Assembly (NCBI GenBank): GCA_009103225.1
Contig: RHPI01002568.1
Location: 13,742 to 77,741 of the forward strand
DNA from: Chlorokybus atmophyticus
Lineage: Eukaryota; Plantae; Mesostigma and Chlorokybus algae
DNA length: 64,000 bases
Reading direction: 5' to 3'
Position 1 is the stretch's first letter; each line of letters opens with the position of its first letter. Under the pieces are notes generated by a model. That model searched no databases, was not told where the DNA came from, and saw only the letters and a list, made by a program, of their open reading frames with translations. Position numbers and translations under genes: made by a program. Positions 1-64,000 of the stretch are shown piece by piece.

Positions 1-132
1 AACAGCCTTCACCATGCTAAGAGACTGTCGATCAACTTAGTGCACTTGCTGCCCTGCTGTGATCTCCACTGTCAGCCGATGGTGCCATTGCATGTGGTGT
101 GTCACTGACTGCAAGATTGCTTCAGGCATCCC

Positions 133-3100
133 GTGCTTGGACAGCCGACTGTTAATTTGGCCGGCACCAGCAATGAAGCGGCAGCTACACTTCACGAAAG
201 GGAACAGTCAGGTGGACAGCCGACTTTCGATGTTGCCAGCACCAGCAGTGCCGCGACAGCTCCACTTCAACATCAGGCTGATCCACAGCCGACTGTCAAC
301 ATGCCCAGCTCCAGCAGCGCCGCAACTGCTCCACTTCAGCATCAGTCGGATCGACAGCCGACTGTTGACATGCCAATTGAAGACATGTTTGAGCCTCTTG
401 GTAGCGATGATGATGATCCAGAACAGCAAGAAGTGTCCTACACAATTGCTCTTGCCCAAGGTGCCTTGGCAAGGTGAGCAATCAACTTGTTGCGCGCACA
501 GTTGTCGTACTGTAGCTGCCCATGTCTGGGAATGCTGCATGCCTGCGACTGTCCGTAGCCCACCATGCGCGCACTTTCTGCATTGCCATCCATGCTACCT
601 ACATTGACAGTCGTATGTTGCGATTGGGCAGTGGGTTGAGTTGAAGACTTCATTGGCTCACATGCGACTGGACGAGGCAGCGCAAGAAAGTATGCACCCA
701 CCGCCAATGCCTTCAGCGCAATGTGATGCACCTCAACCCGGCATTTCTCATCAACAACAGTCCTCGGAAACACCCACGCAAAAAATGCTGGACAAGTTCA
801 TGTCGTTGCTGACAAACTTGGAGGACTCTCATGCACAGCAATCACTGATCAACAACGTGCTGAAGACTGTTTTTGGTGCCGAAGACTCCATTGTACATCT
901 GGCCAAGGATCCCGCCTACAACCACAGTCAGCTCCGTAACGATCTCCATGCCTTGCTCGGCCAGCGCAACCCCTCCGAGCCGGCTGACATCACGGCCGTC
1001 GATGCATTGTTGACTTCCATCGGAATGCCAGAGTCACAGAGATATACAGCATGCACACGATGCAATTATCTCTTTCCAGATGCCTATCCATCAGGCTACG
1101 GTGACTGCGAGGACAGCTGCCAAGACGACAGTCGCCACAAGATTCTGAAACGCTTGTGGGAACAGCCGTGCGGAGGCGAATGCGGGCGCACGCGCAAGGA
1201 GTGTATAGATTTTTTGTACACGCCCATTGGTCCAAGACTCGGTCCGTGGCTGCAAGTTCCTTCAATCGCATGTGACAACCTTGCTGCTTGGCGAGACAAA
1301 GACACATGGTTCAACGTGCCAGCAAACCATCCCCCAGCTCCTCAATGGGAAGCTTGGCATGGCAGCAAGTGGAGAGAACTGACTGCTTTTTGGGACTGCA
1401 CGAAGACCATCTCTCTGCCAAACAAATGCGACTGTGGACACTACAATCATGACATTAACATGTCGCAGCACAGGGATGGTTATCAGAAATGGCATTGCGA
1501 GTGCTCCTATGATAATGAAGAGGCTGCGCAGCAGTGTACTGGAGACCCACGCAACATTGGGCTCATGCTGCACAGTGATGGTTTCAGCTGCGCATCCACT
1601 ACAAAGCGCAGCACCCTTGTCATCAACGTCGTTGTGCTCAATGGAGGCAAGCGCGTCAGCTCACAGGCGTCTTCCATCATGCCAGTAGTATTTGTCCCAG
1701 TTGACGAGCTACTCGACGCGGACAAGGATTGTCTGAACCCGTTCATGAAGCCCATGGTGGATGAGTTGGAGGATTTTTACGCCATGGGCTTCCCCACGCA
1801 CTACGGATTGGACTCCAGCCAGGTGGACATCAAGCTCCCTCATCGATTGGCTGGTACGCTCGCAAGCATCTGTTTAGCAGTGCCACGCGCACGCAGCTGT
1901 TCTTGCGACTGTCATATGTATGGAATGCATTGCTGTGCTTGTTTAAGCTCAGGACTGTCTTTGCGCTGTCAACTGCGACTGTCAATCTTATGCACTCCAC
2001 TGCTATGCTTGTATGAGTTCGCTTGAGCAAGGCTGTCCATGCGACTGTCCATTCCAGGTCCCATGTCCGACAGTCCAAATCGACAGTCGCGGCTGTGTCC
2101 CGTGCGTAGTCGCGTACGCGCGCTGCTGCGCACGAAGCAATGAGTCCTGATGCCTCCAATGGTTTGCAGGTGATAAGATTTTCCTGAGAGCCATGGTCAT
2201 GAACATTGCCGGTGACAATCCAGCCCAAAGCGAGATGGGGCAATTCAAGAATGGCGGCTTATGCGGTTGCAGGGCTTGTTGCCTGCTGGCAACTCATATC
2301 CGGCACTCTACTGTCACGAAAAAAGTCACTCAAGATCCCAGCACTGGCGACGATGTTGTTGAAGAAACTCGGAGCAACAGGACCGACTTCCACTATGCTA
2401 GCAGCCGCTACCACAGTCGCCATCCATTTGCCAAAAGAACTGCAGAGGCCACATACCAGCTGGCCGATAAAGTTGAAAGCACTGAAGATCCCAATCGCAA
2501 GAAAGAAAAGGCCAAGAAGTATGGCGTCAACGGGCTGTCGCCTTTGTGGAGGCTTTGGCGGATGTACAAGTTTGACCCATGTCAGGACATGGTCTTTGAT
2601 ACCATGCACACGCTAGCCGAAGGACTGGCCAAGAGCTTGACAGCCTGCACTCTGATGGATGGTGGGGACGAGCAGGTCAGCAAGGCTGACATCGACAGTC
2701 GGCTGTCCGTGATGAGAAATGCAAGACCAAGAGAGGTGAAGAATGGTAATCGCTGGCCACACGGCCTCAGCAGTCGCCTTGGATGGTGGAAGGCGCAGGA
2801 GCACCAGTTCTTCGTGCAATTTGGTGTGCCCTATGTTTTTCACAAGCTGCTCAGCGAAGAAAGGAGAGATCTCGTCATGTGTCTCCACATGATCTTCCGC
2901 TTATTCTTTGACATCTCACGGCGCTTTGGTTGGGATTCAGACCGCCTGGAGCTCGTGGATGCATTGCTCAGGTACTGGAAGGTCAATAGCGAGATCTGCT
3001 TTGGCACCAGTAAAAAGATTTTGGAGCACATTGCGGGAACTTGGCACCTGCTTGACAACATCCATAGACACGGCAGCCATGACGTGTTCTGGTGCTACGC

Positions 3101-4751
3101 CGCTGAGCGCGCTGTGAAGCTGTATGTCAACATCCCGTCCAACTGCAAGGATTACGAGATCAGCTTTATGAAACGTTCTGTCAGGAGATGGTTTGTGCGA
3201 CTATTTGGCGTCATGCGTGACGATCAGCGTTCAGGCCTGCTGCTCTGCCATAGAGTTGGCAACATACTGTCTACAATCTGCAAAACAGAATTCAACGGGT
3301 CCACCTGGTATGAGGTCGCCACAATCAAGCACGCAGAGGATATTTGGGCGCTTGTGGAAGCATACCCCACCCTGGCACACTCCAGGCGCATCAAAGAACA
3401 AGGCATAGTGATTGGGCGAGGCAACACTCACTATGTCGCGAGCGACGGCTTGTTCGAGAGCATCTGTGCACAAGAGAACATTGCAATTGGCACCCCGACA
3501 CGGCGGACAGTGCGCGACTACAAAGCCTATATGAGGGACGGCCTGGTATACAGGTGTGCTTTATATCTTGATTATGAATGCAGCACGGTTGTCATCGACA
3601 GTCCCACCAACGACTGTCACACAAACTGTCACTGGTGCGACTGTCCGTTATAGGGTCTCTATCTCTGATATCTACAGTCCCAGCATTGACAGCCGCGCAG
3701 ACTGTCAATGCTGAGACTGTCAAACAACGACTGACAGATATTCTCTCTCTCTCTCACACACAAGCGCGACTGCAAGGATGCTGTGATGCTGGATGGAAAC
3801 AGGCCAGCCATCGTCAACAAAATCTTCATGTTCTTTCACACCGAGTGCCATGTGTACATTGCTGTCAACCGCTACAGCCTGCAAAAAGATGCTGCTGGAC
3901 ATCAATGCATGGACGCAGACTCCGGTGCCTTGCATGTGGGGCGTTTGGAAAACACCAAACTTCTTGTCCGAGGCCACCAGCTGCTGCGCAAAGTGTGGAT
4001 GCTGTTGGAGAGACCAAGGCTGCTCCCCTACATGCTGGCTTACGATTTCAGCAACCCAGAGCTGCGATTGCGAGCAGCTGATATACCTCTGCCAGTATGG
4101 CCTGAAACCGGGGATGTGCTGCTTGTGAGACATGAGGATGAGAAGAAGTCGGTCTTTGACTTTCGCGTGCCAACTGACCCACCAGCACCTGTATCTGATG
4201 ATCCACCGCCATGGATTGTTATGTTCGACAGCCTCAAGTTGACGATGAAGGCAACATGTTGGTTGACTACCTGAAGCCTGCTCCTAGATCAGCGAGTGCT
4301 CGCCAAGGCCTACCACGGTGGGTGGTCAATAAGGACTGTCGCAACCAGAAGGTGTCACCCATTGCGGTCAAGAGGAAGCTCAACTTGCAGCAAGTTGATC
4401 AAGGCAGATGGCAAGAGCAGCCGACAACTGAGGTTGTGCGTATGTTGTACGACAGGTACATCATGTACTACAAAGCAGGCGAGGCTGAGGCAGGTACGCA
4501 TCACTTGTCTCATCAGTGTTGTTCCTTGACAGTCCCATGGACAGTCGGCTGTCCATAGGACTGTCGGGTAACAACACTATCAGTGTGTGTTTTTGGCACA
4601 AGGCATTACGCAAGGCATTACTAAGCACGCATTGGAAACTGTGAGTAACACACTTGTACATTTCACAGATTATGTACACAAGGAAGGGTCAAGCGTACCA
4701 GCAGATCTACTTGCAGCGCGCAAAGGCCAACTGCTAGGCAACTTACACTAA
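133..4751 (+). CDS. Spliced CACTA/EnSpm Tnp2 (Transposase_21-like) transposase; possible frameshift near 4213
   Basis: Family motifs GDPRNIGLMLHSDGF, FMKPMVDELEDF, LRAMVMNIAGDNPA..CGCRAC, VFDTMHTLAEGL, WKAQEHQFF and HLLDNIHRHG..FWCYAAER. Intron 1854-2169 (GTACGC..TTGCAG, phase 1) joins ORF 641 and ORF 2193 in frame. Further introns lie at ~3550-3776 and 4494-4668; the last exon ends at TAA 4749-4751. 5' exon boundaries are uncertain. Confidence 0.8.
137..372 (+). repeat. Coding tandem repeat (~69 bp, 23 aa) in the transposase N-terminal exon
   Basis: Units begin (G/C)ACAGCCGACT at 140, 215, 284 and 353. Peptide unit QPT(V/F)(N/D)x(A/P)S(T/S)SSAATAPLQHQxD. Confidence 0.8.
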
Positions 4752-7700
4752 AGCTATAAACCAGGGAAACATCAACCAGCATCAGGAGGAGGAGGTGGAG
4801 GACGAGGAGGACCAGCAGCAGCACCAGCAGCAGGAGGAGGAGGAGGAGGAGGAGGACGAGGAGGTCTTGGTATGGAGCACTGAGCGCGGTAGCTGCTGAG
4901 GGCTGATACACCTGCGGGGGTTTGCAACCACGCCCATGCAGCGGCATAGTCCATTGGACGCTGTAGCTGATACAATGGCGCTGCCGCTGGTCCTCGAAGT
5001 GAAGCCATCCCTTCGTCAAGGTCACGGAGGTGGTGCACAAATGTTGATAGCATGACAACCATTACGTCAAACATGGAAATTAGGGTAGCGCGCCTTGTGA
5101 TTTCGGGTTCCTGCAAGATGCCAGTGTAGTGCGACTCGGCGTTCCTGTAGAAGTCCCAGAACCCATTGGCACCTTGTTGAAAGCCAGTGAATGGAATGGC
5201 ACTCCGTTGTGATTGCTGCCACGCCTGCCTGATTTCAGCTGCACGCCGTATGAAGATACCCGGCCATTCGACTGGGTCCTCCCGAAATCTTTGTGGCCAA
5301 TCGTCAAAGAGCTGAGTGTTTGGCAAACGGCCCAACACTATTGTACGTTCGTAGTTTCGCAGTGCAAAAAATTGGTTGGAGACCTCACGCGCCCACTCCC
5401 TGATTCTGCCGATGAGGTACTGCGCACGATCCTGTGCTACCTGCTAGAGCTGTGCTCTGTGATCTGCCACCTGCTTGTCCAGCTGTTCTTTGAGGTCTCT
5501 CACCTGCTTGTCTAAAGCTTCTGCACCTGCTAGCGCTTCATTCAGCTTTTCGTCAACACATGGGTCGACAGCCCCTCCGACAGCCTCTGATGTTGAAGGC
5601 ACTGCAGCCAGCCTCTGCTCCAACTCTTGATAGCGGGTTTGCGCCTCTGCCAGCTGCCGCTCTGCTTCATTGGCTCTTCTTGTCGCGGCATCGACAGCCG
5701 CTGCATCGACAGCCCCTCCAACGGCCTCTGATGCTGACTGCCTCGCCGCTTGCTGTGCTACCTCCTGCTCCAGCTGGCGAATGCGCTGCCGAGAACTCTC
5801 CATCTCTTCCCCAATCTTGGCGCCCGCAGAGGAGCTGGAGGCCATTGCCAGCATGCGCGATTGCAAATCAAAGTTTCGCAATTCGAGGCCGCGAATCTGG
5901 GCGTCAATTGATGCCGCACGCTCCTTGGCGGCTTCGAGTGCTGTAGCCAACTCCTCTTGCAGTTTGGCGACCTCAACATCGGTGGTTGCAGCCCTCTGCT
6001 GCAACTCCTCCCTCTCCTTGCGCAGGTTGTCCACCTGAGAGTTGGAAGCGGCAGCCCTCTGCTGCAACTCCGCCAATTCCTTTTGTAGCTTGGCGACCTC
6101 AGAGTTGGAAGCTGCAGCCCTCTGCTCCGCATGCTCCAAATCCTTGCGCACATTGTTGACCTCAGCATCGGTTAATGCAGCCCTCTGCTCCGTCTCCTCC
6201 AAATCATTGCGCAGCTTGGCAATAACAGCATCTGGTGCCCCAGCCCTCTGCTCCAACTCCTGGAATTCTTTCGCAGCTCGGCTAAGAGTAGGTTGAACTC
6301 ATCGTTTGTTCTTGATGCTGTCTTCATCGTCTCCTCCAACTCCTTGCGCACCCGGGCGACCTCAGCGTTGGCATCTGCAGCCCTCTGTTGCGTCTCCTGT
6401 AACTCCTTGCGAAGGATTGCAACCTGTTGCTGCGACTCCGCTACTTCAAGGTCAAGAGTACGCTGGTAATACTGCTTGCGCGCCTCGTTCACACTGACTA
6501 GGCTGGTCTGCAGGTTGTCACGAGTTGCAAGAACGCGCTCTTGTCCTTGCTGTCGCACATAGACATCAAGTAAGTACAGAGGCCACAACAGATTATCAAA
6601 GCCCCCCCCCCCCTTCTTCCACAAAGACTGTACGCGATGCAATTATTCTCACCAATGCTTGTCTTGTAAGCCCGAGGGCGAATGACAGCTGTTCTGCAGA
6701 AATCTCCACAGCGTTTGCCACTTCCTCGCTCAATTTCGATGCGTCATTGACGGCCTTGCGGTGCTCCTCGTGGGCCTTCTTGAAACCTTCAATTGTATCA
6801 CGCGCTGCTGCTAGAGCCTCCTCTCCAGCTTGTGGCCGCACAGCTGGTGGAGTTGGCCGTGCAGGAGTGTCTGGCTGAAGGGGACGTTTCTTCTCAGCTG
6901 GGGGTGTAGACATGGGGGCACTTGTTCTCTCTCTCTTTCTCTTGGCAGATGGACGGGGACTGTCATGGAGACTGTCGTGAGGTGGACTGTGGTGAGGTGG
7001 ACTGTCGGCTGGTGGACTGTCCGCGCGACTGTCATAAGGTGGACTGTCCTTGGGACTGTGGGGAGGTGGAGTGTCAGGTGGAGGATTTTCACGCTCAGCT
7101 TGTCTCTCCAGCCAGGTCTTCAGTGGTGGAGGTGCGGGGTGCAAGGGCACTCTCAACTGATGGAGATGATCATCGTGTGAATGGGGAGTATCAGGGTTGT
7201 TGATCGCCACCAATAAAGATGCTGCAGCTTGTGCCTCCGCCCGTGTGTCAGCTTCGCTCTGCTCTTTTACAAGTGTACGCACAATGTCCCGCTTGAGTTC
7301 GTCAAGCCATTCCTTTCTGGACTCCTTGAAGCCCTTCTGCAGCATACCCCGGATCTTTCTCTCCCAATCCTTTTCCCAGTCCTCTCCCTTCAGTGCCAAT
7401 GCTGTCGCCTGCCTGGTGAGAGCCCCCTCTCTGGTAGCAATAGCTGCTGTCTGAGTTTTGTGCATCTCGGCAGTCTTTCTCTGGATACCAGCGACCTTTT
7501 GCAAAAACAGGTAACAGTTTAAGCAAATGTGTGAAGTGAAATGTGCACCACATGCTGACGTACCCTGATCACGTTCTCTTGTTCTATCCGTAGGTCTAAC
7601 TCCCTAATGACTTGTTTTAGGGCATCGACTTGTCTGTTTGCGGCCTCTTTCATTTCGTAGGCAGCATCATAAACCGCTTTACAAAAATGAACAGATATTT

Positions 7701-8223
7701 GACGCTGAATATGGGCTTCAGAATCTATCTGTTGACACATGCACGTGATCTTGGTTGTTAGCATACATGTCACAGTGCATGCAAGTGCACTGCGACAGGA
7801 GTGCAAACAGCAGACTATCGATAAGACTGTCGAAGAGACTGTCATTATTGGAAGACTGTCAGTACAACTCGCCATTCTTGTCTTTGCGTCCGCATTGGGC
7901 ATGCTGAAGACACGCTGGACCAAACGTATGGAGTATGCGAAGTCACTCTCGCCCAGCTGCCTTGGTGGCTTGCTGGTAAGCAACCACATAGCGTCCTCCG
8001 TGGTCAACTTCCAACTTCTCGCAAGCCTCTGCGCCGCATCCTCCGTTTGCCACAGTTGGGTCTGCCAGCAAAGAAGGCAAGTTAGCTTCCAGTGTCACAG
8101 TTGTGGAGTCATTGACAGTCTCGCATTGACAGTCGCACTAACAAGGCATGCAAACTGGGCATGCAGCAATGCAATTACACTTACTTGGTCTGTCTGCCCG
8201 TCTGGTGGCGCAGGGAAAGGGGT

Positions 8224-8700
8224 GTAGTCTAAGAGTAGCTCCTCCCCTGCCTTAATGTCCCTAGTCGCATACACAGTGACAGCTGGGTGGCCGACGTCAT
8301 CGAAGTCCGAGTAGAACATGACGTTGGGCTGAGTGTGCCCATGTGCGGAATTGATGTAAGCCGCTACACAGCCAGTGCGGGGGTGCCCGTCGATGACAAC
8401 CTGATATTGGCTTGGTGTATCTGGTGGAAACAGGTTGACGTGATATCGCCGGTGGTGTCGGATGTTGCAGATTTGCTGGTAACGATGCAAGACCTCCTCC
8501 ATCTTCTGTTGCTTGAACCATTTGCCGTCATATGGCAACAGGTAAGCCTCTGCACAGATGCGCACAAGTCATGAGTGATCCGCGAGTACACAGAGAGACA
8601 TGCACACAAAGATACACACGCACACACGTGCACGTACCGTTTGGAATGTCTTCGCAGGCAAACAGTCCCAGTCCAGCACCAGTGATGGTTGAGTCCTTGA
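8224..8700 (-). CDS. SET lysine-methyltransferase domain (split by intron 8637-8550)
   Basis: Canonical SET motifs in order: IKDSTITGAGLGLFACEDIPNG | E..LPYDG; AAYINSAHGHTQPNV; VYATRDIKAGEELLLDY. The catalytic-type DY is at 8229-8224. No Cys-rich pre-SET or post-SET region is visible. Confidence 0.9.
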
Positions 8701-9118
8701 TCAACCAGTTGTGCGTAAGATACTTGAACTGCTCGTTGACTGGGATGCGTGTGGATGCTCTTGCATCCTCCACATTATCCAGTCTCCACAGCTGGTGCTT
8801 GTCTCCAGCGCTACGATGGATGAGCTTGAGGTTTGGTATCTCCCGGTCAGTCTGTTTAATGCAGTGATAAGTAACCATCAGACTCTAGCGCAAAGATAAA
8901 CACAGACCATTACATTGGCATAGGCTGTCATGATATGTTCTCACCCTCAAGTAGTCAGCAGAAAGTTTGGGTGGCGCTTTGGAACCTGTTGAGGGGTAGC
9001 GTTTCACCTGGAATTTGTTTATCTCTTCAAGAGCACTGGCGAATTCCGCTGCATAATCCACTGCTGCGGCTTGGCGACGCCTTGAGGGTTTCCGCTTCGG
9101 TGGACTGGGTACCGCACC

Positions 9119-9119
<1 letters not shown>

Positions 9120-9166
<47 letters not shown>

Positions 9167-9168
9167 AT
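9120..9168 (-). repeat. (GAGGAC)n repeat encoding a DE acidic tract
   Basis: TCCTCG repeats on + encode QDEDEDEDEDEDEDEDEEG; the tract is shorter in copy 2 (~59868-59895). Confidence 0.85.
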
Positions 9169-10572
9169 CCTGTGGTTCTCCTGCTACTCCTGCTCCTCTT
9201 GATCTTCCTGCTCTTCGAGATCGTGTTGCTCTGCGTGTCCAGGTATGCATAGCCGCCAGCTGTTGCATTTCTTCGTACAGTTCTTTGGTCTAAAACATGG
9301 CAGGGTTAGTACGCATGTTGCAGTATGGTTTCAGTGCTGCTGTGCGAATTCAGCAACTCACATATCATGGAATAGCCTTGATGTCTGCCATCTTGCAGGA
9401 CTTCAAGTTTGGGACTGTGGGATTGGGGTAAGGGGGCAGTTGCTCATCCTGCAGCACGCCGCTGCTGGTGAGTTGCATTGTGCGTTTAAACATGTCACGA
9501 TACTTCAAGTAGTCCAAGAACACGACGGTTGCACTCATATTACAACCGATATGCGCAGGATTCAAGCAACGGCTGTCAAGTACAACCGATGTGCGCAGGA
9601 TTTAAGCAACGACTGTCAGGTATCTGCACCATGAGCCAATGCGCTGTACGCACGCGCAAGGCACATCATTGACAGTCCAGGCAGGATGTTGCAAGAACTT
9701 GGATCAAGAATGCCTGAGGGTTCGTACTCTGATGGATTGCTGGATTTCCTCTGCCAACTTTTCGAGTGTAGCCTTGTCCTCCCTCCCTCTCTTATTGCTG
9801 AGCACGCGCATCATTCGGCACAGAGCACCGTTCCAGTGCTGTGCGATTTTCGTGGGCTTGGTCTCTCCCATGCCAGGTTGGCCGTTTGCATTACGGTGAC
9901 CAGCGTGCACGTTGTTCATACAGTAAAGGCAGCCCCATATAAACTGCGGCGCTGTGGACGACCTCCTTCGAGCCATGGTGTACTGCCTGGGACTGTCCAC
10001 TGTGCCAAGAGACTGTCGACGCCTACCCAACAGCACCCTGAACCAAACCCTTCACCCCCAATCTTTGCTCAACAACAACAACGACCATGCCAAAGGTCTT
10101 GCAACGCTTGTGTACGCCGCCAACCCATAGACAGCCGTCAATTCCTAGGCGAGTTCAACCCTAATTTATCGACAGCCGCGTCGCTTTTTTGGCGAGTTGC
10201 ATTGTTGCGCTACTTGTGCGGCTTGTGTGGCTTGTGCGAACTCACAACGCTTGTGCGGCTTGTGCGGTTGTTTATGTAAGGCACTGGTCCGACAGTCCCT
10301 GTTGACAGTCGACAGCTTGGGTTGCTCACTTGCTGTGGTGCCAGGACACTTGCACTTCTGCTGTGCTGTTTGCCAGTTGATTTCAGCTGTTGAAAGGTGA
10401 GCAGGTTGCTTGCAAGCTTGCAAGCTTGGATGCTTGCTTGCTTGCATGACAGTCTCTGTTGACAGTCGACAGCTTGGGTTGCTCTAAGTGTGAAGTCAAA
10501 CTGTTTGCTCTAAGTTCAGTTGTTTGTTTAGGCAGTCCAACTGACACCAGGACCACTGGGGAGGTAAGACAA

Positions 10573-12113
10573 ATGCCCGCTGCAGCTGATTGCTTCAGAG
10601 CAAAGGGGAACCACTTGCTGGGCCAAGTGACGGGCTCGCAGTTCCTGATGAAACCAGAGTTCAAGCATATGCGCACAACGCATATCAACAACCTGGCGAA
10701 GCTGAAAAAAGAGATGCTGAGCAAGTGGCCACCACCTCAAGGCATGAAAGGCACAGACTTCAAGCAGAACGCCCAGCACCGGCAGGAGCTGGACGATGTC
10801 TGCGAGACTGTATTGCAGGTGTCAGAGCCACTGGTCTTTGACACAGACCACACCCTGAAATGGACCAAAGGCAAGCTGCTAGTAGAGTTGAGCTGTGTTG
10901 AAGCAAGCCTTCCAAGCAGCATGGCACCTTCTCCTCGGTTTTATTGTGTCTCCTTGCTTTCAGCTGTCGATTGCTCAGTAACCAGTTGCGTTATGCTATG
11001 TTCCAAGATGTGACCTCCTTGCTGATGGCTACCAAAGGACTGTCGCTGCCATGTCTCATCTGCTTGTGTTTCTGCAGCACAAATCAAGAGTCATGTTCTC
11101 CAGCTACAGTACTCTGTTGGCGCGAAGCGCGGTAGTGATTACGGGCAAAGCATGGAAGAACGCAATGCTACCAAGAAGCAAAGGCGATCCAGCGACAGGG
11201 AAGCTACCCAAGGCAGCCGCGCTACTGAAGCTGCTGCTGGCTGGGGCATGAATTTTTTGATTGGCAGGGACTTGAGGGCCAACCAGCAGGTGGTCATGCT
11301 TGCGCCTTTGACTGCTGAGCCTCTAACAGATGCTCAGTACCGGGCCACTTGGCTGAAAGAGAGGTAACTATTGTGCTGTCGGCTGTCGATCAAGTTCTAC
11401 AGTCCTCACTGGTTTGCTTAGCTGTGCCTCCATGGCTGCGTACTGGATTCACACATGCTGCCTGCTGCCTGCTAACTCAGAATTTCCTAACAGGGGTGCG
11501 GACGGGTTCGCTGAAGATCAGGTGTTTGACATTGCCAACAACGCAGTAGTTGTTGGCGTCGCCACCATCAAGTCCGTATGCGAGCCAGAACAACCAATGC
11601 GAACGTACAATGTCTGTGTTACCCACTGGATGCCAGTGAGAAGTGAGGATGGCAACCTTGGCATTCGCCTACCTGTGAAAGAGAGGCATTTTCGCTATGG
11701 CCAGCTGGCAAGCAGCTGCCATGGTGGGCGTACTCTGGAGGTACATTGCTTGCTGTGGATATGCTCCTGCTGTGACTGTATGGTGCATGAGTGCAAGAAC
11801 ATTTTGTGTTAAACAACATGCAGGGCAGGGAGATGGAGTGGCCCATGATGTTCTTGGCCGGCGGAGGCATCTGTCCATGTGAGGCATGCGGCAACGACGA
11901 TCGCATTGTGGTGCCGGGTTGCATCAAGGACATACTGCCTACGACCGCAGCTCGGCACAGCACAGACACAGAGGTCAGTAAGGGCTGTTGTCAGCGCATG
12001 GCATGACTCATTGGCACGCGTTTGCTCGCACACTCACAGTAGCACACATACCATCTCTTGCAACATCACGCACAGTGTCCAACTATCTGTTGCTCACTGC
12101 CTCTCACAGACAC

Positions 12114-12188
<75 letters not shown>

Positions 12189-12790
12189 NACTTGACAGTC
12201 GCAGGCTGTCCCATATGGACAGTCGCCAATGCACTCTATTGACGGATGTATGACATGTGCAGGCTGCTGGAGCCATCTCCAACTGTGAAGATCAAGCAGT
12301 TGCAATGGACTTGGATTTTGCAGCTGCAATTGTTTGCGACACCAAACCAAACGCCCCCACTAGAGAGCAGGCGATGGACGTGTACGAGTACTACCAGCAC
12401 ATTGAGCACGCGGTATTCACCAGTCGTCACCAGCTGCCATTCAAGGATCCTGAGCGAATGGAGTCTTATCCAGACGAGAGGATCTTGCGAGCAGTTGTCA
12501 GCTTTGCAGCAAAGAAAAAGTGGTTGGTGGCCAACGATGAGGTTGAAGGAGGGTGCGAGTGGCGATATGAATCTCGCAAACTACCAGGTATGCATATTGA
12601 ACTGCAAGTCATTGACAGTCCTTGGGTAGTTGTCGAGGCGACTACACATTGCAGGGCTGTTGAGCGAGGGAAGGAAGAAAAAGCCATGGCAACCCAAGAA
12701 GCAGTGGATGCGACAGCCCTCGTCATCCTAGTAGGGTGGTTTACTGTGCTACAGTTGCATGTGTGTGTCAACACTGTATGTCTTGTGTAA
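10573..12790 (+). CDS. Multi-exon accessory gene, probable TnpA/Tnp1-like protein of the CACTA element
   Basis: Exons ~10573-10880, ~11078-11363, ~11480-11741, ~11824-11973 and ~12261-12587, with GT/AG ends. The spliced segment DQVFDIANNAVVVGVATIKSVCEP..YNVCVTHW..IRLPV..LEGREMEWPMMFL resembles the Tnp1/En-Spm C-terminal pattern (VV.G.I..P..Y.V.V..LP..G..I.WP..V) by eye. It is followed by a CPCEAC motif. Confidence 0.5.
12117..12189. repeat. (CA)n microsatellite in an intron
   Basis: Uninterrupted CA run ending at an N at 12190. Confidence 0.95.
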
Positions 12791-13149
12791 GCACAGGTAG
12801 ACTTACAGTTGTTTTGCAGACATTTGATGCACGAGTTGGCTGCATAGGCTGTCCACAGAGGCTGTCAAACAAGGGTGTCCCTGGCTCCTGAGGCTGTCGT
12901 TGGCTCCTGAGGCTGGGAGTCAGCACACAATGTGGAAAGATGGGAGTGGCTTCACATGGGGTCCAGCTGCCCAGGCGAAGGTGCAACACAACAAAGCTGT
13001 TGTCAGCTGCGACTGTCAACAGCAGCGTGCAGTGCATGTAGGAGACTGTAGGTGTAGTACATGACGCTAGCTTAATACTGATGATCATGATCAGACTGTC
13101 CTTTGACAGTCCATTCCAGCATTTTTGTGAATTGTATGCGTGGCGGATT

Positions 13150-13925
13150 GTATGCACCAGGCATGGTGCATGAAACAGCACGCACACCATGCATGGCTTC
13201 CATGCATGTGACATCATGACAGACCATGATTGGTGCACCAAATCAAGGTAGACCGCACCATGTATGGTGCGGTGCCTGGCAGGACCATACGTGGTGCCGC
13301 TTGTGGACCATGTATGCGCAACACCTTGTCGGTAGCCATGGACCATTCATGGTGCGACTGTCAACCAGACTGGCACCATATGTGGTCCACTGTGCAAGGA
13401 GGGCAGCGCACCATAATTGGTCCAGGCAATCTCAGTAACAAACATGACTTGCGGTCCGTATCCATGGACCATGTATGGTGCGGCTGTCAGTCACCGGACA
13501 TGAAGCAAGCAACAAACCATGGATGGTCCACTGTTCCAGGGGGCATCGCACCATGCATGGTCCATAAATCTCATGCATACTGGCCACCATGCCTGGTGCG
13601 TCCCAAGGGACAATGGTACCATTCACGTGAAATTCGGACCATGCATGGTCCGACTGTCCATGAAAGCCGGACCATACATGGTCCGTCAATTTCACTTAGC
13701 AGGGGAAAACCCCGGTCCTGCGTCACGGACCATTCATGGTCCTTGAACGTCAATCCGTGTGTAAGTACCTACAGGCAAGCTTGGACCGGCGATGTATTGA
13801 TGATCAAGTGGCAAGTAATTCAGGCGGCTGTAATAGTGCGGTGTAGCGACCAATGTTACATGTTGTACAACTGTATGACAGCTAGATCCATGCATCAATG
13901 ACGGAACCAATCATGGTCACAACAA
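13150..13925. repeat. Subterminal array of palindromic ACCA-N4-TGGT motifs
   Basis: About 16 copies by eye, e.g. CACCATGTATGGTGCG ~13256, GACCATTCATGGTGCG 13341, GACCATGTATGGTGCG ~13467, CACCATGCATGGTCC ~13549, GACCATGCATGGTCCG ~13637 and GACCATACATGGTCCG ~13670. Spacing is ~25-60 bp. Confidence 0.85.
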
Positions 13926-14150
13926 TGCTTCGTATCGGCCATTTTCTTGACCTAAATGCGTTGTAATGTAACCACCGTGTCCTCAATGGTGTCAGGGAAG
14001 TGGTCAATATTGTGATAGACATTCGTACAGGTATTTGTCACGACCGTGGTTGTTAACAATCGTAACGCGCGATCCTTAAGGTTGTCAATGATCTGGTACA
14101 TATTTAGGGACCGGCCGATGGCTTGTGACAAGATCCAACTTGTAAATGAA

Positions 14151-17100
14151 TCTAGCTATACATTGATTTGGGATCTTGCGAATCCCTTACAAACTTTGCA
14201 CTGAATCTCTAACGAAGGATCCAGCCTGACTTGTCGAAACCCATTTTTAACGGTGCCACCATCTGCCCTCTTTCTTACTGTGTGTTGCGCAGACGGTATT
14301 GCAAGGCATTTGTGGGAGCAGCTCACCCCACTCCCCTCCCATCTTCCCGTCCCTGTGCGGGCACTGGACACTAGCTCTTCCTTTGCTTTGCTGTTAGACG
14401 TAGCACTCGCTTTCTACCTCAATGCTCTATAATCTCCCTCCTCCTCGCCACATTGTATGTAGGAAATTGATAGTATGTTGTTGTGTTGTTGTGTTTTGTA
14501 GTTAAAGGCGATCTGTATATCATTGGTGCGTGTATAGTATTTGTGATTGTATGCATGTCTGTGCACATCGTAAGCACACAAGTCGGTCATTAGGCAATCG
14601 TTGCTTTCGAGTTGTTGCAACAACTCGAGTCACTCTAAAAAGGAAATGTTTTTGCAGAGCCAATAAGTGAAACAGTTGCAGTGCATGTCGATTTAAGCAA
14701 GTCAGTAGATAGTGACAGTGACTAAGATTTTGACCTTGAGGTAATGCTCTGTAAGCTTTATGTGCACGAAAGCTTTTCTTTACAATTGCTGATGTAAATA
14801 TCTTTGTGCGGTTCTCTGAAAGTACTTTGGCAAATTTCAGAGTTTGGGTTTGTGTCTTAACGGCAAGCGAAAAAATCTTCAGCTCTTGCTCTTCGCTTAC
14901 GCCGTCGGTACGTGGAACTGCCTCAGCTCATTGCTCAGTGCCCTCCATCTCAAACCACAGCACCAGTGGGTCCGATGCGGGATGATTTGTTCAGAGCGGT
15001 CATATGCTTGAAAGTTGTGTGCAAGAAGCTGAGGCATGACAATGGGTGGTTGAAAGGTTAGTTGGAAGCTTCAACCAGTTGTGAGCATAAGTATCTGCAA
15101 AGTTTGCAAGAGCATGAATTGGTCACGCAGCAGCGCACATTAGCATTGCCAGCGCAATGAGAAGTTGGCATTGGAAGTGCAAGGTCATTTACATTGGCTA
15201 AAGTCCCAGCTGAGCGTGAGCGATATCGTGTCGAGGCAGGATTGTACCACAATTTGCTTAATGATAGACGTTTTGAAAACTAGATGGTGTATTGTAAGCG
15301 CAAACCGTGGATAGCTGATAGTGAGGTTGTAGCTTAAAAGAATGTAGAGATTGCGGAGGGTGGCAAGCGTGCATTCTTTTGTATACATCATAGTGTATAT
15401 AGAGGTTGTCAATGGGGTAGCAAGTGCACAGGTGAATATGTAGATTGAACGTAATAGCGCATTGTTGTACTGCAATTACTGAGTGATTGGCTTTGCATGG
15501 GTTACTTATGTGTGCATATGCATATATGCAGGTGAGTGCTTATGGTTGACTCATAATTGATGACAATAAGAGAAAGCGACGCAAGGATGCAAAGTTGGCA
15601 CGAGAACGCCAAAGTGCCTCGACAAGAGCACAGAGCAACAAAATGCACGATTGAAGCGGCGTCGTGAACAATATCATAACGGACTTTGTTGGTCTATTGT
15701 TGCATGCACAATCTCTGTTGCACAACGTGTGCAACAGAGATTGTGCATGCAATAACAATACCACCCAGCGCCAAGCATATTGCAATTGCAGAAACAGCCA
15801 ACTGAGCGACATATTGCCGATTATATCGCAGATACGCGCATTGCTCAATATCTCAACATCGCTCCTAGCATACCCAATATGATTCAAGAAAGAGAACAGC
15901 AACAACACGTGCGACAAGTTGCTGTGCACGCTGAACAAGGATTTCACAAAAAGCACCAGCATGTTGGTGCACCATCTCAGTCGCAAATGTTGCCAGCTAA
16001 TGCTGCTACATAAAGCGCACGCGTTGCTCAGACGGTACAACAGATGAAGACAGACAATGATACTATGCGGCGGGCGTTAATGAGCGATTGGCTTCATTGT
16101 TCAATCCGTTGCAGAGTGAGGCATATTGCAATATGCGCGCGTGCGGATATACGGCATAGAATGCGTACGATGCGTTAAAGAACATGCCAGGTTCAACTCA
16201 ATATGTACATCTGTTGCATTCGAGCCTGCCACCAATGCTGAATGAAGCGCCCATGTTGCAACCAGCGTCGTATAATGAGAGAAGTACTTCGCAGCGACAG
16301 GACAATGTTGCTCCTATGGGGGATGCTGCCAAGGAAGTGAGCAAGGATGCGATATCACATGCGCATACCTTACGGTCAGTGCGTGCAGCAAAATTGCAAG
16401 CACGGCGACAGCGACAGGCATCCCAATTGCGACGGGCAGAAATAGCACGTAAGAAACGACACAGGCTGATAGGACAATGAAAGCAACAAGTAGTGGTTGG
16501 CCGTCAAGCATCACAACGCTAAGTGGTATTTGCCAAAGAAAGGAAGCAAAATGCGGAGGCCGAACACATTGCGAGGTTTCGTGCGCAAAACACTTGTTCT
16601 ACAAGGTACCTCGCAGATAATGTATGATACGACGGCACTACTTGATAAACAGTGCTAATTACACTAGATTGACATAATAATGTTGATGGCATAGGAGACA
16701 CGCCCTGCTGGCGCGGGCGGTGTATCAGCCTTTACGGTGGAGGGGGCTTTGTACCACCGCATGGGTCCGCTACGAGCAGAAGCAGATCAGATGCCGCAAT
16801 TTGCGCAAGTGTACATACTGGATCCAGATGATGCCGTCAACCGACGCAGCTCACGTCTTGGTTTACCATGCGCTCGCGATGCATTGAACGGATTGCATCG
16901 TGCGAGAGGAGAACAATTTTGTCCGAGTTCACGCAGCTAATTAACATACCTGAAGGAGATGTCGCGGATTGTCCGTTGATTATTCGGACGGACGGTGTAC
17001 CTAACAAGCGGCGATATAATGCGCCCACCGTTAATGAGGGGTTGGCAATGTTCATACCAGGCCTCCCTAATGAGCAGTCCATCGACACGAGATAACTATC

Positions 17101-20100
17101 CATCGACGGTAATGAGCAGTGCATAAATGATCTATTGTCATCTTGGTCGCAGTGTGCATTCTGATCTCATTATGGTGCATATGTGATACAAGGGGGGAGC
17201 AATAGAGCGTATTAGCAACTTCAACGGCGCGTATGATCCGCTGCACTTTGTGCTGTTTTCCCCGTTCGGGGGAACGGGATGGCATGACAATGTCCCTTTG
17301 CGCGGTGGTGTTCGTCGCGCAGGCCGTCAACGGTGCATTGCACGTAAGGAGTTTGAAAATAATTTCGATGAGGAGGAGCCCAGCAGAGGAGCAAAGCGCA
17401 AATTGGTTACCGCTTGCGAATCCGCAGCTTTTGTAATAATAGTAACTCATAATCTCTCATTCAATTGTATGGAGCATTTGACAAAACCCACAATAATGTA
17501 TTTGTTTGCAATGAATTACAATTTGAATGTGCATTTTTAATTGTTTTTATTACTGCTAGGATTGCGATGCATGCATGTGGAGTGGGCAATTCACGCGAGG
17601 GCGTCGACTATTCAAAGAGTACGTGGTCTCTGCTTATGCAAAAGTAGAGGCGCAACGTTTTACGTGGGTACGAACCCAACAGAGGTGACTGCGCGCCAAT
17701 GTACAAAGGTTTACTATGCAACAATAAACTATATTATATATATTATATGAAATACTGTCAACACCGTTTTTGCAAGCGTTACCCTGACCATAAAATGTAA
17801 TATTAGGTGCGCACGATATGGTAGTCACAAACGACGGTCTGCAAGGATATGGGACGACGGATTGCGTTGCCATCAACATCTATTGATACACCGCGACACA
17901 TGACACAGTTGTATCAAGATGCCATGGCAATTGTAAGAAAGCTTGAAGTGCCAAATGTATTCATCACGTTCACGTGCAACTCGAAGTGGCCGTAGATACG
18001 AGAAGCGTTGTTGGAAGGGCAGACGGCCAATAATCAACCTGATATTGTGGCACGCGTATGAAACTTGCAGAAATGCGAGACGATTTGGTGACACACTTGC
18101 GTCTAGGCAAAGTTGATGGCATCATCCGTACTATCGAGTGGCAAAAAAGGTGAGTGGATCGACCAATAAAATGATCACAGATTCAAACCCATGCGTATCT
18201 ATTATTGACAATGCAATACTTATTGTGTGGTCACGTGCAGGGGGCTCCCGCATGCACACATGCTCATCGTGTTGGCCGCAACAGACAAACCCAAAGCAAC
18301 GGATGATTACGACAAGATCGTGTGCGTGGAGCTGCCCGACAAAACAGATGAGCCGGAGCTGTATAACATCGTCACCAGTTTGATGGGTCACGATTCTTGC
18401 GGCGTGCGAAATCCGAAAAGCCCATGCATAGACCAAGAGAAGAAGATCTGCACGAAGAAGTACCCAAAGCAGTTTCAAGCCATCACGACATATAGCGCCG
18501 GATATAGCGCCGGCTACTCGATGTACCGATGACGCGTAGACGGCCGCACTTTTGTCAAGAGAGTGGGCGAAAACGAAGTAGTGCTGACGAACATTGATGT
18601 TGTTCCGTACAACAAGTTCCCGACGCTCAAGTATAACGCCCACATTAATGTCGACATCTATTCTTTTGTATCCTACGTCAAGTACCTGTACAAATACGTA
18701 TACAAGGGACATCATGATGATCCTGCTATGGTGGATGTCGTACCCGCCCCGGACGCTGACAGTGAGGTGCAGCCAATCAGCGATGAGATCAAGCGGCATC
18801 TAAACGGCCGCTACTTGTCTTCAAGCGCGGCTTGCTTGCGCATATACTGCTTTGAGATTCATCGTGAGCTTTTAAATGTTAAGCGGCTGGCCGTGCATTT
18901 GCCAGATCAGCAGACTGTGTACTACAACGAGGACACGCCACTCGCGGACGTTGTGGAAGAAGGTGCGCCAACCACACTCACACAATGGTTTGAGCTCAAT
19001 CGCAAGGCTAAAGCTCAGTGGAGGACAGTGTTGAAAAACGATCCTGCTGCCGAAAAGCCCATTGCGCTGTCCACGTTGTATCAAGACGTCCCATCCATTG
19101 CACGATGGTACAAGAGAGAATGGCCCCTACGCAAGAACAAGCGGCGGTTTCTTGCCTTTGAACGCATGTATTACATTGTTTAAAAAGACGGCTAGAACCA
19201 ATCTGAAGGTTAATGTACCGAAATTCAATGCACAATAATGCGCAGCTTACGACATTGTCGTACAAGCAATTGCAAGACCTCGACCGGATTTGAACGCCAT
19301 TCTTTTTGCTAACGGTCTTGGAGGTCCTGGCAAGACGTTCCTTTACAATACCTTGCTGGCATTGGTTCGGAGCAGCCGATGTGTTGCAATTGCTGTTGCA
19401 TCATCCGGCATTGCGGCATTGCTACTGGAAATTAATCAATGCATACGATGTCTATGTATTTTGGAGAAAACCACACGCATGCATTTAGCAAAATAAGTAC
19501 AAGCAAGCTCACATAAGTTGTGGTTGTGCAGATAGAAAAATGGCTCAATCGAAGCTCAAAATCCCCATCACTACGCTGAGTGCAACCGCGACTTGCAACA
19601 TTTCAAGAGGCAGCTCTTTAGCGAATATAATTATCGCTGCAGATTTAATTGTTTGCGATGAAGCTCCGACAATGAACAAGCTCTGCTTTGAGGCAGCTAA
19701 CAGTACACTGCAAGATATCATGAGCACGGCGTATCAAAAAGCAGCGGATCTGCTCTTTGGAGGCAAGGTCGTTGTGTTGGGCGGCGACTTCCGACAAATC
19801 TTACAGGTTGTGCCGCGCGGAACACGTTCACAAATTGTGCACGCCAGTTTAAAGTACTTCACAATGTGGAGCCGAACTAAGGTGACGAAGCTGCACATCA
19901 ACATGCGTGTGCGGACGCTACAAGCTGCAGGAGAATCCGGAGCAGAGCAGCAGAGTTTATCATGTTCTGCAGCGCATCGGTAACGGTCGTGAGCATGTGT
20001 TATCTAACAGGGGGAGGAGATGGTGCGCCTAGACGCCGACCTTTGCTGTGAAGCTGGCAATCTCAAAGGTTTGATCGAAGACATGTACGGTGAGTTGCGC

Positions 20101-22305
20101 AATCAGTCGACACCCAAAGCTCTGGCCGATCACGTCATCAACCGAGCAATTCTCACGCCAAAAAACGTGACCGTCGACGTTCAACGCGCTGATAATGGCA
20201 CGTTTTAGCGATGGTACTTGCCGGTGGGCATTGACATACATCTGCAGCCGCATATAAACATTGTGCGTATATATTAAGCATGCCACTTACCCGCCGCAAT
20301 GCGCAGATGAGGAGAGAGTATACCTCAGTGCTGATTCTGTGCCACTAGAGGAGCAAGTTAAAACCATTAACCCATTGAGTATCTCAACAGTATCCAAACA
20401 TCATGGTGTCTGGCTTACCTCCACAAAGACTACGTCTCAAGATAGGCAGCCTGATCGTGATTGCTGCGAAACACGACTAATGGGCTGGCGAACGGGATGC
20501 GTTCAATTTGCAAAGCCTCAAGCAGCATGTAATCGATGCTAAAGTGGCTACGGGACCGGCTAAAGGCAGACAAGTGTTCATCCCTCGACTAATGATCACG
20601 CCCTCAAATGTGGAGGGTATGCCGTTTACGCTGAAGCGTAGACAAACTCCAATATGCGCGGCTTTCGCCATGACCATCAACAAGTCTCAAGGCCAGACCT
20701 TACACAAGGTGGGAGTCTATCTGCATGAGCCTGTATTTACGCACCGTCATCGGTATGTGGCGATGTCGTGCGTTGGTGGCAGAGCGGGAGTGCGCGTACT
20801 GGCGACCAGTGTCGTGCAGCAAAAGAAAGGCGAGCCCGCAGTGGTGTACACAGACAACGTTGTGTATACAGAGGTTCTGTCTCGCGATATTTGAGTTGGA
20901 TACGTGTATAGGTAACGCTGTAAATATGTTTCTATCTTAATGCACAGTGATTGTACTTGATGTATGCATGCTAACATCAAGTATCAATCTGTAACATTGG
21001 CGTGACATGTTAAATATTCACAATATTCAAATATACATATTATCAACCAAGTAATGATCCTCTTATCGCATTGTGATCTTGAACATGATAACCATATCAT
21101 ATATTGTAACTCAACAATGCGCAAATATTGCGCATGCATACAATTGACCACAAATGCCATGTATAATGTAGTGTACATTATACATGGCATGATATGTGTC
21201 CTTTCACCCGTGGTTGTGCCACTGTTCAACATGCTATTTTTTGTTATGCGCGTGGCCGCGCAACACACCATGCAATTGCTGAGCACTGGCAGTTGAGTTC
21301 GGCGCCGCAAATAATCAGGCCCTACAAGGACCTTCAAACCAACCAACAGTAATCGTGACTAGTGCATTCACACGTGGCACAACTACAGGTCAACATACAG
21401 ATGTTACAATGTTGGCATTGTGCCTGTTTATCAGAGCCCAAGATGTTGTTATTGCATTACGTTACATGTGCAGTGCAAATTTTCTTGTGGATTGGCTTAC
21501 GTGTAAATACATGCGTCGTACACAATTGATTTGTATTCAAGTTTGTGGCTCCCTACTTTTGATGCACGATGCACAACATTTGCTACGCTTGCAATGCGTC
21601 ATCATGCCACGTGTAGCTGCTCATATGCAAACATGGGCTTTGTTATTCAGATATTCACATCGCGCATCGCTGTGTACGCTATAATTAACCCAAATAAACT
21701 CTTCTATATACATATTGAATAGCTATTCATCATACAATGTGCTTCACCTGTGTGAAAGTTTCTCGGATAATGTGCATACATTCAACATCCCCGCATTATG
21801 GCATCGGCGCTAAGTTATGTGGACCATGAGCATTCTTTAGCGTGTTTTTTTACTACGCAACTGGTCTGTCCTTCAACAACTACTACAACTCTGCTGCGCT
21901 ATATTGCTGCTATTTGGTTGCTGTGCTGCTATCGCACACTCGTTCGCTATTGGCGCTTGTAATGCTGAATGCATGCGTGTTTGTAAAATGTGCAAACTGA
22001 AGTTGTATTCAACATCCCATTGCACGATGTCAACCCTCTACACAATTTATGCCACTTTCATACGTCGTGCATACGTTCAGTAGGTCAGTCGCGCGCTGAT
22101 AGATATAGTGCTGCACTATGACATCAGCGTTGAGTTGATTATAAGCATTCAGCAACGTGTTCTACGTGATGTGCTATCCGTTCTTAATATGTACACCCAC
22201 CACCAACCATCATCCACGTAATGTCTTACACATATACGTACTATTTCAAAATGTATATGTGTACAACGCTTTTAATTATAATATATCATTTGATCAATTA
22301 ATTAA
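14151..22305 (+). mobile_element. Degraded Helitron (5' end tentative, 3' end not identified)
   Basis: A|TCTAGCTATA at 14151 resembles a Helitron 5' TC end after A. RepHel remnants lie inside. The 3' region is disrupted by the chromovirus array at 22306. Confidence 0.6.
15540..20894 (+). pseudogene. Helitron RepHel (HUH/Y2 Rep + Pif1-family helicase), many stops and frameshifts
   Basis: N-terminal part: GALYHRMGPL..PQFAQVYILD, RRYNAPT, YDPLHFVLF. Rep motifs: FITFTCN (~17960), RGLPHAHMLI (HUH 18251-18259), KYLYKYVYKG (~18680), RYLSSSAAC. Helicase motifs: GLGGPGKT, LIVCDEAP, FGGKVVVLGGDFRQ, AILTPKN, FAMTINKSQGQTL. Confidence 0.92.
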
Positions 22306-22612
22306 TTGTGTGCGTGTGCACATGTTTTTCACGTCTCCCTTCTGAAAGCATATCGAGGACAACCGCCAGAAAGGCCACCCCCCGAAGTTGGCACGGACGG
22401 TGAACCCGAGTGGGAGGTAGAAGACATCCTTGGTGAGAAGTTTGTGCATGGCGTACGCAAGTTCTTAGTGAAATGGAAGGGCTATCCGTTGCATGAAGCA
22501 TCCTGGGAGCCAGAGGCACACTTGACTAATGCTCAAGACGTTGTGCGTGCCTATCTTGCTCGACGACACCCTCGCGAGCTTCGAGGACGAAGCTCACCTG
22601 GGGGGGGAGGAG

Positions 22613-23284
22613 TGTAACAGTCAAGGCCAAATTCTGTGATTTTCATGGCCGTTTTAGGCCTTATTTGTAAGGTACATGTTTTTAATGACTTGTGGCGGAT
22701 ATCGGCGAGTTATGAGTCTGCCGCGGATATCGACCGGGGCCCCAAGACCAGTCCGGAAGGTGCCAGAAAACGGAGGGCCAGTCGAGAAGGGCTCGACCAG
22801 ATTTCTGGAAGGGCCTGGCGCCAAGTAGTATAACTTGACCATATGAGCAGCAAATTAGGAGATCTTTGGTGCGTTGGAAAGGTCTAGAAGTGTACTACAA
22901 GATTCTGCAAGAATATCTTAGCTTCTAGTTCCGTCTAGCGCTAGAATCGTCTAGACAGTAGCATGTGCAGACTGGTAGGTATAAAAGTGACATTCTACAA
23001 TTTGCAATACAACCTTTAGCTCCCTAGTTTCTTGTGTGCAAGCTTGGTGGTGGTTAGCAGGGGTTGCTAGCGTGTGCCCACCGGTGTGTGCTTGCTTGTG
23101 TGACGATCCAAGGCGCTACACAAGTCGGTGTGTAGCTTCGAGCGCATGCGCGTGCGTACGCGAGTGGCGGGGCGCGCGTGTGTGCTTGGCAGAGGGGGCA
23201 AGGTTCCGGTGTGAATACCGTGTCTTGGTGAGAGGGTTGTGGATTGGACCAACTCACAGGTGACAAGGCACGAGCACCGTCACA
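22613..23284 (+). repeat. Chromovirus LTR 1 (672 bp, TG..CA)
   Basis: TGTAACAGTC...CCGTCACA. Preceded by a G-rich PPT (22600-22612) and followed by PBS TGGTATCGGAGCACGGTTT (23287-23305). Confidence 0.97.
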
Positions 23285-23378
23285 ACTGGTATCGGAGCAC
23301 GGTTTACGAAGGTGAGAGAGGAAGTGTGTGGGCGTTTACACTTTTCATTCGGAAGCGGAGTGTAGTGTGTTAGTGGAG

Positions 23379-23832
23379 ATGGAGGATGCTCGCATGGAAG
23401 AGCTTCAAGCTGCCATCTTGGCACTGAGGGAAGAGCTTCATCACACTCAAGCGGCGGCACAAGCACAACGCGAGGCGTATGAGCATGCGATGGCGCGTGT
23501 ACAAATTCCCATGGCATCAAGCTCGCGCGTGCATGTGAAGGTGCCAAAGCCCAAGCCATTCAGGGGTCAACGTGATGGAGATGCAGTGGATGAATGGATT
23601 TTTCAAGTATCGTCTTGGTTGAAGCTCACGGAGGTGCCCACGCATCTGCACGTGGAGGTTGCAGCGACATTGCTTGAAGGTGCAGCACTTGTGTGGTGGA
23701 GGCATCGATGCACGCGTGTTGCAAACGGGTTGGCGCTACCATTGACCACCATGGAAGAGTTGGCACTGGAGGTCGGGCATCAATTTGTTCCCGTTGAGAG
23801 CGTGAAGGCCGCACGCGACAAACTTGCAGCCC
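23379..23832 (+). pseudogene. gag: Truncated gag (5' half)
   Basis: PKPKPFRG..VDEWIFQV..AATLLEGAALVWW. Near-identical to the gag at 36328 up to ...CTTGCAGCCC (23832), where it jumps into the integrase region out of frame. Confidence 0.9.
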
Positions 23833-25312
23833 GAGTGGACCGACCAGATTCGGCAAGTGCTTCGTGAAGACACGGAGGGTATGAAAGTGTTGCAAGAGCT
23901 GAAAAATACAGCTACGGACACAAGTGGGCACTGGTCAATGCGCGACGGGCTGCTGTGGCACCATGGGCGCTTGTACATCCCCAACGTCGCGCATATCTGT
24001 GTGAAGTTGCTGAAGGAAGCTCATGACGTGCCCATTGCTGGTCACCAAGGGTTGGAAAGGACTTTAGCAAGCTTAAAACATCGTTTTTATTGGCGAGAGA
24101 TGCATCGCGATGTGCGCGACTACGTGGCATTGTGCGACGCATGCCAAAGGGTGAAGGCAAGCAACCAAAAGCCAGGTGGGTTGCTGCAACCTCTCCCTGT
24201 GCCATTGTCCAAGTGGGAGCAAGTTACCATGGACTTTATCACGGGGCTACCAAAGACAAAAGAAGGGTACGACGCTATACTTGTGTTCGTCGATAAAACC
24301 AGCAAAATGGTACGCTTGGCACCGTGTAGTGAGTCTTGCACGGCACCGGAGGCAGCACGCTTTTTCGTTCGTGAAGCATGTATTTCGTTCTCATGGATTA
24401 CCACGAAGCATTGTGAGTGATCGCGACCCGCGCTTTACAAGTAAGTTTTGGGAGGCGCTGCATAGTGCACTGGGTACCACACTGAAGTTTAGCACGGCAT
24501 TCCACCCGCAAACTGATGGGCAAACGGAGCGGGCCAACCGTGTGATCGAGGACATGCTGCGTTGCTACGTTAACGCGCGACAAGACAATTGGGAGGAGCT
24601 GCTTGAGTTGGTTGAGTTTGCGATCAACAACCACCACAATGCAAGCACAGGTGTCACTCCCTTCCTTATGAACTACGGGCAACATCCATTGACACCGTTG
24701 ACGGCATGGACACCGCGACAACATGACGTGCGTGTGGAGGCAGCTAATGACTTCCTTACAAAGTGCGCGGACATTAACAAGGCAGCTAAGGATGCGTTAT
24801 TGGTGGCACAAAATCGGCAGAAGCAGTACGCGGACGCGCATCGCCGACACCTCACGTTTCAGGAAGGCGACATTGTGTTACTCTCCGCGAAGCACGTCCA
24901 GGTGCGTACGGGAGTTCGCAAGCTGAATGAACGCTGGTTGGGACCATTTAAGGTCAGCAAAGTTATCTCGGACGTGGCGTACAAGTTGGAGCTACCCGAC
25001 ACCATGCGTGTGCACCCCGTTTTTCACGTCTCCCTTCTGAAAGCATATCGAGGACAACCGCCAGAAAGGCCACCCCCCGAAGTTGGCACGGACGGTGAAC
25101 CCGAGTGGGAGGTAAAAGACATCCTTGGTGAGAAGTTTGTGCATGGCGTACGCAAGTTCTTAGTGAAATGGAAGGGCTATCCGTTGCATGAAGCATCCTG
25201 GGAGCCAGAGGCACACTTGACTAATGCTCAAGACGTTGTGCATGCCTATCTTGCTCGACGACACCCTCGCGAGCTTCGAGGACGAAGCTCACCTGGGGGG
25301 GGAGGAGTGTAA
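23833..25312 (+). pseudogene. pol: Integrase (HHCC + DDE) with C-terminal chromodomain; frameshift at ~24380
   Basis: EAHDVPIAGHQG..CDACQR, MDFITGLP, IVSDRDPRF, HPQTDGQTERANR, WLGPFKV, VHPVFHVSLLK, and EWEVKDILG..FLVKWKGY..SWEP. Confidence 0.93.
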
Positions 25313-25978
25313 CAGTTAAGGCCAAATTCTGTGATTTCATGGCCGTTTTAGGCCTTATTTGTAAGGTACATGTTTTTAATGACTTGTGGCGGATATCGGC
25401 GAGTTATGAGTCTGCCGCGGATATCGACCGGGGCCCCAAGACCAGTCCGGAAGGTGCCAGAAAACGGAGGGCCAGTCGAGAAGGGCTCGACCAGATTTCT
25501 GGAAGGGCCTGGCGCCAAGTAGTATAACTTGACCATATGAGCAGCAAATTAGGAGATCTTTGGTGCGTTGGAAAGGTCTAGAAGTGTACTACAAGATTCT
25601 GCAAGAATATCTTAGCTTCTAGTTCCGTCTAGCGCTAGAATCGTCTAGACAGTAGCATGTGCAGACTGGTAGGTATAAAAGTGACATTCTACAACTTGCA
25701 ATACAACCTTTAGCTCCCTAGCTTCTGGTGTGCAAGCTTGGTGGTGGTTAGCAGGGGTTGCTAGAGTGTGGCCACTGGTGTGTACTTGCTTGTGTGACGA
25801 TCCAAGGCGCTACACAAGTCGGTGTGTAGCTTCGAGCGCATGCGCGTGCATACGCGAGTGGCGGGGCGCGTGTGTGTGTTTGGCAGAGGGGGCAAGGTTC
25901 CGGTGTGAATACTGTGCCTTGGTGAGAAGGTTGTGGATTGGACCATCTCACAGGTAGCAAGGCACGAGCACCGTCACA
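25308..25978 (+). repeat. Chromovirus LTR 2 (671 bp)
   Basis: Same LTR as 22613, preceded by PPT 25295-25307; the 3' half is more diverged. Confidence 0.97.
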
Positions 25979-27296
25979 ATTCCATTCCATCGCAAATTTA
26001 CTGGGATGCATAGGTTCGGGGGGGTTTTACATAAAATAAACTATATGATTTTCCGGCGCTCGTCATGAACAAATCGGAGCACTACGGTGTACGCAGATCA
26101 TGCAAATGTAGTGTATATTGGCATAATTTGCCTATACATACATACGTGATGTCAAGGTCCACATAAACCATATGCAGTAGATATAGTGTATGATACGTCA
26201 TGTTTAACATATACTACGGCATACACTTCACCTTTCAACGTGAAATATGTGCTGGCCTGGTCGGCGCAGCTCGCCCTCGTTGACGCTCGGCGCTCGGCGC
26301 TTCCCTCCGCCGACGCGCGGTTAGCCGCGCTGGCCGGCGGATCGCCGGTCGTGGGGCTCGTTTCCGGACAAACCCCGCCGTTCGCGACCTCGCGGGCTGC
26401 AGTGGAAACGACGGCCACCGAGGGGATGGAAGCGTGCGTTGGGTTTCACCAGCTTAGTGTCCCCCAATGCATTGCATCCGATTTATACCATGGTTGGTCC
26501 ATGTTGGCCTCCGGCCGCGAGCGAATCGCAACGCGAGCGGCGTGCATAAACTTCAGTCGCCACGTGGCGGCCGAACATTCAGACTGACAAAACGCTGTTT
26601 ATAATGCTAGGGACTGCAAGCGCGGTACTTTTTTCGCGCCGTACCTTTTCGTTCAGAGGCACGTTCCACGTGACCAATTGTTCGGCTGTTGTCCATGTTT
26701 GATGACGCAGTAACTATTGCGTGTATCATTTAGCGTTACATGGTAGAGTGGAGTAGTTAAAACGAGGGTGAGTAGTGGCGGCATGTCTTTGGGGTATGGG
26801 GCCTGCCCCGACCTAGTACCGCCAAAATCGCGGTCGTTTTAACCAGTAACTGTGCTGCAGTTGCACCGAGTCCCTAGCGATTGTAGGTCGCCGTTGGTCA
26901 GCAGTTGCCGCTGAGATAGTTTTTAGCATTATTAACGCATCTTTGTAATGATTGGCCATTTCGCTGCCTTTTTCAGCAACAGCTGTTGTCACCGTTGCGA
27001 TCCCATGTGATCAATCTCACGCGTGACCAAATGGTGGCCTAACGATGCAACTTTTTGTTTAGTTAAATCTTAACGATAAAGTAAATCAGGTTAGCATTAT
27101 TTTAGTGGTTGTAACCTCGGCATTACTTAACGAGTATCGCAGCACGTACCGTGGCATAAACATTACGTTGAATATCAAGTTTTGATACACTTAACTGCAG
27201 GTTGCTAACCAAATTGCACCATATTGCACCATACTGCAGCAGATGTAGTGAATATCTTTACTGGGAGGACGCGCGCACAGCGCGGAGAGGACGGTG

Positions 27297-27538
27297 GGAG
27301 GACACGCCTCCTAGGCGCTTTGTCCTCCGGGAAGATAAGTCATAAGATAAGTCGCGGCCCGCCCCAGGCGTTTTGCCTGGGGCCCGCTTATCTTGGGCGC
27401 GGACCCGCTTATGTTGGCCCGGCCTGCCGCGACTTCGAAAACGTTTTTAAGGTCGCGGTTCATTAACCGCGACACGGTCAGATCGTGTATCGTATCCGGT
27501 AAACACCTCGAGCACGCCCGTCACCTAATGACGCTAGT
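27297..27538. other. Cluster of GC-rich inverted repeats
   Basis: GGAGGACA/TGTCCTCC (27297-27328), GCCCCAGGC/GCCTGGGGC (27361-27383) nested in AAGATAAG/CTTATCTT, CCGCGAC/GTCGCGG (27427-27458), GTCGCGGTT/AACCGCGAC (27452-27473), and CGTCA/TGACG before CTAG 27534-27537. Confidence 0.75.
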
Positions 27539-27954
27539 CATCGTCACACGCAGCGCGCGGCCGTGACGCTGACGCTGGCGCTGACGCAAACTTTTAGCCA
27601 CATGGCAAGCAGCTACGTGGCTTACGCAGGCCACGGCGGCGACGGCGGCAGGTGGCGGCGGTGGGAGTTGCGGGCGACGGCGGCAGCCGGATGTTTGTAG
27701 AAGTGGCGATTAGCCAAGGGCGGAGGTGGTGGGTAGTGTGAGTGGTTAGCCCGCCATTGGCAACGTCCGCGACAACAGGGCACTGGCGGCAGTGACGGGG
27801 GCAGGCGCCTGCTAGAGGGCACGAGGTATGTCGCCAAGTTGTTTTAGCAAAAGCAGTCAAGGAGTCATGCAAGCGCATGCAAGGTGCTGTCTTAGCAACC
27901 TTGCTTAGTAGCAGATGGGACTAGGCTTAACAAAAGCCAGTACCCCTTGCCTAT

Positions 27955-28410
27955 ATAAAGCCTTTGTTTGCTCATTCATGTATTAACGTACTGGCACATT
28001 GTGTGCATGCCATAGATACTAAAGTTGAATCTTATGCGTGCCAATGTATGCACACGCACATTCAGCAGCCAAGCCAGCACATAGCTGCAAGTGCATACGA
28101 AACTTGCTTCCAACCATGTGCAGTGTTCAAGTCTAGCTTTGTCAATCAGGCTTTTATTGCTCACTGACTGCAAGTGCATATGAAGCTTGCTTCCACTTAT
28201 GTGCAGTGCAGTGTTTAAGTCTAGCTTTGTCATTAAGCCTTTGATTGCTCACTTACATACTGGCTTAAACATTGCCTGCATGCGATAGAGATCAAGTTGA
28301 AACTAACGCACTAATGCAAGTGCATGCACACAACAACCTAGCTTTGACATGGGCATTGAGCAGCCAAGCCAGCACATAGTTGCATGCAGCATACGAAGCT
28401 TGCTTCCAGA
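27955..28410. repeat. Degenerate tandem repeat (~280-290 bp unit with ~90 bp sub-repeat)
   Basis: GCAGCCAAGCCAGCACATAG at ~28065 and ~28358; CAGTGTTYAAGTCTAGCTTTGTCA at ~28121 and ~28209; AAGCCTTTG(T/A)TTGCTCA at ~27958 and ~28236. Confidence 0.7.
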
Positions 28411-28896
28411 TATGCACATTGTGACGCACACATGCGCAACGCATATGTGCATTATTAGCTGAACTGAATATATAGGCAGAGCTGCTTTAAGGCACCTTGT
28501 ATCAGACATACAATTGCAGTCTTTACCCCCCTCTCCCCTCCACCCCAATCCCATACGCCACCTACGCGCAGTGCCTGCAGTAGTGTACCAATTGTACCCA
28601 CACATAGTCGTAGCTTGCTTGCAGATACACTGTGATGCACGCATGCAATGTGCTAGTCATGCAGCGTCCAATGTCGCTTATGTGTATTCAGGCACAAACG
28701 TACACACGCACGCATGAACAGGCAGGCATGCATGGGCGCATTCTATTGGGGGTGTGAGTCATCGAACATGGAGGTTGATGGACAGATCGAGTTTGAAATG
28801 ACTTGCGTTATGAGTTGTGCAGCGGTGATGCAGGCGGTGGCGGTGGTGGCGGCGGGGGTGGAGGCGGGGGCGGGGGTGGGCTACTTAGCGGCGGGC

Positions 28897-29194
28897 NNNN
28901 NNNNNNNNNNNNNNNNNNNNNNNNNNNNNNNNNNNNNNNNNNNNNNNNNNNNNNNNNNNNNNNNNNNNNNNNNNNNNNNNNNNNNNNNNNNNNNNNNNNN
29001 NNNNNNNNNNNNNNNNNNNNNNNNNNNNNNNNNNNNNNNNNNNNNNNNNNNNNNNNNNNNNNNNNNNNNNNNNNNNNNNNNNNNNNNNNNNNNNNNNNNN
29101 NNNNNNNNNNNNNNNNNNNNNNNNNNNNNNNNNNNNNNNNNNNNNNNNNNNNNNNNNNNNNNNNNNNNNNNNNNNNNNNNNNNNNNNNNNNNNN
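28897..29194. other. Assembly gap (N run)
   Basis: Ns flanked by GGC-rich and (GT)n simple repeats. Confidence 0.99.
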
Positions 29195-29244
29195 TGGTGG
29201 GTGACGGCGACGGCGACGGCGGCAGCACGAGGCGCTGACTGGCG

Positions 29245-29283
<39 letters not shown>

Positions 29284-31750
29284 CTAGTATGGCTGGTAGT
29301 GTGGTTGTTAGTGGTTGTAGGGTGTTGCTTAGTTGGTTATTTGTAGAGCTCGAACAATGTTGGTAGAGTAGCAAGTAGATAGGTTGTGTGTTATATCAGC
29401 AAATTGTATGTTTTGGTAACAACATTATTCTGTTTATCTTTACTGCATTGCTACAAGTGCTGCTTGTGAGGGCAAATCACTATATGCTATGTGCGAAGTT
29501 GTATGAATTTAATGCAGCATATGGTATCATACCACTTGTATGGATATAATGGTCTTTACCACACATTGATATGGATTTTGCATGGAATGTTGTCAAGCAA
29601 TGGTGCATCGATCCCGTATGTATTCTGCATCAAATGAATAGTGAACAATATTGTGTTATGCTGTGAATATGATCTTTGCATGGAATTGATATGAAGTTGA
29701 TAATCACAGTGGTTTTCATATAAATACCGCAATGATTGACACCAATTCTGTATTGAATCAACGCACCCTCAAATTGGTGACGCAAGCAAAGCATGAAAAG
29801 CTACGAGATCAAGCCAGGACGAGACATGCGCTCACATCAACGTGAGTTGCTGCTTGCAGAGGCCATCCCATCACTCCATTCATTAATAACGTTTATGAAC
29901 TGGCATGCATGCAGAGCGCCAGCAGAGTTTCACAGCATGGTGTCAAGGAATCGAAGGAACACGATGCGACCCAATTCCACACGCTCTTACAATCATCATC
30001 ACAAGAAGTTTGAGTGGTTCCTCAACCATGATCCTGCTACAAGCTTGCCACGTGCTGCTCCAATTGATGACAGCCTAGCAGGGGAAGAGGGGGCTAAGTT
30101 GGCCATGCTTTCATGCAATGGGTAACATCCAACATGCCTGGTTATGACTATCCTCGCAAGGCCAAAGTGCTGGTACGTATATGATGGTATATCTTGGCAA
30201 CTGACATGTTGCTCATGTTGCTCATGTGAACGAATTATCATTGTCTGTGCAGAAACTAAGTATTGTGGATTTTTGCCACTCAATGTTGCAGAGTCATTAC
30301 GCTCATCAACAAGTCGGAGCCCGTGCAAACCTATCATTCACACCAGACCTTTGGGAGCGTGCTCAACTTGTCCAGCACGTCGGGTATCGGATGGTGTATC
30401 AAACCGCAAAAGATTCGGTTGCACAAAAAGGGCAACGGCCAGATTCTTCTGATAATCCGCAAGATGGCATTATAAACGTGACTTTCACCATTCAACAATG
30501 GCTTAGCCTAGCCACTAGCATGTTGGAAGATCCGTCCTTGTCTGCGTTGCGAGATCACTCCATGTTAACATGGCTTACGGGTTGCATTGGGCGCTCAACG
30601 GAAGGGAGAGCAGTCTACTTGCTGGACTTGTGTCCTCCACAAGTCGTGAAAAACATAGGTATGTAAACCCACCACGACTCTTGCACCTACACACGCTTGC
30701 ACACACACGCGCACATGGTGTTGATTACACGGTGCACATACACGCGCGCACACACACACACGCGCATGGTCTTAGTCACACGCTATGCTAGGTAGTGCTA
30801 GTGCTAGCTTTTTACAATATGTTGTCAACGCAGGTCCTTCACCATGCATACTTGTCTATGCGGTGCTGAGCGGAGGGAAGACACTTAAAAACGGTCAAGT
30901 TAGTTTCGCGGGTTGCATCCGTTCTAGAAATCATGTCGAGTGTCCACAAGGCTCCTTGGGACGCCTACTCTCACATCGATTTGCTATTAATGGTGAACGG
31001 TTTCCCGATCCATGTGTGAAAGATGAATGGAATAAGACCGCATTATGGTTTGGAGCTCAAGTAAGATGCATCGCATGGTGCAATGCTGCTCCACTCAGCA
31101 GCATGGCACATACAACACTTAGCGGTTGTTTCTCTTGTCAACAGCCGGACTAAACTATCTCGTACGAGCAGCACTACGAACCCATTAAGACCAGATGTAA
31201 GGCCTTGGGCATTGACATTAGAAAGTCACACACGCCTTCCGTGTAGCTGGAGCGCAATTCATGGACAACAGAGGCATCAATGAGAAGGTAAGCAGGTATC
31301 AGTTAGAATTCGAATACTGCACGCAAGTACTGTGCGCGCCGACACTGTGTTGTTACTGGAAATTGCACGAATGGGCAAATGGTGCTTTGAAGCTATGTAT
31401 AAAAGCTACATGAAGTTTTTTGATCCGGAAGGGTTGTTGGGTGCAGCCGGCTGGCCAGGCGCCGCCCAAAAAGACTTTGGACTCTTTTGGAGTGCGCGCT
31501 TCATGGTGGACGTTTCCATTGAGCTTATACATGTTGTGTTCCATTTCCTGCCAGTTCTTCAGCAAACTGTAAATGACATGGGTCCCAACGCCAAGACTTC
31601 GATGTTGAGTGTAACTGAACTGTTAGCATACCTAGGCAAAGTTGTGGTTCAAGATGCGGTGTCTGGGCTGGCAGCAGAGTATCCATCGCACCCTGTGCAT
31701 ACTCTGCTACTGTCATCTGCTACGTTCAGGTGTGTTAACCCCCTCCCCCC

Positions 31751-32683
31751 NNNNNNNNNNNNNNNNNNNNNNNNNNNNNNNNNNNNNNNNNNNNNNNNNN
31801 NNNNNNNNNNNNNNNNNNNNNNNNNNNNNNNNNNNNNNNNNNNNNNNNNNNNNNNNNNNNNNNNNNNNNNNNNNNNNNNNNNNNNNNNNNNNNNNNNNNN
31901 NNNNNNNNNNNNNNNNNNNNNNNNNNNNNNNNNNNNNNNNNNNNNNNNNNNNNNNNNNNNNNNNNNNNNNNNNNNNNNNNNNNNNNNNNNNNNNNNNNNN
32001 NNNNNNNNNNNNNNNNNNNNNNNNNNNNNNNNNNNNNNNNNNNNNNNNNNNNNNNNNNNNNNNNNNNNNNNNNNNNNNNNNNNNNNNNNNNNNNNNNNNN
32101 NNNNNNNNNNNNNNNNNNNNNNNNNNNNNNNNNNNNNNNNNNNNNNNNNNNNNNNNNNNNNNNNNNNNNNNNNNNNNNNNNNNNNNNNNNNNNNNNNNNN
32201 NNNNNNNNNNNNNNNNNNNNNNNNNNNNNNNNNNNNNNNNNNNNNNNNNNNNNNNNNNNNNNNNNNNNNNNNNNNNNNNNNNNNNNNNNNNNNNNNNNNN
32301 NNNNNNNNNNNNNNNNNNNNNNNNNNNNNNNNNNNNNNNNNNNNNNNNNNNNNNNNNNNNNNNNNNNNNNNNNNNNNNNNNNNNNNNNNNNNNNNNNNNN
32401 NNNNNNNNNNNNNNNNNNNNNNNNNNNNNNNNNNNNNNNNNNNNNNNNNNNNNNNNNNNNNNNNNNNNNNNNNNNNNNNNNNNNNNNNNNNNNNNNNNNN
32501 NNNNNNNNNNNNNNNNNNNNNNNNNNNNNNNNNNNNNNNNNNNNNNNNNNNNNNNNNNNNNNNNNNNNNNNNNNNNNNNNNNNNNNNNNNNNNNNNNNNN
32601 NNNNNNNNNNNNNNNNNNNNNNNNNNNNNNNNNNNNNNNNNNNNNNNNNNNNNNNNNNNNNNNNNNNNNNNNNNNNNNNNNNN
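31751..32683. other. Assembly gap (N run)
   Basis: 933 Ns inside the Crypton-like gene. Confidence 0.99.
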
Positions 32684-33072
32684 GTGCTTTTGTGCGCATG
32701 GTGCTAAGCACCATGCGCACAAAAGCACACCTGAGGCGCGCATATGTCAGTCAAACAGTGTACAAACTTGTGACTGCGTGCGTGCGCGCACGCATGTGTC
32801 CGCCAACGCGTGCGCATGCGTGAGCGTACGTTGCACCCGCATCTGAGCCAATGTGCGTATGTATCTGCGTGTGTGCTTGTGACAATGCGAATGCGTGTCG
32901 GCGTAGGCGTCGGCATGTGTCAGAGTCGGCCGGTGTCGGGGTCGGCACGTGGGCATCTGCATGTTTGCTTGCTTGCCGCACGCGCAGTGGTATGCATTAT
33001 TGAGCTAACAACCCGTCGCCCTGCAGTGTGCCCAAGCACAGCCAATCGGACACCCCCTGATGGCGTGGCACC

Positions 33073-33477
<405 letters not shown>

Positions 33478-34383
33478 NCAGTAAGCTTTGTATATATGCT
33501 TACAGCCCTGATGTGCAGTCATGTGCGTGTGTGCGCATACACATGCTGATGAGCGCATGCTGGTGGCGCGTGCACGCGTGTGCATACGTCTGCTGGTCCG
33601 TGTGCATGTGCGTCAGCGTCGTTGTGTATGAGTGCGTGCGTGTATGCTTGCGTGTGCGAACGTGCGCATGCGCGGCGGTGTCGGCATTAACTGTCACCAA
33701 TGCGTATGTGGGTCTTTGTCTGCCTGTGCGTGTGGGCGTCTACCTGTCTACTTCTAACCGTGCATGAAGTGATAACCCCTGCGGAGATGTTGCCGACCAG
33801 TCTTGCGTTGCTCGCAGATACAGCGAACCAGACAACCGCAACTGGTGTGGCAGCAAGTAAATGCACCCTGTGCCAGAGTCATTCGCTCTCTCATGCATTG
33901 AGGTTCGTATTTGACAACCTTCCTTTCATCGGCAGGCCCTTCAGGTGCTACAGGGAACAGATGCAGCACGTGCAATGATACGACAACAACGCCATCCACA
34001 CCACATAATGCTGCAACTTCTGCAGCGAACAGTAAGTTATTCATTGTTGCCAATGGTGCATTGATTGTCTAGTCTTCTTCAACTTTTTGCGCCGACTGAA
34101 GTTGTGTGTGTATCATGCGGTGTGCGAAGCTGCGGCACCGCCTGGTGTTCGACTAAGTAAGGAGCACAACACGTCTCCAGGCAATGCAAATGCACCAGCC
34201 TTAAATGGTTAGTTTTTAACAATGGCCATACACACTCCAGCATGGCACTTGCATACAAAGTGGTTGTGCGTGAGTATGCGTTCTACATGTGTATCAGCCG
34301 CAGGAGTTTGATTGATTTCTCGACAACTGCACAGGTGTGCACACAGGTACACCAAGTGAGCACAACATGTCTCCAGTTACTGC

Positions 34384-34456
34384 ACCAGCTGCAAATGGTA
34401 ACTTACCATTTGCAGCTGGTTGCTCTGATTAGAACTTGAAGTTCTAATCAGAGCAA
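34384..34456. repeat. Two abutting perfect palindromes (18-bp arms, 1-nt centre each)
   Basis: ACCAGCTGCAAATGGTAA-C-TTACCATTTGCAGCTGGT (34384-34420) and TTGCTCTGATTAGAACTT-G-AAGTTCTAATCAGAGCAA (34420-34456). Confidence 0.95.
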
Positions 34457-35561
34457 TCTCAACTAGTGGCATGCATTCTTGGTTGTGTGTAAGGACGGTG
34501 GTTGTAGTTTTTGATCAGTTACAGGTGTTCGTGTTATCAATTGCGATCGTCAACTGCGCAGGTGTGCGTGCTGGCCAACCAAGCGGGGAGCACAACACGC
34601 CTTCAGCTACTGCACCAGCTGCAAGTGGTACGTTTTTGAGACGAAGGACAATGGCCAATGCGCTAGCATGCAGTCCGAATCTAGCAAATATATCAAATGC
34701 ATGTGTAAACTGCACAGGCGTGCGCGCACATGCAGAGCCTTGCGACCTGGTGCATCCAAGTCCTTCAAAGCATCCCTTGATGCGACCATTTGCGGGCATG
34801 ATACCCCGCTCTTTTGTGCAGTTTCCGCCGCCTGGTTGGGACTATGGGTTTTCTGCATATTTCGGACAACCGGCAATGCAAGCAACACCTGTGCATGACG
34901 GGCACAACACCGGAGCCACCACATAGGCACCCATGGCAGCAGTTCCGCTGACGACAACAGCGAGTGCAAGCACAGCATGTCTATTCCCAAAGCTTGGTAC
35001 TCTAAAGAGCATGGAGCGGTTGTATCGGCTTACTGAATACGGTGATGACTTCAATGGTATTAAGCCGCTAGACAAGCTGAGCGCTGAAGAGCGAAAAAAG
35101 TTTGATCGCCATCACTTTCACGAGCTGAAATGTGCTTATGAAGTGCTGCAACATCGTGCTCAAGAGCAGCAGGTAAAGACTGGTCAGCTAGTAACACCCA
35201 CGAAGATTGCGCGCCAGTTAGACGCTGCTCGTATAGCGGATCCCGCTAATGTCATCACCGTTGCAACATGTGTTAAAAAGTTGAACTTGGAGCGTGTAGG
35301 TTTTGATAAGGGCAAGAAGTGAGCCTTTGAGAGCTTGTGAGACACCAGCCTTTATACATGTACAAATATTATGCATGCGAGGGACCTAAGCGTCATTGCA
35401 CATGCACACAACATAGCTCCTAGTACAGTCGCAAATGCAACGGCACTGCACTCGGTCACATGTTAAAGGCTTATTATGTGACGTCACACCCCACTCGCAG
35501 CTTGCTGACTCTCACTCAACAAACCAATACGCAGATCTCAAAAACCAAGTAATAGTGAAAC

Positions 35562-38027
35562 TGTAACAGTCAAGGCCAAATTCTGTGATTTTCATGGCCG
35601 TTTTAGGCCTTATTTGTAAGGTACATGTTTTTAATGACTTGTGGCGGATATCGGCGAGTTATGAGTCTGCCGCGGATATCGACCGGGGCCCCAAGACCAG
35701 TCCGGAAGGTGCCAGAAAACGGAGGGCCAGTCGAGAAGGGCTCGACCAGATTTCTGGAAGGGCCTGGCGCCAAGTAGTATAACTTGACCATATGAGCAGC
35801 AAATTAGGAGATCTTTGGTGCGTTGGAAAGGTCTAGAAGTGTACTACAAGATTCTACAAGAATATCTTAGCTTCTAGGTCCGTCTAGCGCTAGAATCGTC
35901 TAGACAGTAGCATGTGCAGACTGGTAGGTATAAAAGTGACATTCTACAATTTGCAATACAACCTTTAGCTCCCTAGTTTCTTGTGTGCAAGCTTGGTGGT
36001 GGTTAGCAGGGGTTGCTAGCGTGTGCCCACCGGTGTGTGCTTGCTTGTGTGACGATCCAAGGCGCTACACAAGTCGGTGTGTAGCTTCGAGCGCATGCGC
36101 GTGCGTACGCGAGTGGCGGGGCGCGCGTGTGTGCTTGGCAGAGGGGGCAAGGTTCCGGTGTGAATACCGTGTCTTGGTGAGAGGGTTGTGGATTGGACCA
36201 ACTCACAGGTGACAAGGCACGAGCACCGTCACAACTGGTATCGGAGCACGGTTTACGAAGGTGAGAGAGGAAGTGTGTGGGCGTTTACACTTTTCATTCG
36301 GAAGCGGAGTGTAGTGTGTTAGTGGAGATGGAGGATGCTCGCATGGAAGAGCTTCAAGCTGCCATCTTGGCACTGAGGGAAGAGCTTCATCACACTCAAG
36401 CGGCGGCACAAGCACAACGCGAGGCGTATGAGCATGCGATGGCGCGTGTACAAATTCCCATGGCATCAAGCTCGCGCGTGCATGTGAAGGTGCCAAAGCC
36501 CAAGCCATTCAAGGGTCAACGTGATGGAGATGCAGTGGATGAATGGATTTTTCAAGTATCGTCTTGGTTGAAGCTCACGGAGGTGCCCACGCATCTGCAC
36601 GTGGAGGTTGCAGCGACATTGCTTGAAGGTGCAGCACTTGTGTGGTGGAGGCATCGATGTACGTGTGTTGCAAACGGGTTGGCGCTACCATTGACCACCA
36701 TGGAAGAGTTGGCACTGGAGGTCAGGCATCAATTTGTTCCCGTTGAGAGCGTGAAGGCCGCACGCGACAAACTTGCAGCCCTTGTGCAAATGGGGTCGGT
36801 GATGGCGTACACGGCCGCGTTTCAGCGATTGGTGATGTCCATACCCAATATGACCGAGGAGGAGCAGTTGGACAGGTATACACGTGGTTTAAAACCTTTG
36901 GGGCGTAAAGAAGTGGAGCTACGGGACCCGAAGACACTCGCGGAGGCTATACGCATCGCGGAGCGTCTCGACGCGTTGTACTTCAAGTCCACCACAAGAA
37001 ACACTGACTGGAGGCAAAGGCATGGTGATCAGCCCCGGGGAGGCGTTCAACATGCATGGAGACGAGGAGAACCAAGTTTAGCACTTACTAATGAAGGTGG
37101 AGCTGACTCTGGGCCTGCACCAATGGAGGTGGGTGCCATACACACGCATGGAAGTGAGGCGAAGCACGGCGGACGTGGTGAAAGAGGTAAAGGTGTGCGC
37201 AAGTGTTATGCGTGTGGGTCGACGGAGCATTTGGCGTACGGATGCCCCAAACGAAGCACGCAAAGGCCAACACCGGATGGCAACCCTCGCCGTGATCGTC
37301 GCGTCAACACCATGGAGCAAAATGGCGTGGAGCAGGAAAACGACTTCCCCCAGTATGTAACAGTCAAGGCCAAATTCTGTGATTTTCATGGCCGTTTTAG
37401 GCCTTATTTGTAAGGTACATGTTTTTAATGACTTGTGGCGGATATCGGCGAGTTATGAGTCTGTCGCGGATATCGACCGGGGCCCCAAGACCAGTCCGGA
37501 AGGTGCCAGAAAACGGAGGGCCAGTCGAGAAGGGCTCGACCAGATTTCTGGAAGGGCCTGGCGCCAAGTAGTATAACTTGACCATATGAGCAGCAAATTA
37601 GGAGATCTTTGGTGCGTTGGAAAGGTCTAGAAGTGTACTACAAGATTCTACAAGAATATCTTAGCTTCTAGGTCCGTCTAGCGCTAGAATCGTCTAGACA
37701 GTAGCATGTGCAGACTGGTAGGTATAAAAGTGACATTCTACAATTTGCAATACAACCTTTAGCTCCCTAGTTTCTTGTGTGCAAGCTTGGTGGTGGTTAG
37801 AAGGGGTTGCTAGCGTGTGCCCACCGGTGTGTGCTTGCTTGTGTGACGATCCAAGGCGCTACACAAGTCGGTGTGTAGCTTCGAGCGCATGCGCGTGCGT
37901 ACGCGAGTGGCGGGGCGCGCGTGTGTGCTTGGCAGAGGGGGCAAGGTTCCGGTGTGAATACCGTGTCTTGGTGAGAGGGTTGTGGATTGGACCAACTCAC
38001 AGGTGACAAGGCACGAGCACCGTCACA
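35562..38027 (+). mobile_element. LTR-gag-LTR chromovirus derivative (no pol, no PPT), TSD GAAAC
   Basis: LTRs 35562-36233 and 37356-38027 (672 bp, ~2 substitutions by eye). TSD GAAAC at 35557-35561 and 38028-38032. PBS 36236-36254. Confidence 0.95.
36328..37413 (+). CDS. gag: Complete Gag with CCHC knuckle, reading through into the 3' LTR
   Basis: Retrotrans_gag-like region (RDKLAALVQMGSVMAYTAAF..YTRGLK), PAPMEVG, CYACGSTEHLAYGC and QENDFPQ, then 19 LTR-encoded codons. Confidence 0.9.
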   Translation: MEDARMEELQAAILALREELHHTQAAAQAQREAYEHAMARVQIPMASSSRVHVKVPKPKPFKGQRDGDAVDEWIFQVSSWLKLTEVPTHLHVEVAATLLEGAALVWWRHRCTCVANGLALPLTTMEELALEVRHQFVPVESVKAARDKLAALVQMGSVMAYTAAFQRLVMSIPNMTEEEQLDRYTRGLKPLGRKEVELRDPKTLAEAIRIAERLDALYFKSTTRNTDWRQRHGDQPRGGVQHAWRRGEPSLALTNEGGADSGPAPMEVGAIHTHGSEAKHGGRGERGKGVRKCYACGSTEHLAYGCPKRSTQRPTPDGNPRRDRRVNTMEQNGVEQENDFPQYVTVKAKFCDFHGRFRPYL

Positions 38028-39469
38028 GAAACACACAACAAGTCTTTACTCCGCTAACACTCTCAACTTGCTGACATTATTAATCGGTTGCCGGCATAGC
38101 CAAAGGTGGCAAAGCACATAACTAAGGTCAGCACATGTGGTGAAGGGGGCAATTAGGCAGCTGGCTGGTAAGGTGCACCTCTGCTGCCAACGTGTGGAAG
38201 GCAACAGATAGGAGTATATAAGGAGGATGCTGGCAGTTGCCAGACATCATGATGATGAAAAGTTTTGAGCTCCTTATGCTCACTACTGTGTGAGCGGTGC
38301 TTGGCAGTAGCTGTTAAAGGGGCCTTCCTCTGATCTATGTGTAGTAGGCTGTGTGCTGTCACACGGTGTCGGGAGCGGTGTGCGAAGGAAGATTGAAGGA
38401 CAGACTTCACAGGTTTGTCTTTGAGAGCCTGCTCTAAAGAGAAGAACTTAAGACCATCCCCTGCTGTGATGGTTCTACTTAAAGACCGAGTAGTGCGTCT
38501 TGCATACTCTGTTGTATCAGGGGGACTGGCAGTGTGGACATGTACGTCAATGAGTCTTGCTGCATGTAGTTGCTACATCATGTGCCTGCAGCGCCCGCTG
38601 TGTGTATGCTGTTGCGTGGTTGCGTGGTTGCGCTGTTGCGTACATGCCGTACGACATGACTATCGTGATGACCGAACGAAGCCACGTAGCATGAACGAAG
38701 CTGCGCAGCTTAAACGAAGCCACGTAGCATGTACGACCAGGGGGGATATGATCGCGCAACAGCCTCCAGCAGCGGCGAGGGTTGTGTTGAGTTAGAGTAA
38801 GCTGTGCATAGCTCTGCCTTGGTCCGCATGTAAATCGCATGACTGCTTGCTTGTTTTGGCCCTACCGCCACCTACTTCGGGGTTTGCCATGCGCAACCTT
38901 TATTTGTTATGTATGCCAGTGCTCATTTGCATTGGTTGGCTATTTTTGGTAAGTTGGTAAGTTGTTACAAAGGCCTGTGTGGTCAACCTTACACATGATT
39001 CTCTCTTGATACAACAAGCTAACACAGTTTTTGTGTGCAACGAAGGTTGGTGGTATTACAAGAGCAAGCTAGTCGTACCTGACATGTTCGCCATGCGACA
39101 GGAGTGCATGTAGAGGCCCATAACATTGTGTAGAATGAAACCATGAGTACGCGCAAGATCATCAAGCAGCTCGAGAGCTCTTGAGGTGGTACTGGTGTTC
39201 AAGCATGCCAGCTGATATGACAAGGTACGTGGGTACATGTGGCATATGTCTGCGTGCCAAGGCTTTATCATGCCAGCGGTCCAGGAGGGGTCAACTTCCT
39301 TGCTGATGCCTACAGCCAGGCGTCGTTCCCGTGCTACTAGCATCGACAATCCTTCTTATCAGTCATGCCTACAGCCAGACATCGACCCCGGCTACCGGCA
39401 TGAGTCCCACACGACACGAAGCAGTTGTCAGGCAGTCTTCGTAGGTACCTAATATAATCCGTGCTAGCT

Positions 39470-39524
39470 AATCCATTGCGAGTTCTGACTTAGGCTTGAT
39501 CTAAGTCAGAACTCGCAATGGATT
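39470..39524. repeat. Perfect hairpin, 24-bp stem with 7-nt loop
   Basis: AATCCATTGCGAGTTCTGACTTAG-gcttgat-CTAAGTCAGAACTCGCAATGGATT. Confidence 0.95.
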
Positions 39525-39694
39525 CGTAAACTAGCCGTTATCTTAGGACTGAACAGATCGTCAAGGATGCCCTGCTATATAGTGTCGACACTGTCCCTCT
39601 CCATCGTCAGGAGCTGGTCACGACTTCCGCACCCTTCTCATCAACGACGAAACCCTCACTATGTTTTGGGATCTGTACAACCGCCGGTCGGCGC

Positions 39695-42600
39695 TGTTGA
39701 GAGTATTCCTACATACGATCAGCATCGACCCTCCACACAGGAGTAGAAGGTCGTAAGGACGAGCACTAGGTCCGGACTTAGCAAGATGGCATCGTCGGAC
39801 CAGACTCCGGACTCCAGACTGGAGCCTTACTAACTGCTTCGTATCTCCGCGTATACTTACTCATATTAGGCGTGTAAGAGCTTGTTGGAAAGCTCTGGTT
39901 GTAAGAAAGACAACACAGCTTAGAGCGCGTCAAACGGCTGAGTATAGCTTACGCAGTGCTTGCAAATGTAGACGTGTGTAACTGGCTGGTATAAGAACCA
40001 GCGGACAACTTGTAATAGATGAATGTGATGTGACTTGTGTATGCTCTGGTGGCGGTAGCTCTGTCCGTGTGTGTCCATGCTTGCCTCAACTACATGTGCA
40101 TGCTAGTCCTTCAACAGGTTATGGGCTCACACTACGCTTGAGGAGTGTGAGACTAGCTTGTGTGCATAGTAGTTCTACACTACGGTAGCTTGTTGGTAGC
40201 AGAGCCTTGGGTGTCAGCTGCAAGAAAGGCAGGCTCGACAGAAATGGAGGCGACCTACGACAAGGGGCAGATTGCAAAGCTGGACACCGACAACTACAAC
40301 ACATGGTGCGTGGAGATGAAGGCCTTGCTCATCCACAAGAAGGTGTGGAAGTACGTTGATCCGAAGGCACCACCACCAACACCAGGAGCGAACACTGTGT
40401 GGTCAGAGCATTCAGCAGAAGCACACTCTTTGCTTGTGTTGAACAGCAAACCGCATCACTTTCCCATGCTCACTGCATGTGAAGATGGTAGACAAGCTTG
40501 GGAAAAGCTATCAGCCGTTTTCAGAGCCAAGAACAATGCCAGAAAGTTGCATCTACGCAAGCAGCTCAGCGCACTCAGGAAGGAGGCAGCAGAACCCATC
40601 ACAAAGTATGTTGCGCGCGCGAGAGAGCTGTGGGCGGACCTCATCAACGTCGGCCACAACATGGGGGAGACGGAGGTAGTGCTGGCCATTGTTGCAGGGC
40701 TACCAGCAGAGTACGAGGTCGTCGCAACCCTGCTGGAGACGTCATCATCGGAGTTGACGTTGGACGATGTGCTACCGAAGCTGCTCACCGTGGAGCAGAG
40801 GGTTGTGAAGAAGGACGAGCAAGCGGATGCCGTCGCCTTCTACACCGGCAAGCACGCAAAGAAGAGCAACCATGAAGAGAAGTACAAGGGCAACAAGCCA
40901 GGCAATCCTCGTCACAAAGACCTCACATGCCACTGGTGTGGTTGGAAGGGGCACATTGTGAAGGACTGTAGGAAGAAACAACAGGGGCAACCTAGAGCAA
41001 GCACCAGCAACAGCGGCAACGAGCACCAACACAAGGAGAAACATGTCGCCTTCACTGCATCCAGTTCGAGGGCGGGCACAGCTTTCTGGGTGGTGGACTC
41101 TGGCTGCGATCGTCATCTCACACCAAACAAGGAGGTGATGGAGGGCTACAGGAAGCTGACGTCCACAATCAAGGTGGCGGGCTTCGGTGGCGAAGTACTG
41201 GTGGCTGAGGGAGTTGGCAACGTACGACTCCAGTGCAAGGTTGGTAACACACTACGCGAGGTGTTGTTACGCAACGTCCTGCATGTTCCTAAGGCTATTG
41301 CGAGTCTATTCTCTGTGAGGGTTGCGGAGCGCTTAGGCGCGGAGATCCTATTTCGGAAGGGTGGCTGCTCAGTCATCCTTGATGGGGTCGTGCACATGGT
41401 TGGAATCGCTGATCCGGGAGGGCTCTACCACGTGGAGCAGCACCCTAAGGACATTGACATTCAAGCCATGGTGGTGAAGGACAAGGAGTCGCCAACATTG
41501 TGGCATCGAAGGTTCGGGCATCTCAGCTACGTCAACCTCACTCGCCTTGTCGCTGAGAAAATGGTCAAGGGCATACGCCACGAGACAACGGCACCCTACA
41601 CCCCGCAGCAGAATGGAGCAGCTGAACGCCTCAACAGGACACTCTTGGAGCGTGTTCGAGCCATGCTCAACGACACAAAGATGGAAGACAGTATGTGGAA
41701 GGAGGCGGTACTCACTGCCAACTACATCCGCAACAGGTCTCCGGTGAGCTCAGAGCAGAAGACTCCGTGGGAGCACTTCTATGGAGCCACACCAGATGTG
41801 AGTGGTATGCGTGTGTTTGGATGCACGGCATATGCACTAGTGCCTAAACAGCTCAGGCACAAGCTGGAGCCGGTTAGCAAGAAGGGCATCTTCATTGGCT
41901 ATGAACCGGGTTTCAAGGCTTACAGGATCTTGCTCGAGGACACTCAGAAGATCATTGTGAGCAGAGAGGTGGTTTCCACAAAGGATTATCACAACCACAA
42001 GCAGGCTTCTTTCCGAAGATGAAGCACAGCCGGAGCATCCTGAAATAGTGGAGGCTACAGGCAAGGCCATCATCAACGATAAGGGTGAGCAGGACTCCAT
42101 TGTAGCAGACAAGCAGTCGCACCTGCAGCAGGAGCACGCAGCTCGGAGATACCCAGTGAGGGAGAGAAAGGCACCTGACTTCCTACACAAGGCACACGTC
42201 GCCAGTGTGCAGCATGAGGAGCCAAGCACCTACGAGGAGGCATTGTTAGCACCAGATGCGGAGCAATGGCAGCGTGCTATGGACGAGGAGATTGCGTCAC
42301 TCCATGCCAACAACACTTGGTCACTGGAGCAGTTACCGCAAGGAGTGAAGACCATTCCAGTGAAATGGGTCTTCAAGGTGAAGCGTGATGGTCAGGGCAA
42401 TATTGAGCGCTACAAGGCAAGATTGGTGGCAAAGGGCTTTTTGCAGCAGGAAGGTGTGGACTTCAACGAAGTGTTTGCACCTGCAAGTAAGTATACCACT
42501 TTCCGTGCACTGCTAGCTGTAGTTGCCGCTGAGGACCTCAAGCTGCATCACCTGGATGTGAAGACTGCCTTCCTCTACGGAGAGCTGGAGGAGGAGATCT

Positions 42601-44217
42601 TCATCGAGCAACCACCTGGATATGAAGAAGGGGAGAGAGGCACAGCGTGCAAGCTGATCAAGGCATTGTACGGGCTGCGACAGGCACCGCGTATGTGGCA
42701 CATCAAGCTCACCAAGGAGCTAGAGGCACTTGGCTTCACCGCATCCTCTGCAGACCCTGGGCTCTTCATCCATGCCGACAACAAGGTCTGGCTGCTCGTG
42801 TATGTTGATGATATCATCATCACCGCCAGGCAGGTGCACCACCTGCAGGAGACGAAACTTGCTTTGCAGCAAGCATTCTCAGTTCGTGATCTTGGAGAGG
42901 CCAAGTGGTTCCTTGGCATGGTGATTGAGCGCGAAAGGGCGGCTCGCACAATCAAGATCAGTCAGGAGCAGATGGTGAGAAGACTCGTCACCAAGTTTGG
43001 GCTCACTGAAGCGAAGACCAAGACCACACCGTTGGCACTTGGCACTGCCCTCATCAAGGCAAAGGATGAGGAGGTACTCGACAAGGCTCAGTATCCATAT
43101 GGTGAGCTGGTAGGCAGCATGCTCTATCTGGCAGTGTGCACACGTCCCGATGTTGCACATGCTGTGGGAGTACTTGCTCGCTACATGTCTGCACCGAGCA
43201 TGGAGCACTGGAGAGCAGCAAAGGGAGTACTACGCTATGTTGCTGGGAGCGCAACAGTTGGCATCAAGTTTGGGAGCGGGAGCACTGAGTTGGAGGGCTA
43301 CTGCGACTCGGACTTTGCTGGTGACCTCAACAGCAGGAGGTCCACTACAGGCTACGTCTTCAAGCTGAACGGAGGCGTGGTGAGCTGGAACAGCAGGCTG
43401 CAGCCAACAACAGCAGCATCTACATCAGAGGCTGAGTACATGGCAGCGGCAGCAGCAGTGAAGGAGGCACTCTGGCTTCGCAAGCTCATGGCAGACTTGG
43501 AGCACCCCATGGCGTGCATCGTCATCAACTGTGACAACCAAGGAGCCATCAAGTTGTTGAAGCACCCTATCGCCTCGGCAAGGACGAAGCACATTGATGT
43601 CATGCATCACTTTGTGCGTGACAGAGTCACAAGGAAGGAGGTGGAGTTCCAGTACTGCAACACCGAGGGCATGCTGGCGGACTTCATGACAAAGCCATTG
43701 TCACCACTCAAGTTCAAGACTTGTTGTGCAGGACTTGGCATCTGTGTTTGACTACAGGAGCAAGCGCTGGAGGTCAAGCTGCTCGCGTGGGAGTGTTGAG
43801 AGTATTCCTACATACGATCAGCATCGACCCTCCACACAGGAGTAGAAGGTCGTAAGGACGAGCACTAGGTCCGGACTTAGCAAGATGGCATCGTCGGACC
43901 AGACTCCGGACTCCAGACTGGAGCCTTACTAACTGCTTCGTATCTCCGCGTATACTTACTCATATTAGGCGTGTAAGAGCTTGTTGAAAAGCTCTGGTTG
44001 TAAGAAAGACAACACAGCTTAGAGCGCGTCAAACGGCTGAGTATAGCTTACGCAGTGCTTGCAAATGTAGACGTGTGTGTAACTGGCTGGTATAAGAACC
44101 AGCGGACAACTTGTAATAGATGAATGTGATGTGACTTGTGTATGCTCTGGTGGCGGTAGCTCTGTCCGTGTGTGTCCATGCTTGCCTCAACTACATGTGC
44201 ATGCTAGTCCTTCAACA
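39695..44217 (+). mobile_element. Ty1/Copia element A, TSD GGCGC, near-identical LTRs, integrase internally deleted
   Basis: LTRs 39695-40116 and 43794-44217 (TGTTGAG..TCAACA; 1 substitution and a 2-bp indel by eye). PBS GGTTATGGGCTC 40117-40128. TSD 39690-39694 and 44218-44222. Confidence 0.97.
40244..43751 (+). pseudogene. pol: Copia gag-PR-IN(delta)-RT-RH; frameshifted at ~41975-42015
   Basis: CHWCGWKGHIVKDC, WVVDSGC, LWHRRFGH..KGI|RHETTAPYTPQQNG, RYKARLVAKG, LVYVDD, GYCDSDFAGD, KHIDV. Confidence 0.93.
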
Positions 44218-47199
44218 GGCGCTGGAGCATCCAGCATTGCTGGAACCACCCAACCAAGAGCCGTCCAACCTGGACCACTTCGACGACTTGGACCCGCAGG
44301 TGGTTCAACTGTTACGGGCATTTGCTGCGCATTTGCAGGGCAACGACCCTAAGTTGGACACATGTTCATGGCGTGAGCAATGCCGCCGCTTTTATGCACT
44401 AGATTGGGCTCGTCAGCTCCGTGAACAGCAAGAATAGGTGTCCGTCGTCGCGAACGGGACTACTTTAAAGATGTCCAACAGGACATCGACAAAGCACCAG
44501 CTGCGGCATCAGGGATGACTGTGCACCTCGACAAGTGCACTTTCTTTACCCACAAGGTTCCCTACCTTGGTCACATGATCGTGCCCAACGGCGTGTATAT
44601 TCAGCAGGCCAAGGTGGAGGCGTTGGCATCTATCCCAGCCCCGACAAACCTGACCCAACTGCGTGCCTTCCTCGGCCTCACCAACTACTACAGGAGGTTC
44701 GTTATAGACTTTGCCAAGGTGGCGCGCCCCCTGAACGAACTTCTCAAGAAGGAGACAGAGTGGAGCTGAAAGGAGGCCCAGCAACAGGCTTGCGAAGAGC
44801 TGAAGCAGAGGCTCACCTCAGCCCCATCCTGCAGCGACCAAACTACACCAATCCCTTTGTTCTTCATACCAACTGGAGCAAGCTCGGCATGGGCGCTGTA
44901 TTGGTTCAGCTCGACGACAACAAGAGGGAGCGGGTGATGTATTACGCCAGCCGCAGCAACAACAGCGCTAAGACCAACTACAGCAGTTACGAAGGCGAAT
45001 GCCTTGCTGCAGTATGGGCCATCTCCTTCTTCAGACCTCTTCTGTTCGGAAGACAGTTCTTACTGATCACCGACCACCAACCATTGCGCTGGCTCAAGAC
45101 CAACCAGCACCTTACGGGCAAGTTGGCCAAGTGGGCTCTGCTGCTACAGGAGTACAACTTCGAGATCACCTACCGGGCAGACCTGGTCAACCAGGACGCA
45201 AACGGCCTCAGTTGCAACCCCCACCTTTCCACCAACGACGCCACTGGTGCCCGACATGAGCTGGGTCCGGAGGCACCACCACCGCAAATGGCCACCATGT
45301 TTGCCGTAGCTGCATTGCGCTTGGGACGGGACGCCATCACAGGAGCGGCTGCAGCAATGTCGGAAACAGAGGACATACCAGCGCTCACCCTCGTTGACAC
45401 CGACCCAGCTGAACAGACCACGCCAGATGATGCCCAACTCCCGGCTGCAGACATAGGTCAAAATATTTGGTTGGACAAGAACTTCATGGTCTACCTACAA
45501 CATGGACAACAGGTGGCAGGACTAAGCGCGCGCGAGCGTGACCGCGTCAGGCAGCATTGTTAGAACTATCGCTGGGAGGATGGACTCGTGTTTCGGCGGG
45601 TCCACATCCATGACAAGGAGGTACCGGCTTCGCACCGACGCGAGGGCATCGTCGCTGCACTCCACATAGAGTTTTGGCACTTCGGTATCAAGCGCACCGT
45701 CAGCTTGGTGAGTGCCCAGTACTGGTGGCATGGTTTGCACACCCAGGTTCGCGCCTTTGTTGCGAACTGCACGCACTGCGACCTGATGCGCGCCAGCCTC
45801 AACACCCGCACCAGCACGCTGCACCCACTCCCTGTCGCCGGCATGTTCTACCGTGGGACTGGACATCCTTGGAGATCTAGCACCCTCAGCTCGTGGCAAC
45901 AAGTTCATCCTCGTCATGATCGAACACTATTGGAAGTAGGTTGAGCTGGTCCCCCTTTCCGATAAAAGCAGCAGAGGAACCGCTCAGGCTCTCCTAGACC
46001 ATGTGCTTAGTCGTTTTGGCTCATGCGCTGAAGTCATCACCGACCAGGGAACGGAGTTCCGCGGCGAGTTCGACACCTTGCTCGATTGTTCCTAAATTAA
46101 CCATTGGCGCACCTTACGTGACCGTCCGCAGGCGGATGAACTGGCGGAATGAACGGTCCAGACCATCACGAAGGCCTTCCGCGCATATGTTATCGACCAC
46201 GAGAAGCGCATCTGGGATGACTACCTCCCCTGGATAGCCTTGGGCTATCGACTATCCAAGCAAGCTTCCTTGCGCATGTACAGCCCGTATCAGCTGTTGT
46301 TTGGCAGGGAACCCTTACTCCCCTTCCGCGCACAAAAGGAGGTGGAACGCGTGCTGGACAACCTCAACAACCCTGTGGCTATGTTGCACGACATGCAATA
46401 GCGCGCTTACCTGTTCGCACACGTCATCCCCATGGCCATGGGCAACCCCCGCATCGCTCAGCACCGGGACACACTGCGCTATGAACGCATCCGCAGTGGG
46501 TTCTACAAACAGCGCAGTCGCCGCTTCGAAGCGTGCGACTATGTCTACCGCATGATCCAAACCAAGGACACCCTTAACATCAGTGTCAAGCGTGTCGTCT
46601 ACAAGGTCCAAAAGGTACTCCCTCTGGAGTGCTGGATTTGCTTGGCAACAACGGCGAGCGCCTTAAGGACAGCATGGAGAACTGCGCTCCATGTCACCTG
46701 CCACACATTGCAGGCTTTGACGTCATTCAACACCCTTGACCCAATCGCAGCAAGCGTCGCGAGAAGTGCCGACAACGACGCATTCATGATGTTGTGCGAC
46801 GGCTGCAACAACGGTATGCACTGCTACTGCCTCAACCCGGTAAAAGACACTGTGCCTCTGGAGGCATATTGGTGCGAGGCCTGCCGCGTCCGTGGTCCTC
46901 CTCATTCTCGCTGAAGACTGCTCACTGGAGCAGAGACTTCTCTAGTTCACAAGGGGGGGTGGCTTGTTGACTTGCTCTCGTTAGCAATATCAGCAACGCA
47001 TTGTCATCACTCAGAGCGCACAGCACCACATCGTACCACATGTTGTCAGCCTCACATATGTTTCTCTCACAAGTAGGTACAAACAGGGGGGGTATTCTTT
47101 GCCTTCCGTGCTATGCAGCTACACAACCAACAGCCCACCAGGCTGGCCTCATTCCCCATCATGGCAATACAGTTGGGAGCCACCCGGAGGGGCATACGA

Positions 47200-47580
47200 C
47201 TCTGCCAGGCCCGACAGCTTCACGCAGAAAGCCTGGTCTACTAAAGTCATTGCAGTGACCAGTATCAATGGCAAGATGTCAGCATGGATCTCGGATCGAT
47301 TGGATCATTGAGCTTTGATCAAAGAACGTTACAGTGCACTCATTATCTTTGCAAACAGACTGACAAAGACGGTAAGCTTTAAGCCCTGCCGCACTGACGC
47401 AGATGCGAAAGAGTTTGCGTGATGTTTCATTAGCTCATGGTCAAGTCCCTTGAAGTATGACGAGAGCTGGTGTTAGATAGGGTCCCAAGTTCTTTAGCAA
47501 GTTTTCGCGAGCTATATGTGCGTTCATGGTACTAACCAAAGCTTGAGTACAGTCTACCACCCACACCGATCAGTCACTAT
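47200..47580 (+). pseudogene. Highly degraded Gypsy/chromovirus-type integrase fragment
   Basis: Across frameshifts: QKPGLLKSLQ..QWQDVSMD..IIFANRLTKTV..DRxPKFFSKF..LSTVYHP. Confidence 0.65.
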
Positions 47581-50500
47581 TGATTGGTGCGGCACATTGT
47601 TCAAGATGTGACATGTGAAACAATGGACACTCTTCCAATGACTACCATCATCTTGTGCTCACTAACAGATGCCAACTCCCGCGACTTGTACCATTTTTAA
47701 ATGTGGAGTGCGGTTTGCGTTGCAGGGCTTGGTCATTACTGTTTCGGCTCGTGCGGACCTGGGGTCCAACTTTGGTTGCAATGGGACGTTGCAAAGCGAG
47801 TGGGGAGGAATGTTACGCATAACAAGCAGGGCATGGTCACTACATGGCTGATGTGTTGACGGACATGACGGACATGAGCACAAGGACTAGCTGTATAAGC
47901 GACTCTATCAGGTACTATACGCAAGGGGTTGAACTGAGGTACTGCTCAGAGCGGCCAGCCCAGTAGGGCCGTGCTGCTGGAAGCCGAAAAAGGTCTTCTT
48001 GGCAACCAGACCCCCCCCCCCCCACCCCCCCCCCACACACACAAACGGACCAAAACTGCGTCTCATTGGTTCAAGCCCAGATGCATTATGCTGACAGTAT
48101 TGTGCAGCTTGTATTGCAAGTGTGCATTGCCTTGCGGGGTGCTTAATTGCATCATTGGGCACACCGTATGTGAAGACACGATATTGTTACATTAGTTGAA
48201 CGCAGCATGGTGCTCACTTGCTGTGTGTATGGGGTGCTTGGCTTAGCTGTTGAAGGGGCCTTCCTTACCCTTCTGTGTGGGGGCGTTTGCGGGTGTTCTA
48301 CCTAGGGCTTGCAATGTGTGTTCTACGCGTGACACTGGTGCTAACAAAGAGGCGCCTCCCACTTCCAGCTACTTCTGTTGGTGGTGTTGTGGACAACAGC
48401 TGCCTATCTGCTTCTGCCCTTGTGTATTGCTACGTGAAAGCATGTGTGCCACAGTGTACGCGTGCAGTAGCTTTACACACATGTTGCTGTATGTGTATAT
48501 CCTCCAGTGCATATGTGACTTCGCCAACAACAGCTCACACAATGCATGAGCATAACACACGAAGGTTGCGCTAGGTAACCCCGAAGTAGATGATAATAGG
48601 GCACAGAGCAGCAAGCCATAAGCAGCATGCAATATGCATGATCGCGCTTGTATGAGATGTTAATGAAGCACAGCTTGGGCGCCTACAGGTCAGAGAGTGG
48701 CTTAACCACCCTGCCTGTGATTTGTTTATGACGACGATGCTACATGGCTATTGCATCGGTACTTTCAGTCGGCATTGGGTGCACTGATGCATATTGCGAC
48801 ACAAACTTCCTCACTGATGTGTCTAGGAGGCTGCTTGAAGAGATGGACTTAAGACCATCCTCTACTGTGACAGTTTACTTGTGGACGGAGTAATAACATC
48901 CGGCATACATTATTGTATACTGTGTGTGGACATGTATGCTAGTGCTTAGTTGCATTAGCTAGCTAATTGCAAGAAAGGCCTCGCCCTTAGTGGTCAGCCT
49001 TACAAATGCTATTCACATTTTCTCACCTTATAATCACATGAATATGCAAATTACGTGCTGACCATTCATGTTGCATTCTGGTTTTAATTCACATGTCCTG
49101 TCTTATAAGCATGACACATGCTGCTCATACAACTCCTATATATCATCATAAGATGATAAATTATGCAAGTAATGCGCTATCCATGCACGATACATTATGA
49201 TATAATTGTATCAACGGATAACAGGAAAAATGGGAAAATCTGTGTCGAAAAAACTTATGTCGAGGTTAACAGTTGAATAATTCAATATTTATGTAGCAGT
49301 TATATTGTTGGACCAATAATCATAACATAAATGGCATTTAGTATTATTAAGTTGATATCATGCACATTCAATGTGTGCAACCATTGTATAGCCATGTGCA
49401 TCCAATGCATGAACTGATTATCAACCACCAGCAACAATTTCAGACATTTGCACTATGAACATGAGGCGGCGGTAACTCCAGTCACGACGGTCACGTTGTC
49501 GGTTAGAGCTCGCGCGATGTATTGACGGCTTAACGGCCCCATCGAACGGTAGCGGGGGGCGTCCGCCGCGTTGTCCTCCAGCCGCGGCGAACGGCTCGAT
49601 GGCGTCCGCCGCACGTCCTTCTGCCGTCCTTCGGGTACTGATAAGTGTGTTACATCTCAACTCATATGGGCCATATGCAATAATAAGCCGGCATGTGCAT
49701 CGTGCACGTTGTGCTCATTATTAATATTTATTCGCATATATTATGAGCAATTGCATGAAGTGGGGATGTGCTTTGGATGGTCGGGATCTATAATTAGCAG
49801 ATCGAATGGCTGATAGTTGATAAACGCCGCTTAGCCAATGAGCGGCATGCGGGCCGAGCAGCCTGGCAGTCGCGGGTGCCGCATGTGATGCCCTAGGGGT
49901 GAGGTTTGCGTGTGCCTTAATGCCAGCCGCCCCGCCCAATCAGCCGCACCGCTCGTTTGCATGCCACCTTATCACATAACTTCTCAACTCACATGGCACA
50001 CAAAGTTTCAGCTTAAACGCTTATCTACCCTATCACCCACACAACTTCCTTGATGTTTAAGCGTCACGCTTAATGCGTGACGTTTGAGGGTCCTTATAGG
50101 GCCTAGTTGATCGCGGCGCTGTAATAATCTGAAAATTCTGGCTTAATCAGTGTGCTGCCCAAAATCCTACCGTAGTCGGCGCGGCCACGCGCACAAGCAA
50201 GCACAAATTGTAATCCTGTAAACTGTTACCGTATGTTATTGTTAAAAATTGTTGGATACCTCACGTGCCCACGCCCTGACTCTGCCAATGAGGTACTGCA
50301 CTCGGTCTTGTGCTACCTGCTGGAGCTGTGCTCTGTGATCTGCCACCTGCTTGTCCAGCTATTCTTGGAGATCTCTCACCTGCTTGTCTAAAGCTTCTGC
50401 ATCTGCTAGCGCTTCATTCAGCTTTTCTTCAACGCATGCTTCGACAGCCCCTCCGACGGCCTCTGATGTTGAAGGCACTGCAGCCAGCCTCTGCTCCAAT

Positions 50501-51436
50501 TCTTGATAGCGGGTTTGCGCCTCTGCCAGCTGCCGCTCTGCTTCATTGGCTCTCCTTGTCGCGGCATCGACAGCCGCTGCATCAACAGCCCCTCCGACGG
50601 CCTCTGATGCTGACTGCCTCGCCGCTTGCTCTGCTACCTCCTGCTCCAGCTGGCGAATGCGCCGCCGAGAACTCTTCATCTCTTCCCCAATCTTGGCGCC
50701 CGCAGAGGAGCTGGAGGCCATTGCCAGCATGCGCAATTGCAAATCAAAGTTTTGCAATTCGAGGCCGCGAATTTGGGCCTCAGATAATGCCGCACGCTCC
50801 TCGGCGGCATAGAGTGCTGTAGCCAACTCCTCTTGCAGTTTGGCGACCTCAGCATCGGTGGTTGCAGCCCTCTGCTGCAACTCCTCCCTCTCCTTGCGCA
50901 GGTTGGCGACCTGAGAGTTGGAAGCTGCAGCCCCATGCTGCAACTCCGCCAAGTCCTTTTGTAGCTTGGCGACCTCAGAATTGGAAGCTGCAGCCCTCTG
51001 CTCCGCATCCTCCAAATCCTTGCGCACATTGTTAACCTTAGCATCGGTTAATGCAGCCCTCTGCTCCGTCTCCTCCACATCATTGCGCAGCTTGGCAATA
51101 ACAGCATTTAATGCCCCAGGCCTCTGCTGTGACTCCTGAAACCTCTTGCGCAGCTCGGCTAGGGCTCGATTGAACTTATCATGGGTTTCCGATGCAGTCT
51201 TCATCGTCTCCTCCAACTCCTTGCGCACCCGGGCAACCTCAGCGGCATCTGCAGCCCTTTGTTGCGTCTCCTGTAACTCCTTGCGAAGGATTGCAACCTG
51301 TTGCTGCGACTCCGCTACTTCAAGGTCAAGAGTACGCTGGTAATACTGCTTGCGCGCTTCGTTCACACACTGATTAGGCTGGTCTACAGGTTGTCACGAG
51401 TTGCAAGAACGCGCTCTTATCCATGCTGTCGCACAT

Positions 51437-54400
51437 TGTTGAAGAAGCTAGCAACACATGTAGCTAAGGCTGATGCTGGACATGCACACACACAACTCTA
51501 CAACCGCGAGAGCATACACAAGAGCAACACTTTCACTTGATTACAACTCAAGCATGGGCTTTTATACCTGCTGCAGATACACCTGTCTATTCTAGAAGCA
51601 GCTGTGTACACTACACGTCACCTATCATCATGAACTTAAGTGCATAACGTAGCTAACTTCAAGACCTTTCTAACAAGCTAAGCCACGCGCCAATAGGTGT
51701 AGTAACTACCGAGTTATAAGTGTTCTTCTACGCGCCTGGAACCTTCTCTTTGACTGGAGTCTCCGCCTAGAACCTTTTTGCATGGAGTTCGCGCCTGGAA
51801 CCTTCTGGCGGCCAAACCTTCGGAGTTGACGCCTCTGCCTATGAAGGGCAAGGCTGACCGGATACAGAAAAATCCTCAACACTCCCACGCGAGCAGCTTG
51901 TCCTAATCCTTGAGTCTTTGCTCCTGCATGATCACATGCAAATGCCAAGTCCCGAACAACACGCCTGAAACTTGCTTGGTGACAACGCCTTTGTCATGAA
52001 GTCCGCAAGTATGGCCTCGGTGTTGCAGTACTGGAACTCGACCTCCTTCCTTGTGACTCTGTCATGGACAAAGTGATGCATGACATCAATGTGCTTTGTC
52101 CTTGCTGAGGCGATGGGATGCTTCAGCAACTTGATGGCGCCTTGGTTGTCGCAGTGGATTGTGATGCATGCCATTGAGTGCCCCAGATCTGCCATCAGCT
52201 TGCGAAGCCATAATGCCTCCTTGGTAGCTGCTCCTGCTGCCATGTACTCAGCCTCTGAAGTGGATGCCGCTGTAGTTGGCTGCAGCCTGTTCCAGCTCAC
52301 GATGCCTCCATTCAACTTGAAGACATAGCCGGTGGTGGACCTCCTGCTGTCGAGGTCTCCTGCAAAGTTTGAGTCGTAGTAGCCCTCCAACTCCGAGCTC
52401 CCGCTCCCAAACTTGATGCCAATAGTTGCACTTCCAGCAACATAGCGAAGTACACCCTTTGCAGCCTTCCAATGCTCCATGCTCGGTGCAGACATGTAGC
52501 GAGCAAGAACTCCAACAGCATGTGCAATGTCTGGACGTGTGCACACTGCTAGATAGAGCATGCTGCCTACCAGTTCACCGTAGGGGTATTTGACCTTGTC
52601 AAGATCTCCTCATCCTTTGCCTTGACGAAATGGGTGCCGAGTGCAAGTGGAGTAGACTTAGTCTTTGCCTCCTTGAGCCCGAACTTGCTGACAAGTCTCT
52701 TCACCATCTGCTCCTGACGGATCTTGATGGTGTGCGCCGCTCTGTCGCGCTCAATGACCATGCCAAGAAACCACTTGGCCTCTCCAAGATCACGCACTGA
52801 GAACGCCTATTGCAGTGCCTTCTTCGTCTCCTCCAAGTCTTTCATGTGCTTGGCGGTCATAATGATGTCATCCACGTACACCAACAGGTACACCTTCTTC
52901 TCAGGGTGGAAGAAGAGTCCAGGGTCTGCTGAGGACGCCTGAAAGCCAAGTGCTTCCAACTCCTTGGTGAGGCGGATGTGCCACATGCGTGGTGCCTGTC
53001 TCAGCCCATACAACGCCTTGATGAGCTTGCAAACAGTGCCTGGCTCCCCTTCTTCGTATCCCGGTGGTTGTTGGATGTAGATCTCTTTCTCAAGCTCTCC
53101 GTAGAGGAAGGCAGTCTTCACGTCAAGATGGTGAAGCTCAAAGTCTTCAGCCGCAACCATAGCCAGCAATGTGCGGAATGTGGCATGCTTACTTGCAGGC
53201 GCGAAGACCTCATTGAAGTCCACGCCTTCTTGTTGCAAGAAGCCCTTTGCCACGAGCCTTGCCTTGTAGCGCTCTATGTTGCCTTGACCGTCTCTCTTCA
53301 CCTTAAAGACCCACTTGACAGGGATTGGTTTCTCGCATGAGGGTAGCTTCTCAAGTACCCAGGTTTGGTTGGTATGAAGTGACGCGATCTCCTCATCCAT
53401 GGCTTGCTGCCACTGCTCTGCATTAGGTGCTTGCAATGCCTTTTTGTATGTACTTGGCTCCTCTGTGCTGTCTCCCCCTTGGCACACGCCTGCAAGTGCC
53501 TTATGGTAGAAGTCTGGGCGCTTTCTCTCCCTCTCAGGGTAGCGACGAACAGGCGCCTGCTGCTGCTCGCCTGAAGACCTTTCAGGCAGCGCCTCTGTGA
53601 TGATGTCTGCCTTGTCTGAAGCCTCCACTCTTTCAGGAACGGCTTGAGGCTGTGCCTCATCTTCATCCTTTGAAAAGAAGCCCGCTTCTGGTAGTGACCC
53701 TTCGTGGAACACCACCTCTTTGCTGACGATGATCTTGTGGCTCTTTTCCAGCAAGATCTTGTACGCATTTGAGCCTGGTTCGTAGCCAACAAAGACTCCC
53801 TTCTTGCTGACTGGCTCCAACTTGTGCCGTAGCTGCTTTGGCACTAGTGCATATGCTGTGCAACCAAACACATGCATACCACTCACATCTGGTGCAGCTC
53901 CATAGAAGAGCTCGCACGGTGTCTTCTGATTGGAGCTCACAGGTGATCGATTGCGGATGTAGTTGGCAGTGTTGAGATTCGGACACTACAGACCATGCAT
54001 GGAGTTGGTGCAAGCACAAGTACACACACTCTACCAGAGCATACACACAAGGCTGATCCAAAAGGCTTTCTAAGAACTACAACAAAGTCACACCGCGGGC
54101 TTTTATACCCGCCAGTTCTGCACCTGTTTACTCTAGAAGCCACCACGACTTCTACACTCAACCGATTCCTGCGCTCTAAGCTGCACCACGTAGGTACTTT
54201 CAAGAGCTTTCCAACAAGCTATGACAAGCGCCATACAATGAAGTAACCACCGAGCTACAACGTTTCTTCTACAGCGCCTGGAAGTCTCCAGACTCCGGAC
54301 CGCGCCTGAAACCTTCTCGACTGAAGTCCTCGCCTGAACCTTTCTCGACTGGAACCTTCTCGCGCCTGAATCTTCTCGCGGCTATTCTTATACTTACACA

Positions 54401-56847
54401 GGGCAAGCTGACCGGATACAAGAATATCCTCAACAGGCAGTAAGGACGGGCTCTTTCCACAGAGAGTCCTCAAACTTGCAATCGTTGAGCATAGCCCTCG
54501 CACGCTCTAACAGGGTCCGGTTCAGGCGTTCAGCCGCTCCGTTTTGCTGTGGAGTGTAGGGCGCCGTTGTCTCATGCCTTATGCCTTTGCTGGCGAAGAA
54601 GTCCTTGAGCTGGGCGTTGATGTACTCCCCTCCTCGATCACTGCGCATTGCCTTCATCTTTTTGCCTGCTTGTGTCTCCAGCAATGCCACGACGTTGCGC
54701 ACAAATCCTTCAACTTCCGACTTCAAAGATAGAGGGTAGATGATGGACATCTTGCTGTGGTCGTCAAGGAAAGTTGCAAAGTACCTTACCCCTCCCTTCG
54801 TCACAACGCGCATAGGCCCGCAAACATCCATGCGTACCAACTCACCTGGATGTTTACTGCTAGAAGATGACGGAACGGCATCCTATGCTGCTTGGCCATG
54901 ACACAGGGTTCACACAGCACACTTGAAGACGCCTGAAAGTCTTCCTTGCTGACGTGGATGCCCTTGACCATGTCTTCAGCCACCAGGCGTGTGAGGTTGT
55001 TGTAGCCAAGATGCTCGAACCTCCTATGCCAAAGTTCAGCCGTATCCTTCTCCGTCACCACGTTGGCCTTGATGCTATGAGGCTGCTCCACGATGTAGAG
55101 CCCTCCTTGCGCGATGCCAACCATATGCACGACCCCATCCATGAGCACAGAGCATCAACCCTCCCGGATGATGATCTCAGCTCCCACGCGCTCAGCAACC
55201 CTCACAGAGAATAGGCTAGCAGCAGCGCCAGGAACGTGCAGAACCTCTCTACAAGACCTCTCTCACACTATCACCAACCTTGCAATTAAGCCGCACTTCA
55301 CCCACGCCTACAGCCTCTACCATGTGACCACTGAAGCCCTCCACCTTCCTTGTGGTTTGCAGCTTCCTGTAGTTCTCCATGACCTCCATGTGTGGTGTCA
55401 GGTGCTGGTTGCATCCAAAGTCTATCGCCCATAATGTGGTCAACATCTCCCTTGATGCAGTGAAGGCAACGTTCTCCTCCTTGCATTGGTCGTTGCCATT
55501 GCTTGTGGTGCTGGTGCTCGCTCCTTGCTCTCGTTGGCGCTTGCGACAGTCTTTCAAGATGTGACCCTTGAAGCCACAGTAGTTGCACGTGAGGTTCTTA
55601 TGCATGTTGAGGTTGCCACCTCTGCCTTTGTTCTTTTCTTCATGGTTGTAAGGTTTCTTCTTGTTCGTGTAGAAGGCGACAGCGTCAGCGTGCTCGTCCT
55701 TCCTCACCACAATTTGGTCCACAGTTAGTAACTTGGGCAACACATCGTCCAGGGTCAGCTCCGATGACGATGTCTCTAGCAGAGTGGTGACGACTTCATA
55801 CTCTGCTGGTAGTCCTGCCATGATAGCCAATACGACCGTCTCTCCCATCTGATGGCCGACGTTGTTGTGGTCCGCCCACAGCTCTCTTGCACGTGCAACA
55901 TACTTGGTGATCGGCTCACCACCCTCCTTCTTGAGCGCACTCAGCTGCTTGCGAAGCGTAAGCTTTCTGGCGTTGTTCTTGGCCCGGAACACGGATGCAA
56001 GCTTCTCCCAAGCCTGCCTCCCATCTTCACATGCGGTGAGCATGGGAAAGTGATGCGGTTTGCAATTCAACACAAGCAAAGTGTGTGCTTCTGCTAAACG
56101 CTCAGACCGCACAGTATTCTCCCCTAGTATTGGTGGTGGTGCCTTCGGGTCCACATACTTCCACATCTTCTTGTGGATGAGAAGCGCCTTCATCTCCACA
56201 CACCATGTGCTGTAGTTGTCGATGTCCAACTCCGCGATCAACCCCTTGTCGTAGCTAGTCTCCATCTTTGCCGCGCCTGCTCCTCTCTGGCAGTTGGCAC
56301 CCAAGACTCTGCTACTCACAAGCTACCGTAGTGTAGTAACTAGTGTCTGCTTCTATCACACCCTTAACACGTTGTGTGGGCCCATAACCTGTTGAAGAAG
56401 CTAGCAACACATGTAGCTAAGGCTGATGCTGGACATGTACACACACAACTCTACAGCCGCGAGAGCACACACAAGAGCAACACTTTCACTTGATTACAAC
56501 TCAAGCATGGGCTTTTACACCCGCTGCAGATACACCTGTCTATTCTAGAAGCAACTGTGTACGCTACACGTCACCTATCATCATGAACTTAAGTGCGTGA
56601 CGTAGCTAACTTCAAGACCTATCTAACAAGCTAAGCCACGCGCCAATCGGTGTAGTAACCATCGAGTTATGAGTGTTCTTCTACGCCTAGAAGTCGCGCC
56701 TGAAACCTTCTCTTGGACTGAAGTCTCCGCCTAGAACCTTCTTGAATGGAGTCCGCGCCTGGAACCTTCTGGCGGCCAAACCTTCGGAGTTGACGCCTCT
56801 GCCTATATGAAGGGCAAGGCTGACCGGATATAAGAATATCCTCAACA
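51437..56847 (-). mobile_element. Ty1/Copia element C (degenerate), TSD CACAT
   Basis: LTRs 56390-56847 and 51437-51881. PBS GGTTATGGGCCC (56389-56378). Frameshifted gag/IN/RT/RH ORFs. TSD 51432-51436 and 56848-56852. Confidence 0.96.
53970..54435 (-). repeat. Solo LTR of family B inserted in the integrase of Copia C, TSD GGCAG
   Basis: The reverse complement matches LTR 60415-60882. TSD 53965-53969 and 54436-54440. Confidence 0.95.
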
Positions 56848-57525
56848 CACATAGACATCAAGTAAGTACAGAGGCCACAACAAATTATCAAAGCCCCCCC
56901 CCCCCTTCCATAAAGACTGTACGCGATGCAATTATTCTTACCAATGCTTGTCTTGTAAGCCCAAGGGCGAATGACAGCTGTTCTGCAGAAATCTCCACAG
57001 CGTTTGCCACTTCCCCGCTCAACTTCGATGCGTCATTGACGGCCTTGCGGTGCTCCTCATGGGCCTTCTTGAAACCTTCAATTGTATCACGCGCTGCTGC
57101 TAGAGCCTCCTCTCTAGCTTGTGGTCGCACAGCTGGTGGAGTTTGCCGTGCAGGAGTGTCTGGGTGAAGGGGACGACGTTTCTTTTCAGCTAGGGGTGTA
57201 GACATGGGGGCACTTGTTCTCTCTCTCTTTCTCGTGGCAAATGGACGGGGACTGTTATGGAGACTGTCGTGAGGTGGACTGTGGTAAGGTGGACTGTCGG
57301 CTAGTGGACTGTTCGCACGATTGTCATGAGGTGGACTGTCCTTGGGACTGTGGGGAAGTGGAGTGTCTGGTGGAGGATTTTCACGCTCAGCTTGTCTCTC
57401 AAGCCAGGTCTTCAGTGGTGGAGGTGCGGGGTGCAAGGGCACTCTCAACTGATGGAGATGATCGTTGTGTGAATGGGGAGTATCAGGGTTGTTGATCGCC
57501 ACCAACAAAGATGCTGCAGCTTGGG

Positions 57526-57974
57526 TGTTGAGATGCGTTGACAAACCTACACATGCACATGTGTGCACGCCACTCATTACCAACGCCAAGAGGCTGCAAC
57601 AACAAGTCTAAGACTAAGACCATCTATTGCCATCATGTCCGCGGGTTTTATACCCGCCAGGAATACACCTGTCTACTCTAGAAGCTACCACGTTCGCTAC
57701 ACGTATTCGAATGCTGCGTTCTAAGAAGCATCTTGTAGCTATTTCCAAGGGCTATCTACTAAGCTCTAGAACGCCCAAATCGGTGCAGTAACCACCGAGT
57801 TATGACGATTCTCGTGCAGGCCTGGAAGTCGCCAGACTCCGGACTCGAGTCCGCGCCTGGAACCTTCACGCGCCTGGAACTTTCGACTTGAGTCCTCGCC
57901 TAGAGCCTTCTCGCGGCCATTCCTAATCAGAGGGCAAGTTGACCGTCCGCCTGGATGTAGGAATATCTTCAACA
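57526..57974 (-). repeat. Solo LTR of related Copia family D, decayed TSD (TTGGG/TCGTG; empty site TTGTG)
   Basis: TGTTGA..TCAACA ends and the same CGCCTGGAA U3 repeats. The empty site is visible in copy 1 at ~7229-7233. Confidence 0.88.
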
Positions 57975-60414
57975 TCGTGCCTCCGCCCGTGTGTCAGCTT
58001 CGCTCTGCTCTTTTACAAGTGTACGCACAATGTCCCGCTTGAGTTCGTCAAGCCATTCCTTTCTGGTCTCCTTGAAGCCCTTCTGCAGCATACCCCGGAT
58101 CTTTCTCTCCCAATCCTTTTCCCAGTTCTCTCCCTTCAGTGCCAATGCTGTCGCCTGCCTGGTGAGAGCCCCCTCTCTGGTAGCAATGGCTGTTGTCTGA
58201 GTTTTGTGCATCTCAGCAATTTCTTTGGATACCAGCGACCTTTTCCTGCAAAAACAGGTAACAGTTTAAGCAAATGTGTGAAGTGTAAGGTGCACCACAT
58301 GCTGACGTACCCTGACCACGTTCTCTTATTCAATCCGTAGGTCTAAGTCCCTAATGACTTGTTTTAGGGCGTCTATTTGTCTGTTTGCGGCCTCTTTCGT
58401 TTCGTAGGCAGCATGATAAACCGCTTTACAGAAATGAACAGATATTCAATGCTGAATATGGGCTTCAGAATCTATCTGTTGACACATGCACGTGATCTTG
58501 GTTGTTAGCATACATGTCACAGTGCATGCAGGTGCACTGCAACAGGAATGCAAGCAACAGACTGTCGATGAGACTATCAGAGAGACTATCATTGTGGGAA
58601 GACTGTCAGTGCAACTCACCATTCTTGTCTTTGCGTCCGCATTGGGCATGTTAAAGACACGCTGGACCAAACGCATGGAATATGCGAAGTCACTCTTGCC
58701 CAGCTGCCTTGGTGGCTTGCTGGTAAGCAACCACATAGTGTCCTCCGTGGTCAACGTCCAACTTCTCGCAAGCCTCTGCGCCGCATCCTCCGTTTGCCAC
58801 AGTTGGGTCTGCCAGCAACGAAGGCAAGTTAGCTTCCAGTGTCACAGTCGTGGAGTCATTGACAGTCTCGCATTGACAATCGCACTAATAAAGCATGCAA
58901 ACCGGGCATGCAGCAATGCAATCACACTTGTTTGGTTTGTGCGCCCGTCTGGTGGCGCAGGGAAAGGGGTGTAGTCGAAAGTAGCTCCTCCCCTGCCTTG
59001 ATGTCCCTATTCGCATACACAATGACAGCTGGGTGGCCGACGTCATCAAAGTCCGAGTAGAACATGACGTTGGGCTGAGTGTGCCTATGTGCGGAATTGA
59101 TGTAAGCCGCTACACAGCCAGTGCGGGGGTGCCCGTCGATGACAACCTGATATTGGCTTGGTGTATCTGGTGGAAACAGGTTGATGTGATATCGCCGGTG
59201 GTGTCGGATGTTGCTGATTTGCTGGTAACGATGCAAGACCTCCTCCATCTTTCGTTGCTTGAACCATTTGCCGTCATATGGCAACAAGTAAGCCTCTGCA
59301 CAGCTGCGCACAAGTCATGAGTGATCCGTGAGTACACAGCGAGACATGCACACAAAGATACACACGCACACACGTGCACGTACCGTTTGGAATGTCTTTG
59401 CAGGCAAACAGTCCCAGTTCAGCACCAGTGATGGTTGAGTCTTTGATCAACCAGTTGTGCGTAAGATACTTGAACTGCTCGTTGTCTGGGATGCATGTGG
59501 ATGCTCTTGCATCCTCCACATTATCCAGTCTCCACAGCTGATGCTTGTTTCCAGCGCTATGATGGATGAGCTTGAGGTTTGAAATCTCCCGGTCAGTCTG
59601 TTTTATATAGTGATAAATAACCATTAAAGTCTAGTGCAAAGACAAACACAGACCATTACATTGGCATAGGCTGTCATAATATGTTCTCACCCTCAAATAG
59701 TCAGCAGAATGTTTGGGTGGCGCTTTGGAACCTATTGAGGGGTAGCGTTTCACCTGGAATTTGTTCATCTCTTCAAGAGCACTGGCGAATTCCACTGCAT
59801 AATCCACCGATGCGGCTTGGCGACGGCTTGAGGGTTTCTGCTTCGGTGGATTGGGTATCGCACCCTCCTCGTCCTCGTCCTTGTCCTCATCCTCATTCTG
59901 TAGTTCTCTTGCTACTCCTGCTCCTCTTGATCTTCCTGCTCCTCGAGATCGTGTTGCTCTGCGTGTCCAGGTATGCATAGCCGCCAGCTATTGCATTTCT
60001 TCGTACAATTCTTTGGTCTGAAACATGGCAGGGTTGGTACGCATGTTGCAGTATGGTTTCAATGCTGCTGTGCGAATTCAGCAACTCACATATTCTGGAA
60101 TAGCCTTGATGTCTGCCATCTTGCAGTGCACGACGGTTGCACTCATATTACAACCAATATGCGCAGAATTCAAGCAACGGCTATCAAGTATCAGCACCAT
60201 GCGCCAAAGCGCTATACGCACGCGCAAGGCACAGATTATTAACCAGGCAAGATGTTGCAAAATCTTGGATCAAGAATGCCTGAGGGTTCTTACCCTGATG
60301 GATTGCTGGATTTCCTCTGCCAACTTGTCGAGTGTAGCCTTGTCCTCCATCCCTCCCTTGTTGCCGAGCACGCGCATCATTCGGCACAGAGCACCGTTCC
60401 AGTGCTGTGCGATT

Positions 60415-63197
60415 TGTTGAGGATATTCTTGTATCCGGTCAGCTTGCCCTGTGGATAAGAATAGCCGCGAGAAGATTCAGGTGCGAGAAGGTTCCAGTCG
60501 AGAAAGGTCCAGGAAAGGACTTCAGTCGAGAAGGTTCCAGGCGCGGAGTCGAGTCCGGAGTCTGAAGACTTCCAGGCGCTGTAGAAGAAACGTTGTAGCT
60601 CGGTGGTTACGTCATTGTATGGCGCGTGTCATAGCTTGTTGGAAAGCTCTTGAAAGTAGCTACGTGGTGCAACTCTAGCGCAAGCATCGGTTGAGTGTAG
60701 AAGTCGTGGTGGCTTCTAAAGTAGACAGGTGCAGAACTGGCGGGTATAAAAGCCCGCGGTATGACTTTGCTGTAATCCTTAGAAAGCCTTTTAGATCAGC
60801 CTTGTGTGTATGCTCTGGTAGAGTGTGTGTACTTGTGCTTGCACCAACTCCATGCATGGTCTGTAGTGTCCGAATCTCAACAGGTTATGGGCCCACACTA
60901 CGCTGGTGTAGCAAGTGTCTAAAGGCGTGATAACGGCAGTAGACTAGGCAAGGAGTTCTAGCTAAGTCTTGTGAGGTTGGGTGAGTCTTGGAAGATGGCA
61001 ACCAACTACGACAAGGTGACCGTGGAGCCTTTGGACGTGGACAACTACAACACATAGAGCGTGCGCATGAAGATGTTGCTGGTACATAAAGACTTGTGGG
61101 AGTGGGTGGACCTGGAGGAGGCTGACCCTATGTCTACAAGGCAGAGTTCGGTGTTTAAGCAGCAAAGTGGGAGAGCGCTTGCCCTGATCGGTCTCAACGT
61201 GAAGGACCATCACTTGGTGTTGGTGGACGGCTGCAAGACTGCACGAGAAGCTTGGGAGAAATTGGCATCGCACTTCAAGGCGAAGAATAGCGCGAGGAAG
61301 GTGCAGCTGAAGAGAGAGCTCGCTGGGTTGAAGAAGCAAGGCGCAGCGGAGCCGCTTACCAAGTATGTGTCGCGTGCACGAGAGTTGCAGAAGGACCTTC
61401 AAGGTGTTGGCTATGAGGTGAAAGAGTACGAGTTGGTGTGGCAAGTACTGTCCTGGTTGCCTGAAGAGTATGACACGGTGATCACGGTCTTGGAGGGCTT
61501 GGAGGCAGAACCACGGTGGACGAGGTGGTTCCAAGATTGCTGCAGGTGGAGTCGAGGCTGGCGAAGAAGCATGAGGAAGGCCCAGAGGCGTTGGCTTTCT
61601 CAGCGACTTTAGGAAGAGGCACTGATCAGTATCAGCATGGGTCTGGGCGTTTCAGTGGTGATGGTGGCGGTTCTAGTGGTGGTGGTAGAGGAGCGTCAAG
61701 GAGTGACAGGGTCTGCTACTATTGCGGGAAGAAGGGCCATATCAGGGTGCATTGCTCGATGAGGAAGCAACACGAAGAGGAGCGTGGTGGAGAGAAGCAT
61801 CATGCCATGACGGGACGTGTTCGAGAAACGCCTATGGCCTTTCATGCAACAACGGATGGTGAGGCAGCTGGTTGCTGGACTCGGGTTGCACGAGGCATAT
61901 GACGGGTGATCGTGAGAAGTTGGCGAAGTACAAGGTCTTGGAGAAACCTACGAAGGTGAAGTTCGGCAAGACGGAGGTGTTCGCAGTTGGTGTAGGAGAA
62001 GCCAAATCCTGTCCCAGGTTGGAGGAAGGACGAGGCAAGTGTTGTTGAGAGAGGTTTTGTATGTCCCAGGGCTAGAGGTTAGCCTATTCTCTGTGCGCAT
62101 CGCGGCGAGAGTTGGTGCTGTGACAGTGTTTAGTGGGGACATAGGAAGGGTAGTGCTGCGTGGTGTCACAGAGTTGGTTGGCATCAACGTTGGAGGGCTC
62201 TACATCATTATGGATGTCAAGGGTGCGGAGATGCACAAGAAGACCAAGGTGGAGGTGTCCAAGTCAGCACCGGTTGTGAAGAAGATGAAGTAGAAGGCCA
62301 AGGTCGAGCCTGTTACTCATAAGGGAGCGGGAGCTCAAGAGAAGGTGACGAATAGCGTGTCACATGCGAGTGGTGGAGTAATTCCACGTGTGGAGGTTGC
62401 TGGTGGTGTCAAGAAGGCTGAAGGTGCAGTTCCGGAGCCCGTGGGAGCCAAATGAGGCGTTGGCATCAGCAAGGACAAGAAGGAGAAGCATGGTAGTAGT
62501 GGTGTGCAGGACGTTGCCGAGAGTGAGCACGTGGGAGCACATGCAAATGACCATGAGAGTTGCAATAAGGGTGTGCAAGTGAAGAGCTTCAAGGAGGCGC
62601 TCATGAGAGGTGCGGGAAGTGTTTTCAAGATGGTTGAAAGAGCAAAGGATGGCGTGGGAGTTCGTCGCGCATAAGTACGCAAGGAGTTGGCATCGAAGGT
62701 GTTAAAGGCCAAGCTGCCCGCGTGGGAGTGTTGAGAATATTCTTGTATCCGGTCAGCTTGCCCTGTGGATAAAAATAGCCACGAGAAGATTCAGGTGCGA
62801 GAAGGTTCCAGTCGATAAAGGTCCAGGCGAGGACTTCAGTCGAGAAGGTTCCAGGCGCGGAGTCGAGTCCGGAGTCTGGAGACTTCCAGGCGCTGTAGAA
62901 GAAACGTTGTAGCTCGGTGGTTACGTTATTGTATGGCGCGTGTCATAGCTTGTTGAAAAGCTCTTGAAAGTAGCTACGCGGTGCAACTTAGAGCGCAGGC
63001 ATCGGTTGAGTGTAGAAGTCGTGGTGGCTTCTAGAGTAGACAGGTGCAGAACTGGCGGGTATAAAAGCCCGCGGTATGACTTTGTTGTAATCCTTAGAAA
63101 GCCTTTTGGATCAGCCTTGTGTGTATGCTCTGGTAGAGTGTGTGTACTTGTGCTTGCACCAAATCCATGCATGGTCTGTAGTGTCCGAATCTCAACA
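60415..63197 (+). mobile_element. Non-autonomous Copia-like element B (LTR-gag-PR-tail-LTR, TR-GAG-like), TSD CGATT
   Basis: LTRs 60415-60882 and 62729-63197. PBS GGTTATGGGCCCAC 60883. Gag starts at ATG 60995 (TAG at 61055, frameshifts) and includes CYYCGKKGHIRVHC. PR-like W-LDSGCTRHM follows; IN, RT and RH are absent. TSD 60410-60414 and 63198-63202. Confidence 0.93.
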
Positions 63198-64000
63198 CGA
63201 TTTCGTGGGCTTGGTCTCTCCCATGCCAGGTTGGCCGTTCGCATCACGGTGACCAGCGTGCACGTTGTTTATACAGTAAAGACAGCCCCATAAAAATTGC
63301 GGCGCTGTGGACGACCTCCTTCGAGCCATGGTGTACTGCCTGGGACTGTCCACCGTGCCAAGAGACTGTCAACACCTACCCAATAGCACCCTGAACCAAA
63401 CCCTTCACCCTCAATCTTCGCTCAACAACAACAACAACTATGCCAAAGGTCTTGCAGCGCTTATGTACGCCGCCAACCCACAGACAGCCGTTGATCATGG
63501 TGCTGACAGCCGTCAATTCCTAGGTGAGTTCAACCCTAATTTACCGGCAGCCGCGTCGCTCTCTTGGCGAGTTGCATTGTTGCGCTCCTTGTGCGGCTTG
63601 TGCAAACTCACAGCGCTTGTGCGGCTTGTGTGGTTGTTATGTAAGGCACTGATCCGACAGTCCCGGTTGTTTATGTAAGGCACTGGTCCGACAATCCCTA
63701 TTGACAGTGCACAGCTTGCGTTGCTCACTTGCTGTGGTGCCAGGACACTTGCACTTTTGTTGTGCTGTTTGCCAGTTGATTTCAGCTGTTGGAAGGTGAG
63801 CAGGTTGCTTACAAGCTTGAATGCTGCTTGCTTGCTTGCATGACAGGCGACAGCTTGGGTTGCTCACTTGCTGTGGTGCCAGGAAACTTGCACTTGTGCT
63901 GTGCTGTTTGCCGGTTGTTTTCAGCTGTTGAAAGGTGAGCAGGTTGCTTACAAGCTTGAAAGCTTGCTTGCTTGTATGACAGTCTCTATTGACAGTCGAC

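Follow-up and report, generated by a model that had tools for sequence, protein, structure and literature searches.

An oriented 9-10-bp DNA site was found throughout the body of a CACTA-like transposon in the window, the stretch of 64,000 nucleotides analysed here. Its core is the heptamer GACWGTC, which occurred in exact form 61 times in the window, compared with 10.7 in shuffled sequences (sd 3.3, maximum 22). Of these, 49 lay at 23-13658, none at 13659-55544, and 12 at 55545-63997. We put the chances at about even that the copies are binding sites in a family-specific array like those of VANDAL/VANC or Spm-TnpA. The first-pass annotation had claimed about 45 copies in 13.7 kb against about 1.7 expected, and almost none in 14-50 kb. 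The first figure is close to our 49, the last is borne out by the empty interval, and the expectation was accurate, with Markov models of order 0-3, fitted on the element itself (1-13660), giving 1.8-6.3. When 7-mers inside the element were compared with those of the neighbouring 41 kb, the enrichment comparison proposed at that stage, GACWGTC ranked first (49 vs 0), and no other word in the element introns behaved like it. Within the window, high density was confined to the copies of this family, 49 sites falling in 13.7 kb of copy 1 and 11 in the segments of copy 2, while the 36-42 kb occupied by other transposons had 0. Such transposons, and not host genes, make up the flanking 42 kb, and the comparison is one with transposon DNA. 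Depletion of the motif in the neighbouring DNA was considered and rejected; the 0 observed vs 2-6 expected is weakly below expectation and not significant under higher-order models.

The site had been described as a palindromic heptamer, a description that we revise. The real site is oriented, GRCTGTC(A)(A), or TTGACAGYC on the other strand, and is not a true palindrome. The element contains 25 copies of GGCTGTC, with a single one found elsewhere, whereas its mirror, GACTGCC, was counted only 3 times. As the variant is enriched 25:1 and its mirror is not, the site is oriented, which fits one protein-DNA interface and not a simple repeat. The tallies of variants and flanks showed that the flanks are informative too: 24 of the 49 exact copies extend to TGACAGTC, the remainder having C or G at that position (T in one), and TTGACAG is also enriched (22 vs 2). 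The TGACAG/CTGTCA core is the classical TALE-homeodomain (KNOX/BELL/MEIS/TGIF) site. TALE homeodomains are documented to recognise TGACA(G) (PMC6158717). The copies might thus be enhancer-like sites for a host transcription factor of this class, e.g. a life-cycle-stage regulator timing element expression, and the TGACAGTC and TTGACAG counts agree with this, as do motif pairs in the divergent promoter at 9.5-10.5 kb. Nevertheless, we consider TALE sites an unlikely explanation: the full TGACAG is present in only half of the sites, the invariant GAC-W-GTC reaches past the TALE core, the majority of sites are found well inside introns over 14 kb instead of at promoters, and the 42 kb of neighbouring DNA has none.

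The in-window part of the transposon, copy 1, spans 1-13838, with the 5′ portion of the element located upstream. At the other end, TAGTG (13834-13838) is a candidate 3′ tip, within GGCTGTAATAGTG, which occurs once (13826-13838). On this side, the motif domain stops at 13658, a palindrome array stops at 13741, and GC content falls after 14 kb. Gene 1 (124-4750, + strand) encodes the 3′ part of a predicted tnp2/CACTA-like transposase, with exons at about 124-473, 632-1853, 2170-3545, 3765-4495 and 4677-4750 and a frameshift near 4230; the motif is found in all five of its introns visible in the window. The only transposase signal of the element is a Pfam Transposase_21 match with E 3e-4 and 20.5 bits, below the cut-off of 28.6. 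A full-library HMMER search with exon 2 returned 123 distant relatives in fern and liverwort, at most 34% identical, and the closest of these also score under the Transposase_21 cut-off. A word-index protein search with exon 3 gave no match. Since the HMMER relatives are at most 34% identical, they offer no sister copies or close families for testing motif conservation. When every exon of the element was compared by tblastn with the remainder of the window, copy 2 alone was returned, and no diverged sister family.

Gene 2 (4772-9268, - strand, 7 exons) is predicted to encode a SET-domain protein with a long coiled coil (Pfam SET, E 4e-8 at 8095-8565). Its spliced frame is open for 786 aa, followed by a frameshift near 6290 and a TAG at 5444-5446. 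A small 90-aa ORF of CxxC...HxxH type (9707-9976, - strand), partly conserved in copy 2, has motif pairs on both sides. Gene 3 (10573-12737, + strand) has six putative exons, each with an open frame, and no recognisable domain; the motif is found in its promoter, its 5′UTR intron, and introns 1, 4 and 5. Beyond gene 3 lies a subterminal array at 13155-13741, where a different motif, the palindrome SACCATNNATGGTS, occurs 14 times (18 matches in the window vs 0.8 expected). This is a classical Spm-type subterminal repeat block, and the element probably belongs to the CACTA superfamily. Three of the 14 palindromes are directly followed by GRCTGTC. The exact heptamer copies run from 23 to 13658 through all genes, and only 2 of them lie inside the block.

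Within copy 1, the motif was placed mainly in non-coding DNA. There, 39 of the 49 copies occupy 4.53 kb (8.6/kb), whereas the 9.24 kb of coding sequence holds 10 (1.08/kb; binomial p = 3e-11). An exact or GGCTGTC site is present in 12 of the 16 introns or UTR introns, and the motif occupies at least 17 separate non-coding segments across three genes. The clusters named in the first-pass annotation all exist (1907-2088, 3597-3721, 4528-4565, 6958-7048, 7825-7860, 8114-8134, 10291-10467 and 12194-12224). Their assignment to introns of all three genes agrees with the splice models, except that 10291-10310 falls in the promoter or a 5′UTR exon of gene 3. The cluster in gene 1 intron 2 (1907-2088) has six exact copies and one GGCTGTC, and that in intron 3 (3597-3721) has five exact copies and one variant, with inverted pairs folding as a hairpin. 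Gene 1 intron 4 contains a near-perfect inverted repeat of 64 nt with four motif units (4515-4578). Gene 2 introns 3 and 4 hold motif arrays. That of intron 3 is a direct pair at 8114-8134, whose two-site module of 23-24 nt recurs at 3700-3723, and that of intron 4 (7813-7860) has four units of 12-17 bp. The promoter side of gene 2 (9541-9677) carries a 40-bp tandem duplication, the units of which end in GRCTGTC, and one further site. Three motif pairs lie in the divergent promoter and 5′UTR of gene 3 (9991-10467), two of them heading a tandem unit of ~150 bp, and the group in gene 3 intron 4 (12194-12224) adjoins a (CA)42 microsatellite. The cluster reported for an SPP-rich exon is indeed coding: gene 2 exon 6 (6958-7048) holds six in-frame copies within DSPP-type repeats with units of 12, 15 or 30 nt. 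This DSPP peptide repeat accounts for 6 of the 10 coding copies, and the unit lengths of the coding motif arrays are multiples of three.

Neighbouring sites are mostly 12-15 bp apart, with 23 direct vs 8 inverted pairs, and at several clusters TRF detected short tandem repeats (periods 12, 13, 15 and 40). The number of units differs between copies. Copy 2 is one unit short in the 40-bp duplication at 9541-9677, and copy 1 has about two repeats of the ~150-bp unit where copy 2 has three. In the 7813-7860 array, unit 1 was lost in copy 1 and units 2 and 3 in copy 2, each by G>A. Such arrays and their turnover would also be left by a non-functional process, in which a short motif-bearing unit spreads by slippage or micro-duplication and the copies are recent repeat debris with no reader. 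The absence of excess motif conservation between the two copies, both of them dead, is compatible with this. We give such a by-product only a small chance of being the answer. Slippage is local, and here the same 7-10-mer recurs with unrelated flanks in the 17 or more non-coding segments of the three genes; the oriented variant spectrum is left unexplained, and no other word in the element introns does likewise. We also considered and rejected the derivation of the introns from one inserted repeat: similarity between introns extends over at most 25 nt around the motif, and the flanks beyond are unrelated, so the motif copies are not fragments of one longer inserted repeat.

The orientation of the sites relative to transcription separates a DNA-level from an RNA-level reading. 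Among the 28 intronic copies, 14 were sense-T and 14 sense-A with respect to the sense strand. This 14:14 distribution favours a DNA-level reading and disfavours an RNA-level one, and together with the unrelated flanks it favours recognition on double-stranded DNA. At the RNA level, the motif might act as an intronic splicing signal, or form hairpins giving small RNAs from element transcripts. Two introns fold far better than shuffled sequences (z = -4.4 and -5.7, the latter for gene 1 intron 4, 4496-4676, with its hairpin at 4515-4578), because inverted motif units make hairpins of 30-60 nt. However, only 2 of the 16 introns have z < -3; the other 14, motif-rich ones included, have ordinary folding energy. 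Many sites are located in promoters and in untranscribed or terminal spacer, and no Rfam family matched. With the even orientation added, an RNA-level role appears very unlikely.

Copy 2 (50244-64000) extends from gene 2 as far as the promoter of gene 3, is 85-95% identical to copy 1, and is interrupted by three insertions: one of copia type (51437-56847), one of 450 bp (57524-57976) and one of 2.8 kb (60416-63197). As the first-pass annotation had noted, the motif reappears here, often mutated: 8 of the 19 alignable sites are kept, and the decayed variants include GACTATC, GACAATC, GATTGTC and GACTGTT. The same annotation contrasted a dead copy with a live one. The decay in copy 2 stands, but copy 1 is broken as well. 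It carries the frameshifts near 4230 (gene 1) and 6290 (gene 2); also in gene 2, its TAG at 5444-5446 corresponds to CAG in copy 2, and its GC splice donor to GT. Better conservation of the motif than of its surroundings was not found, with ~7% of alignable motif positions differing between the copies vs 5.8% overall, a comparison of two broken copies that is uninformative on selection. The decay of the motif in the broken copies looks neutral, and a young age would suffice to account for its sharpness in copy 1.

The losses in copy 2 were mainly C>T or G>A changes at the central CWG, with 5 of 9 point-mutated sites changed at the CWG cytosines. CWG is the preferred context of CHG methylation in plants, and the arrays could in principle be a device that raises CHG density, attracting DNA methylation or being read through it. 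The positions of these mutations agree with such a device, as do the C>T rates between the copies, 8.6% at CWG and 7.8% at CG vs 3.5% at CHH and 3.7% at CCG, although the aligned sites are mostly coding, so selection may distort the rates. We regard it as highly improbable, since the transition bias is equally strong outside the motif and thus reflects a host mutation pattern and not motif function; moreover, CWG alone leaves the invariant GA..TC flanks unexplained. The bias at CG and CWG hints that the host methylates CHG sites in a plant-like manner.

The first-pass annotation suggested recruitment sites for a TnpA-like protein that is encoded by the element and directs the SET activity to it, and pointed to the 10.6-12.8 kb product for checking. 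The layout does match that of VANC21 targets (PMC5735166); however, no DNA-binding domain was detected in any in-window protein by Pfam, ESM Atlas, or AlphaFold of the 90-aa ORF, and the gene 3 product is not demonstrably TnpA-like. Protein searches were run exon by exon, and the joined splice models served for reading-frame checks only. In gene 3, 4 of the 5 exons tested had no Pfam family at E ≤ 1, exon 1 had a chance-level zf-CCHH match (E 0.51), and the ESM Atlas protein-cluster search returned nothing for exon 5. Other exons run against Pfam alongside these likewise gave no usable match. A BLASTP comparison of the gene 3 exons with the transposase and its relatives gave a 38-aa match in Riccia (E 0.045), which we rejected as chance. 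The 90-aa ORF likewise had no Pfam family at E ≤ 1, and its single-sequence AlphaFold model had a mean pLDDT of 52.8 (low confidence). Pfam detected no ParB-like, 2OG-oxygenase or DNA-methylase domain in the window. The SET exon matched PDB sequences only at E ≥ 0.02 (SUV39H2 and KMT5A), so no substrate class can be assigned to it, and nothing in the window ties the motif to the SET gene.

To our knowledge, the only transposons for which experiments have demonstrated sequence-specific self-recognition are VANDAL (VANC) and Spm (TnpA), both in flowering plants. In Arabidopsis VANDAL21, the motif YAGTATTAY is dense only in the copies of the family, and the VANC21 targets lie in introns and in intergenic and terminal non-coding DNA, mostly in one orientation, in arrays that tandem repeats have built up and reshaped, with units gained or lost from one copy to another (Hosaka et al. 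2017, PMC5735166). High family-confined density, non-coding placement, same-orientation arrays and turnover of unit number were all found here. On the other hand, the transposase is tnp2/CACTA-like and not MuDR, Pfam searches of single exons found no VANC homologue, and the motifs are unrelated. The host here is an alga-like green-lineage genome, and the element adds a subterminal palindrome array and a SET gene.

The targets of TnpA in maize Spm/En are 12-bp subterminal repeats, and TnpA-like proteins have been reported as restricted to flowering plants. For Arabidopsis TnpA-Spm1, the motif is CCVTCGCAAA, high local motif density confers targeting, target motif and Spm lineage co-diversify, and only the element termini have TnpA sites and become hypomethylated through TnpA (bioRxiv 10.64898/2026.08.24.746577). 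Our element, probably of the same superfamily, shares family-specific, short, clustered motifs; however, the heptamer runs through its whole body, and its termini carry a different palindrome. Moreover, no TnpA-like protein with two tri-helical HTH motifs was recognised within the window, outside which the transposase N-terminus lies. A third comparable system is red-algal Plavaka, of the EnSpm superfamily, with giant elements that have accessory genes PAG1-3, a SET-domain gene and repeat arrays suggested by the authors to be bound by an element-encoded protein (bioRxiv 10.1101/2025.02.11.637652). Both are large algal elements, ours probably of that superfamily too, with a SET accessory gene and repeat arrays, but in Plavaka tandem inverted repeats lie beside one gene (ParB-like PAG3), and here the heptamer is dispersed through introns.

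In the binding-site reading, the heptamer would be the core of an oriented cis-element, TTGACAGYC / GRCTGTCAA, of 9-10 bp. This may have been multiplied wherever the CACTA-like transposon tolerates change: in introns, promoters, UTRs, spacers and in-frame low-complexity coding repeats. Its most likely role would be that of a docking array for a protein that binds this DNA sequence specifically and is probably encoded within the element family. Expression from a single copy could then be enough to recognise every copy in trans and to influence the element over its full length, along which sites occur at intervals of ~280 bp. The reader would likely act on transcription or chromatin state, as VANC21 does on VANDAL21 and TnpA on Spm termini. 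A bolder version would be that a CACTA-type family of an early-diverging green-lineage alga independently evolved a VANDAL-like address code spanning the element, in which an element-encoded reader on the TTGACAGYC arrays of all introns and spacers, via the coiled-coil SET protein, writes a histone mark on all copies of its family. We give this only a slim chance; if true, it would be a transposon directing its own chromatin writer to itself. The element would also offer a compact test case: a single 9-bp word to be matched with one of three or four proteins. A whole-body array, a terminal array and a SET gene in an alga-like CACTA-like element would move such self-recognition systems far deeper in the green lineage.

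The heptamer GACWGTC occurred 61 times in the window, compared with 10.7 ± 3.3 times in dinucleotide shuffles. Of these copies, 49 lay in 23–13658, within the in-window part of a CACTA-like transposon (copy 1, ~1–13838; hereafter the element), whose 5′ part is upstream of the window. None was found in 13659–55544, and 12 lay in 55545–63997, inside the span of a second, interrupted copy of the same transposon (copy 2, 50244–64000). Markov models (orders 0–3) fitted to the element's own sequence predicted 1.8 to 6.3 copies in the element, and when all 7-mers were compared between 1–13660 and the adjoining 41 kb, GACWGTC was the most over-represented (49 vs 0). Both the high copy number in 13.7 kb and the near-absence at 14–50 kb, as described in the first-pass annotation, are therefore borne out, although the count outside the element is only mildly low (0 seen vs 2–6 expected). 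The lone GACAGTC at 55545 falls within a copia-type insertion of copy 2 and is probably a chance occurrence. The 14–56 kb region comprises Ty3/gypsy, copia and Crypton material, including a Ty3/gypsy element with a chromodomain integrase (24176–25312), a gag (36277–37413), a copia polyprotein (40160–43751) and an RNase H (44535–45563). No host genes were recognised in 14000–50000, a nest of other transposons, and in consequence the window offers no host-intron control.

The motif had been described as palindromic, which does not agree with its flanks or its variants. When sites were oriented by the central base, T was absent from position 0 and nearly absent from position 8; the preferred bases were G (-1), A (+8, +9) and T (+10). 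The variant GGCTGTC was found 25 times in the element vs once in 36 kb outside, whereas its mirror image GACTGCC was found three times in each; the remaining one-mismatch variants, pooled, were near background. Because both the flanks and the one-mismatch spectrum are asymmetric, the unit is the oriented GRCTGTC(A)(A), or TTGACAGYC on the opposite strand; the element contains 74 such units. Neighbouring units ≤ 40 bp apart were arranged directly in 23 cases vs inverted in 8, and spacings of 12–15 bp predominated. Half of the copies read TGACAGTC, which speaks for a less likely alternative in which they are host TALE-homeodomain sites.

By the exon models made in this analysis, non-coding DNA (4.53 kb) holds 39 of the 49 GACWGTC copies, a density of 8.6/kb, and the 9.24 kb of coding sequence has the other 10, or 1.08/kb (binomial p = 3e-11). 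Every in-window intron of gene 1 (five in all) carried the motif, as did two introns of gene 2 (3 and 4) and four of gene 3 (1, 4, 5 and the one in the 5′UTR). The intron clustering proposed earlier for all three genes thus holds, but copies also occupy the two promoter regions, and others lie in the 3′ spacer and the subterminal block. Just four introns, all of them short (68–103 nt), had neither the heptamer nor the variant. Of the ten coding copies, six make up an array (6958–7048) with units of 12, 15 and 30 nt, all multiples of three, that encodes DSPP-type repeats; the 69-nt QPTV coding repeat of the transposase (140–360) holds related composite words. Both coding arrays, DSPP in the SET protein and QPTV in the transposase, sit in low-complexity repeats with unit lengths divisible by three, which would fit disordered linkers tolerating arrays that act at the DNA level.

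Gene 1 (window start to ~4750, + strand) encodes a putative tnp2/CACTA-like transposase with a below-threshold match to Pfam Transposase_21/tnp2. Its 123 relatives are distant (≤ 34% identity), the nearest being from land plants; those looked up belong to Adiantum, a fern, and Riccia, a liverwort, and likewise score slightly below the Pfam cut-off. Gene 2 (9268–4772, − strand) has seven exons, with a spliced frame open through 786 aa, and encodes an acidic N-terminus, a SET domain (Pfam E 4e-8), the DSPP-type repeat and a long coiled coil. Between genes 2 and 3 lies a small ORF of 90 aa (9976–9707, − strand) with a CxxC...HxxH pattern, no family match and a low-confidence predicted fold, which may belong to gene 2 as an exon further upstream; it is partly kept in copy 2, there divided by a 2.8-kb insertion. 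Gene 3 (10573–12737, + strand) has six putative exons. In Pfam searches run exon by exon, neither these exons nor the small ORF showed a recognisable domain. Intron 4 of gene 3 contains a (CA)42 microsatellite (12105–12190) that ends in N at ~12189 and directly precedes a group of motif sites; 29247–29283 holds another (CA)n/(TG)n run of this kind.

The element end carries a different palindrome, SACCATNNATGGTS (14–16 bp), with 14 copies in 590 bp (13155–13741) and practically no others in the window. The block is likely the classical subterminal repeat array of a CACTA-type element, and the candidate 3′ tip, ...TAGTG, is at 13834–13838. Three copies of SACCATNNATGGTS run straight into GRCTGTC.

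A role at the RNA level was also considered. Intronic copies were oriented 14:14 with respect to the sense strand, only two of 16 introns folded significantly better than shuffles, and no Rfam family matched, which argues for the motif being read on double-stranded DNA. The two exceptions are introns 3 (z = -4.4) and 4 (z = -5.7) of gene 1, where inverted units form 30–64-nt hairpins that could be small-RNA precursors or cruciforms; the other motif-rich introns fold like random sequence. In intron 4, four motif units build a near-perfect 64-nt hairpin (4515–4578), and a second hairpin is located at ~3675–3720 in intron 3.

Several clusters contain small tandem arrays with periods of 12, 13, 15 and 40 (TRF). 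A 40-bp unit at 9541–9622 is present twice in copy 1 and once in copy 2, and a ~150-bp unit with a motif pair at its head twice and three times, respectively. Local duplication is not enough to account for one word recurring in 17 or more separate segments. Non-coding segments of different genes share ≤ 25 nt of similarity around the motif, which rules out that the copies are fragments of one longer inserted repeat. Neutral repeat debris is a further rival reading; motif positions showed no extra conservation over their surroundings between copies 1 and 2, a comparison uninformative on constraint in active elements as both copies are broken.

Copy 2 extends from gene 2 as far as the promoter of gene 3 and is 85–95% identical to copy 1 (94.2% overall), with three insertions (51437–56847, a copia-type LTR retrotransposon with gag and RVT_2; 57524–57976; 60416–63197). 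Its sites have decayed, as first proposed: of the 19 sites of copy 1 that fall in aligned blocks, eight are still exact. Copy 1 is not an intact counterpart, however: gene 1 has a frameshift near 4230, and gene 2 has one near 6290, a TAG at 5444–5446 in place of the CAG of copy 2, and, in intron 4 (7871–7872), a GC donor instead of GT. Most motif losses in copy 2 were G>A or C>T changes, and five fell on the central CWG; in the four-unit array at 7813–7860 each copy lost different units via the identical G>A change. Between copy 1 5367–10470 and copy 2, C/G in copy 1 stood against T/A in copy 2 at 140 positions vs 68 in reverse. The C>T rates were 7.8% at CG, 8.6% at CWG, 3.7% at CCG and 3.5% at CHH, although most aligned sites are coding and selection may contribute. 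This excess at CG and CWG looks like the signature that deamination after plant-like methylation of CG and CHG sites is expected to leave; a CHG-methylation device is another, unlikely reading of the motif. The CWG excess over CHH (odds ratio 2.6, p = 9e-6) was the same with motif positions left out, so the decay is a general, methylation-damage-like transition bias and not motif-specific.

The targets of VANC21 in VANDAL21 are dense and restricted to the family, lie in non-coding DNA (introns, intergenic and terminal regions), form arrays in the same orientation, and are turned over through tandem repeats (PMC5735166); one by one, all of these features recur within the window in the layout of our element. 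In contrast, the sites and effects of Spm TnpA are limited to the termini (bioRxiv 10.64898/2026.08.24.746577), whereas here the heptamer is not so confined and the termini carry a separate palindrome. A preprint describes algal EnSpm-superfamily elements that carry SET cargo, along with repeats to which an accessory protein is proposed to bind (bioRxiv 10.1101/2025.02.11.637652). The earlier suggestion that the sites recruit SET activity is supported by no result of this analysis. On these comparisons our favoured reading, at roughly even odds, is that the heptamer makes up a family-specific binding-site array. Its reader would most likely be a protein encoded by the element, the candidates being the products of gene 3 and the small ORF, the SET/coiled-coil protein and the N-terminus of the transposase, which lies outside the window.
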